Below are positions 1-47,877 of a stretch of 47,877 bases of DNA, piece after piece. A program made the position numbers and the translations under genes. The DNA comes from an uncultured Gammaproteobacteria bacterium (GTDB lineage: Bacteria; Patescibacteriota; Patescibacteriia; Patescibacteriales; UBA12465): the NCBI GenBank assembly GCA_964567645.1, contig CAZMNE010000001.1, positions 1-47,877 on the forward strand, in the 5' to 3' direction. The notes beneath the pieces were generated by a model. That model made no database searches, had not been told where the DNA came from, and worked only from the letters and a program-made list of their open reading frames with translations. Position 1 is the first letter of the stretch. Each line of letters starts with the position of its first letter.

Positions 1-58
1 TGGATTATTTAATAAATAATGGTTTAATTTCCAAAACAATGTGGACTAATACAATAGT

Positions 59-86
59 TTGAATTTTTTAAAAAATAAGGTATAAT
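59..86 (+). promoter_or_regulatory. candidate sigma70-type promoter for leuS (TTGAAT-16 nt-TATAAT)
   Basis: TTGAAT at 59-64, 16-nt spacer, TATAAT at 81-86, about 27 nt upstream of the leuS ATG. Hexamer-like strings are common in AT-rich DNA. Confidence 0.35.
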
Positions 87-112
87 AACGTGGTAATAAT
101 TCAAGTGAAAAT

Positions 113-2572
113 ATGAATAATGATATAGAAAAAAAAGAGATTTCTCACTTTGATTTTGAAAAAAAATGGGAGAAAAAATGGAGAAATTCTGGATTATATA
201 AAACTCCAGAGATTGCAGATTTTAATAAAAAATTTTATTGCTTAGATATGTTTCCTTATCCTTCGGGGTCAGGACTTCATGTTGGTCATGTTGAGGGATA
301 TACTGCCTCTGATATCTTGAGTCGATACAAAAGAATGAAGGGTTTTCAGGTTATTCATCCAATGGGATGGGATGCCTTTGGATTGCCGGCAGAAAATTAT
401 GCTATCAAAACTGGGGTTCATCCGGAAAAGACTACTGATGAGGCTATAAAAAATTTTATCACTCAAATTGATTCTGTTGGTTTGTCGTATGATTGGAATT
501 TAGAAATTCAAACTAGTAAACCGGAATACTATAAATGGACCCAGTGGTTTTTTCTTTTATTATATAAAAATGGTTTGGCCTATAAGAGGAGGGCTAAAGT
601 TAATTGGTGTGATAAATGTTTTACTGTTTTGGCCAATGAGCAATCAGAGGGAGGGGTGTGTGAGAGATGTGGCAGTCAAGTTATTCAAAAAGATTTAGAG
701 CAGTGGTTTTTTAAGATTACTGATTTTATAGAAGATCAAGAATATCAAGGAAAAAAAATAAAAGGATTATTAAATGGATTAAATGATATTGATTGGCCAG
801 AATCAACAAAACTGGCTCAATCTAATTGGATTGGAAAAAGTTCTGGAGCTAAGGTTATTTTTAAAATTAAAGATGAATCTAATAATAATCATAATTTAGA
901 GGTCTTTACTACCCGACCAGATACTTTATTTGGTTGTACTTATGTAGCTATAAATCCAGAGCATGAAATACTGACAAAATTTAAAGATTGTATTGAAAAT
1001 ATTTTAGATATCAATAAATATGCTGAAGAAGTTAAAACAAAAACCGAAATAGAAAGGACTAATTTAAGCAAAGAAAAGACGGGGTTAGAAATTAAAGGAT
1101 TAAAAGCGATTAATCCAGTCAATGGAAAAGAAATAAAAATATTTGTAGCTGATTATGTTTTATCTACTTATGGTTCTGGAGCAGTTATGGCCGTGCCGGC
1201 TCATGATGAAAGAGATTTCGAGTTTGCCAAAAAATATAATTTAGAAATAATTGAGGTAGTTAGCGGAGGTGATATTTTAAGTGAAGCTTATACAGGTGAT
1301 GGAAAATTAATTAATTCTGATTTTTTAAGTGGCTTATCAGTCTCAGAGGCTAAAGTAAAAATTATTCAATGGTTAGAAGAAAATAATTTAGGGCAAGAAT
1401 CAATTAATTATCGTTTACGTGATTGGTTAATTTCTCGTCAAAGATATTGGGGAGCTCCTATTCCTATAATTTATTGTGATAAGTGTGGCGAGGTTCCGGT
1501 TCCAGAAGAAAATTTGCCAGTTATCCTTCCTGTAGATGTAAATTTTAGACCAACAGGAGAGTCTCCTTTGTCAGACTCAAAAACTTTTCATGAAGTGACT
1601 TGTCCAAAATGTGGATCTAAGGCTAGAAGAGAAAATGATACCATGGACACCTTTGTTTGCTCTTCTTGGTATTATTTTAGATACTTTGATTCTAAAAATA
1701 ATCAAGAATTTTCCAATAAAGAAAAGATCAACAATATTATGCCCGTAGATATATATATTGGTGGGGCTGAACACTCTGTTATGCACCTTCTTTATGCTCG
1801 ATTCTTTACTAAAGTATTGCAGAAATATGGATATATTAATATTAATGAACCTTTTAAAAAATTGAGACACCAAGGCATTATTTTAGCTGAAGATGGTAAT
1901 AAAATGAGCAAGTCTAAAGGCAATATTGTTAATCCTGATGATGTAATTCTGGAGTATGGAGCAGATTCTCTTAGAATGTATGAGATGTTCATGGGCTCTT
2001 TTCATGATTCCAAGCCTTGGAATACTAAAAATATTGCTGGAGTTAGAAGATTTTTAGATAGAGTAGAAACTTTGGCAGAAAAAATATCAATTGAGAAGGA
2101 TTTTTTAGATGACAATTCTTTAATTTTAGAATTAAATAAGTCTATAAAAAAAGTTGAGGAAGATATTGAAGATTTAAAATTTAATACTGCCATTTCTCAA
2201 TTAATGATTCTAGTTAATATTTTTTCTCAATTAGAAAATTTTTCTAAAAAATCTTTTGAAAAATTTTTATTAATATTAGCTCCTTTTGCACCATTTTTAA
2301 CCGAAGAATTATGGGAAAAAATTGGAAATAATTTTTCTATTCATCAGCAAAAATGGCCTTCCTATGATGAGGCTTTATTATCTACTGAAAAAATTTCTTT
2401 AGCAGTACAGTTCAATGGTAAAACCAGGGGAGTCATTGAAATAGATAGAGATTTGCCAGAAGGAGATGTTATTAATTTAATAAAAAATGATCAGAAATTA
2501 AAATCATACCTAACATCTAATCTAAAAAAAATTATCTATATTAAAAATAAAATTATAAATATTATAATCTAA
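113..2572 (+). CDS. leuS: leucyl-tRNA synthetase
   Basis: 819 aa. Class I HIGH motif (PYPSGSGLHVGHVEGY), KMSKS motif (GNKMSKSKGN), CP1 editing-domain-like region, bacterial LeuRS length. Confidence 0.95.
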   Translation: MNNDIEKKEISHFDFEKKWEKKWRNSGLYKTPEIADFNKKFYCLDMFPYPSGSGLHVGHVEGYTASDILSRYKRMKGFQVIHPMGWDAFGLPAENYAIKTGVHPEKTTDEAIKNFITQIDSVGLSYDWNLEIQTSKPEYYKWTQWFFLLLYKNGLAYKRRAKVNWCDKCFTVLANEQSEGGVCERCGSQVIQKDLEQWFFKITDFIEDQEYQGKKIKGLLNGLNDIDWPESTKLAQSNWIGKSSGAKVIFKIKDESNNNHNLEVFTTRPDTLFGCTYVAINPEHEILTKFKDCIENILDINKYAEEVKTKTEIERTNLSKEKTGLEIKGLKAINPVNGKEIKIFVADYVLSTYGSGAVMAVPAHDERDFEFAKKYNLEIIEVVSGGDILSEAYTGDGKLINSDFLSGLSVSEAKVKIIQWLEENNLGQESINYRLRDWLISRQRYWGAPIPIIYCDKCGEVPVPEENLPVILPVDVNFRPTGESPLSDSKTFHEVTCPKCGSKARRENDTMDTFVCSSWYYFRYFDSKNNQEFSNKEKINNIMPVDIYIGGAEHSVMHLLYARFFTKVLQKYGYININEPFKKLRHQGIILAEDGNKMSKSKGNIVNPDDVILEYGADSLRMYEMFMGSFHDSKPWNTKNIAGVRRFLDRVETLAEKISIEKDFLDDNSLILELNKSIKKVEEDIEDLKFNTAISQLMILVNIFSQLENFSKKSFEKFLLILAPFAPFLTEELWEKIGNNFSIHQQKWPSYDEALLSTEKISLAVQFNGKTRGVIEIDRDLPEGDVINLIKNDQKLKSYLTSNLKKIIYIKNKIINIII

Positions 2573-2589
2573 TAATTAATTTAAAAATT

Positions 2590-3345
2590 ATGAGCGGTGT
2601 TATTATTTTATTAGCTTTTATATTAATTTTCTTCTTTGCGTCTTTGAAGCAAATTAATCAATATGAAAGAGGTGTTAAGTTCACTATGGGAAGATATTCT
2701 GAGATCATGAATCCTGGTTGGAGATTTTTGTGGCCAGTTTTTCAAACTTTTAAAAAAATTGATATTAGAGTAAAGGCGGTTGATGTTCCAGATCAAAGAG
2801 CTATTACTCGAGATAATGTCCCAGTAACTGTTAATGCTGTTTTGTATTATAAAATTTCTGATGCTGCTAAAGCGGTTATTGAAGTAGAGAATTTTTATTA
2901 TGCTGTTAGTCAATATGCCCAAACTACTATGAGAAATATAGTTGGAGAAATAACCTTAGATGAGCTTTTAGCAGAAAGAGATAAGATTGCTGAAAGAATT
3001 AGAGAAATTGTTGATAAAGAAACTGATGAATGGGGTTTAAAGGTTAATAATGTAGAATTAAAAGACGTAGTTTTGCCAGAATCAATGGAAAGAACTATTG
3101 CCAAACAAGCTGAAGCTGAAAGAGAAAAAAGAGCTGTTATTATTAATTCTCAGGGAGAGCTAGCGGCGGCTGAAAATCTATCTAAGGCGGCTGAAACTTT
3201 AGCTGCTTCAAATGGAGCTCTTCATCTAAGAACTCTACAATCTATTAATGACATTTCTTCTGATCAATCTAATACCATAGTTTTTGTAACCCCAATTGAA
3301 ACTTTAAAAGCTTTTGAAGGCTTTGCCAAGAAGGGTAATAATTAG
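2590..3345 (+). CDS. SPFH/band-7 (stomatin/prohibitin-like) membrane protein
   Basis: N-terminal TM helix, then a typical SPFH core (RDNVPVTVNAVLYYKI...VELKDVVLPESM) and an Ala/Glu-rich coiled-coil tail (AKQAEAEREKRA). Confidence 0.85.
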   Translation: MSGVIILLAFILIFFFASLKQINQYERGVKFTMGRYSEIMNPGWRFLWPVFQTFKKIDIRVKAVDVPDQRAITRDNVPVTVNAVLYYKISDAAKAVIEVENFYYAVSQYAQTTMRNIVGEITLDELLAERDKIAERIREIVDKETDEWGLKVNNVELKDVVLPESMERTIAKQAEAEREKRAVIINSQGELAAAENLSKAAETLAASNGALHLRTLQSINDISSDQSNTIVFVTPIETLKAFEGFAKKGNN

Positions 3346-3365
3346 ATAAAAAATAAATAGTAAAT

Positions 3366-4916
3366 ATGGCGGTTCTATATCAAAAATATCGTCCTCAAAA
3401 TTTTTCTGAAATAGTTGGACAAAATAATATTAAAACTACTTTGCAAAATGAAATTTTACATAATAAAGTTTCTCATGCTTATTTGTTTTGTGGTCCCAGG
3501 GCGGTTGGAAAAACTACTCTGGCTAGAGTTTTAGCTAAATCTATAAATTGTCAAAATAGATCCAAGGATAGTTTTGAGCCTTGCAACGAATGTGATAGCT
3601 GCTTAAGTATTAGTAATTTTAGTAATTTAGATGTTATTGAAATTGATGCCGCTAGCAATACGGGCGTTGATAATGTTAGGGATAATATCATTGCCTTAAG
3701 TCGAGTAAAATCATCAAATAATAATTTTAAAGTTTTTATTATCGATGAGGTCCATATGCTTTCTTTGTCAGCTTTTAATGCTCTGCTTAAAACCTTAGAA
3801 GAGCCTCCTAAAAATGTTATTTTTATATTATGCACTACTGAAATATATAAGGTTCCAGCTACTATTATATCTCGTTGTGAAAGATTTGATTTTAAAAGAA
3901 TTAGTCTTAATGACATGGTTACAAAATTAGATTATATTATTAAAAATGAGAGCTTGGAGGTTGATAGAGAGGTTTTAGAATTAATAGCCTTAAAGTCAGG
4001 TGGTCATTTGCGTGATGCTGAAAGCTTACTTAGTCAAATTATTGCCATCAGTGGAGATAAAATTAATTTAGATAGTGCTAATTTAATCATTCCTTATAAC
4101 AATATTGAAGAAAATATTAATTTTTTAGAGGCCCTCAGTCGAAAGGATGTTTCTTTGGCTATTAAAATGATAAATGATATTTCTGGTAGTGGCGTTAATT
4201 TAAAAAATTTTCTCAATGATTTAATAGAGCTCCTTAGAAAAATGATTTTAAATAAAGTTAGCGATTCTTTATCAAGTAATTTAGGCTTAGATTTGAATGA
4301 AAAATTAGAAATTAAAATTAATAATGTTAATAAAAACTTTTCCCTAGAGGATTTAGTTAATATCACTGAAGAGTTATTAATAGCCTTAAAGGAGTTGCCC
4401 AATTCTTTTATTCCCCAGATGCCAATAGAATTAGCTATCATCAATATTTCCTATATTAATACTCTATCTTCTTTGGAAGCAATTAAAAATATCTCTGGTT
4501 CTGATGTTAAAAAAATATCCAACATTGAAGATAGTTCTATTAGAAAAGAAAAAGTATCTAAAAAAAATATTTCTGGGATTAACTTAGATGAAATAGAAAA
4601 TCGTTGGCCAGAATTTTTAAACAAATTAAAGCCTTTAAATCATTCTTTGTCCTTTGTCTTGCAGTCTTGTAACATAGATGGAGTTGATGGTAAAAAAATC
4701 TGTCTTTCTTTTAAGTACAAGTTTCACAAAGATCGATTAGATAGTCCAGAAATTAAAAAAATAATTGAGGGTGTTTTAAAGGATGTTTATAAAAATGATT
4801 TAAGTATCGAAGCTTTAGTAAATGAAAGTATGGAAATAAAAAAAGATAATAATAAGGATAGCGGGGAAGTGGTTGATAACTTATTAAAAACTTTCGGCGG
4901 TCAAATTATAAATTAA
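3366..4916 (+). CDS. dnaX: DNA polymerase III subunit gamma/tau
   Basis: YRPQNFSEIVGQ start, Walker A GPRAVGKTT, Cys cluster CQN..CNECDSC, Walker B IIDEVHML, sensor motif SRC. 516 aa. Confidence 0.9.
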   Translation: MAVLYQKYRPQNFSEIVGQNNIKTTLQNEILHNKVSHAYLFCGPRAVGKTTLARVLAKSINCQNRSKDSFEPCNECDSCLSISNFSNLDVIEIDAASNTGVDNVRDNIIALSRVKSSNNNFKVFIIDEVHMLSLSAFNALLKTLEEPPKNVIFILCTTEIYKVPATIISRCERFDFKRISLNDMVTKLDYIIKNESLEVDREVLELIALKSGGHLRDAESLLSQIIAISGDKINLDSANLIIPYNNIEENINFLEALSRKDVSLAIKMINDISGSGVNLKNFLNDLIELLRKMILNKVSDSLSSNLGLDLNEKLEIKINNVNKNFSLEDLVNITEELLIALKELPNSFIPQMPIELAIINISYINTLSSLEAIKNISGSDVKKISNIEDSSIRKEKVSKKNISGINLDEIENRWPEFLNKLKPLNHSLSFVLQSCNIDGVDGKKICLSFKYKFHKDRLDSPEIKKIIEGVLKDVYKNDLSIEALVNESMEIKKDNNKDSGEVVDNLLKTFGGQIIN

Positions 4917-4926
4917 AAATAAAAAT

Positions 4927-6192
4927 ATGCTAGACATAAAAAAAATTAGAGAGAATAAAAATGAAGTTGAAAAATCTTTAAGGAAAAGAATGGGGGATAA
5001 AGTTGTTTTAAATTTAGATTTAATTATTTCACTAGATGATGATCGAAAAAAAATTATTCCCAAGCTAGAAGGTTTACAGGCCGAAAAAAATCAATTATCA
5101 AAAGTTAAACCTGACGAAGAAACTATTAAAAAAATAAAAGAAAATAATATTAACATTAAAAAGCTGGAAGAAAAGTTAACTGAAATTGAAAATAGATTAA
5201 AAGAGGAATTATCTTCCTTGCCAAATTTAGTAGCTGATGATGTGGTCTCCGGAGGAAAAGAAAACAACAAGGTTGTTTATGCCTTTAAGGAGAGGCCAAG
5301 TTTTGATTTTGAGCCCAAAAATCATGTTGATTTAGCCGAAGACTTAGATATTATAGATTACAAAAGAGCGGCTAAAATGTCAGGGGCTGGTTTTTGGATA
5401 TATAAAGGTGACGGCGCTTTATTGGAATGGGCCTTATTAAATTATTTTATAAATTTTCATATAAAAAATGGTTATACTTTTTTAATTCCACCTTTTTTAT
5501 TAAATGAAGCTTCGGCTTATGCCTCTGGTCATTTACCAAAATTTGGTGAAGATCTTTTTTGGTTAAAAGATGAGAAAATGTGTTTAAATGCTACTGCTGA
5601 AATGATGTTAGGTAATTATCATCGAGATGAAATTCTTAGGGAAAATGATTTGCCTTTTAAATATATTGGGTACTCGGCTTGTTTTCGTCGAGAGGCTGGT
5701 AGTTATCGTCAAGAAGAAAGGGGTATGATTCGTGGACATCAATTTAATAAAATTGAAATGTTTCAATATACGAAGCCAGAAGATTCTTGGAAAACCTTTG
5801 ACGAAATGAAACAACAGGCTTCTGAATTGTTACAAGGGCTTGATTTACATTTTCAAATTAGCAACCTAGCCGCTGGAGATTGTTCTTCGGCTATGGCTAA
5901 AACAGTCGATTTGGAGGTTTATATTCCAAGTATGGGTATTTATAAAGAAGTTAGTTCCGTCTCTAATGCTTTGGATTACCAAGCTCGTCGGGGGAATATT
6001 AGGGTTAAGAATAGTGATGGAAAAAATTATTTTCCCCATACTTTAAATGCCTCCGGTATGGCTACTTCTCGCTTAATCCCAGCTATATTAGAACAGAATC
6101 AACAGGCTGATGGCAGTATTATAGTTCCGGAAGTTTTAAGGACCTTTATGCCTGGCAATCTTTCCATAATTAAGAAAAAAAATAATGACTAG
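4927..6192 (+). CDS. serS: seryl-tRNA synthetase
   Basis: N-terminal coiled-coil arm plus class II motifs (ACFRREAGS..RGMIRGHQFNKIEMF, NASGMATSR). 421 aa. Confidence 0.93.
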   Translation: MLDIKKIRENKNEVEKSLRKRMGDKVVLNLDLIISLDDDRKKIIPKLEGLQAEKNQLSKVKPDEETIKKIKENNINIKKLEEKLTEIENRLKEELSSLPNLVADDVVSGGKENNKVVYAFKERPSFDFEPKNHVDLAEDLDIIDYKRAAKMSGAGFWIYKGDGALLEWALLNYFINFHIKNGYTFLIPPFLLNEASAYASGHLPKFGEDLFWLKDEKMCLNATAEMMLGNYHRDEILRENDLPFKYIGYSACFRREAGSYRQEERGMIRGHQFNKIEMFQYTKPEDSWKTFDEMKQQASELLQGLDLHFQISNLAAGDCSSAMAKTVDLEVYIPSMGIYKEVSSVSNALDYQARRGNIRVKNSDGKNYFPHTLNASGMATSRLIPAILEQNQQADGSIIVPEVLRTFMPGNLSIIKKKNND

Positions 6193-7120
6193 AATTATTT
6201 TAATTATTTTTTATTATAGTTTTTATTTATTGTTTCCTTTTTTAGGTTTTTTATTTTGGAAATTATTTCAAAATAAAAAAACGTCAATAGAAATTATTAT
6301 TTTAATTATAATTTCTTTATTTTTAATTTGGTCTAGATTTATTGAGCCTAGTTATTTAAATGTAAAAAAATATGATCTTAGTGTTAAAGAGAAAGAATTA
6401 TTATCAAAGGAATTAAAATTGGTGATAATTTCTGATTTACATCTAGGAGCCTATAATAATAATTTTTTTCTTAAAAGAGCGGTAAAGAAAATTAATAAAA
6501 TAAATCCTGATATTGTTATTATCCCCGGTGATTTTAGTTATTACTTAAATGATAAAAATATTTATTCTATATTTTTAGAATTAAAAAATATTAAGGCTAT
6601 CAAATTGGCAGTTTTAGGTAACCATGATTATGGGAAAGGAGAAAAAGATATTTCTCAGAAATTAACTTCAAATCTGGAGATGCTGGGAGTTTTAATGTTA
6701 GATAATAAAATTAAAACTATTGAAATCAATAACTCTATTATTAGATTGGTTGGACTAGAAGATATTTGGGTTGGTTCACCAGATTATAGTGTTTTAGAAA
6801 AAAATGATTTTAATGAACAAATAGACCTGTCTCTTTTAATTGCTCACAATCCTGATACTATTTATGATATTAAAGATTATTGCTCTGAAAATAAAAATTG
6901 TTTTCATTCTGACTTAATGATATCGGGGCATACTCACGCTGGCCAAATTAGGCTTCCTTGGCTTTATAAGCACATTATTCCTAGCGCCTATGGATTTAAT
7001 AAGGGATTTTATAATATTTTTGAAACTAATATTTTTGTTACCCCTGGAATAGGCAATGTTGTTTTACCGTTAAGATTATTTAATTTCCCAGAAATATCAA
7101 TAATAAACTTAAAATATTAA
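6185..7120 (+). CDS. membrane-anchored metallophosphoesterase (calcineurin-like)
   Basis: Two N-terminal TM helices. Motifs ISDLHLG, PGDFS, LGNHDY, ISGHTHAGQ. Overlaps the serS stop by 8 nt. Confidence 0.8.
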   Translation: MTRIILIIFYYSFYLLFPFLGFLFWKLFQNKKTSIEIIILIIISLFLIWSRFIEPSYLNVKKYDLSVKEKELLSKELKLVIISDLHLGAYNNNFFLKRAVKKINKINPDIVIIPGDFSYYLNDKNIYSIFLELKNIKAIKLAVLGNHDYGKGEKDISQKLTSNLEMLGVLMLDNKIKTIEINNSIIRLVGLEDIWVGSPDYSVLEKNDFNEQIDLSLLIAHNPDTIYDIKDYCSENKNCFHSDLMISGHTHAGQIRLPWLYKHIIPSAYGFNKGFYNIFETNIFVTPGIGNVVLPLRLFNFPEISIINLKY

Positions 7121-7191
7121 TTTAATATTGCCAAATTTGTCTTTTTGTGTTACATTATTCTAATATAATCAATCAATTTTATTGCTTAAAA

Positions 7192-9246
7192 ATGACTATT
7201 TTTTTTAAAAAATTTATCCCATTAGCCCTATTAATAGTCTTTTTTTTGCTACCAGAAAAGTCTTCAGCCATTAATGCAACTAATATTTACCCTAAAACTG
7301 CTAATTACTTTTTAAAATGGAATATTGCGGATTATGAGGTCCCAGAGCTAGCTAAATGGGATCTTTTAATTTTAGATATGGAGGTTCAAGAAAATAGTCG
7401 AAATAATTTAAAAAAAATTAGACAATTAAACCCAAATATCATAATTTTAGCTTATATTACTTCTCAGGAAGCTAATGCTAATATTTATTCAAATCAGTGG
7501 AGTCAATATGCCACTTTAAGAAAAAGATTGATAAACAATATTGATGATGGCTGGTGGCTTAAAGACAAAAACGGAAATAGAGCTAGTTTTTGGGAAGGAA
7601 CTTATTTATTAAATGTTAGTGATGGGGCTAAAACTAATTCTAAGGGGCAAAGATGGAATGATTATTTACCAGAATTTGTAAAAAATGAAATACTTTCTAC
7701 GGGGTTATGGGATGGAATTTTTTATGATAATATTTGGGGGGATGTTTGTTGGGTTAATGGAAATTTAGATATAAATAACGAAGGTCAAATTAGATCTATA
7801 TCTTATATTAATAATAGCTGGTCGGATGGAGTAAAAAAAATGCTCAAAAAAACTAGAGACTTGGTTGGAAATAATTATTTAATTTTAGGCAATGGCAAGG
7901 TTTATGATGGATATCAGAATCTTTTAAATGGAGTAATGTTTGAAGGTTTTCCATCTTCTTGGGAAAGTAACGGAGATTGGGGGGGGACAATTTCAACCTA
8001 TTCTCGTATAAAAAATAGTAATAACAGCCCCAATATCACTGTTATTAATTCTTATAATAATAATCGACAAAATTATCAATTAATGAGATTTGGATTGACT
8101 AGTACCTTAATGGAAAGTCATGGATATTTTAGTTTTGATTTTAGTAATTCTGATCATGGCCAAGTTTGGTGGTATGATGAATATGATGTTGATTTGGGTC
8201 GAGCTCAGTCAGCTCCTTATAATATTTTAGATAGAGGTAATACTAGTTATAAAAATGGTCTTTGGCGAAGAGACTTTGAAGAGGGGGTGGCTATCGTTAA
8301 TTCTACCAACAAAGAGCAATTATATGTTTTTAATCAGGAAGAATTTGAAAAAATAAATGGGACTCAAGACCGAAGTGTTAATAATGGAACTATTATAAAT
8401 TATGTCAAAATAAAACCCAACGACGGAATTATTCTGCTAAAAAGATCTTCTAGTTTTGGTACGGTAAAAAATAATAGTTTTAATAATGGTGATTTTATTA
8501 GAGTTTTTGATCAAGATGGCAAACAGACTCGTTCTGGTTTTTTTGCTTATTTAGATGCTTATCCGGCTAACTCTCAAATTTTGATTAGTGACATTGACAA
8601 TGATGGACAAGAGGAGATCTTGGTTAATAGTCGGGGGATTATCTCTATTTATAAAAACAATATTAAAATTAGAGATTTTAAGCCCTATGATGGAAAATTT
8701 ATTGGGGAAATTTCTTTTGCTTTGGAAGATTTAGATGGCGACGGAACTAAGGAAATAATTACCGGGGCCGGACAAGGCGGAGGTCCTCATGTTAGAGTTT
8801 TTAATAAGGATGGCAAACCTTTGATTGGAGGTTTTTTTGCTTATGATAAAAATTTTAGAGGTGGGGTCAGGGTGGCTGTTATGGATTTAGATGGCGACGG
8901 GACTAAGGAAATAATTACAGCTGCCGGAACTGGCGGAGGTCCTCATGTTAGAGTTTTTAATAAGGATGGCAAACCTTTGATTGGAGGTTTTTTTGCTTAT
9001 GATAAAAATTTTAGAGGTGGAGTTTCCTTGGCGATTGGTGATATTGATGGGGACGGACAAAAAGAAATAATAACCACCCCAGGGGTAGGGGGAAGTCCTG
9101 AGGTTAAGATTTTTAATAAAGATGGACGATTTTTAAAATCATTTTTAGCCTATGAATCTAGTTTTACTTCTGGTCTTAGAGTGATGGCTGATGATCTGGA
9201 TAATAATAAGGTAGATGAAATTTTGGTCGGAACAATTAGTTTTTAA
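7192..9246 (+). CDS. secreted protein: glycoside-hydrolase-like TIM-barrel-type N domain plus about 5 C-terminal FG-GAP/Ca-binding repeats
   Basis: The ORF is open from GTG 7147, but ATG 7192 begins a classical signal peptide (MTIFFKKFIPLALLIVFFLLPEKSSA). The C-terminal third has repeated D-x-D-G-D-G-x-K-E-I + FNKDGK + GGFFAY blocks typical of FG-GAP beta-propeller blades. The N-domain assignment is tentative. Confidence 0.7.
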   Translation: MTIFFKKFIPLALLIVFFLLPEKSSAINATNIYPKTANYFLKWNIADYEVPELAKWDLLILDMEVQENSRNNLKKIRQLNPNIIILAYITSQEANANIYSNQWSQYATLRKRLINNIDDGWWLKDKNGNRASFWEGTYLLNVSDGAKTNSKGQRWNDYLPEFVKNEILSTGLWDGIFYDNIWGDVCWVNGNLDINNEGQIRSISYINNSWSDGVKKMLKKTRDLVGNNYLILGNGKVYDGYQNLLNGVMFEGFPSSWESNGDWGGTISTYSRIKNSNNSPNITVINSYNNNRQNYQLMRFGLTSTLMESHGYFSFDFSNSDHGQVWWYDEYDVDLGRAQSAPYNILDRGNTSYKNGLWRRDFEEGVAIVNSTNKEQLYVFNQEEFEKINGTQDRSVNNGTIINYVKIKPNDGIILLKRSSSFGTVKNNSFNNGDFIRVFDQDGKQTRSGFFAYLDAYPANSQILISDIDNDGQEEILVNSRGIISIYKNNIKIRDFKPYDGKFIGEISFALEDLDGDGTKEIITGAGQGGGPHVRVFNKDGKPLIGGFFAYDKNFRGGVRVAVMDLDGDGTKEIITAAGTGGGPHVRVFNKDGKPLIGGFFAYDKNFRGGVSLAIGDIDGDGQKEIITTPGVGGSPEVKIFNKDGRFLKSFLAYESSFTSGLRVMADDLDNNKVDEILVGTISF
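8728..9039 (+). repeat. near-identical 156-bp tandem duplication inside the FG-GAP gene (two 52-aa blades)
   Basis: Copy 1 is 8728-8883 and copy 2 is 8884-9039. An 89-nt block (8776-8864 vs 8932-9020) is identical by direct comparison. Confidence 0.9.
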
Positions 9247-9294
9247 ATTGATTTAAATCATTAAATAAACTATAATATATATAATAATAAAAAT

Positions 9295-11184
9295 ATGGAA
9301 AAAGAAAAAAATTATAAAAAAAGGTCTAAAAAATTCGTTAGTCAAGAAAATGGCGGTTTAGAAGTTATCTCGCCAAACAATGATGCTAATGCTATTAATT
9401 CTGGAATTATTGAGCCTAATGAATCTGATAATGCTGTCAGCATTGACAAGGAGAGGGTTAATGTTAAAAAAAGTGGTAATCTAGTAGTGGGAAACCTAAA
9501 TTTAGTTTTAAATCCTCTTAAAAGAAGAAGTGAAAAATATTATAAAGAAAATATTTGGCATTTAATTGCTGATATTTTCTTAGTTTTATTAATAGCTTCC
9601 TTAATTTTATTTTTATTTCTTTTTAATAAAACCAAAGATAGAGATAATATAATGTTAAACATTAAGCCAAGTTCTGAGGATATTGTAGCTAGTTCTTTAA
9701 CCACCTTTGAGTTGGAATATCGATCTAATATCAAAGCTGATAACAGCGTTGTTAGTGTTTTATTGCCAGAAAATTTTATACTTGAATCAGTTTCTCCTAA
9801 TAATTTATTTGATCCAACTATTAATTCTTTTAATTTGGGTGATTTAGATATTAATTCAAATGGAAAAATAAAAATAAATGGATTAGTACAAGGGGGGATA
9901 GATGATCACCAAACAATTTCTTTTAATTTTAATTGTGATCAATGTGGGCGTAGCGGTTTTAATAATTCCTATATTTATAACATAGAAAAACAAGCCATTG
10001 ATCTCTTAACTAGCGTTAATAAAAATTTATATTTGAATGCTGAATTTGATGGAAAGCTATTGATAAAAAATAATTCTGATAACACTCTAGAAAATATTAA
10101 AATAAATTTTGGAAATGATATTATAATTAAAAAGTCTGATTATTCAATTGACAAGGGGCAAATAATTATAGACAACCTGGCTGCTCTAGGAGAAAAAACT
10201 ATTGATTTTGTGGCTATTCCTAAAAAGGAAGGCGAAATTAGTATAACCCCAAAAATAAATTTGAATTCTTTTGGACAAGAATTTTCTTTATCAGGTCAAG
10301 AATTCTCTTCTACGGTTAAAGCTCCTAGTTTAAATTTGACAATAAATAGTAATAAGCAAAATGTGGTTTTAGGTGAAAAGATAAAGTACTCCATAAACTA
10401 CAAAAATGAAGGATTAGAATCTTTAAAGGATATTAAAATAAATTTAATTTCTGGTAATCCTAATTTTTCTATAACTTCAATAAATAGCTCTAATTTAAAA
10501 AATGCTAAAATAAATAACAATTCTTTAGTTATTTATGATTTATTACCACAAGAATCTGGGTCTATTGATTTGGAGGTTTTATTCGATCAAAGACAGATTA
10601 ACGCTAATCAAGAATTATTTTTGAAAGCTGATTTAGAGTATCAAATTGCTGATCAAATTATTAAATATTCTTTAAATTCAGAAAAAAATAAGATGATATC
10701 GCAGGTCTCAACCTTGGTTGGAGGTTATTATTATAGTCCCCAAGGAGATCAATTGGGTGTTGGTCCTTTGCCTCCGGCTGTTGACATGGCTACAAATTAT
10801 TGGATTTTTTTAGAGTTTAATAATTCTGGTAATGATTTAGAAAATTTTTCTTTAACAGCTGAGTTACCAGAAAATGTTTATTTTTCTAATAACAAAAGAG
10901 TTTTGGATGGGGGATTAATATATGGAGAAATTGGCAAAAGATTAATTTGGGAAATATCTGAAATGTCGGGAGGAACTAATAAATATCGAGCTAATTTTGA
11001 AATTACTTTAATTCCAGGGGAAAATGATTTGGGGAAGGTTTTAAATTTATTAGAAAACATTAAGTTTACTGTTAAAGATAAATTTGTCGGCCAAGAATTG
11101 TCAGGTAATTTGAAAAATATTGACACTAATTTAGAAAGCGATAAATTATCTAGCGGAAAAGGACGAGTTGTAAATATAAGATAA
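9295..11184 (+). CDS. membrane-anchored exported protein with repeated beta-sandwich-like (DUF11/CARDB-like) segments, function unknown
   Basis: 629 aa. About 95-aa cytoplasmic N-terminal region, one TM helix (IWHLIADIFLVLLIASLILFLFLF), then a long Asn/Ser/Ile-rich extracellular region with recurring ..NxG..xLxNIKINL.. patterns. Confidence 0.6.
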   Translation: MEKEKNYKKRSKKFVSQENGGLEVISPNNDANAINSGIIEPNESDNAVSIDKERVNVKKSGNLVVGNLNLVLNPLKRRSEKYYKENIWHLIADIFLVLLIASLILFLFLFNKTKDRDNIMLNIKPSSEDIVASSLTTFELEYRSNIKADNSVVSVLLPENFILESVSPNNLFDPTINSFNLGDLDINSNGKIKINGLVQGGIDDHQTISFNFNCDQCGRSGFNNSYIYNIEKQAIDLLTSVNKNLYLNAEFDGKLLIKNNSDNTLENIKINFGNDIIIKKSDYSIDKGQIIIDNLAALGEKTIDFVAIPKKEGEISITPKINLNSFGQEFSLSGQEFSSTVKAPSLNLTINSNKQNVVLGEKIKYSINYKNEGLESLKDIKINLISGNPNFSITSINSSNLKNAKINNNSLVIYDLLPQESGSIDLEVLFDQRQINANQELFLKADLEYQIADQIIKYSLNSEKNKMISQVSTLVGGYYYSPQGDQLGVGPLPPAVDMATNYWIFLEFNNSGNDLENFSLTAELPENVYFSNNKRVLDGGLIYGEIGKRLIWEISEMSGGTNKYRANFEITLIPGENDLGKVLNLLENIKFTVKDKFVGQELSGNLKNIDTNLESDKLSSGKGRVVNIR

Positions 11185-11189
11185 TATCT

Positions 11190-12338
11190 ATGATTGAATT
11201 TTTTAAAAGAATAATAAAGCCAAAATATCAAACCTTAAATAAAATTGAAATATTGAAAGATAATTTAATTCATAATTTAAATTATCTTTATTCCTTGCAA
11301 GAGCAGGCTGAAATGTTTCCGGTTTTGAAGTCTAATGCCTATGGTCATGGACTGAGAGAGGTTTCTAAAATTTTAAATGAAACTAGGGTTAAAATGATGG
11401 CGGTTGATTCTTTTCCAGAAGCCCAAATTGTCTATAAATATTTTAGTAGAAATGTCTTGATATTAAACGAAATGCCTCTTAAAGCTTATAGGTATTGTAA
11501 GTTTCAAAGAACTGAGTTTGTGGTATATAATCAAGAAACTTTGAAATATTTAGCTAAAAAATTTGGCAGAAAAATAAAAATACATCTATTTTTAAATACT
11601 GGAATGAATCGAGAGGGGATTAATGATCTGGATATCTTCATTAAAGATAATCTGAAGTACCTAGAAAGGGTTAATATAGTCGGATTTTGCTCTCATTTGG
11701 CTGAATCTGATAATTCCAGCAGTGATTTTAATAAACAGCAAGAAAAGGTCTTTTTATCGGGATTAGATGTCTTAAATAAATATAAGATTTATCCAAAATG
11801 GATCCATCTAGGTAATTCTGGTGGAGTTTTTTTATTAAAAAACAATAGACTAAACTCTTTTAGGCCAGGCTTGTCTTTTTATGGATATAATCCCTTCAAT
11901 GGTGATGATTTTAGTAATTTAACAGCAAAATTAAAGCCTGCTTTACGAGTTTTTTCCACTATAACTTCTTTTCATAAAGTTAAAGCTGGAGAAAAAGTTT
12001 CTTATAGTAATGACTTTAAGGCTGAACAAGATTTAAATATAGCTACAATACCCTTTGGTTACTTTGAAGGCTTGGACAGAAGATTCTCTAATTGTGCAAA
12101 ATTTTTATTCACTAATAAAAATGAGGTTTTTTGGGGTAAAATAGCTGGGAAAGTTTGTATGAATCTTACTTGTATAAATTGTTTGGACAGGGAAGTGAAG
12201 CTTGGAGATGAAGTTAAGCTTATATCCGAAATAAAGGATATGGAAAACTCCATAGAAAGCTTAAGCAAAAAAATAGATATTATAAGCTATGAAATGCTTA
12301 TAAGGTTAAATTCTAATATAAAAAGAGTTATTGTTTAA
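11190..12338 (+). CDS. alr: alanine racemase
   Basis: PLP-lysine motif VLKSNAYGHG near the N-terminus. Length (382 aa) and C-terminal beta-domain pattern (ISYEMLIRL) fit Alr. Confidence 0.88.
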   Translation: MIEFFKRIIKPKYQTLNKIEILKDNLIHNLNYLYSLQEQAEMFPVLKSNAYGHGLREVSKILNETRVKMMAVDSFPEAQIVYKYFSRNVLILNEMPLKAYRYCKFQRTEFVVYNQETLKYLAKKFGRKIKIHLFLNTGMNREGINDLDIFIKDNLKYLERVNIVGFCSHLAESDNSSSDFNKQQEKVFLSGLDVLNKYKIYPKWIHLGNSGGVFLLKNNRLNSFRPGLSFYGYNPFNGDDFSNLTAKLKPALRVFSTITSFHKVKAGEKVSYSNDFKAEQDLNIATIPFGYFEGLDRRFSNCAKFLFTNKNEVFWGKIAGKVCMNLTCINCLDREVKLGDEVKLISEIKDMENSIESLSKKIDIISYEMLIRLNSNIKRVIV

Positions 12339-12347
12339 TTATAAGAC

Positions 12348-13352
12348 ATGAAGCCAAGAACTAAAACAAATTATTCCTTTTCTGAGAGAAATAAAAAAAC
12401 CCTTTCGGGGTCTTTTCGGGGATCAAAAAAAGAAAAAGATTTTAATATTTTTTGGTTTTTTTTAATATTTTTAATAATTATATTAATTTTACCCATTATT
12501 TCAATATTTTCTAATTTTTTTAATATTAGAAACATTGAAATAAAAGGCTTATTTAGAATAGATCAAGCAGGGATAGAAAATATAGTCTTAGAACAAAAAA
12601 ATAATAAAAAATTTTTTATAAAGCAGGAAAATTTAATATTTTTTAATAAAAATAATTTAATAAAATCTTTAGAAGAATATAATTTTAAAAATGTGTATGT
12701 TGAAAAGAAGCTTTTAAAAAGAGCTTTAAATATAGACATAGAAGAAAGAACTCAATCTTTTATTTTTTTTGAAAGTAATATTTATTTTTTTGTTGATTCC
12801 GAAGGTTATATAATAGATCATTCTTATAGCTGTAATTATATAGAAGAGCTTAAAAGCAAGATTAAACCGGTTATTATTGATTCTAATTCTTCTAGCACAG
12901 AAGAAGATATAGCAATTAATGAAATTGATAATACCGATAAAAATGAAGGATATCGAGAGATTATTTCTGAAAATTCTAATAATTGTTTAATATTAGATGA
13001 AAACTATAAAAAAGAAAATCTATATCCAATAATAGAAAATATTGGTAAAAATAAGGTTAGCGATGATCAAAAAAGGATAAAATTAGATCAAGAATATATT
13101 GATTTTACCATTAAACTATATAATGACATCGATATCAGTGGTGATTTTGGTCTTAAAAACGTTATTTTGGATGAAGAGTATAATACTGTCAAAATTAGGT
13201 TAAATAACGACCTAGAGGTCTATTTTAGCTTTAAAAATGAGTATTCTGACCAGATATCTCGCTTTTTTGTGTTAAAAAAAGAGCTAGGGGAAGACTTAAG
13301 GGGTAAAAAATACATAGATCTTAGGTATGGTGATAAAATTTTTTATTATTAA
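12348..13352 (+). CDS. FtsQ/DivIB-like cell-division protein
   Basis: Basic cytoplasmic N-terminal region, single TM helix, POTRA-like IRNIEIKGLFRIDQAGIENIV, C-terminal ..KYIDLRYGDKIFY typical of FtsQ family ends. Confidence 0.55.
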   Translation: MKPRTKTNYSFSERNKKTLSGSFRGSKKEKDFNIFWFFLIFLIIILILPIISIFSNFFNIRNIEIKGLFRIDQAGIENIVLEQKNNKKFFIKQENLIFFNKNNLIKSLEEYNFKNVYVEKKLLKRALNIDIEERTQSFIFFESNIYFFVDSEGYIIDHSYSCNYIEELKSKIKPVIIDSNSSSTEEDIAINEIDNTDKNEGYREIISENSNNCLILDENYKKENLYPIIENIGKNKVSDDQKRIKLDQEYIDFTIKLYNDIDISGDFGLKNVILDEEYNTVKIRLNNDLEVYFSFKNEYSDQISRFFVLKKELGEDLRGKKYIDLRYGDKIFYY

Positions 13353-13365
13353 TTAATATAAAAGT

Positions 13366-13509
13366 ATGGGTGAAGGAATGTTTAAATTTGTTTTTATTTT
13401 AGCGATTTTTATTTTTTGTTTAGTCACAATAGGAGTATTTTTAATTATTTTAAAAATATTACTTTTATTTACTCCGGAAATAAACATAATGGGATTAAAT
13501 ATAGTTTAG
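13366..13509 (+). CDS. possible 47-aa hydrophobic peptide (not in the ORF track)
   Basis: ATG 13366 to TAG 13507-13509 encodes MGEGMFKFVFILAIFIFCLVTIGVFLIILKILLLFTPEINIMGLNIV, one predicted TM helix. No other support. Confidence 0.2.
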   Translation: MGEGMFKFVFILAIFIFCLVTIGVFLIILKILLLFTPEINIMGLNIV

Positions 13510-13527
13510 GTATAGACACTGCAAATC

Positions 13528-13556
13528 TTGACTTAATTGCATTGATTAAGTATTAT
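13528..13556 (+). promoter_or_regulatory. candidate promoter for the xer operon (TTGACT-17 nt-TATTAT)
   Basis: TTGACT 13528-13533, 17-nt spacer, TATTAT 13551-13556, 54 nt upstream of the ATG at 13610. Confidence 0.4.
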
Positions 13557-13609
13557 TTAATATATAAGGTTAATTAATATACATAATAAGAAGTAAGAGA
13601 TATCAAATT

Positions 13610-14581
13610 ATGTCTGCTACCCCAGGCGCTAAGCCTATAATAAAACATTTAACTGACTTTTTAAACTATTGTGAAATAGAGAAAGGTTTGGCTAATAAGA
13701 CTCAAGAAAACTATTCTAGATTTCTAGGAGATTTTTTTTCCTGGTTAAAAAATAATAGACTCGAAACTTTAAAGCCTAAGGATTTATCCGATGAACACGT
13801 TTGGAGATATCGATTATATCTATCTAGAAATAAAAGTATTAGAACTAAAACCGAATTAAAGAAAGTTACGCAAAATTTATATTTAATTGCTTTAAGGTCA
13901 TTATTGGAATATTTTTTAGAAAAGAATATTACTTCCCTGCCTCCCAGCAAAATAAAATTAGCCAAAGACACTAGAGACAAAGAGGTTAATTTTTTAAATT
14001 TATCACAGGTAGAAAAATTATTAGATTCTCCTGATACTAGCACAAAACAAGGAATGCGTGATAGGGCTATGCTTGAAACATTCTTCTCTACTGGATTACG
14101 TGTTCAGGAATTGGTTAATTTGAATAGAGATCAAATTAAGATTGATAAAAACACAGAAGATCTAGAAATTGTTGTCGTTGGCAAAGGTAGTAAAGTTAGG
14201 ACTGTTTATTTTTCAAAAAGGGCCGTTCATTGGTTAAAAAAATATCTTGACTCTAGATTTGATATTGATGAAGCTCTATTTATTAATTACTGGAAACCAG
14301 CTCAAAATTCCGACAAATCAAGAAGACTAACTGTCAAAAGTGTTGATAATATAGTTAAAAAATATGTAAAAATAGCTGGATTACCAATAATGACAACTCC
14401 TCATACCCTGAGACACTCTTTCGCCACAGATTTACTCTCTCAAGGGGTTGATTTAAGATTGGTTCAGGAATTTTTAGGTCATAAAAATATCGCTACCACT
14501 CAAATATACACCCATGTTACAAAAAAACAATTGAGAGATATACATAGAAAGATCCACTCTCAAAGAGGTTTTGAAAAATAA
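13610..14581 (+). CDS. xerC: tyrosine site-specific recombinase, XerC/XerD family
   Basis: Full catalytic set visible: TGLRVQEL (Arg), GKGSKVR (Lys), HTLRHSFAT (His-x-x-Arg), LGHKNIATTQIYTHV (His, Tyr), plus an N-terminal SAM-like core-binding domain. Confidence 0.9.
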   Translation: MSATPGAKPIIKHLTDFLNYCEIEKGLANKTQENYSRFLGDFFSWLKNNRLETLKPKDLSDEHVWRYRLYLSRNKSIRTKTELKKVTQNLYLIALRSLLEYFLEKNITSLPPSKIKLAKDTRDKEVNFLNLSQVEKLLDSPDTSTKQGMRDRAMLETFFSTGLRVQELVNLNRDQIKIDKNTEDLEIVVVGKGSKVRTVYFSKRAVHWLKKYLDSRFDIDEALFINYWKPAQNSDKSRRLTVKSVDNIVKKYVKIAGLPIMTTPHTLRHSFATDLLSQGVDLRLVQEFLGHKNIATTQIYTHVTKKQLRDIHRKIHSQRGFEK

Positions 14582-14593
14582 TATTTTTAAAAT

Positions 14594-15061
14594 ATGATAA
14601 ATGAATGGATCAAAACTGAGGAAAAAATAAATAAGATTGCTTTATTTTTAAGGGAGAATATAGATCAATCCCCTTTCTCAAGCAATGATCCAATTAAATG
14701 CTCTAATTGTATTTTTAGAAAAATTGCTATTCTAATATTAGAAAAAAAAATTAAAATAAAAAAAATTTATATAAAAAATAATCCTATAATAGAGAAAAAT
14801 AAGATTTTAAAACATGGATCTTTTTGGCATAATTCTTTTATAGAAAATATAGATCATTTTTTTATAAAAAATGGATATGAGACAGAAAAAGAACCTTGTT
14901 TATTTTATGGAAGAGCTGACTTATTAATACCAAAATTAAATTTATATATTGAGGTCGGAACTGTAAATATCTATAAATTATTATGCAATCTGAATAAAAT
15001 GAATAATTATATACTGCATATAATACCAAGCAATAATTATCTTTTAGAAATAAAAATATGA
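14594..15061 (+). CDS. hypothetical 155-aa protein, tentative PD-(D/E)xK-like core
   Basis: Starts 12 nt after the xer stop. Its TGA overlaps the next ATG (ATGA at 15058-15061). The segment E..E..GRADLLIPKLNLYIEVGT (14879-14959) loosely resembles a restriction-endonuclease-fold motif but lacks the Lys. Confidence 0.5.
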   Translation: MINEWIKTEEKINKIALFLRENIDQSPFSSNDPIKCSNCIFRKIAILILEKKIKIKKIYIKNNPIIEKNKILKHGSFWHNSFIENIDHFFIKNGYETEKEPCLFYGRADLLIPKLNLYIEVGTVNIYKLLCNLNKMNNYILHIIPSNNYLLEIKI

Positions 15062-15657
15062 ACAATCTTTTAAAAAACTTCACTTGTTTTTTGAGCAAGA
15101 ATGGTTATAGTCAATCCAGTATAAATTCTTATTTTTTTGCTATAAAAGATTTTTTACAATATTTAAGCGATAACAAAATAGACTATAATGACTTTAATAA
15201 TTCTGATATAAAAAAATATAAACAAGTTAATTTAAATAAAAAGTCTGACAGAACTATAAATTTATATATTTCTTCACTAAAGAGATATATAAATTTTTTA
15301 GACAAAAAAAATATAAAAATTGACGATTCTTTTTCTCAAATAAAAACAATAAAAAATAAAGAAAATAAAATTTATCCTAATGCTTTAAAAGATTTTATTA
15401 TAAATATAAAAAAGGATAATAAAAGTGAAATAATAAAAAAAAGAAATGAATACTTGCTAACTTTACTGTACTATTCTGGCTTAAAGACAAAGGATATATT
15501 AAAACTAAGATTCAAAAATATAATAATTGATAAAAAAATAGAAAATATAGAAATAATAAATAATATTTTAGAATATTATAAAAAATTTAAATTTTCTATA
15601 AATGACTTTGTTTTTTTAGTTTCGCCAATAATAAAATTAATTATAATAAGTCCTTAA
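15058..15657 (+). CDS. degenerate tyrosine-recombinase-like protein (core-binding domain plus start of catalytic domain), apparently frameshifted
   Basis: N-terminus matches the integrase SAM-like domain pattern (FLSKNGYSQSSINSYFFAIKDFLQYL). KRNEYLLTLLYYSGLKTKDILKL matches the box I region but has Lys where the catalytic Arg sits. The recombinase-like continuation (SLTEKSVQDIFKKY..) is in the -1 frame, 15606-15899. Confidence 0.6.
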   Translation: MNNLLKNFTCFLSKNGYSQSSINSYFFAIKDFLQYLSDNKIDYNDFNNSDIKKYKQVNLNKKSDRTINLYISSLKRYINFLDKKNIKIDDSFSQIKTIKNKENKIYPNALKDFIINIKKDNKSEIIKKRNEYLLTLLYYSGLKTKDILKLRFKNIIIDKKIENIEIINNILEYYKKFKFSINDFVFLVSPIIKLIIISP

Positions 15658-15865
15658 CAGAAAAATCTGTTCAGGATATTTTTAAAAAATATAGAAACAA
15701 AGAGTTTAAAAATTTATCTATAACAGATTTTAAAAAAATTGAACCACTTTTAATAATATCTGATAATATAAATAAAGAAAATAATTTTTTCGCAGAAGAG
15801 ATAGAGGAGTATCATTATAAGTTAGATTATTTTAATTATCTCAAAAAATATCTATAATATTTATA

Positions 15866-15897
15866 AAAAATCGGACTTATTGTCCGATATTTATTTA
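15866..15897. terminator. hairpin flanked by A- and T-runs, candidate bidirectional terminator
   Basis: Stem ATCGGAC (15871-15877) / GTCCGAT (15883-15889), loop TTATT, AAAAA upstream and ATTTATTT downstream. Confidence 0.5.
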
Positions 15898-16188
15898 AAG
15901 ATAAATTATTATTAATTCTAGATAATAATCATCTTTTAAATGGATTTTACTCAAAGATGAAGAAAAAATCTCCCCTTTTTTAATGATCCAACGATATTTT
16001 TCTCCTCTGTGATGAAAAAGATTATTTTTTTTACCAACCTTTTTTAATCCATAAAAAGAAATAGGAATTTTTTCAGATTTTTCGATTCCGAAAACCTTTC
16101 CCGAACCTAAAAATTTTAAAGCTGTCTTCCCTGTTATGCGAGGATAACATTGAAAAACATTTAAATTAATCAATTCTAAAGTTCTCAA
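15895..16188 (-). CDS. hypothetical 97-aa protein (TTG start only)
   Basis: Open frame 11 nt downstream of the M23 peptidase gene. It has no internal Met and would need the TTG at 16188. No recognisable motif. Confidence 0.3.
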   Translation of the reverse strand: MRTLELINLNVFQCYPRITGKTALKFLGSGKVFGIEKSEKIPISFYGLKKVGKKNNLFHHRGEKYRWIIKKGEIFSSSLSKIHLKDDYYLELIIIYL

Positions 16189-16199
16189 AGTATATAAAT

Positions 16200-17465
16200 T
16201 TATGGTAAATAATTTAAAGGATTAACCGGAATTCCATCTTTTCTAATTTCAAAGTGTAAATGAGGTCCTGTAGAAAAAGGACCAGCTCCCGGAGTTCTAG
16301 GCGCACCTCCAGTTCTTCCAATTACTTGTCCTTGGGTTACATATTGGTCCTCTTTAACACTTACAGCCGAAACATGTCCATAAACACTAGAATAAGTATC
16401 ATCATGTATTATCATAATATATCCATAATTAGTACTGCCATCAAATTTAACCCTAGCAACATAACCAGAAGCAGTAGCCATTAAGGTAGAGCCCTGAGAG
16501 GCTCTAATATCAATCCCAGAGTGTTCTCCAATTGATTTCCTAAAAGGATAAGATGGATCATGAAAAGTGGCTGTAATGGTATTTTTAGTTACTGGCCAAG
16601 CAAAATCACTTACTTGTTCTTGAATTCCGCTATCTCCTTTTTTGGCTAATTTTTCTCGAACGGTTCTTTCTAATGAAGAAATATCTGCCATAGCTTGATC
16701 GTTCTCCTTTTTTGCTCTATCCAATAATTTTTTATATTCCTTTTCTGATTGCTGTGTTTCGGATAAAATAAATTCTTTATTGGTTATTTCACCGTCTAAA
16801 ATATTTTTCTTATTTTCTAATTCTTTTTTTAATTCAGCTAATTTATTTTTTTTCTCTTCTAAAACTTTCTTTTGTTCATCCATTTCTTCTTTCCCAATTT
16901 TTAAAGTAGCTAAACTTTGACTTATTTCCTCATTAGTATTTTCTAAATAAGTTAATTGATTTATAAAGTCAGCTAAAGAATTATTTAATAAAATAACCTC
17001 TAGAGGACTAGTTTCTCCTTGTTTGTATATTAATTTTAGTAAAGTGGCAATATGCTCCTTTTCTTTTTCTATTTGCTCAGTTTTGTTTTCTAAATCTATT
17101 TCAATTTTTTTTATTTCCAAATTATTTTTGCTTATTTCTAAAGTAGCTTCATCAATTTCTAATTCTGATTGTTTTAACCTAGTGTCTAGAATTTCTAATT
17201 GATTCTGCAAACTATCTTGCTCTTGTTCTTTTTCTTTAATTAATTTGGCATATTCAGCTTGTTTTTTTTGCAAAGCCTCCATTTGCTTTCTTTGGGTTTG
17301 GATTTGACTGTTTAAATCTTCGATTTCGGAATCAATACTAGAATATTGTCCAATGGCAGAATCTGATTTTAATAAAAAAAGACCTGAAACTAGAAAAAGT
17401 CCCAAGAAATAAATTAAAAATTTTTTATAATTTTTATTCATATTTTTGTTAATAAACAATAACAT
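16200..17465 (-). CDS. M23-family metallopeptidase with long N-terminal coiled coil (EnvC-like)
   Basis: Signal/TM helix, about 250 aa of heptad-like E/K/Q/L-rich sequence, then M23 motifs HSGIDI, YGHVS, GPHLHFEIRKDGIPVNPLNYL. Confidence 0.88.
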   Translation of the reverse strand: MLLFINKNMNKNYKKFLIYFLGLFLVSGLFLLKSDSAIGQYSSIDSEIEDLNSQIQTQRKQMEALQKKQAEYAKLIKEKEQEQDSLQNQLEILDTRLKQSELEIDEATLEISKNNLEIKKIEIDLENKTEQIEKEKEHIATLLKLIYKQGETSPLEVILLNNSLADFINQLTYLENTNEEISQSLATLKIGKEEMDEQKKVLEEKKNKLAELKKELENKKNILDGEITNKEFILSETQQSEKEYKKLLDRAKKENDQAMADISSLERTVREKLAKKGDSGIQEQVSDFAWPVTKNTITATFHDPSYPFRKSIGEHSGIDIRASQGSTLMATASGYVARVKFDGSTNYGYIMIIHDDTYSSVYGHVSAVSVKEDQYVTQGQVIGRTGGAPRTPGAGPFSTGPHLHFEIRKDGIPVNPLNYLP

Positions 17466-17488
17466 ATTTTTGATAAAAAGGCAAGGTC

Positions 17489-19966
17489 TTATAATTCCTC
17501 TATAAATTTTTGATCTATTAAATTAAGTAATTGACTTTTGGAGGCTGGATAATCTCGATCAAAACGCCTATTAAAATTACTATAAGAAAGAAAAACTTGT
17601 TGTTTGGCTCTAGTTAGAGCTACATAAAAAAGGCGTTTTTCTTCTTCTATATTATCACTTCTAAATAATGGAAAATTACCTTCATTTAAGCCTAATAAAA
17701 ATACATAATCGAATTCTAGGCCCTTAACCTGATGGATTGTTACTATTGGAATTTTGCCTTGTTCTAGTCCTAAAAAATCAATATTTTTTACCAACCCAGA
17801 GAAGTGGATTAAATTATGTAAAGAAGTTTTAATAGGCAAAGAAGCATCATCTCTTCCCTGAAAAAAGGTTTTTAAAGTCTGGAAAGACCTATCTCTTTGT
17901 TCGAAGTTTTTATCTTGATAATAATATTGTTTTAGTCCGGATTCTTTCCACAAAAATTCTAACATTTCAGCTGGTCTTTTTTTATCTAATTCTTTTTCCC
18001 AATTATTTAAATTGGAACTAATATTTATAAACTTATTTTTAAATTTATTCCACAAAGCAATTCTTTTTTCTATTCCAGTTTTTAATATTTTTATTAAATG
18101 TATTAGCAAATCGATAGTGGCAGCCACATCATCATCAGCGCTATGAGTAGCACTTTTAAAATTTAAATGCTTGGCAATATTACTTAACTTATAACTATCT
18201 AAATTCAAAAATCTTCTAGATAAATCCAAAGTATCATAATAATTTTTGAAATCAATATCAATTTTATATCTTTTTGAATTTTCCTTAATCATGTTTAAGT
18301 CGAAAATTACATTATGACCAGAGATAATAGAGTCTCCAATAAATTCTTTTAATTCTTTTAATATTTTTTTTGGATCTTCGCCCTTCTCTTTTAAAAATTC
18401 ATCACTAATTTTATGAACAAAATAAGCCGAACCGACTGACTTAGTATTTTTTAAGTAATGATGAAATTCTTGACCTAATTTACCATTAATAATTTCTCTA
18501 GCATAAATCTGAACTATTTCATCGGAAGCCGGATTAATACCAGTGGTCTCTGTATCTAAAACAACAATTCTACCATTATCATGTTGTTCAATCAATTGAT
18601 TATACGGCTCTATAAAATTATAATTTTTAAAACTAAGAAAGTCTGATAAATTTAAACCACATTCTCGGCCCTCCTCATTAATTTTATTTAAAGTTTCTTC
18701 CCCAATATTTTTAGCTGGTCTCTCAATTAGTCTTTTGGCGGAAAATAAATCTGATTTATTGATTAATATTTTTAAATAAGCAAATATATCTTTTATCTCT
18801 TGTCGTTTAAAAAAATCATATTGATCAACTGTTAAAAAAGAAATATTATTTTGAGAAAATATTTGAGCCACTTCCCCAATAGCTCGATTAGTTCTATTTA
18901 AAACAGCAATTTTAGCCTTAGGATTGTTTTCTTTAATTTTCTTAATATTATCTATAGCCCACAGGACTTCTTCAGAAAAATTATATCCCCTAAATAATTT
19001 AACACATTTGTCTCCATTTTTTTTATCATAATCTTGTCCGTAGTCATTTAATTCCTTGGTTTGAGAATTTTCCATATTACCTAGAACTGATAAAAAAGCT
19101 TTTATTAAATTGGGGTTAGATCGGTAATTAATTTTTAAGGACAATTCTCTGACTGGAGCAAAATGTTTTTTAAATAATTGAGCAATAAAGATTGGACGTG
19201 AGTCTCTAAAACTATAAATAGTCTGATCAATATCTCCAATAAAAGAAATATTTTTATGCTTTTTCGCTAATTCTTTAATTACCAAATATTCAGATAAATG
19301 AGTATCTTGAAATTCGTCTAATTGAATAAAACGAAAACGATCGGACCATTTGCCACTAACCTCCTGATTAAAAACTAAAGTTTTTAAAGTTAATAAAACT
19401 AATTCGTTAAAATCTAAAGCATTTTGTTTCAATAATTCTTCTGAATACTGTTCGCTAAAATTAATCAATTCGGGTTCCAATTCTTTAATCTTGATATTGT
19501 GTCCCATTTCTGACTGTATCAAAGATATTCTATATTTATAAATAGATTCTAAAATATTATAGATATCGCGATTATTTTCAATAAATATTTTTTTATCTTT
19601 AGCCAAAATATTTTTAGCAATATCAATCTGCTCATCTTCGTCTATAATTATAAAATCAGGATTTATTTCTATATTTTTTGATTCAGCTTTAATAAAATAA
19701 GCACAGAAACCATGAAAGGTATTAATAGACAAAGCATCATAATCATTTTTATCATCAATTCTTTCCTTGATTCGACTTTTCATTTCCTCCGAGGCTCTAT
19801 TAGTAAAAGTTAAGGCTAAAATCTCACTCGGTTTTATTCCCTCTTCCATAGCCCTGACTATTCTTTCGGTTAAAACTGTAGTTTTTCCAGTTCCAACTGG
19901 AGCATTAATCAAATAAGACCCAAAGACATTATTGATGATTTCTTGTTGTTCTTTATTGAAAGTCAT
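17489..19966 (-). CDS. UvrD/PcrA-family SF1 helicase with inserted DnaQ-like (DEDD) 3'-5' exonuclease domain
   Basis: Likely start is MTFNKEQQEII at 19966; the track ORF extends to 20200. Helicase motifs APVGTGKTT, LALTFTNRA, QLDEFQDT, YRSN, VTIHQVKGLEFDYVF, YVALTRAK. Exonuclease motifs VVLDTETTG, SGHNVIFDLNMI, HSADDDVAAT at 18083-18571. Confidence 0.85.
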   Translation of the reverse strand: MTFNKEQQEIINNVFGSYLINAPVGTGKTTVLTERIVRAMEEGIKPSEILALTFTNRASEEMKSRIKERIDDKNDYDALSINTFHGFCAYFIKAESKNIEINPDFIIIDEDEQIDIAKNILAKDKKIFIENNRDIYNILESIYKYRISLIQSEMGHNIKIKELEPELINFSEQYSEELLKQNALDFNELVLLTLKTLVFNQEVSGKWSDRFRFIQLDEFQDTHLSEYLVIKELAKKHKNISFIGDIDQTIYSFRDSRPIFIAQLFKKHFAPVRELSLKINYRSNPNLIKAFLSVLGNMENSQTKELNDYGQDYDKKNGDKCVKLFRGYNFSEEVLWAIDNIKKIKENNPKAKIAVLNRTNRAIGEVAQIFSQNNISFLTVDQYDFFKRQEIKDIFAYLKILINKSDLFSAKRLIERPAKNIGEETLNKINEEGRECGLNLSDFLSFKNYNFIEPYNQLIEQHDNGRIVVLDTETTGINPASDEIVQIYAREIINGKLGQEFHHYLKNTKSVGSAYFVHKISDEFLKEKGEDPKKILKELKEFIGDSIISGHNVIFDLNMIKENSKRYKIDIDFKNYYDTLDLSRRFLNLDSYKLSNIAKHLNFKSATHSADDDVAATIDLLIHLIKILKTGIEKRIALWNKFKNKFINISSNLNNWEKELDKKRPAEMLEFLWKESGLKQYYYQDKNFEQRDRSFQTLKTFFQGRDDASLPIKTSLHNLIHFSGLVKNIDFLGLEQGKIPIVTIHQVKGLEFDYVFLLGLNEGNFPLFRSDNIEEEKRLFYVALTRAKQQVFLSYSNFNRRFDRDYPASKSQLLNLIDQKFIEEL

Positions 19967-19971
19967 AATTA

Positions 19972-19980
19972 TGTTAAAAT
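19972..19980 (+). promoter_or_regulatory. extended -10 element TGTTAAAAT directly upstream of rnhB
   Basis: TGnTAAAAT ends 8 nt before the rnhB ATG (19989), implying a leaderless or near-leaderless transcript. It lies inside the 22-nt gap between divergent genes. Confidence 0.3.
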
Positions 19981-19988
19981 AATTAAAT

Positions 19989-20615
19989 ATGAATTTAGAA
20001 AAAGAAAAAGAATTGTTTAATAATGGCAATAACTTAATTGCTGCCATTGATGAGGTTGGTCGTGGACCATTGGCTGGCCCAGTAGTTAGTGCTTGTGTTA
20101 TTATTGATAAGAACTTTGAAATAACTCCAGAATTAGAAAAAGTAAGAGACTCTAAAAAATTAAGTGCTAAAAATCGACAAGAGCTTTTTTCGATTATCAA
20201 AAATAACGTTAAAGCTGTGGAAATTGGGGTTTGTAATCATCAAATAATTGACAGGGTTAATATTTTGCAAGCTACCTTTATTTCTATGCAGAAAGCCTTA
20301 TTAAAAACAAATCTTAATCCTGACATTATTCTAGTTGATGGAAAATTTACTATTCCAAAAATTAAAATTTCTCAACAAGCTATAATTTCTGGAGATAATT
20401 CTATTTTTAGTATTGCTATGGCCTCTATTATTGCTAAAGTCAGTCGAGATTTTATGATGGAAAAATTTCATCAACAATATCCTCAATATGGCTTTGATAA
20501 ACATAAAGGGTATGGAACCAAATTTCACATGGAAATGATTAGTCTTTATGGTCCCTGCCCTATTCATCGACTCAGTTTTGCTCCTTTTTCTATTAAACCG
20601 GAAAAAATTAAATAA
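19989..20615 (+). CDS. rnhB: ribonuclease HII
   Basis: IAAIDEVGRGPLAGPVV catalytic motif, DSKKLS, ASIIAKV. 208 aa. Confidence 0.92.
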   Translation: MNLEKEKELFNNGNNLIAAIDEVGRGPLAGPVVSACVIIDKNFEITPELEKVRDSKKLSAKNRQELFSIIKNNVKAVEIGVCNHQIIDRVNILQATFISMQKALLKTNLNPDIILVDGKFTIPKIKISQQAIISGDNSIFSIAMASIIAKVSRDFMMEKFHQQYPQYGFDKHKGYGTKFHMEMISLYGPCPIHRLSFAPFSIKPEKIK

Positions 20616-22062
20616 TAACCTTTTGTATTCTCTTTAAGCTTTTTTCTTTTCCCAGGGCCCAAGCTAATTCAAAGGGACTAGGGCTATTTTTTTGTCCCGA
20701 CAAAGAAACTCGAAGTGGCCAAAGATAGTCACCATTTTTTTTATTATTTTCTTTTAAATATTCAATAATTGTTTTTTCTAAATATTCTTTATTCCAATCA
20801 TCTTCTTTAATATTATCAAATATCTGATAAATTTCTCTTAAATTATTTTTAACTTCTTCAATGGTTAATTCTTTCCAAATTAATAAATTTTCCTCATAAG
20901 CAATTTCTTCTATAAATAAATAATGAGTTAAGCTGGCGATATCTTCAATCTTTTTTAATCTATCTCGGCTTATCATCACCACTCTGTCAATTATTTCATT
21001 TTTAGTTTCTTTGGTAATTAGGCCTTCTTGTAATAAATATGGTCGACACAATTCTCTTAATCCTTCAATACTTCTTTGACGGATATAATGCCCATTTAAA
21101 TAATCTAATTTTTCTAAATCAAACACAGCCGGAGAAACACCCATTCCTTCAATTGAAAATTTCTCAATAATTTCATCGAGCGATAAAATTTCTTGATCAT
21201 CCTTGGGATGCCAGCCCAATAAGACGCAGAAATTAATGATAGCCTCTGGTAGATAACCCTTTGTTCGATAATCCTCTACAAAAACGTCCCCCTGTCTTTT
21301 ACTTAATTTTCCACCCCCTTTGTTTAGTATTAGTGGTAAATGAATGTATTTAGGCATTGTCCAGCCAAAAGATTTATATAATAAAGCATTTTTTGGGAAA
21401 CTAGCCAACCATTCATCACCTCTAGTAACATGAGTTATATTCATTAAATGATCATCAACTATAGCCGCAAATTGATAAGTTGGAATCCCGTTAGATTTTA
21501 TTAAAACATGATCGTCTAAGTCATTTGATTTAAAAACGATCTTACCTCGAAGTTCATCATAAACCTCCACGCAACAATTAGTTGGAATTTTTTGTCTAAT
21601 GACATATTTTTCTCCATTTTTTATTTTTTCAGCTACGGCTTCTTTAGTTAGATGTCTGCAATGGCCATCATATTTAGGAGCTTCCTTATTAGCCTGCTGT
21701 TTATTGCGCATCTCTTCTAATCTTTCTTCGGTGCAAAAACAATGATAAGCCTCTCCTTTATCTAATAATTCTTGAACATATTTTTGATATATATCTAATC
21801 TTTGAGTTTGAACGTATGGACCATAATCACCTCCAATATGAGGACCTTCGTCAAATTTTATCCCTATCCAACTTAAAATATCTATTAAGCTATTAACTGC
21901 CCCTTCGACTTCTCTTTTTTGATCAGTATCTTCAATTCGCAAGATAAAAGAACCATCCAAACTCTTAGCTAATAAATAACCGAACAAAGCAGATCTTAAA
22001 TTGCCGATGTGTAAAAATCCAGTTGGCGATGGAGCGAATCTTAATCTAATGTTTTCATTCAT
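20608..22062 (-). CDS. gltX: glutamyl-tRNA synthetase
   Basis: RFAPSPTGFLHIGNLRSAL (HIGH) and KLSKR (KMSKS). 484 aa. Its 3' end overlaps the rnhB 3' end by 8 nt (convergent). Confidence 0.93.
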   Translation of the reverse strand: MNENIRLRFAPSPTGFLHIGNLRSALFGYLLAKSLDGSFILRIEDTDQKREVEGAVNSLIDILSWIGIKFDEGPHIGGDYGPYVQTQRLDIYQKYVQELLDKGEAYHCFCTEERLEEMRNKQQANKEAPKYDGHCRHLTKEAVAEKIKNGEKYVIRQKIPTNCCVEVYDELRGKIVFKSNDLDDHVLIKSNGIPTYQFAAIVDDHLMNITHVTRGDEWLASFPKNALLYKSFGWTMPKYIHLPLILNKGGGKLSKRQGDVFVEDYRTKGYLPEAIINFCVLLGWHPKDDQEILSLDEIIEKFSIEGMGVSPAVFDLEKLDYLNGHYIRQRSIEGLRELCRPYLLQEGLITKETKNEIIDRVVMISRDRLKKIEDIASLTHYLFIEEIAYEENLLIWKELTIEEVKNNLREIYQIFDNIKEDDWNKEYLEKTIIEYLKENNKKNGDYLWPLRVSLSGQKNSPSPFELAWALGKEKSLKRIQKVII

Positions 22063-22081
22063 ATTTATATATAATTAATTT

Positions 22082-23401
22082 TTATTTTTTTCCTAAAATA
22101 TATTCTTTAAATTTGGCAAAAAATATTTCAGCGCCTTTTTTTCTTAGCAAATGAACTTCATTTACTAAATCAGTGGCCTTAACCCATTTCCAGTCAGAAT
22201 GGTCCCAATAATTTATCTTAATATCACTATTATCGCCTTTAAATTCAGCTAATAATAAACTTTGTTTTTGCCCTTTAAATCCATAACGTCCTTTCCTGTT
22301 AGACTTATATTTAAATAAATTTTTATATATTTTTTTAGGAGTAAAATTAGTCACACCCAATTCTTCATATAATTCCCTACTACCAGCTAATTTTATTTTA
22401 TCCGATTCTATTCCTCCTTGAGGTAATTGCCAATGACCTGGCTCTTCACTTCTTTCTACTAATAATATTTGATAATTTTCTAAGGGATCCCGAGTCTTGT
22501 TTTCTAAAGCAATATAAGGAATATTAAATTTTCGATATAATACACAGGCAACGTTTTTTCTATAAAACAAAGGAGAAATAAATTTCCAATAAAAAAATTT
22601 CCAAGCAAAAACTAATACTGCTTGATACATTCTTTTATATCTCCAAGGCTGTCTAAAAAATCTCCATAACCACTCCAGCCCTATTCTTCTCATAATTTTA
22701 GGAGCTCGTTTAATTTTGCCTGTTAAAAAATCTAAAGCTCCGCCAATACCTATAGCTAATTTTATAGAAGTTATTTTTTTAAAATTATGCCAAATAAATT
22801 TTTCTTGATAAGGAGCACCAAAATTACAAATTAAAATATCGGGCTCAAATTCTAATAATTTGTTATGAACTAAAAAATCTAATTTATCATTTATTTTTTT
22901 TTCAATTTTTTTGGCAAATCTAGTAAAAAGATTATTTTTTCTCCAATTAAAATTAATAAGCTCTTTGGGTTGATTATTGATACTATAACTCAAATCACAA
23001 TCTTCTATTAAGAATTTTAAATTTGGATATCTATTGGATAAAGCGATTGATATTTCCGAAGAAGAAGATAACCCATTTTTATTATTAATAACTAAAACTT
23101 TCTTTTTTCTATTTTGAGCAATTTCAAAAATATCTAAAATAGTATCAGCCCCAGTAAACCTATTTAATTTTTTACCATTTAAAAAAGCAGCAATCTTTAA
23201 ACCAAAACCATCAGCCAGAGATAAATCAGCTTTATTTAAAATATAAAAAAGCTCCTCATCCTTAGAGGCTTTTAATATTATTTCGGGATTGGGTGTTACT
23301 ATATAATTTTGCTTATCAGAGTCTAAAAAATCATTAATTTTTAAAAATAACTCCTCCCTATTTAAATTATTATCAATATCAACTCCTAAAATGTTAATCA
23401 T
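22082..23401 (-). CDS. fusion protein: WecB/TagA/CpsF-family glycosyltransferase plus C-terminal Nudix hydrolase domain
   Basis: The N-terminal 250 aa carry TagA-family patterns (PNPEI, LSLADGFG, NFGAPYQEKFI, GIGGALDFLTGKIKRAP, GLEWLWR). A hydrophobic linker follows. The C-terminus has a Nudix box-like PQGGIESDKIKLAGSRELYEELGV. Confidence 0.75.
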   Translation of the reverse strand: MINILGVDIDNNLNREELFLKINDFLDSDKQNYIVTPNPEIILKASKDEELFYILNKADLSLADGFGLKIAAFLNGKKLNRFTGADTILDIFEIAQNRKKKVLVINNKNGLSSSSEISIALSNRYPNLKFLIEDCDLSYSINNQPKELINFNWRKNNLFTRFAKKIEKKINDKLDFLVHNKLLEFEPDILICNFGAPYQEKFIWHNFKKITSIKLAIGIGGALDFLTGKIKRAPKIMRRIGLEWLWRFFRQPWRYKRMYQAVLVFAWKFFYWKFISPLFYRKNVACVLYRKFNIPYIALENKTRDPLENYQILLVERSEEPGHWQLPQGGIESDKIKLAGSRELYEELGVTNFTPKKIYKNLFKYKSNRKGRYGFKGQKQSLLLAEFKGDNSDIKINYWDHSDWKWVKATDLVNEVHLLRKKGAEIFFAKFKEYILGKK

Positions 23402-23546
23402 ATATTTAATATCTATTTTTATTGATTATATAATAAATAAAGTTTTTAGTAAACCTACCTATTGACAAAATATTTTTTTTGTAGTAAGGTTGGCACAAAA
23501 ATAGTTCCTAAACAATTAAAATAAGTTTCACTAAAAATTAGAAATC

Positions 23547-24683
23547 ATGAAGAAAACGTTGTTTTTTGCGGTAATCGCAGTATTATTAGGATCTTTAGCC
23601 ATCCTTGGCAGCTCGTGTCAAAAAGAGTTAAATCGGCCAGAAATGCCGAACATTATGATGAGTTATAAAAGAACAGTAGATGGTGAGGTTATCACCGAAA
23701 GACAGGCCGTAGCTAATGGTCAGGTAGTTTTTTTGCCAGATTCAACGCTAAATGGCGCCTTTTGGACTGATCCGCTTACATCAGTAACCTGGACCTTATC
23801 GGGCCCACAAACCGGAGAATGGACTTCGGATCAATTGACAATTCAGTTTATGTATACCGGAACGTATACACTGGCAATTTCCTCTTTTGGAGTTGATTGG
23901 AGTATAACAATTATTGTTGGTGGAGATCCAACCGCTTCGCAAGTTGGAACTAGATTCGTTGGTTCAACATTTGATGGAACCATGTTTCATTATACATTTA
24001 GAATAAATCGTCCGATTTATGTGTTGGACGATGACATTCTTTTTCGTATAACCGAATTGGGTGATGATGTTGATGCTACTTATCTTCCACAACTAGATGG
24101 TGTTTCTTTTGTTGGAACGGATAGCATTGATATCACATTTGCTTATCCACCTAGCGGAAACGAAGCTTTAAATGTAAAATTCATTGCTGGCCGCATGGAA
24201 GGTACGGATCCGGTTTGGTTTAACGCCGATCCGGACGATCCTTACAAATGCCAAGATGCCCCACCGGCATTAACGGACATCTTGCAGGCCAATTTAAAAA
24301 ATGGCTTAGCATTACCTCCGGGAGAAACATTTGTAACTCCAATAGGAGCTTCAACTTCTTCAGCTGATTACGGCGAAGATTTACCCATTGTTTTAATGTC
24401 TGTAAATCCTGGAACTGGATTACTTCATTTATGGTTTTTTACTTTAAGTGAGAGCCCGGTATTTCGTTATAAAACAGATGATGACGAATTAGGTTTTACC
24501 GAGATGACTCCAACCTCGGCTGGAAGTGGTTATTGGCATGTAGCCCTACCACTGGCCCCAGCAAATGGATATTATACCTTTGATTTCGGAACCGGCACTG
24601 GCCTAACATTTGTTCAGGATCAATTCGTTTCCCAGTCAACCCTGTATTACATACCAACCAGCACATTAAAGCTTCATTTATAA
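23547..24683 (+). CDS. lipoprotein-type exported protein, compositional outlier, possible PKD/Ig-like domain
   Basis: MKKTLFFAVIAVLLGSLAILGSSC signal with Cys. Protein rich in T/G/D/P/A and poor in K/N/I, unlike its neighbours. VTWTLSGP..YTGTYTLAIS resembles a PKD-type fold. Confidence 0.7.
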   Translation: MKKTLFFAVIAVLLGSLAILGSSCQKELNRPEMPNIMMSYKRTVDGEVITERQAVANGQVVFLPDSTLNGAFWTDPLTSVTWTLSGPQTGEWTSDQLTIQFMYTGTYTLAISSFGVDWSITIIVGGDPTASQVGTRFVGSTFDGTMFHYTFRINRPIYVLDDDILFRITELGDDVDATYLPQLDGVSFVGTDSIDITFAYPPSGNEALNVKFIAGRMEGTDPVWFNADPDDPYKCQDAPPALTDILQANLKNGLALPPGETFVTPIGASTSSADYGEDLPIVLMSVNPGTGLLHLWFFTLSESPVFRYKTDDDELGFTEMTPTSAGSGYWHVALPLAPANGYYTFDFGTGTGLTFVQDQFVSQSTLYYIPTSTLKLHL

Positions 24684-24701
24684 GTTTTAAATATGCCGGC
24701 A

Positions 24702-24728
24702 AAGCCCTTCAACAAGAAGGGCTTTTTT
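24702..24728 (+). terminator. rho-independent terminator
   Basis: Stem AAGCCCTTC (24702-24710) / GAAGGGCTT (24716-24724), loop AACAA, followed by a T-run. Confidence 0.8.
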
Positions 24729-24742
24729 ATTTTCTAAAAATC

Positions 24743-24751
24743 TGTTAAAAT
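24743..24751 (+). promoter_or_regulatory. extended -10 element TGTTAAAAT upstream of corA
   Basis: TGnTAAAAT lies 38 nt before the ATG at 24789. No good -35 element. Confidence 0.35.
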
Positions 24752-24788
24752 TAAATTATAAATATCTCTAAAAAATAAAAAAATTATT

Positions 24789-25760
24789 ATGGATAATTTT
24801 GAACAAATATCTAAAAAAATTAAAGTCCTTACCATAGACAATCCCCGAGATGCTAAAAAGATAAAATGGTATAATATTGTTAATCCCGAAAATAAAGAAA
24901 TCAAATATTTAAAAAAAGAATTTGATTTTGAGGACAAATATTTAAGAGCCTCTCTTAAAAAAATAACAGCCCAAAGACCAATTATATACCAAGGCAAAGA
25001 TTATCTTTTTGTAATTCTCCACTTCCCCGTCTTAAATAAAGAGCAACAAGTTGTGCCTGGAGAAATAGAATTTTTTATCGGCCATGGATATCTAATAACT
25101 CTTCATGATGGTAAAACTAAATCTTTAAATGACTTTTTTGATTATTGTCAAAAAGATACTATTTTTTTAGAATCATACAAATTAGAATCTTCAGCTATTT
25201 TATTATATGAAATTTTAGAAAAATTAATTCAAGATTCATATGAGTTATTAGATCAAAATAATATTGAAATAAACGAAGTTGAAGATATTATTTTTTCTCA
25301 AAAACAAAAAATAATTACTGCTCAACTATTAAAACTAAAAAGAAATATTATTAATATTCGTCGCATTATTCAGAATCATAAGAATATTATGAAAAAATTA
25401 ACTGAAATGAAAAGTAGTTTGGTTTCGGAAGAAAAGATTATTAATTATTATGATAACCTAGCTATTCACAGTCAAAGGATTTGGGAGTTTTCTGAAACTC
25501 AAAAAGAAATTATCGACTCTCTTCATGATACCAGTGAATCAATTACCAGCGATAAAATAAATAATATTATGAAGACCTTAACAGTTGTCTCTGTTATTTT
25601 AATGCCTTTAAATTTGATGGCCTCTATGCTGGGGATGAACTTAGAACCCAATCCGTTAAAAACCAGAGATGGAATTTCTGATTTTATTGTTATATCAATA
25701 TTCATGTTATTATTAGGCTCAATTATGTTAATATTTTTTAGAAGAAAAAAATGGTTATAA
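24789..25760 (+). CDS. corA: CorA-family magnesium/cobalt transporter
   Basis: Soluble N-terminal domain, two C-terminal TM helices with the signature GMN loop (MLGMNLEPNP). 323 aa. Confidence 0.85.
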   Translation: MDNFEQISKKIKVLTIDNPRDAKKIKWYNIVNPENKEIKYLKKEFDFEDKYLRASLKKITAQRPIIYQGKDYLFVILHFPVLNKEQQVVPGEIEFFIGHGYLITLHDGKTKSLNDFFDYCQKDTIFLESYKLESSAILLYEILEKLIQDSYELLDQNNIEINEVEDIIFSQKQKIITAQLLKLKRNIINIRRIIQNHKNIMKKLTEMKSSLVSEEKIINYYDNLAIHSQRIWEFSETQKEIIDSLHDTSESITSDKINNIMKTLTVVSVILMPLNLMASMLGMNLEPNPLKTRDGISDFIVISIFMLLLGSIMLIFFRRKKWL

Positions 25761-25792
25761 TGATATAAAAATTCAAAAAATTTTCTTGACAG

Positions 25793-25817
25793 AACCCCAT
25801 ATTTTATGGGGTTTTTT
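25793..25817 (+). terminator. rho-independent terminator after corA
   Basis: Stem AACCCCAT (25793-25800) / ATGGGGTT (25806-25813), then TTTT. Confidence 0.75.
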
Positions 25818-25833
25818 ATTTTTGTTATAGCTA

Positions 25834-25862
25834 TTGACATATTTTAATAAATATGATATAAT
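25834..25862 (+). promoter_or_regulatory. consensus promoter TTGACA-17 nt-(TGa)TATAAT for the glycosyltransferase gene
   Basis: TTGACA 25834-25839, 17-nt spacer containing TG at 25854-25855, TATAAT 25857-25862, 20 nt upstream of the ATG at 25882. Confidence 0.6.
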
Positions 25863-25881
25863 ATGAACATAAAATAAATAT

Positions 25882-26988
25882 ATGAAAATATACATAGTAG
25901 GACAAAAAGGAATACCAGCTGTTGGTGGCGGAGTAGAAACTCACGTTGATAATTTAGCTACTAAACTGGTTAAATTGGGATATGAGGTTAATGCCTATAC
26001 TCGCTATAATTATACTGACAAAAAATTAAAAGAGTATAAAGGAGTTAAGCTTATTTCCCTTCCCAGCGTTAAATCTAAAAATTTAGATGCTATTAGTCAT
26101 ACATTTTTAGCTTGTTTAGATTTTGTCTTCAAACGGAAAGCTGATGTTATACATTTTCACTCTATCGGACCATCTTCTTTAATTTGGTTAGTAAAATTAT
26201 TTCGCCCTAGAGTAAAAGTGATATTCACTTTTCATAGTCAATGTTATTACAATACTAAATGGGGTAAATTAGCTAAATCATATTTAGCTTTAGGAGAAAG
26301 AATTGGCTGCAAAATGGCTGATGAGGTTATAGTTGTCTCAAAAAGTTTAAAGAAATATGTAGAAGAAAAATATAATCGTTCAGTAAGTTATATACCTAAC
26401 GGAGTTAATCTACCTAATATAGTAAAGGCTGATAAAATAAAAACAAATTGGGGATTAGAAAAAAATTCTTATATAACCTCAGTTTCTCGTTTAGTAAAAA
26501 ATAAAGGTTTGGAATATTTAATTGAGGCTTACAAAAACTTAAACACTGATAAAAAATTAGTAATAGTTGGTGATGGTGATTATACTGATAAACTAAAAGA
26601 ATTGGCTAGAGAAAATAATAATATAATATTCACTGGTAGACAAAGTGGAGATGTTTTGAATGAATTATATTCCAATGCTGCTTTGTTTGTTCAACCCTCA
26701 GAAGCTGAAGGACTATCTATTTCCCTATTAGAGGCTGTTTCATATAAATTACCAGTACTAATAAGTGATATTGATGCTAACGTTGAAGTTATGGGCGAAA
26801 ATGCTTTTTCATTTGTTAATAAAGATGTGGTTGATTTGGAAAATAAATTAAAACTATTTTTAAATGGAGACAATAAAGAAAGTCTTGACAAAAATTTAGA
26901 AATGGTGTATAATAAAATGTTGTCTGAATATAATTGGAATAATATTATAAATCAGACAATAGATTTATATCAAGGTTCTTCCAAATAA
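25882..26988 (+). CDS. GT4-family (GT-B fold) glycosyltransferase
   Basis: N-terminal GGVETHV pattern and C-terminal FVQPSEAEGLSISLLEA (E-x7-E) motif. 368 aa. Confidence 0.85.
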   Translation: MKIYIVGQKGIPAVGGGVETHVDNLATKLVKLGYEVNAYTRYNYTDKKLKEYKGVKLISLPSVKSKNLDAISHTFLACLDFVFKRKADVIHFHSIGPSSLIWLVKLFRPRVKVIFTFHSQCYYNTKWGKLAKSYLALGERIGCKMADEVIVVSKSLKKYVEEKYNRSVSYIPNGVNLPNIVKADKIKTNWGLEKNSYITSVSRLVKNKGLEYLIEAYKNLNTDKKLVIVGDGDYTDKLKELARENNNIIFTGRQSGDVLNELYSNAALFVQPSEAEGLSISLLEAVSYKLPVLISDIDANVEVMGENAFSFVNKDVVDLENKLKLFLNGDNKESLDKNLEMVYNKMLSEYNWNNIINQTIDLYQGSSK

Positions 26989-27002
26989 GATTATTTAGAT
27001 AT

Positions 27003-27048
27003 ACCTATCTATTCTGTTAATAAAAAATTATTAATAGAATAGATAGGT
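27003..27048. repeat. 46-nt near-perfect palindrome (21-bp stem, 4-nt loop)
   Basis: ACCTATCTATTCTGTTAATAA (27003-27023) / TTATTAATAGAATAGATAGGT (27028-27048). The single non-Watson-Crick position is G:T. No adjacent T-run. Confidence 0.85.
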
Positions 27049-27086
27049 AAATAATTAATAATTTTAAAATAAAGGAGGAATCAGAT

Positions 27087-27596
27087 ATGAAAAAGTTCTT
27101 TTTAATCGCAATCGTAGGAGGGTTAATCGCCCTCGGCACATCGTGTCAAAAGTATGAGTTTAATCCTGATGGTAGCTCAAATATTGACCCAGTTCCACCC
27201 GGAACAACTTATACCTGGCCAGGATGCAATCCTAAGCCGGTAGAATTTCTTGGAAAAACCGAAGCTCCGGGATGGGAAAATTGTTATGACTACTCATTCA
27301 GACTAAGTTTGGATGGAAGTCAAACCGACCCTAATCCGTTATCGTTGGAATCTTTTTCGATTCCACACGTAGGACCAGGTGGGAAAACAATTTACGAAAA
27401 TGTAGAAAATGATGCTACTTACACTATTACAAAAGTGTCTGGTGGGTACATTTACTACACAATCCGATCTGAACGCGGGCACACTCTTAAGTACAATATT
27501 TCCAAAAGAGATGGTACGAGAGAAGTATGGTTTTTGCGCCATGGATTGACGGTTGACGATGGAGTAAGTAATATGGTAACGTTTATAGCTGAATAG
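27087..27596 (+). CDS. small lipoprotein-type exported protein, compositional outlier
   Basis: MKKFFLIAIVGGLIALGTSC signal resembling that of 23547-24683. The only gene in the window with a strong SD (AAAGGAGGA, 7-nt spacing). G/P/T/Y-rich. Confidence 0.65.
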   Translation: MKKFFLIAIVGGLIALGTSCQKYEFNPDGSSNIDPVPPGTTYTWPGCNPKPVEFLGKTEAPGWENCYDYSFRLSLDGSQTDPNPLSLESFSIPHVGPGGKTIYENVENDATYTITKVSGGYIYYTIRSERGHTLKYNISKRDGTREVWFLRHGLTVDDGVSNMVTFIAE

Positions 27597-27623
27597 CTTA
27601 AGCGAACCACCCATCATAAACCC

Positions 27624-27653
27624 AAGGGTTGTCAAAAATGACAACCCTTTTTT
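27624..27653 (+). terminator. rho-independent terminator
   Basis: Stem AAGGGTTGTCA (27624-27634) / TGACAACCCTT (27639-27649), loop AAAA, then TTTT. Confidence 0.85.
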
Positions 27654-27654
27654 A

Positions 27655-27686
27655 ATTCAAAAAAGCCATCAATTAAGATGGCTTTT
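27655..27686 (-). terminator. rho-independent terminator for pyrG
   Basis: Stem AAAAGCCATC (27661-27670) / GATGGCTTTT (27677-27686). On the minus strand it is followed by TTTTTTG. Confidence 0.7.
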
Positions 27687-27704
27687 ATTGTATTTTAATA
27701 AGTT

Positions 27705-29369
27705 TTATTTTGCTTTTTTATTCTTTATTACTCTAACAAATTCAACAAATAAAGGATGGGGATCTAAGGGTCGAGAAATATATTCAGGATGAAATTGGAC
27801 CCCCACAAAAAAGGGATGATTTTTTAATTCAATAGCTTCAACAATTTTTCCATCTGGAGAAGTCCCTGAAATTATTAAACCTTTTTTAGTAAATAATTCA
27901 CGATAATCATTATTAAATTCATAACGATGACGATGACGCTCTAAAACAGTATCGGCTTTTTTCATTTTTTTATAAGCTTGTTGAAGAGTTGTTCCCTTTT
28001 GTAATTTACAAGGCCAAGCTCCTAAACGAATAGTCCCTCCGTATCCTTTTTCTCTAATAAGTTCAGCTTGTCCGGGCATAATATGAATAACTAAATTTTT
28101 ACTATTGGGATTAATTTCTTCCGAGACAGCATCTTTTAAACCACAAACATCTCTAGCAAATTCAATTACAGCCATTTGCATTCCATAACATAATCCAAAA
28201 TATGGAACTTTTTTTTCTCGACAATATTTAATAGTGGCAATTTTACCCTCAGAACCACGACTACCCCAACCCTGAGGAACAATTATTCCATCCAAATCTT
28301 TCAGACATTTAACACCCCTTTTTTCAACATCTTCGGTATCAATCCATTCTAATCTAGGTTTTACCTTATTAAAGGCTCCAGCATGTTTAATGGCCTCAAT
28401 CACTGAAATATATGAATCACTAAGGGAAAAGTCTCCAGTAGCAAAATATTTTCCAACAATACCAATCTTAATTTCTTTCTTGGAGCTTTTAATATCGGAA
28501 ATCATTTTTACCCATTTATTAGCGCCTTCTTTTGATTCTTTATTGGCCTTAGGTTTTAATTTTAATTTTTTTAAAACCTTTTCTCCTAAATTATTTTTTT
28601 CAAAATTAATAGGGACTTCATAAATAGAGTCAATATCTGGAGCAGCAATAACATCTTCGCTGGAAACATTACAATGGACAGCAATTTTCCCCCTTCTAAT
28701 GTCATCAATATCTTTTTCTGATCTAGCTACTATGAAATTTGGTTGAATTCCGGCAGTATTTAAAGTTCTAACCGCGTGTTGAGTTGGTTTAGTTTTCATT
28801 TCTCCAACCTTATTGGGGATTGGTAAATATGAAACCATTACGAATAAAACATCATCAGGATTTTTTAACTTCATAACTCTAGCAGCTTCTAAAAATAATA
28901 GATTTTCATATTCACCAACAGTTCCACCAATTTCAATCACCATTATTTCAGCTTTAGTTTTTTCAACCGCCTTATAAATTCTTTCTCTAATTTCTCTAGG
29001 GATATGAGGAACAACTTGAACGCACTTACCTTCGTATTCTAAATTTCTTTCTTTATTAATAACAGTTTGATAAACACGACCAGTAGTCATGTAATTCTCT
29101 TTATAAATATTTTTATTTAAGAATCTTTCATAATTTCCCACATCTTGATCGGTTTCGTCACCATCTTCGGTAACAAAAACCTCACCATGTTCCACTGGAT
29201 TCATGGTACCAGCATCAATATTGATATAAGGATCTATTTTAATAGCGCTGACATTATATCCCTTATTAGACAAAATTTGGCCAATAGAAGCAGCGGTTAT
29301 TCCCTTACCAACTCCAGACATAACCCCGCCAACCACAAAAATAAATTTAGTATTTTTTTTGCTAGACAT
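27705..29369 (-). CDS. pyrG: CTP synthase
   Basis: FVVGGVMSGVGKG N-terminus, GATase Cys motif GLCYGMQ, HRHRYEFN. 554 aa. Confidence 0.95.
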   Translation of the reverse strand: MSSKKNTKFIFVVGGVMSGVGKGITAASIGQILSNKGYNVSAIKIDPYINIDAGTMNPVEHGEVFVTEDGDETDQDVGNYERFLNKNIYKENYMTTGRVYQTVINKERNLEYEGKCVQVVPHIPREIRERIYKAVEKTKAEIMVIEIGGTVGEYENLLFLEAARVMKLKNPDDVLFVMVSYLPIPNKVGEMKTKPTQHAVRTLNTAGIQPNFIVARSEKDIDDIRRGKIAVHCNVSSEDVIAAPDIDSIYEVPINFEKNNLGEKVLKKLKLKPKANKESKEGANKWVKMISDIKSSKKEIKIGIVGKYFATGDFSLSDSYISVIEAIKHAGAFNKVKPRLEWIDTEDVEKRGVKCLKDLDGIIVPQGWGSRGSEGKIATIKYCREKKVPYFGLCYGMQMAVIEFARDVCGLKDAVSEEINPNSKNLVIHIMPGQAELIREKGYGGTIRLGAWPCKLQKGTTLQQAYKKMKKADTVLERHRHRYEFNNDYRELFTKKGLIISGTSPDGKIVEAIELKNHPFFVGVQFHPEYISRPLDPHPLFVEFVRVIKNKKAK

Positions 29370-29388
29370 AAAAATATTGTTATTTTAA

Positions 29389-30627
29389 TTATTTAATAAA
29401 AAAATTAATAGCTGCTTCTAATTGAGGGTCGCGATCATTTTCAAAATCTTCATAGGTTAGCTCAACTTCTTGATCAGGCTTGATTCCCTCTTCGTTAATA
29501 TTCTGTCCCATAGGCGTCAACCATTTAGCTACTGTAATTTTTATAGCTGAGCCATCATTTAAATTTTTAACCATCTGAACAGAGCCCTTTCCATAACTTT
29601 GCTCTCCGATAATAGTAGCCTTTTTATAATCCCTTAAAGCTCCAGCTAAAATTTCTGAGGCTGAGGCACTACCCTCGTTTATAATTATTACTGTTGAATA
29701 ATTTTTTAATCTATTTAAACCATCAGCTAAATATTCGGTGGTTTTTCCATTGGCAAATTGTTCTAAAACAGCCACTTCTCCATTAATCCATTCACCTAAC
29801 ATCATAACAGCCACTTCCAGATATCCGCCAGGATTATTCCTTAAATCAACAATAATTCCATCAGGATCTTGAGTTAAAATCTCTTTTATAGCTTGGGAAA
29901 ATAAGTAATTAGTATCACCATTAAAAGAGTTTATTTTTATTAAAAAAAGATTATTATCTAATTTTTCATAAGAAACACTTTTAATAGATATAACATCTCT
30001 AATTATCGTAAATTCTTTAATATCATCAAATCCATTTCGAAAAATACTCAAAACCACTTCCGTTCCCTTGGGTCCCTTTATTTTACTAACAGCCTCATTG
30101 ATATCCATATTTTGGGTTGACTCTCCGTTTATTTCTAAAATCTTATCTCCAGCCATTATTCCAACTTTTTGAGCCGGAGTTCCCTCTATCGGAGAAATAA
30201 CAGTCAAAAGATCGTCTCTAATACCTATTTCTGCTCCTATTCCTTCAAAAGTCCCAGACATATCTTCTTCAAACTGCTTGTTTTCTTGAGGATCCATAAA
30301 TTCAGAATAAGGATCATCCAATGAAGAAACCAACCCTTCCAAAGAGCCATAAAACAATTGCTTGTCGGCTAAATCATCTTTATTAACATAATCTTTTTTT
30401 AATAGATCCCAAACCTCCCAATACAAATCAAAGTCAGCATTTTGAACCCACTTATCATCCTGTTTTTCATATTTTCCAATAATTTTTCCTAAATATAAAA
30501 CTTCTTTTTCGGCCACTCGACTAACAATATTATTTTTAGTAGCCAAATAAGCACCCATCAAAAAAACAACCAGGAATATAATTATTCCGGCCAATATTTT
30601 CAAAATTATCTTTATTCCTTTCTTCAT
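29389..30627 (-). CDS. ctpA: S41-family carboxy-terminal processing protease with PDZ domain
   Basis: N-terminal TM helix, PDZ (GDKILEINGES), catalytic GSASASEILAGAL and GKGSVQ motifs. Confidence 0.9.
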   Translation of the reverse strand: MKKGIKIILKILAGIIIFLVVFLMGAYLATKNNIVSRVAEKEVLYLGKIIGKYEKQDDKWVQNADFDLYWEVWDLLKKDYVNKDDLADKQLFYGSLEGLVSSLDDPYSEFMDPQENKQFEEDMSGTFEGIGAEIGIRDDLLTVISPIEGTPAQKVGIMAGDKILEINGESTQNMDINEAVSKIKGPKGTEVVLSIFRNGFDDIKEFTIIRDVISIKSVSYEKLDNNLFLIKINSFNGDTNYLFSQAIKEILTQDPDGIIVDLRNNPGGYLEVAVMMLGEWINGEVAVLEQFANGKTTEYLADGLNRLKNYSTVIIINEGSASASEILAGALRDYKKATIIGEQSYGKGSVQMVKNLNDGSAIKITVAKWLTPMGQNINEEGIKPDQEVELTYEDFENDRDPQLEAAINFFIK

Positions 30628-30717
30628 CTTATTTTTTTATTTTTTTAAAACAAGTAACTTTTATATTTTAATTAAAAATAGAAAATTTAGCAAACCCCAT
30701 ATTCTAATTTCAATACT

Positions 30718-31236
30718 TTAACGGATAGCTGATTCTAACAATCTTAAAGTTTCAGGAACGAGCGGAGTTATCCAGTTAATACTTCCTACAAAAATAGGAG
30801 CCACATCAGAATTAGCTACTAAATTATTTAAAAAATCATTAGTTATGGCGTATCTAGACATAACAAAGATAATAACACCCAGAAAAAATAAACCCTGAAT
30901 TAAACCCAAAATTCCCCCCATAAATCTATTAACAAAAGAAATGATCGGAAGCGAAGTAACAATCTTTAAAATTTTAGCAATGAATTTAAAAATAAAACTC
31001 AAGGCATAATTTAAAATTATTAAAACCAATATAAAGGAAATAGTTTTGCCTAGACTTTCAGAGCCAAACCCAATAAACGGAATCATTTCATAAACTTTCA
31101 AATAAATATTTATCGATATTATTATGGAAACGATAGATGATCCTAAGTTTAAAATCATTCTAACTAATCCAATATAAAAACCATAAAGAATGAAACCGCC
31201 TAAAAATATTATTAGAATTAAATCAAAGATTGGCAT
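30718..31236 (-). CDS. cvpA: CvpA-family membrane protein
   Basis: 172 aa, four TM helices. N-terminus IFDLILIIFLGGFILYGFYIGLVR is typical of CvpA. Confidence 0.7.
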   Translation of the reverse strand: MPIFDLILIIFLGGFILYGFYIGLVRMILNLGSSIVSIIISINIYLKVYEMIPFIGFGSESLGKTISFILVLIILNYALSFIFKFIAKILKIVTSLPIISFVNRFMGGILGLIQGLFFLGVIIFVMSRYAITNDFLNNLVANSDVAPIFVGSINWITPLVPETLRLLESAIR

Positions 31237-31247
31237 AAAATAAAATA

Positions 31248-32708
31248 TTAATTAATTAATAGTTTTGGAAATAAAATTTCTCCTTTAATAATTTTATCAG
31301 CATTAAATTGAGCAATAATTTTATTAGCTGATTCTGGTATAAAAGAATAACTCAACAAAGCAATGTTTAAAATGTTTTCAGCTGATTTTTTTAGAATCTC
31401 CTTTTTTTCTAATCCTTCTTCCATTTTCCAAGGAGCTTTTTGACTTAGATATTCATCAGTTTCTTTTATTTTAGAAGCAATCACAGAAATTGCCTCATTT
31501 AATTTATAATCTTTCATTTTTTCTTGAAATAAATTAAAAAAGTCATTTTTTTTCTCTATTAAGGGAATGCCTTCTCGATATTTAATTTTTTCTAAAACTA
31601 TATCACTATCAGATTTTTCTATTAAATTAGAAACCCTAGCCACTAAATTACCAAGTCCATTTACTAAATCGCTGGTATATAGCCTCTCTAGTTTTTCATA
31701 AGAAAAATCACCGTCTTCAAAAGTGGAAATTTCTTTAGCTAAATAATACCTAACAATATCAGCTCCATATTTTTTAACTAACTCTACCGGATCGACAGTG
31801 TTTCCAGAGCTTTTAGAGATTTTTTGACCGTTAACCGTCAAGAATCCAAAAATCAAAACCTGCTCAGAAATATTCAGACCAGCTGACATCAACATGGCTG
31901 GCCACATAGCAGTTTGTGGCCTTAAATTATCTTTTCCACAAACCTGTAGTCCTGGCCAAAATTTATTAAACTCATCTAAATTATCGGGCCAACCAAGGCA
32001 AGAGATATAATTAACCAAAGCATCAAACCAGACATACATAACCTGACTATCATCATCTGGGACAGTTATCCCCCAGGGCATTTTTTCCTTAACTCGAGAA
32101 ATTGAAAAGTCATTTAAACCGCCTTCTACAAAACTAATAATTTCATTAAATTTACCTTTTGGTTTTACAAAATTAGGATTTTTTTTATAAAATTCTAATA
32201 ATTTATTTTGATATTTAGAAAATTTAAAAAAATAATTTTCTTCTTCAATTAATTCAATTTTCTGATTAGGATGAAGTGGGCAAATTCCATTTTCTAGCTC
32301 AGAGTCGGTTTTCTCCATTTCACAGCCTACGCAATACTTAACTTGATAATCTTTTTTATAAATATCACCATTATCCAGGCATTTTTTCCAAAAATTTTGC
32401 ACAGCCTTGATATGATCATCATCAGTAGTTCTAATAAAATTATTAAAACTTAAATTTAAGGTATCCTTTAATTTTATAAACTTATTAGAAAAACTGGAGC
32501 AATACTCCAAGGGATCAATCCCCATCTCAATAGCTTTTTGATAAATCTTTTGACCATGTTCATCGGTTCCAGTATTAAAAAAAACATTAAAACCTAGTTG
32601 TCTCTTGAATCTAGCTATAATATCAGCATTAATAATTTCTTTAGCAAAACCCAAATGAGGCTCAGAGTTAACATAGGGTAAGGTTGTAGTGATATAGAAA
32701 TTTTTCAT
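31248..32708 (-). CDS. metG: methionyl-tRNA synthetase (short form)
   Basis: YITTTLPYVNSEPHLGF (HIGH), Zn knuckle CVGC..CPLH, KISKSSGN (KMSKS). 486 aa, no C-terminal tRNA-binding appendix. Confidence 0.93.
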   Translation of the reverse strand: MKNFYITTTLPYVNSEPHLGFAKEIINADIIARFKRQLGFNVFFNTGTDEHGQKIYQKAIEMGIDPLEYCSSFSNKFIKLKDTLNLSFNNFIRTTDDDHIKAVQNFWKKCLDNGDIYKKDYQVKYCVGCEMEKTDSELENGICPLHPNQKIELIEEENYFFKFSKYQNKLLEFYKKNPNFVKPKGKFNEIISFVEGGLNDFSISRVKEKMPWGITVPDDDSQVMYVWFDALVNYISCLGWPDNLDEFNKFWPGLQVCGKDNLRPQTAMWPAMLMSAGLNISEQVLIFGFLTVNGQKISKSSGNTVDPVELVKKYGADIVRYYLAKEISTFEDGDFSYEKLERLYTSDLVNGLGNLVARVSNLIEKSDSDIVLEKIKYREGIPLIEKKNDFFNLFQEKMKDYKLNEAISVIASKIKETDEYLSQKAPWKMEEGLEKKEILKKSAENILNIALLSYSFIPESANKIIAQFNADKIIKGEILFPKLLIN

Positions 32709-32725
32709 AAAATATAAAAATAATG

Positions 32726-33394
32726 TTAATAAATTATTACCGTAAACTCTCCCTTGGTTGAGTTTTCATCTTGTTCAAATTTTTTATACAAAGAATCAAT
32801 ATCTTCATTATAAAAACTATAATGCATCTTGGTCATTTCTCGAAAAATCATTATCTTTCTATCAAATTTAAGATCTTTCAATTCTTTTAATAATTTTAAA
32901 ATTCGATGTTTTGACTCATAAAATATTACCGGATATTTACTATCCAATAACTCTTTTAGCATAGTTGATCTCCCCTTCTTATGTGGTAAAAAACCAAAAA
33001 AAGAAAACTTATCAGCTTTAATTCCAGAAACGGATAAGGCTGTGGTAATAGCTGAAACACCAGGAATTGGCTCAATATTAGACTCAGGCATCTTTTCTCT
33101 AATAAACTCTACTAATTGACCACCAGGATCGGATATATTAGGTGTCCCAGCGTCACTTATTAGGGCCAGTGATTTTCCTTCTCTTAATAAATTTAAAACT
33201 TTTAAATATTTATCATTTCCGGAATGATGATGAAAAGAAATTAATGGCTTTTTAATACTGTAATGATTCAATAGTTTGCTGGCCACTCTAGTATCCTCAG
33301 TTAAAATAAAATCAACTTCATTTAAAATCCTAAGTGCTCTCAAGGTGATATCCTCCAAATTACCAATTGGCGTAGCTACAATATATAAATTCAT
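32726..33394 (-). CDS. rsmI: 16S rRNA (cytidine1402-2'-O)-methyltransferase
   Basis: LYIVATPIGNLEDITLRALRIL, SDAGTP.ISDPG and EAP-less tetrapyrrole-methylase-fold pattern typical of RsmI. Confidence 0.88.
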   Translation of the reverse strand: MNLYIVATPIGNLEDITLRALRILNEVDFILTEDTRVASKLLNHYSIKKPLISFHHHSGNDKYLKVLNLLREGKSLALISDAGTPNISDPGGQLVEFIREKMPESNIEPIPGVSAITTALSVSGIKADKFSFFGFLPHKKGRSTMLKELLDSKYPVIFYESKHRILKLLKELKDLKFDRKIMIFREMTKMHYSFYNEDIDSLYKKFEQDENSTKGEFTVIIY

Positions 33395-33404
33395 AATAAT
33401 TTAT

Positions 33405-35114
33405 TTAATTTACCAAATTATCCTTTCTTTCTTTCATGTATTTTAACCAATCATCAAATATTTCTACAAAAACCTTAAAAGGAGCTTCGATAATAAAGTC
33501 TAAAACAAAAACAAAAACATTAACTTTAGAAGCATTATCTGACAAAAATTTACCCATAGCGATTATCGGGGTGTAAAAAAAGTCAAAAACAAACCCTAAT
33601 AACCCTTCTCTCGGCTCAATAATAATAAATTTTTTAATTTCTCTTTTAATTCTAAAACTAAAAAAACTGGCGAAAGTTAAAAAGAAAAGAAAGATAATAA
33701 TACTAACCCAATTAAAATCAATAAAATTTAGAACCTTGATAATAAAGTAAATAGTAACAAAAAAACCTCCTATATATAAAAGATTAAAAATAAAATCCAT
33801 CACCCAATTTCTTCGGGGAGGTTTTCTAAGTAAAATAGCATATTTTCTTCTTTTTTCACTAAAAACTATCTCCTCTACTCCATCAATTATTTTCTTAGTA
33901 TTTTCTTGAGCTGGTGACCAAGTAAATAAAATCATCATAAATAATAAAAATGCTGGGAAAGCTATATTTATTGCCAGAGAAAAGGGGTTTATCTCCTCTC
34001 CAAACCATTTAACCGCCGGAATTTCTATTAAAAAAACAAAGATAGATTTAGTTAAAAAGATATAAACAATACTACGAAAGCCAGATTTCCATAATTTATT
34101 TTTAATTCTTTTATATCTCTTTTCACAGGCCTCCTTAACTAAGTTAATGAAAGATTTATAATTATTCATAGCCTGATCATAAACCTTGATAGGATTATTT
34201 TCTATAATTTCTTTTAAGATAGAGAAATACAATGAATACGATTTTATTATTTTATCTAATTGTTTTTTTAAAGGATGTTCTAATTGCTGCTCTATGGCAG
34301 AATAAAGCACGTCTATCTTTTTAGAGATAGCCTCAATTTTCTCATTAGAATTATCCCCATCTATTTTTGACCAATCTTTATTATAATATTTAAATAATAT
34401 AAAACTTAACGAATCTAGATCAAAATTTAAAAAATTTCTAGCAATTCCAAGATAAATCTGAATATCTAGATCATTTTCAAAGGGCAAATCTCGAGGAAGT
34501 TTGATGTTATCCTTTAAAATATTAAACATATCACTAACAATTTCGTTCTCAACGTCATCTTTAGTGATATTATCCTCAATTTCAGCAGCCGCTAACGATA
34601 TAATCCAATTTAATAATTTATTTTCAGCCTTATTATTTCTTTTATTCTTGTTTTTCTTAGAAAAAAAATTAAAAGAAAAATTTTCTTTTTGGAAGCTATA
34701 ATATTTTAGTTTAATATATTTTTCCAAAATATTAGCTACTTCATAAATTTTTTTCTCAGGAATAGCATTATTTTCTAAATAACCAGCTTGAATTAACTCA
34801 GTTAAAAGATGAATAGATAATTCTTTACTTTTTGTTCCCTTAACTAAGCCCTCAATAACAATTTGACGTTTAAAAATACGTTTAATAGCGTTTTTTCTAA
34901 GCAAATGATCATCTTCGTAATCAACCGCGTTTCTAATTTTTTCATAAAAAAAGGCTAATCTAGAAACCATAGTAGATACTGTTATCTTTGACTCTCCCGA
35001 AGGATCATTTTCTGGTTTGTTTTTTTTAATATAAATAAGCTGAAATAATTTTTTAGCACTAATATTTAAATTAAATTTTCCTTCTTTTTTCTTAATTAAA
35101 TGGGGGCTAACCAT
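33405..35114 (-). CDS. polytopic membrane protein of unknown function
   Basis: 569 aa. About 340-aa soluble N-terminal region followed by about 6 predicted TM helices. No motif recognised. Confidence 0.6.
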   Translation of the reverse strand: MVSPHLIKKKEGKFNLNISAKKLFQLIYIKKNKPENDPSGESKITVSTMVSRLAFFYEKIRNAVDYEDDHLLRKNAIKRIFKRQIVIEGLVKGTKSKELSIHLLTELIQAGYLENNAIPEKKIYEVANILEKYIKLKYYSFQKENFSFNFFSKKNKNKRNNKAENKLLNWIISLAAAEIEDNITKDDVENEIVSDMFNILKDNIKLPRDLPFENDLDIQIYLGIARNFLNFDLDSLSFILFKYYNKDWSKIDGDNSNEKIEAISKKIDVLYSAIEQQLEHPLKKQLDKIIKSYSLYFSILKEIIENNPIKVYDQAMNNYKSFINLVKEACEKRYKRIKNKLWKSGFRSIVYIFLTKSIFVFLIEIPAVKWFGEEINPFSLAINIAFPAFLLFMMILFTWSPAQENTKKIIDGVEEIVFSEKRRKYAILLRKPPRRNWVMDFIFNLLYIGGFFVTIYFIIKVLNFIDFNWVSIIIFLFFLTFASFFSFRIKREIKKFIIIEPREGLLGFVFDFFYTPIIAMGKFLSDNASKVNVFVFVLDFIIEAPFKVFVEIFDDWLKYMKERKDNLVN

Positions 35115-35215
35115 ATAAGTATTTAATAAGTAAATTAAAAATTTTTGCCACTTTTGACACTATAATCATAATATAATAAATAAAATAAAAAATCAAACTA
35201 AATTCAATAAATCCC

Positions 35216-35244
35216 TTGACTTATTTTAGCTAATTTATTATTAT
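35216..35244 (+). promoter_or_regulatory. candidate promoter for secE-nusG-rplK-rplA (TTGACT-17 nt-TATTAT)
   Basis: TTGACT 35216-35221, 17-nt spacer, TATTAT 35239-35244, 49 nt upstream of secE. Confidence 0.45.
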
Positions 35245-35292
35245 ATAAACATAGCCAAGCAAGGCTGTTTTTAATTTAAATAATTATAGAAT

Positions 35293-35478
35293 ATGGGAAA
35301 AATTAATAATTATGTCAAAGAATCAATTATCGAGTTAAAAAAGGTAACCTGGCCAACAAAAAAAGAAACCTATCGATACACCTTTATGGTTATCGGGCTA
35401 AGTTTATTAGTGGCTATTTTTTTAGGCGCCCTAGACTTTGTTTTTAATTTGGGACTAAAAACCTTAATTACAAAATAA
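35293..35478 (+). CDS. secE: preprotein translocase subunit SecE
   Basis: 61 aa. ELKKVTWPTKKE followed by one TM helix. Canonical position upstream of nusG. Confidence 0.85.
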   Translation: MGKINNYVKESIIELKKVTWPTKKETYRYTFMVIGLSLLVAIFLGALDFVFNLGLKTLITK

Positions 35479-35488
35479 TAAAAACACT

Positions 35489-36034
35489 ATGGCTAAACAA
35501 AATTTAAATCAAGGTAAGCGCTGGTATGTTTTACACACCTATTCTGGATATGAAGAAAATGTTGCTCATAATTTAAAACAAAGAATAGAAACTTTGGATG
35601 CTAATGATAAAATCTTTAACGTTCTAGTGCCAATTGAAAAGAAAATTAAGATTAAAAATGGAAAAAGAAAAGTCGTTGAAGAAAAAATTTTCCCTGGATA
35701 TGTTTTAGTTGAGATGGTTGTTACTGATGAATCTTGGTATATTGTCAGAAACACTCCAAATGTAACTGGCTTTATTGGGGTTGGAACGGTTCCCACGCCA
35801 ATTAGCGAAAAAGAAGTTCAAGGTTTGATGAAGAGAATGGGCGTAGAAGAACCAAAATATAAAATTGATATTGAAATTGGTGAAATTGTAAAAATAAATG
35901 ATGGCCCTTTTAAAAATTTTGAAGGAAAAATAACCAATATTGATGAGGCTAAGGGAAAGGTTAAAGTCAATGTTTCTATGTTTGGTCGAGAAACTCCCGT
36001 AGAATTAGATTTTTTACAAATTAAAAAAATATAA
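35489..36034 (+). CDS. nusG: transcription termination/antitermination factor NusG
   Basis: WYVLHTYSGYE NGN start, FPGYVLVEM, C-terminal KOW (GEIVKINDGPFKNFEGKI). Confidence 0.93.
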   Translation: MAKQNLNQGKRWYVLHTYSGYEENVAHNLKQRIETLDANDKIFNVLVPIEKKIKIKNGKRKVVEEKIFPGYVLVEMVVTDESWYIVRNTPNVTGFIGVGTVPTPISEKEVQGLMKRMGVEEPKYKIDIEIGEIVKINDGPFKNFEGKITNIDEAKGKVKVNVSMFGRETPVELDFLQIKKI

Positions 36035-36101
36035 AACATAATAAAAAAATAATTTGATATCATTAGAAATGATTCGCTTCTTCAAATTATTATAAAAAAA
36101 T

Positions 36102-36527
36102 ATGGCAAAAAAATTACTAACCAAAATAAAATTACAAATAAACGCTGGGCAAGCTAATCCAGCTCCCCCAGTTGGTCCGGCCTTAGGTCAGCACGCTTTA
36201 AATATCCAAGATTTTTGTTCTAAGTTTAATGAAGCTAGTAAGGATAGAATGGGAGAAGTTGTTCCCGTAGAAATTAGTGTTTATGAGGACAGAACTTTTG
36301 ATTTTATTATGAAATCACCACCAGCTGCCGAATTAATAAAGAAATATGCTAAAATTTCTAAGGGATCTGGAAAACCATTAAATCAAAAAGTTGGTTCATT
36401 AACTAAAGAACAATTATCTGAAGTAGCTAAAGCTAAAATGTCAGATCTAAACACTGAGGATGTTGAACAGGCCATGAAAATAATTGCTGGCACTGCTAGA
36501 CAAATGGGCGTAGAAATAAAAGATTAA
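36102..36527 (+). CDS. rplK: 50S ribosomal protein L11
   Basis: [22 protein letters not shown] signature. 141 aa. Confidence 0.96.
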
Positions 36528-36577
36528 ATTAATTAATAAGGTGGGAGAATAATATTCGCTATAACCACTATAAAACT

Positions 36578-37231
36578 ATGGAAAAAACATTTGATAAAGA
36601 AAAAAATTATTCAATTAGCGAAGCTATTGAACTATGTAAAAATTTAAAAAAAGCTAAATTTGATGCTTCAGTAGAAGCTCATTTTCGCTTAGGAATTGAT
36701 ACTAAAAAAGGTGATCAACAGGTTAGATCAGCCGTAAGTCTTCCTCATGGAACTGGAAAAACAATAAAAGTAGCTGCTTTTGTTTCAATAGACAAAGAAA
36801 AAGCTGTTAAAGAAGCCGGGGCTGATATAGTTGGTGGAGAAGATTTAATCGAGGAAATTAAAAAAACCGAGAAAACTGACTTTGAAGTAGCTATTGCTGA
36901 CATGGATATGATGAAAAGTTTAGCTAAAATTGCTAAAATTTTAGGCACCAGAGGCCTTATGCCCTCACCCAAGAACGAAACAGTCACCAATAACCCTGTA
37001 AAGGCCGTAGAGGAGCTTAAAAAGGGTAAAATAAGCTTCAAGAACGACGATACTGGCAATGTTCATGCTATTATTGGAAAACTTAGCTTTGATAACAAAA
37101 AATTAGAAGAAAACCTAGAAACCTTAATTGATGCTATAAAAAAAGCAAAACCAACCTCATCTAAGGGTATCTATATAAAAAACCTGACCATTAATTCTAC
37201 TATGGGTCCAGGAATAAAAATTTCTTTATAA
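36578..37231 (+). CDS. rplA: 50S ribosomal protein L1
   Basis: FDASVEAHFRLGID..QQVR..LPHGTGK, MPSPK. 217 aa, follows rplK. Confidence 0.94.
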   Translation: MEKTFDKEKNYSISEAIELCKNLKKAKFDASVEAHFRLGIDTKKGDQQVRSAVSLPHGTGKTIKVAAFVSIDKEKAVKEAGADIVGGEDLIEEIKKTEKTDFEVAIADMDMMKSLAKIAKILGTRGLMPSPKNETVTNNPVKAVEELKKGKISFKNDDTGNVHAIIGKLSFDNKKLEENLETLIDAIKKAKPTSSKGIYIKNLTINSTMGPGIKISL

Positions 37232-37244
37232 GATAAAGTATTTT

Positions 37245-37276
37245 AAAAAAGTCATCATTAATTTGATGACTTTTTT
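37245..37276. terminator. bidirectional rho-independent terminator between rplA and uppP
   Basis: A6 run, stem GTCATCA (37251-37257) / TGATGAC (37264-37270), T6 run. Confidence 0.8.
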
Positions 37277-37302
37277 GTTTTACCGTCAAGCTCTAATTAT
37301 TT

Positions 37303-38115
37303 TTACAATACATATAAAAATAAAAACAATACCACTCCAAGCAATATTCTATACCAACCAAAGATAGAAAAATTATTTTTCTTAATAAACTTTAATAAAA
37401 ACTTAATACTAATCCAAGCAACTATAAAAGAAGCTACAAAACCGATTATTAAGAAAATGATCTCTTCTAAACTAAAACTAAATCCAGTTTTAACTAAATC
37501 CAAAGAAGAGGCTGCTAGCATTGTCGGGATAGCTAATAGAAATGAAAACTCCACTATCACCAAACGACTAACCCCCATTGATAAGCCTCCTAAGATTGTA
37601 GCAGCTGATCGAGAAACTCCTGGGACTATAGCTAAAGCTTGAAAAATACCAACAACAAAACATTGCTTATAGCTCATAACACTAATGTCAACCTCAGTAT
37701 TATCTCCTAGGGCATCTTTTGCTTCCCTATTTTTTTCTTGATATTTTTTTTCCAAGAAAACAATAGCAATACCACCCAAAAATAAAGCTAAGGCAATTAT
37801 CTCTAGGCTTTCTTGTAAAAAATTTTTTACTAAACTATATCCCAATAATCCAATAATGGCGGTCGGAATAAAAGCAGTCATTAATTTTTTAAAATAAATA
37901 ACCTTATTACTCCAAAGTTTTTTCCAATACAAAATAATAACGGCTAAAATAGATCCAAATTGGATTATAATGATAAAACTTTTTAGAAATTCTGTTATTT
38001 CCAAATCCAATAAACTAGCCCCTAAAATAAGATGCGCGGTTGAAGAAATTGGTAAAAATTCGGCAAAGCCTTGTATTATTCCTAATACAAGGCTTTTTAT
38101 AAAAAAGATAGTCAT
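37303..38115 (-). CDS. uppP: undecaprenyl-diphosphate phosphatase (BacA/UppP)
   Basis: GIIQGFAEFLPISSTAHL and PGVSRSAATI motifs, 8 TM helices. 270 aa. Confidence 0.9.
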   Translation of the reverse strand: MTIFFIKSLVLGIIQGFAEFLPISSTAHLILGASLLDLEITEFLKSFIIIIQFGSILAVIILYWKKLWSNKVIYFKKLMTAFIPTAIIGLLGYSLVKNFLQESLEIIALALFLGGIAIVFLEKKYQEKNREAKDALGDNTEVDISVMSYKQCFVVGIFQALAIVPGVSRSAATILGGLSMGVSRLVIVEFSFLLAIPTMLAASSLDLVKTGFSFSLEEIIFLIIGFVASFIVAWISIKFLLKFIKKNNFSIFGWYRILLGVVLFLFLYVL

Positions 38116-38117
38116 AC

Positions 38118-41100
38118 TTATTTAACAGCTAATTCAAAAAATTCATCCAATAATTCAACTGTAATTTCTGATTTTTCCGAAGAGATAAAATTAATCCAAT
38201 CTAAATTATTTTCAACTTGGCTAATTAAAACATTTCTGTAAGCCCAAGAATTAACTATCCTCCATTCTCCATCGGTTTGAGGAAGTTTATTATAGTTCTT
38301 AACAAATAATTCTATAGCCCATTTTTCTCTAGCAATACTTCTTTCTATTGGTAAAATACCATAAGAAAATCTTAAAAATTGATTTAACTCTAAAATTAAA
38401 TTATTTTCATCAATTTTAGTAATATTATTTTCCTTAATAATATTATTTAATCGATAAAAATTACCTAAAAACTTTGGTTCTAATTCAGAATTTCTAATAA
38501 GCGGCACCCTATTATTAGCTATCTTTAAAACATCCTCAATGTCAGACTCTGTTTCTGGGACACTTCCCTTAACGTTAGTATAATTTATTACAGTAGCGGC
38601 TCTTTGCCCCTCACCCAATCTAATCGTGCTCTCTGTCCCATAGGCTAAATAATTTTTTAAGGATGTTTTTACTTCCGGAGTACTAGCTCTAATAAATAAA
38701 CTTTGGTGTTTAACTTCAACTTTTTTTTCTAGCTCCTCATCAGCTTTTTCAACGTTTACCGATGTTAATAATAATATCTTAACCTCAGCCTCAGGGCTCT
38801 TATCAACCATTTGAGCTTCAGTTAATAATTTAGCATCAACAACCCTAGCGTCTTCCTTGGATATGATTGCTAAATTTTCCTTTTTTGTATCAATTTTTTC
38901 TCTAATTAATTCTCCAGTTATGGGATTATAAACCTCTTTATACTCTGGTTCAATTGGCTTTGTTTCTACAACAGGAGTAGATGGATTATCTTTATGCTGA
39001 AGTATTGGTTTAGAAATTATTTGAAATTTTGCCGGAAAAATATTGCAATAACTATCTACAAAATTTAAAACTATTGACTGATCAACGGGATAAGAAACTA
39101 ATTTACCAGAAGAATAACTAAAAGCCGGAATATACAAAGAGTTACCTTTAATAATAAAATTACGATATTTATCGCTATCTTCAATATTTATATAAGCAAT
39201 CCTATTTGTTTCAGTTTTGTCGATTACATCAATTTTTTTATTAATCTCAGAGACTACATCGGTTTTTAATTTTTCATCTCCAATAATAACAGGCTCTTTT
39301 TCCTTAGAATTATCTAAATTAAAATTTATTTTAAAATATCTTAAATTCTTTAAACCAGAAAAAGAAGAAATATTTTGATTAATATATTTTTTTTGAATTT
39401 CTGAATTAATTAAATAATTAAAATACAAAACTCCAATCTTTTTCTGGCTATATTTATCTAGATATTCGTCATCAAAAGAAAAAATCTCAATCGGCAAACT
39501 TATTAATTCATTATTCTTTTTACAAACACTTATAAGATCCAAATCTACGTTAAAATGATATTGATAATTATTTTTAGTTATTTCATCCGAATAATCAATT
39601 TCCCAATTAGTATTAGTAGTTTTATTCTTCCAGTAACCGGAACCATCTTTTTCTTTTACATAACAAGCGACTGGATAATAAAAATCAATTTCTCTGTCTC
39701 TGTTAAATAAATAAACTAAGTTGTTATTCTGATCTAAAAAATTATAATCATAATCCCGGCCATCAACCTCAAACTTTAAAGAATTTAATTTTGGCTTTTC
39801 TGAGTCTAGAGCTAAAGTGAATCTAATATATCTACAATCAGGATTTAATTCTTTCATATATTCAAGATCCTTCGGAAAAAGATACTTATTGTTTAATTGT
39901 TCATCAACCAAATAATCACCCTTTTCTTGCTGATAAAAGAAAGTATTAGAATTAAAGCTAATTTTTCCATCTGAAGCTGATAAGGCCTCATTATTAAATA
40001 AAAATTGCTTAGCTGGAAAAGCTTTTATATTCGAATGAGAGGATCCATCAGATAAAGAAAAAGAAGTAGAAATAATTTTTTCTATTATTATTAAACCACT
40101 ACTATCTTTAATCCTAACTATTAAAGAAAAATCTTTTAAAACTTGATTATAATAAGGGATAAACTGCTTAGAATCATCTAATTGAGCTACAGCAAAATAA
40201 AATTTAATTAATTTATTTTCTTGATCATATTGTATCACAAAATCTTTGCTATCCGGATTATAAGAAGATCCATTTATTAAGAAAGAAAGACTAGCAACAT
40301 CCCTGGCCTCCTCTTCCGTTAAATTAAAGGAGGTGTCCAGATATCTGAACTGATGATCTCCTACTCCCTGCTCTTTGGATAAATTTAATTCTTTATAATT
40401 AGTAGAACCATCTTTATTTAAAATAATATCACTAACCTCCATCTTGCCGTCATAAATTTTTGTTAATGTATGTGGAATTAATTGACTAGAAATGTGATTT
40501 AAGGTTACATTTGAGGGTTGTTTTTGTTTGACATCCTCAATTAAAGCATTAACTTCTTTTTCTCCTACAAGACTACCTTTGCTATCAAAAAATTGAATTA
40601 ATAATTTTTGGGAATTATTTTCTAATGGAGTCCAATTAATTTTATCAGCCCTAGAGGCTAAGGCAAAATCAACTGAAATACTAGAACCAGATGAAGAAAA
40701 ATCATGATAGAATACCTTGCCTCCATCTATAGTCCAAGAGGCAGTCATGGCTTCTGGATAGGGATTGGAGATTATAGCAGTAAAATAGCCAATATCTTCT
40801 CCTAATTGACCCATGGCCTGATTATTAAAAGAAAAATTTAATAAATTTGAAAAAGTTCCATTATAGTCTAGTTCCCCTAAACTTTTTATAACGATTAAGC
40901 CATTGGAAATTTCTGCAAAATTGCTCAATTCCTTAGGATCTTTTATAGAAATAAATTCCTTAGCTAAAGCATTAGATTCTTTTATAATATTAAAAGAGAA
41001 ATTAACTTCTTGCTCACCTATTATGGAATTTTTCTCGTCTAATAGCCTAACAACTAAATTAAAATTCTGAGCACTTTCATAATAGGGATAAAAATTTTTA

Positions 41101-42035
41101 GAAAAATCTTCCTTAGCAATAGCAAAATAAACATTAATCTTTTCTTTTTCAGAATTAATTAAAAAAACATCATTATTTACTTGAAGCTCTTTCCCATTAA
41201 TAAAAAACTTTAAAGAAGAATAATCTTGATTAAGTTTTAGTAAAAAATCAAAATACCTGTTAGTTGATAATCCTATCATCTGCTCTTTTGATAATGTCAA
41301 GTCTTTATTGTCAGTACTTCCATCAGCCTTTAATACAATGTCACCAAAATTAATTGATCCATCCAATATTGTTGGATTTAAAATTTCTTCCGGAAAAAGT
41401 AATCCAGGCTTAATATTATCAGCAATAAAATTAGTTGGTTTTTGTTGTTTTATAGAGCTATTAGAAATAACCAAAGTTTTTATCCCTAATTCATTGCCAT
41501 CCTTATCAATAAACTTCATTAATAAATTTTGTGTTCCCCAATCAATCGGAGTCCAATTAACTCCATCTTTTTTTTCAGCCAAAGGATGATCAATATCAAA
41601 AGACCCATCAACCAAATTATAAGTATGTTGTTTATCGTTATTAACAACATAAACCACGCTCGCGGCTTCTGGATATGGAGATATAATGTTAAATCTAAAA
41701 TAACCAATATTTGATCCATAAAAACCATCTACTTGATCAGAAAAACTAAAATCAATAATCTCTTTAAGTGCTCCAGAATAACTTAATTCAGATATACCAT
41801 TAATATTTATCATTCCATTGGAGAGCGATGTCACTTTATCGGCTGTACTTGGATCTTTGTATTTAACAAACTCAACCGGCAAAAGATCATCAGCAGCTCG
41901 AGCACTAAAATTCTCAAAAACAAAAGGATTATTAAAGCGACTGTCTATCATAGCTTTAATATTGATAAAATGAATAGAAGAGACCACTAAAATCGAATAA
42001 AAAAATATTCGAAGAAAAAGATTTTTTGTTGTCAT
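38118..42035 (-). CDS. 1305-aa exported repeat protein of unknown function
   Basis: N-terminal signal/anchor (LFLRIFFYSILVVSSIHFINIKA). Two homologous modules of about 305 aa (residues about 55-355 and 360-665) share blocks such as SNG.I.I...ELxYxG, GYF..IISxPYPEA, INWTP, YF.A.A..D.SK.F.PYY. Stop lies 2 nt before the uppP start. Confidence 0.8.
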   Translation of the reverse strand: MTTKNLFLRIFFYSILVVSSIHFINIKAMIDSRFNNPFVFENFSARAADDLLPVEFVKYKDPSTADKVTSLSNGMININGISELSYSGALKEIIDFSFSDQVDGFYGSNIGYFRFNIISPYPEAASVVYVVNNDKQHTYNLVDGSFDIDHPLAEKKDGVNWTPIDWGTQNLLMKFIDKDGNELGIKTLVISNSSIKQQKPTNFIADNIKPGLLFPEEILNPTILDGSINFGDIVLKADGSTDNKDLTLSKEQMIGLSTNRYFDFLLKLNQDYSSLKFFINGKELQVNNDVFLINSEKEKINVYFAIAKEDFSKNFYPYYESAQNFNLVVRLLDEKNSIIGEQEVNFSFNIIKESNALAKEFISIKDPKELSNFAEISNGLIVIKSLGELDYNGTFSNLLNFSFNNQAMGQLGEDIGYFTAIISNPYPEAMTASWTIDGGKVFYHDFSSSGSSISVDFALASRADKINWTPLENNSQKLLIQFFDSKGSLVGEKEVNALIEDVKQKQPSNVTLNHISSQLIPHTLTKIYDGKMEVSDIILNKDGSTNYKELNLSKEQGVGDHQFRYLDTSFNLTEEEARDVASLSFLINGSSYNPDSKDFVIQYDQENKLIKFYFAVAQLDDSKQFIPYYNQVLKDFSLIVRIKDSSGLIIIEKIISTSFSLSDGSSHSNIKAFPAKQFLFNNEALSASDGKISFNSNTFFYQQEKGDYLVDEQLNNKYLFPKDLEYMKELNPDCRYIRFTLALDSEKPKLNSLKFEVDGRDYDYNFLDQNNNLVYLFNRDREIDFYYPVACYVKEKDGSGYWKNKTTNTNWEIDYSDEITKNNYQYHFNVDLDLISVCKKNNELISLPIEIFSFDDEYLDKYSQKKIGVLYFNYLINSEIQKKYINQNISSFSGLKNLRYFKINFNLDNSKEKEPVIIGDEKLKTDVVSEINKKIDVIDKTETNRIAYINIEDSDKYRNFIIKGNSLYIPAFSYSSGKLVSYPVDQSIVLNFVDSYCNIFPAKFQIISKPILQHKDNPSTPVVETKPIEPEYKEVYNPITGELIREKIDTKKENLAIISKEDARVVDAKLLTEAQMVDKSPEAEVKILLLTSVNVEKADEELEKKVEVKHQSLFIRASTPEVKTSLKNYLAYGTESTIRLGEGQRAATVINYTNVKGSVPETESDIEDVLKIANNRVPLIRNSELEPKFLGNFYRLNNIIKENNITKIDENNLILELNQFLRFSYGILPIERSIAREKWAIELFVKNYNKLPQTDGEWRIVNSWAYRNVLISQVENNLDWINFISSEKSEITVELLDEFFELAVK

Positions 42036-42088
42036 AAAATGAAAATTAATGCTAATTTTTATATTTAATTATTTTTAAATTATATCAC

Positions 42089-44608
42089 TTAGTTTATAGA
42101 ACGTAAAGCTATTTCTTTTAAAATGACATCACGATCTTTTCCGTATTTGTAGCGGCTTAATTGTCTAACAGCCTCAGCCAAACCATCTTTTTTTTCTCCC
42201 ATTAATGGCCAAATTGTTTGCAAGGAGAAAGGTCGAACTGATTGACCGTCAACTAATAATTTAACAAAAGCCCCACGACCAACATTTACTAAATCATATT
42301 CATTAAATACTGGGCCAAATTCCTTGACTAAAAGCTCAGCGTCCTCCGATCCAACTCTAAAACTTACCATAGTTCCAACGTTTCCAAAAACAGCATCTTT
42401 AATTTGAGTATCCTGGTTTTTACTAAGCTGACCAATATATTGATGAGCAATATTTAAACATAGAGCATATTTTCTAGCCTCTGATAAAATTTGACAGATA
42501 GAATTAGTGGTAAAGTTTTGAAACTCATCGATATATAGATAAAAATCTTTTCTCTGTTCTTGCGGAATATCAGTTCTAGATAAGGCTGCCATTAATATTT
42601 TTCCCACAATAATCATACCCAAAAGATAAGCGTTTGATTCTCCAATAGATCCTTTAGGCAAATCTACCATTAATATTTTTTGACTATCCATTAAATCTCT
42701 AAAATTAAAAGCACTGTTTTGTTGACCAATAATTGGCATCATCATGTCATTAGAAACAAAAGGTGTTAACTTAGAAGTAATATAAGGAACCATATTAGCT
42801 AAGGCCGCCTCTCCCCCAGCTTTTTCGGCCTCTTTTTGCCAAAAATCAACTACCGTTTTATTCTTACAAAGATTTAATTTCATTCGACGAAAATCTTCAT
42901 CCGCTAAAACTTTAGATATCTCCATTAAGGTTGAACCAGTTTCTGGACTATCCATAATTAACAATAAAGCATTTCTCATATATTGTTCAAACATCGGCCC
43001 ACCAGTAGCCTTAAGGTCATATAACTTATCAAAAATTCCTATCATTTCATTAATAACAAAAGTTTTTTGTTCTGGATAACGAGGATCATATTCTAATAAA
43101 TTTAATCCGATAGGTCTTTGGGTGTCAGCTGGAGAGAAAATAATTACATCCTCAGCTCTCTCTGGCGGAATACGATTTAAAATATCTTCAATCAGGTCTC
43201 CATTGGGATCCATTACGCAAACACCATGACCATTTTGAATATCTTGAATAGCTAAATTATTTAACAAAACAGATTTACCAGTACCAGATTTACCAACTAT
43301 ATACATGTGACGACGACGATCAACCGATTTAATTTTAACATCAGTTTTAATTCCTCTGTACACATTATAGCCAAGAATAATTCCATCTTTAGGAATATTA
43401 CTTGGAGCTGGGGCTGTTTTTGAAGTTAACCAATCAATATTAGGCGTTTCGGTATGAGGTAAGGGAAAATGAAACATACTTACTAATTCCTGGGTACTTA
43501 ATAAAAAACTTTGTCTCTCAATAAATCGTCGATAAATAAAATTATTAATAATATCTTCTTGATTTAATTTTTTAACTTTTCTAAAATAATTTCCATATTG
43601 ATAATAGGTATACTCACTGAAAGCATTAGTAATATTATCAAAAAATAAATTTGTTTTTTCTTGACTATCAGAACTAACTACCACCCTAAGATTAACATCT
43701 AAACCTGGCTTAGCATTTTTATCTTCCATTTTTTTTAACATCTCTCTCTCCTTCTCGGTTAACTCTTTTTTGTTTCCATCCATTTCTGGGCCTTTTTCGG
43801 CCTTCCCCATATTAAATAATCCCAACACAACATCATAAACTAGAAAATTTATTGTGTTATGAAAAGCTGAGCTACTGTTTCTAAAAATTTCGCTAACATC
43901 GTTTTTCTTATAAGCATTTAAAACAGATCTTTTTAATTTAGCATGCCAGTCTTTCTTAGCGCTTCTAACCACATATTGGATAGCAATACTTTCGTCGTTT
44001 TCTAGTTTTGACATTACATTTATTAAAGAATCCATGGGATCAGATTCCATGTCTTTATAATCTAAAAATGGAAAAATAAAGCTACGACCAGCCTTAAAAC
44101 GACCAGCCTTAATATAGCCCTGAGGATTAAAAGCATTATAATCATCTATCAACTCAACCGAGGCCTCAGGATAATAGGCATGAATTTGCTGTTCCACATA
44201 AAGAGCTTTATCTTTAGGAGCAGTAAGATAAAAAGAAATCTTACTTTTATTAGCGACTATTTCAAAAGAAAAATTATCATTTCTACCAAAAAACCAGTCT
44301 ATAATACTTTTTTTAACCCTCAATCCACCAATACTAGCAAAGATATTTTCTCCCCTGGAAATCTCCTCTTGTAATTGCTGAATAGTCAAGGAAGAATCAT
44401 GATCCTTAGGTTTTTCCTTGGGAAGCCTAACTAAAAATATAGAATTATTATTATTTTTATTTCTAACAGAAAAATATTTTATAAAATATCTAACTATAAA
44501 TAAAATAATTAAGAGAAATAAAAATATACCTAAAAAATATAGGTAATCCAGATTTCTTTCTACAAGCATCTCGCCTTCTTGAGATAATTGAGTAGTAAGG
44601 TCATTCAT
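42089..44608 (-). CDS. membrane-anchored TraD/TrwB/VirD4-type (FtsK/HerA superfamily) ATPase
   Basis: One TM helix (YLYFLGIFLFLLIILFIV) and an unassigned domain of about 380 aa. Walker A VGKSGTGKS (43271-43297), Walker B FYLYIDEFQNF, C-terminal AHQYIGQL..FGNVGTMVSFRVG block typical of coupling proteins. Confidence 0.8.
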   Translation of the reverse strand: MNDLTTQLSQEGEMLVERNLDYLYFLGIFLFLLIILFIVRYFIKYFSVRNKNNNNSIFLVRLPKEKPKDHDSSLTIQQLQEEISRGENIFASIGGLRVKKSIIDWFFGRNDNFSFEIVANKSKISFYLTAPKDKALYVEQQIHAYYPEASVELIDDYNAFNPQGYIKAGRFKAGRSFIFPFLDYKDMESDPMDSLINVMSKLENDESIAIQYVVRSAKKDWHAKLKRSVLNAYKKNDVSEIFRNSSSAFHNTINFLVYDVVLGLFNMGKAEKGPEMDGNKKELTEKEREMLKKMEDKNAKPGLDVNLRVVVSSDSQEKTNLFFDNITNAFSEYTYYQYGNYFRKVKKLNQEDIINNFIYRRFIERQSFLLSTQELVSMFHFPLPHTETPNIDWLTSKTAPAPSNIPKDGIILGYNVYRGIKTDVKIKSVDRRRHMYIVGKSGTGKSVLLNNLAIQDIQNGHGVCVMDPNGDLIEDILNRIPPERAEDVIIFSPADTQRPIGLNLLEYDPRYPEQKTFVINEMIGIFDKLYDLKATGGPMFEQYMRNALLLIMDSPETGSTLMEISKVLADEDFRRMKLNLCKNKTVVDFWQKEAEKAGGEAALANMVPYITSKLTPFVSNDMMMPIIGQQNSAFNFRDLMDSQKILMVDLPKGSIGESNAYLLGMIIVGKILMAALSRTDIPQEQRKDFYLYIDEFQNFTTNSICQILSEARKYALCLNIAHQYIGQLSKNQDTQIKDAVFGNVGTMVSFRVGSEDAELLVKEFGPVFNEYDLVNVGRGAFVKLLVDGQSVRPFSLQTIWPLMGEKKDGLAEAVRQLSRYKYGKDRDVILKEIALRSIN

Positions 44609-44610
44609 AA

Positions 44611-45129
44611 TTATTTTTTATCTTTATCTTTTTTTAGTTTTAAAATTTTATCTGTTTTTATTTTTGCTTCTTGTTCTAAAAAATGTTTATTAACTTTAGG
44701 AATATTTTTCAACCATCTTCTTATTAACTCAATAATCTTTCTAACCTTAACTTTAGTTTGACTTAATAATTTATTTATCTTATTTACTGTTTCAACTCCC
44801 TCTTCTTGAAATTTTTTTTGCTGCTTAGGTGTCATGCTCATAAAAACATCATTTAAACCATCGGACAAGATTATATCAATTTGTTTTCTTCTCTCTTCTT
44901 CAGAGCTGATTACAATCGGAGCTGGGGCAGCAGAAGAAGAAATTATTTTCTCCTCTTCTTCTTTTTGATCCTTTTTTTCTGGCCTCTTCTCAATATCAAC
45001 AACTTCTTTTTCAAAAGAAGACTCTTTAGTTTTTTCTCCTTTTTCTAAATCAAAATCACCATCTTCAAAAGAAGGCGGAATTATATCAATCTTTTCTTGT
45101 TCAAACCCTTTATTTAAATCTTGAGCCAT
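44611..45129 (-). CDS. 172-aa highly charged hypothetical protein
   Basis: Acidic N-terminal half, Lys-rich helical C-terminal half, no TM helix. 2 nt upstream of the ATPase and 4 nt downstream of the ferredoxin ORF. Confidence 0.6.
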   Translation of the reverse strand: MAQDLNKGFEQEKIDIIPPSFEDGDFDLEKGEKTKESSFEKEVVDIEKRPEKKDQKEEEEKIISSSAAPAPIVISSEEERRKQIDIILSDGLNDVFMSMTPKQQKKFQEEGVETVNKINKLLSQTKVKVRKIIELIRRWLKNIPKVNKHFLEQEAKIKTDKILKLKKDKDKK

Positions 45130-45133
45130 ATTA

Positions 45134-45310
45134 TTATTCCACTTTAATAGCCTCTACTGGACAACTATTGGCAGCATTTCTAGCACAATCAATATCCTGC
45201 TGACTAATAACTTCAGACTTACCCATAGAATTCATTTTAAAAATTTTAGGACACATATTAACACACATGCCACACCCGATACATTTATTTTGATCAATTT
45301 TTATTGACAT
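45134..45310 (-). CDS. 58-aa monocluster 4Fe-4S ferredoxin (below the ORF-track length cut-off)
   Basis: My translation: MSIKIDQNKCIGCGMCVNMCPKIFKMNSMGKSEVISQQDIDCARNAANSCPVEAIKVE. It shows CxxCxxCxxxCP plus a distal C..CP, the pattern of small single-cluster ferredoxins. Confidence 0.75.
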   Translation of the reverse strand: MSIKIDQNKCIGCGMCVNMCPKIFKMNSMGKSEVISQQDIDCARNAANSCPVEAIKVE

Positions 45311-45378
45311 AATAATAACAATTCATAGGCAAAGAAATTACCTATAAATTTAATTAATTTTTATTAAACTTCCTAATA

Positions 45379-45407
45379 ATTATAATACATTTTAAAATAA
45401 TTGACAA
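45379..45407 (-). promoter_or_regulatory. candidate promoter TTGTCA-17 nt-TATAAT for the ferredoxin/ATPase operon
   Basis: On the minus strand: -35 at 45407-45402, 17-nt spacer, -10 at 45384-45379. The -35 overlaps the -35 of the divergent rpmA promoter. Confidence 0.5.
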
Positions 45408-45429
45408 GTAAAAATAACTTTGTTATATT
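45401..45429 (+). promoter_or_regulatory. candidate promoter TTGACA-17 nt-(TGT)TATATT for rpmA
   Basis: TTGACA 45401-45406, 17-nt spacer ending in TGT, TATATT 45424-45429, 41 nt upstream of the ATG at 45471. Confidence 0.55.
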
Positions 45430-45470
45430 ATATTAGTAAAAAATATAATAAATAATAAAATTTAAAAAAT

Positions 45471-45746
45471 ATGGCACATAAAAAAGCTGGTGGATCAACC
45501 TCGTTAGGCCGTGATTCCCATAGTAAACGTCTAGGAGTTAAATTAGCCGATGGACAAAAGGCTAAAACTGGCTCCATTATTATTCGCCAACGTGGAACTA
45601 AATACCATCCTGGTGAAAATGTAAAAAAAGGAAAAGATGATACCCTGTTTGCAACAACTACTGGAACAGTAAAATTCAAAACCAAAAAAGCCAAAAAATT
45701 TAATGGACGATTAATCAATACTAAAGTAGTTAATGTAGCAAAATAA
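45471..45746 (+). CDS. rpmA: 50S ribosomal protein L27
   Basis: [37 protein letters not shown] signature. 91 aa. No rplU adjacent. Confidence 0.96.
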
Positions 45747-45764
45747 TACTAAAAAATATAAAAA

Positions 45765-45793
45765 AAGATAAGGTTAAACTCTTGTCTTTTTTT
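45765..45793 (+). terminator. weak rho-independent terminator after rpmA
   Basis: Stem AAGATAAG (45765-45772) / CTTGTCTT (45781-45788) with one G:U pair, 8-nt loop, T-run to 45793. Confidence 0.5.
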
Positions 45794-45820
45794 GTTATTT
45801 AATATTAGATAAAATAAAAA

Positions 45821-45863
45821 ACCCCCATGTTCTCTTTTTGAGAAACACGAGGGTTAGCCTATG
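45821..45863 (-). terminator. rho-independent terminator of the beta-barrel-like gene
   Basis: Minus-strand hairpin CCCUCGUGUUUCUC / GAGAACAUGGGGG, about 13 bp with one bulge and G:U pairs, followed by a U-rich run (plus-strand A-run 45821-45831). Confidence 0.65.
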
Positions 45864-45880
45864 ACAGACACACAACTTTT

Positions 45881-46690
45881 TTACTTCAGGGCCAAATAAA
45901 CAGCCGTGGGGTTTATTGAAATAAATACCCCTTCAACACCCATTGGCAACCTTTCTCTGAAATACCCCACTTTTACAATATTAGCTCTAACATTGTAATT
46001 TCCAGAAATTTCCACTCCCACCTTATAGATCGGATTCAAGGTCATTTCTGACTTTTCAAATCCAATAACTGGTGAAATATAAAATTCCGGAATCGGAAGA
46101 ATAAATCTTATTAAAGAAATATCGGCTTTCAAAGAGAGGCCCCCATTTTCGAAATAACTGTCAGCATACTCATTTGTGAATCCAAATTTCTGCATAGCGT
46201 TTACTTCGATACGAGGAAAAATTCTAGTTTCAGGTGTCAATAAAATTGAACCTGCCAAAATAATTCCAGGCTTAACTGTCTTCACCGAAAAAGTATCGGT
46301 TGTTCCAGTAATATAGCCATAATCTTTCTGATTAAATCGATAATAACCGGCGCCAATTTTCAATTCACCTAAACTAAAGTTTTGGCGAAAAGAAAGACCA
46401 AAATTAAATCCGGAAAGATCACGAGCGCGGTAGGTTTGAACCAAGGCATTGCTACCTTGATAACCACCAAATACTCCCACCTGGGAATTTGACGCTCCAA
46501 AAAAGAATTCGCCCTGAATACGGTTTGAGCTAAAAACTCCCACCTTTACCAGGGTATCACCTTCGGAATTAAGGTATTGATCACGGAAGGTCGTTTGACC
46601 TTCGTAGGTCAATGAAAATTTTTCAGTTTCAGTTTGCGCTAAAGCCATAAATGGCAGCACTACAATTAATATCAACAATATTCTTTTCAT
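45881..46690 (-). CDS. exported protein with outer-membrane beta-barrel-like sequence pattern, compositional outlier
   Basis: Signal peptide MKRILLILIVVLPFMALA/QT. About 14 short alternating hydrophobic/polar, Gly- and aromatic-rich segments (VGVFGGYQG, FNFGLSFRQNF, LKIGAGYYRF, YKVGVEISGNY). Arg is about as frequent as Lys, unlike the Lys-rich backbone. Confidence 0.6.
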   Translation of the reverse strand: MKRILLILIVVLPFMALAQTETEKFSLTYEGQTTFRDQYLNSEGDTLVKVGVFSSNRIQGEFFFGASNSQVGVFGGYQGSNALVQTYRARDLSGFNFGLSFRQNFSLGELKIGAGYYRFNQKDYGYITGTTDTFSVKTVKPGIILAGSILLTPETRIFPRIEVNAMQKFGFTNEYADSYFENGGLSLKADISLIRFILPIPEFYISPVIGFEKSEMTLNPIYKVGVEISGNYNVRANIVKVGYFRERLPMGVEGVFISINPTAVYLALK

Positions 46691-46736
46691 ATCTGTAATT
46701 ATTTATTGGTTTATATTTTAAAAGAACTAACTGAAT

Positions 46737-46765
46737 ATTATAACATAAATAATTTTATATGTCAA
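46737..46765 (-). promoter_or_regulatory. consensus promoter TTGACA-17 nt-(TGT)TATAAT for 45881-46690
   Basis: On the minus strand: -35 at 46765-46760, 17-nt spacer ending in TGT, -10 at 46742-46737, about 47 nt upstream of the ATG at 46690. Confidence 0.6.
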
Positions 46766-46788
46766 GAGCTCTGACTAGCAGAGCTCTT
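46764..46788 (-). terminator. perfect 10-bp hairpin without U-tract, downstream of the Wzz-like gene
   Basis: AAGAGCTCTG (46764-46773) / CAGAGCTCTT (46779-46788), loop ACTAG. Overlaps the -35 of the next promoter. Confidence 0.4.
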
Positions 46789-46818
46789 AAACTAATATCA
46801 TTATATATTTTTATGGTT

Positions 46819-47610
46819 TTATTGGAATAAATTATCAATATCACCCGATTTTTTAACATTTTCATAATTATTTTCGTCCTCTTTTTCAGACATTTTTGCC
46901 TCCCTATTTTCTTCTATATTTCTCATGGTAGAAGCTGCTTGATTTATTGGTAATAATTTTTTCTTTTTTGGGGCTTTATTTTTATGACCAAACAAATGAA
47001 TATCATACTTTCTTTCTGGAAATAAATAAGTATAAACCAAGCCAAAAAACAAACTACCAGCAATAACAATAAGTAAAGCATACATCAAGTTTGGTTTAGT
47101 TGGATAGGTGGAAGCAATTGGTTGATCAATAACATTAATCTTTACCGAGCTACCTAAACCATGAAAATTTTGATGCTTAGTTATTAAAACATGATTAACA
47201 GCTAAAGCAATTTGGGTAGCCTGATAATTATCTTTATGATAAACACTAATATTAATAATTCCAGAGTCCTCTAAGCTCTTAGCTGAAACCGTTTTTTTCC
47301 AAGCTTTACTTTGCTTAATAGAGGTATCACCAAAATAATTTTTATCAATATTGAAATCTGAGTCCATTACTGATTCATAAAAAGAATTGGAGTAAACCAC
47401 TCTAGTTAATAAATCGGATAAATATTCTACTGACCGAGAGACTGAATAAGGATCAACTCGACCAGCTCCCTCTTGAATAACCAATATTTTTGATTTAGTG
47501 CTATATTTAAAATCTTGAGTTAATAAGACCAATAATCCTACTACCAAAAAAACTAAAAAAATAGAAAACAAAGTTTGACGTTTTTGTTTAATTAAAGCAA
47601 TTAAGTCCAT
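46819..47610 (-). CDS. Wzz/chain-length-determinant-like membrane protein
   Basis: N-terminal TM helix after MDLIALIKQKRQTLF, periplasmic-type region, second TM helix (LMYALLIVIAGSLFFGLVYTYLF), charged tail. The topology and N-terminus are typical of the Wzz/YveK family. Confidence 0.5.
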   Translation of the reverse strand: MDLIALIKQKRQTLFSIFLVFLVVGLLVLLTQDFKYSTKSKILVIQEGAGRVDPYSVSRSVEYLSDLLTRVVYSNSFYESVMDSDFNIDKNYFGDTSIKQSKAWKKTVSAKSLEDSGIINISVYHKDNYQATQIALAVNHVLITKHQNFHGLGSSVKINVIDQPIASTYPTKPNLMYALLIVIAGSLFFGLVYTYLFPERKYDIHLFGHKNKAPKKKKLLPINQAASTMRNIEENREAKMSEKEDENNYENVKKSGDIDNLFQ

Positions 47611-47651
47611 ATAATTTTTTTAAAAAATTAATTTTATTTATTCTGCCCATT

Positions 47652-47660
47652 ATTATAACA
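47652..47660 (-). promoter_or_regulatory. extended -10 element TGTTATAAT upstream of the Wzz-like gene
   Basis: Minus-strand TGTTATAAT lies inside an 11-bp-stem hairpin (47643-47670), about 42 nt upstream of the ATG at 47610. Confidence 0.35.
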
Positions 47661-47685
47661 TAATGAGCAGATAAGTAAAACTAAA

Positions 47686-47877
47686 TTAATTATTTTCTAC
47701 GATAGCATCTTTTATCTCTAATCCAATGCTATATGTATAATTAGAATCATTTCCAGTAACTTTAATATCTGTTCTTTCGGAAATATTTCTAATAACCATG
47801 CCATTATCATTTTCACTCTGAACTATAACTCTATCCCTAGAATTGCTAGTTGATAATTCTGGAGCATTTAAAACCTT
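47686..47877 (-). CDS. 3' end of an unidentified gene (5' part outside the window)
   Basis: Frame open from the window edge to TAA (47688-47686): ..KVLNAPELSTSNSRDRVIVQSENDNGMVIRNISERTDIKVTGNDSNYTYSIGLEIKDAIVENN. Confidence 0.4.
   Translation of the reverse strand, partial: KVLNAPELSTSNSRDRVIVQSENDNGMVIRNISERTDIKVTGNDSNYTYSIGLEIKDAIVENN

Follow-up and report, generated by a model that had tools for sequence, protein, structure and literature searches.

Introduction

T4CPs (VirD4/TrwB/TraD/TraG/DotL) are ATPases with Walker A and Walker B motifs and an all-alpha insertion; they are anchored in the membrane by their N-terminus, typically by two TM helices, and the membrane domain is followed directly by the NTPase. 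Their role is to recruit DNA or protein substrates and pass them on to a T4SS channel, and their genes are associated with a relaxase or T4SS (VirB4) locus. VirB4, with TrwK of R388 as its example, is a protein of about 800 aa in which an N-terminal alpha/beta domain precedes a C-terminal ATPase, and its gene is preceded in R388 by virB3, which encodes a small membrane protein with TM helices. FtsK/SpoIIIE and HerA belong to the same superfamily. For Patescibacteria, T4CP homologues located far from virB4 have already been described by Quinonero-Coronel et al. 2025 (PMC12102498). According to the figures given there, T4CP homologues occur in 2,918 and VirB4 in 2,417 of 3,035 genomes, and only 148 of 5,713 T4CP homologues lie near virB4. 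The same source reports that Southlakia can grow epibiotically without its T4CP homologue but not without its T4SS genes, and its authors raise exaptation of T4CP homologues as a possibility.

Here, we analysed an 8-kb block of five genes in a stretch of 47,877 nucleotides (the window), which is chromosomal and belongs to a Falkowbacteria-like (ABY1) patescibacterium. The block is probably a composite rather than one module, in which an ancient pair of a 172-aa protein (p172) and an ATPase, likely a T4SS partner, was joined by later additions.

Gene order and transcription signals

A first-pass annotation of this DNA had described five tightly packed minus-strand genes, encoding a ferredoxin, p172, an ATPase, a giant protein and UppP, and both the ORF coordinates and the gaps (2, 53, 2 and 4 nt from uppP towards the ferredoxin gene) agree with this description (Table 1). 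The outer bounds it had set are likewise borne out by a promoter-like site at one end and a bidirectional hairpin at the other. The former, a putative promoter of the ferredoxin gene, attains the joint top score within positions 37000-45800, and CTTGTCAAT...TATAAT is kept in close relatives (loci L001-L008, L012 and L014); on the opposite strand, the same TTGTCAA provides the TTGACA -35 element for the promoter of rpmA (L27), a divergent gene. Overall, sites resembling promoters were not enriched, with 50 found and 45 expected. Relatives carry a hairpin and T-run in the same position as the 5'-leader hairpin of the window, with differing stems; the RNAalifold consensus is weak, and an Rfam scan of the whole window, including this hairpin, matched no family. 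The terminator behind uppP has a 13-bp stem with A and T runs on either side (-15.8 kcal/mol, z = -6.2). The earlier statement that no hairpin separates the genes holds in so far as no strong terminator occurs in any of the gaps between the five genes, but a weak terminator-like hairpin, of a kind occurring at chance rate, lies within the giant gene (41668-41651). Short gaps and outer signals as in a single operon are accompanied by one conserved internal promoter-like signal, an extended -10 element ahead of the giant gene.

Table 1. Features of the five-gene block and its flanking signals (coordinates refer to the window).
Feature	Position	Strand	Basis or remark
Bidirectional intrinsic terminator	37245..37276	.	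between uppP and convergent rplA
uppP/bacA, undecaprenyl-diphosphate phosphatase	37303..38115	-	BacA 1e-70
Giant 1305-aa orphan exported protein	38118..42035	-	lineage-specific insertion; 6 homologues
Giant protein, C-terminal ~195 aa	38121..38708	-	best-conserved part among the six homologues
Giant protein, repeat 2 (aa 357-661)	40053..40967	-	BLASTP vs repeat 1
Giant protein, repeat 1 (aa 52-350)	40986..41882	-	BLASTP vs repeat 2: 36% identity, E 4e-54
Internal promoter-like site TTTACG-17-TATAAT + upstream TG (TGATATAAT)	42079..42107	-	match 10/12 plus TG
839-aa membrane-anchored ATPase	42089..44608	-	TM helix, DUF8128, TrwB/VirD4-type NTPase with all-alpha insertion
Walker B YLYIDE (aa 690-695)	42524..42541	-	read from the sequence; D and E do not vary in alignments A1, A4
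Walker A GKSGTGKS (aa 439-446)	43271..43294	-	read from the sequence; no variation in alignments A1, A4
DUF8128 (PF26449), aa 45-410	43379..44476	-	predicted VirB4-NTD-like alpha/beta fold
Single N-terminal TM helix (aa ~22-48)	44465..44545	-	hydropathy (hydrophobic segment aa 18-49); model helix 5-49
p172 (172 aa)	44611..45129	-	no Pfam domain; 264 homologues
58-aa ferredoxin	45134..45310	-	Fer4_13 5e-16, full length
5'-leader hairpin ATAGG...CCTAT + T-rich run	45325..45345	-	immediately ahead of the ferredoxin start codon
Sigma-70-like promoter (putative) TTGTCA-17-TATAAT	45379..45407	-	5' of the ferredoxin gene; match 11/12

An ATPase with a T4CP-type NTPase and a predicted VirB4-like N-domain

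The NTPase of the 839-aa protein is of the TraD/VirD4/TrwB type, as had been annotated. Its Pfam matches to TrwB_AAD_bind (PF10412; 37.8 bits, cut-off 20.5) and TraG-D_C (PF12696; 23.5 bits, cut-off 22) lie above the cut-offs, PF02534 is also present in homologues, TrwB is the best match in a PDB sequence search (5e-6), and hhalign aligns the family profile with TrwB at 96% (E 3.7e-9, 261 columns) as opposed to 7.5% with TrwK/VirB4. The protein is not a TraD equivalog, since the NCBIfam TraD models score far under their cut-offs. As in T4CPs, an all-alpha insertion separates the Walker motifs; between aa 513 and 641 the model contains nothing but helices, at moderate confidence (60-80), and the hhalign alignment with TrwB spans this region. 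Both Walker motifs are unchanged across a 24-sequence alignment reaching 33% identity, and down to that identity the architecture of the family is collinear throughout. At least 1794 homologues were found, the best 120 of which are all at least 62% identical. Fold matches of the model include HerA and DndH, and the protein shares with FtsK/SpoIIIE and HerA the superfamily, the membrane anchor and the recurrent neighbourhood of replication/division genes; unlike those proteins, it remains under the FtsK_SpoIIIE and HerA Pfam cut-offs, and it has no gamma domain.

The N-terminus anchors the ATPase in the membrane as in T4CPs, with one TM helix where these typically have two; an acidic N-tail and basic residues past the helix suggest an N-out, C-in orientation. 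In a further departure from T4CPs, the TM helix is followed by 360 aa of DUF8128 before the NTPase is reached. The domain occurs in 1632 clusters at E<=1e-3, every time N-terminally and in proteins of about 780-880 aa, and neither DUF8128 nor PF26449 was mentioned in the literature searched. Because the ATPase core is of low confidence in the full-length AlphaFold model, structural conclusions were drawn from the N-domain alone (pLDDT 82.9, pTM 0.81). In a Foldseek search against the PDB, the 12 best matches of this domain model are TrwK/VirB4 entries (E 4e-6 to 5e-5, prob 1.0), with TM scores of only 0.39-0.46 and identities of 8-10%, and the next match follows at 7e-3; for the whole ATPase model, too, TrwK entries account for all of the top fold matches in the PDB. 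The VirB4 entry 4ag6, which comprises the CTD only, is missing among the matches, suggesting that it is the NTD that is matched. On the strength of these models, DUF8128 is predicted to adopt a fold like that of the VirB4 N-terminal domain, and the protein would share with VirB4 its size and the order of an alpha/beta domain and an ATPase. By sequence, in contrast, it shows no similarity to the VirB4 NTD or family: no signal came from hhalign against TrwK or from scanning 23 diverse N-domains with Pfam, PF03135 (VirB4) was not found in the ATPase by Pfam scan, and TIGR00929 (VirB4) matches the Walker A region only (E 0.005, 15 bits, cut-off 643). Moreover, Falkowbacteria own a separate bona fide VirB4 according to the tables of PMC12102498.

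p172, a conserved neighbour and proposed partner of the ATPase

p172 consists of a variable, acidic N-terminal half and a conserved helical C-terminal domain of about 90 aa with the motif W-L-x-x-I-P-G-V-N-x-F-F-L-E-Q-E-A-K-I-K-T-D-K-I. Among the 120 matches listed of its 264 homologues, all named ones are Patescibacteria-group 'hypothetical protein' entries. PDB and Pfam searches with the single sequence and with a profile returned weak, inconsistent matches, none of which was accepted, and an assignment to DUF2057, which matched 8 of 34 members, was dropped as uninformative. As in virB3-virB4 of R388, a small gene lies 2-3 nt upstream of the ATPase gene and is occasionally fused to it; unlike VirB3, p172 has no TM or hydrophobic segment by hydropathy and no family match. 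A dedicated small soluble partner gene also sets the ATPase family apart from T4CPs.

The linkage between the two genes, proposed from the window, stands in a neighbourhood comparison of 80 species-level genomes, with 160 related loci in a wider set (5-8 kb flanks). The p172 gene is immediately 5' of the ATPase gene in 74 of 75 testable loci (74/80 overall, five of the six misses being loci interrupted by a contig end), with a median gap of 3 nt, 59 gaps among the 74 that do not exceed 10 nt, three ATGA overlaps and one in-frame fusion (L068). It might be argued that the two genes adjoin merely through inherited synteny and are functionally unconnected, as the Falkowbacteria-like clade is highly syntenic, with the L27 gene adjoining in 56/80 loci and dnaX next after the ATPase gene in 63/80. 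We regard this as very improbable, given that the pair outlasts a change of both flanks in other lineages, with every flanking gene different in L067-L080 and L115-L147, and given the gaps of 1-5 nt, the start/stop overlaps and the fusion. In more distant loci, p172 HMM matches are found in only 6 of 80, and only small upstream ORFs with a short common W-L helix motif suggest a partner of the ATPase there. Among the linkages compared, p172 and the VirD4-like ATPase form the sole pair among the five genes that is conserved across Patescibacteria. The two genes are predicted, from sequence, to be almost certainly co-transcribed and translationally coupled, and we propose p172 to be a cytoplasmic partner of the ATPase.

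Ferredoxin, giant protein and UppP are lineage-specific companions

The ferredoxin has the ligands C10, C13, C16 and C50-P (CxxCxxC...CP), plus C20 and C42, in a Fer4_13-type domain of about 60 aa, as is characteristic of a monocluster [4Fe-4S] ferredoxin. Its gene is 5' of the p172 gene in 61/80 loci; the more distant lineages that retain the p172-ATPase pair do so without it.

The giant protein is an exported repeat protein, as annotated, with a hydrophobic N-terminal segment (aa 6-28, by hydropathy) and two repeats of about 300 aa each; invariant columns are dense from aa ~1120 to 1300 (alignment A2). It has only 6 homologues among 5.8 billion proteins (5.8e9) and no match in Pfam, NCBIfam or the PDB by sequence or by profile. 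Its gene is present in 2/80 loci and, besides the window, in four related contigs in total. The internal promoter-like element straddles the 3' end of the ATPase gene and the gap of 53 nt ahead of the giant gene; TGATATAAT is kept in 4/5 giant-gene sequences, while the fifth keeps TATAAT, and TGATATAAT is absent in 9 relatives without the giant gene. The giant gene was inserted recently, at genus level, and has a promoter-like site to itself. The uppP gene is 3' of the ATPase gene in only 11/80 loci, and in 9 nearer relatives without the giant gene it follows directly (gap -4 to 23 nt), so that this adjacency is a lineage-specific rearrangement.

The first-pass annotation had suggested, as a hypothesis, that the block could be one operon forming a minimal motor-plus-cargo module, in which the ATPase would deploy the giant surface protein and UppP would recycle the lipid carrier. 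The tight gaps without a strong terminator, the N-terminal export signal of the giant protein and the position of its gene between those of the ATPase and UppP in all four related carrier contigs are in line with such a module. Nevertheless, we consider it highly unlikely: 78 of 80 species keep the ATPase without the giant gene, the conserved extended -10 element is missing in non-carriers, the giant protein diverges far faster than the ATPase (69% and 42% identity to relatives in which the ATPase is 94% and 87% identical), and its signal peptide is of the Sec type, which implies Sec export rather than T4CP-dependent export. With the giant gene being a recent insertion that brings its own promoter-like site, the motor-plus-cargo reading is unsupported, and functional coupling of the ATPase to either the giant protein or UppP finds no backing in linkages confined to 2/80 species and 11/80 loci, respectively. 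For the giant gene, such a lack of conserved linkage among ATPase homologues is an outcome that the first-pass annotation itself had named as refuting.

Relation to T4SSs

No T4SS or relaxase genes are apparent beside the ATPase gene in the window or in the 160 related loci, and a Pfam scan of the 28 other window ORFs of at least 100 aa, four ribosomal/NusG genes excluded, matched no VirB4, VirB6 or relaxase; seven of the 28 were without any family. To this extent, the view that no T4SS genes accompany the ATPase gene is supported. The designation of the ATPase as an orphan is valid only locally, because related Falkowbacteria genomes have VirB4 elsewhere. The supplementary tables of PMC12102498 list it for three of four genomes looked up, including HGW-Falkowbacteria-1, whose ATPase is 81% identical to that of the window, and one Falkowbacteria genome has t4cp1, VirB3, four copies of VirB2 and VirB4, all dispersed.

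The ATPase neighbours are housekeeping genes in every sampled lineage (rpmA, dnaX, serS, cysS, L10/L12, tgt, secDF, topA). Unlike T4CPs on mobile elements, the ATPase is chromosomal and, being embedded in conserved housekeeping synteny, apparently vertically inherited; it is near-universal in the phylum if the t4cp1 matches of PMC12102498 are taken to be the DUF8128-ATPase family. As far as that study's t4cp1 profile indicates, with about one match per genome, its T4CP homologues are probably the same proteins. What our analysis adds is the DUF8128 N-domain, its predicted VirB4-like fold and the conserved small partner gene, which the consulted sections of the study's text and supplements do not mention.

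A less probable but serious reading is that p172 and the DUF8128-ATPase constitute an exapted translocase independent of T4SSs, which would have a housekeeping role, for example in importing nucleic acid from the host or the environment or in handling DNA or the chromosome at the membrane. The excess of genomes with T4CP homologues over those with VirB4 and the dispensability of the Southlakia homologue (PMC12102498) argue for such a role, and the rarity of virB4 nearby, the conservation of the ATPase, its purely housekeeping neighbours, recurrently dnaX, topA or a xerC-like gene, and the uptake of host RNA by a cultured patescibacterium point in the same direction. However, missing VirB4 is explicable by the incompleteness of MAGs, the Southlakia T4CP may fall outside the DUF8128 family, and a VirB4-like N-domain would fit docking to T4SS membrane parts. 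A segregation role is also not obviously vacant, as the patescibacterium TM7x has an annotated ftsK and the t4cp2 profile matches further ATPases in Falkowbacteria genomes (PMC12102498); a replacement of FtsK, considered with regard to the dnaX, topA and xerC neighbours, was down-weighted on account of the TM7x ftsK.

Evolution and possible function of the block

We favour the composite reading, in which the ancient core consists of p172 and an ATPase of fixed architecture; in Falkowbacteria-like genomes, the gene of the monocluster ferredoxin would stand in front of it and provide its promoter. A genus-level rearrangement would have placed uppP behind the ATPase gene, and in a later step the gene of a secreted repeat protein, orphan and fast-evolving, would have been inserted between the two along with a promoter-like element of its own. 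The ATPase may form oligomers at the cytoplasmic membrane face, as in other FtsK/HerA-superfamily translocases, and the conserved C-terminal helix of p172 may bind it, p172 acting as adaptor or regulator. The pair would most likely serve as substrate receptor or energiser of the dispersed chromosomal T4SS (VirB4, VirB3, VirB2) encoded elsewhere in Falkowbacteria, possibly docking to it by the VirB4-like N-domain. The giant protein would be an unrelated surface protein and UppP would perform ordinary cell-wall housekeeping; as both are passengers, the idea of a minimal motor plus adhesin should not be propagated.

Patescibacteria make up a large part of bacterial diversity and are nucleotide-auxotrophic epibionts whose hosts supply nucleotides and lipids. 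If the t4cp1 matches are this family, a VirD4-type ATPase that appears to be near-universal in the phylum and to have housekeeping neighbours on the chromosome offers a concrete candidate component for macromolecule passage across the patescibacterial envelope, and its obligatory small partner and VirB4-like N-domain strengthen this candidacy. The hybrid architecture also bears on the divergence of VirB4 and VirD4. It might even be speculated, although we think it rather unlikely, that the DUF8128-ATPase and its partner are a Patescibacteria-wide, T4SS-independent nucleic-acid motor and represent, next to VirB4 and VirD4, a third lineage; if so, this motor, in which the N-domain is VirB4-like and the NTPase VirD4-like, could, for example, be the missing motor for the acquisition of host DNA or RNA.

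Genomic setting and layout of the block

The window has a GC content of about 29% and a gene content of the housekeeping kind (leuS, dnaX, serS, alr, gltX, pyrG, metG, nusG-rplK-rplA, rpmA); it is a stretch of chromosome and not a mobile element. Homologues of the ATPase belong to Patescibacteria, the closest named ones to Candidatus Falkowbacteria (class ABY1). The five minus-strand ORFs of the block were recovered at the annotated coordinates with spacings of 4, 2, 53 and 2 nt, and Pfam matches confirmed uppP (BacA/UppP, 1e-70), the 58-aa ferredoxin (Fer4_13, 5e-16) and the assignment of the 839-aa ATPase to the type IV coupling proteins (T4CPs; TrwB_AAD_bind, 37.8 bits, cut-off 20.5; TraG-D_C, 23.5 bits, cut-off 22). 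Among the 28 other large ORFs of the window that were scanned, none matched a family of relaxases or of type IV secretion system (T4SS) components, and seven lack any family match.

The outer signals described in the first-pass annotation were likewise found. The terminator hairpin is strong (-15.8 kcal/mol, z -6.2), and the promoter site matches at 11 of 12 positions, the joint top score of the region, while promoter-like sites in general show no enrichment (50 found, 45 expected). Close relatives retain its core in their intergenic region, and it also serves as the -35 element of the promoter for divergent rpmA. About 15 nt upstream of the ferredoxin start lies a hairpin with a T-rich run behind it; it has no Rfam match, and its RNAalifold consensus is weak. 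Since relatives (L001-L014) keep a hairpin and T-run at this position despite differing stem sequences, it could be an attenuator.

Features of the window with their coordinates
Feature	Position	Strand	Remarks
XerC/D-type recombinase	13610-14581		beside GC-skew switch
Truncated second XerC/D copy	15058-15657		SAM-like N-domain only; beside GC-skew switch
UvrD/PcrA-type helicase, 903 aa	17489-20200	-	RNase_T/DnaQ-type 3'-5' exonuclease (aa 546-699) inside UvrD_C
WecG/TagA-family glycosyltransferase	22082-23401	-	fused to C-terminal NUDIX hydrolase
Lipobox protein (LGSSC)	23547-24683	+	no family
Lipobox protein (LGTSC)	27087-27596	+	no family
569-aa protein	33405-35114	-	no family; ~340-aa soluble N-part, polytopic C-terminal membrane part
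Bidirectional terminator hairpin	37245-37276
Extended -10 TGATATAAT	42079-42087		in spacer before giant gene
Leader hairpin and T-rich run	45325-45345	-	5' of ferredoxin
Promoter site TTGTCA-17-TATAAT	45407-45379
p269	45881-46690	-	signal peptide, beta-rich, no family
p263	46819-47610	-	two TM helices, Wzz-like topology, no family

Elsewhere in the window, the genes for p269 and p263 show synteny, lying upstream of rpmA also in about ten close relatives, and the gene for the 569-aa protein is kept beside rsmI-metG in 29 related loci. Both lipobox proteins depart in amino-acid composition from the rest of the window, and their genes lie in locally top-GC stretches (0.34 versus about 0.29); they may have been horizontally acquired. 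The region at about 13600-16200, with convergent genes and a sign change of the GC skew at about 15.6-16.2 kb, could be replication-terminus-like or a decayed integration site.

Conservation of the block across relatives

The genes of the window were mapped onto 80 species-level genome loci (L001-L080), fetched around ATPase homologues of 52-94% identity. The gene for p172, the 172-aa protein, lies immediately upstream of the ATPase gene in 74 of them, as expected from the proposed linkage; five of the other six end at a contig edge, and L078 is the sole true absence. The median distance from stop to start codon is 3 nt, and in 59 of the 74 loci it does not exceed 10 nt; three pairs overlap (ATGA), and in L068 both genes are fused in frame to encode a 1010-aa product. 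Of the 80 loci, 61 carry the ferredoxin gene and 56 the divergent L27 gene.

The downstream half of the block behaves differently. In 63 loci the ATPase gene is followed by dnaX, serS, the genes for a GHL15/FG-GAP and a DUF11 protein, and alr, which in the window are located at 3.4-12.3 kb, away from the ATPase; uppP adjoins it in only 11. The adjacency of uppP therefore reflects a lineage-specific rearrangement, and the proposed tie of ATPase to uppP is not supported. The gene for the giant 1305-aa protein occurs in just two loci, those of the closest relatives (L001, L002), and in nine nearer relatives without it (ATPase 77-85% identical) uppP lies immediately 3' of the ATPase (gap -4 to 23 nt); the giant gene is therefore a later insertion at the ATPase-uppP junction. 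The block is of composite origin and contains a conserved p172-ATPase gene pair.

The giant protein is of the exported repeat type, as had been proposed, with an N-terminal hydrophobic signal and two repeats of about 300 aa (36% identical, E 4e-54). It matched no Pfam or NCBIfam model, and six homologues were detected in 5.8 billion proteins. The order ATPase-giant-uppP recurs in all four related contigs that carry the gene (L001, L002, L161, L162), and the protein diverges far faster than the ATPase in the same relatives (69% versus 94% and 42% versus 87% identity). The extended -10 element TGATATAAT is kept in four of five carrier sequences, the fifth having TATAAT, and is missing from all nine non-carriers compared; this promoter-like element is a candidate independent promoter of the giant gene. 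The first-pass annotation had suggested, as a hypothesis, that ATPase, giant protein and uppP could form one functional module of motor and cargo. By its own test of conserved linkage this reading is refuted, and the Sec-type signal of the giant protein makes T4CP-dependent export superfluous; we consider such a module highly improbable.

The ATPase and the gene upstream

The best PDB sequence match of the ATPase is the VirD4-type protein TrwB (5e-6 with the single sequence, 6.7e-8 with the family profile), followed by DotL. In hhalign, the family profile scored 96% against TrwB (E 3.7e-9) over 261 columns from Walker A to past Walker B, versus 7.5% against the VirB4 protein TrwK, and Walker A, Walker B and further catalytic positions are invariant across 24 aligned sequences, down to 33% identity. 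To judge from sequence, the NTPase domain is of the coupling-protein type.

The architecture of the N-terminus is atypical for such a catalytic domain: one TM helix is followed by a 360-aa domain, DUF8128 (PF26449), which appears under neither name in the set of papers searched. Compared by phmmer with 1.84 billion cluster representatives, the domain matched 1632 clusters (E<=1e-3), and among the matches listed all 27 representatives of at least 780 aa were 804-881 aa long and collinear with the query nearly end to end. DUF8128 ATPases are a deep family of fixed architecture. AlphaFold modelled the isolated domain with confidence (pLDDT 82.9, pTM 0.81). In the PDB, the best 12 matches of this model are without exception TrwK/VirB4 chains from the R388 T4SS (E 4e-6 to 5e-5; next 7e-3), with modest TM-scores of 0.39-0.46; a VirB4 structure comprising the C-terminal domain only was not among the matches. 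Likewise, the top fold match of the full-length model is full-length VirB4. Neither a Pfam scan nor hhalign found a sequence signal between DUF8128 and the N-terminal domain of VirB4. The models support a structural resemblance of DUF8128 to the VirB4 N-terminal domain, which falls short of proven homology.

In R388, virB3 lies 2 nt before virB4, which echoes the p172-ATPase layout, although p172 lacks a TM helix. The window's p172 matched no Pfam or NCBIfam model, and 264 homologues of it were detected; among the 120 listed, those with a name are all 'hypothetical protein' entries of the Patescibacteria group, and no Pfam domain occurs in any of the 120. The N-terminal half is acidic, Pro-rich and variable; conservation covers about 90 C-terminal residues, which include a near-invariant motif (W-L-x-x-I-P-G-V-N-x-F-F-L-E-Q-E-A-K-I-K-T-D-K-I). 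Among 80 metagenomic loci that are more distant (ATPase at 30-52% identity), the p172 HMM matches only six. In about a dozen loci of another ATPase subfamily, a small and frequently overlapping upstream ORF encodes a low-complexity N-part and a C-terminal amphipathic helix with W-L; its sequence suggests a putative fast-evolving partner of the ATPase. In further Patescibacteria lineages the DUF8128 ATPase is duplicated in tandem (L081-L084, L144, L149), or is extended C-terminally to 900-1160 aa with an upstream protein of ~346 aa (L085-L127), in which a sigma-70 region-4-like motif and HARE-HTH-like repeats were assigned by eye. The flanks are housekeeping genes in every lineage sampled (L10/L12, tgt, secDF, topA, cysS, dnaX).

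In several other lineages, a conserved protein of ~175-250 aa (P-x-N-Y-A-S-K-S-K-L-V-x-G-D-x-L-K-L-T-I) is encoded 3' of the DUF8128 ATPase, often right before dnaX (L067-L080, L081-L084, L111, L115, L123, L135, L141, L142, L146); in the window it is not adjacent to the ATPase.

Possible functions of the gene pair

Quinonero-Coronel et al. (2025; PMC12102498) report that 2,918 of 3,035 Patescibacteria genomes encode VirD4-type T4CP homologues, 5,713 in total and just 148 of them near virB4, and that VirB4 occurs in 2,417 genomes. According to their tables, HGW-Falkowbacteria-1 (L005), whose ATPase is 81% identical to that of the window, is VirB4-positive, and another Falkowbacteria genome has dispersed genes for t4cp1, VirB3, four VirB2 and VirB4 (PMC12102498). 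The ATPase, proposed to be an orphan, is therefore one only locally. Overall, the genes and outer signals of the proposed operon stand, and its interpretation holds in part; the coupling of the ATPase to the giant protein and uppP is not supported.

A composite block around a conserved p172-ATPase pair is, in our view, the probable explanation. The ATPase would oligomerise on the inner side of the membrane, the C-terminal helix of p172 (W-L...FLEQEAKIKTDKI) would bind it, and the pair may act as a receptor or energiser for a dispersed chromosomal T4SS. The main alternative, a T4SS-independent translocase role of the pair, is possible but rather unlikely; in its favour are the broader phyletic distribution of T4CPs compared with that of VirB4, and Southlakia, where the T4CP homologue is reported not to be essential for epibiotic growth, which leaves room for T4CP exaptation, although T4SS genes are essential (PMC12102498). 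Because one cultured patescibacterium takes up host RNA, a nucleic-acid import motor was also considered, and appears improbable. With the p172-ATPase pair as its conserved core, the region is of interest for the partner gene kept beside an apparently phylum-wide VirD4-type ATPase and for the VirB4-like N-domain of that ATPase, rather than for the giant protein.
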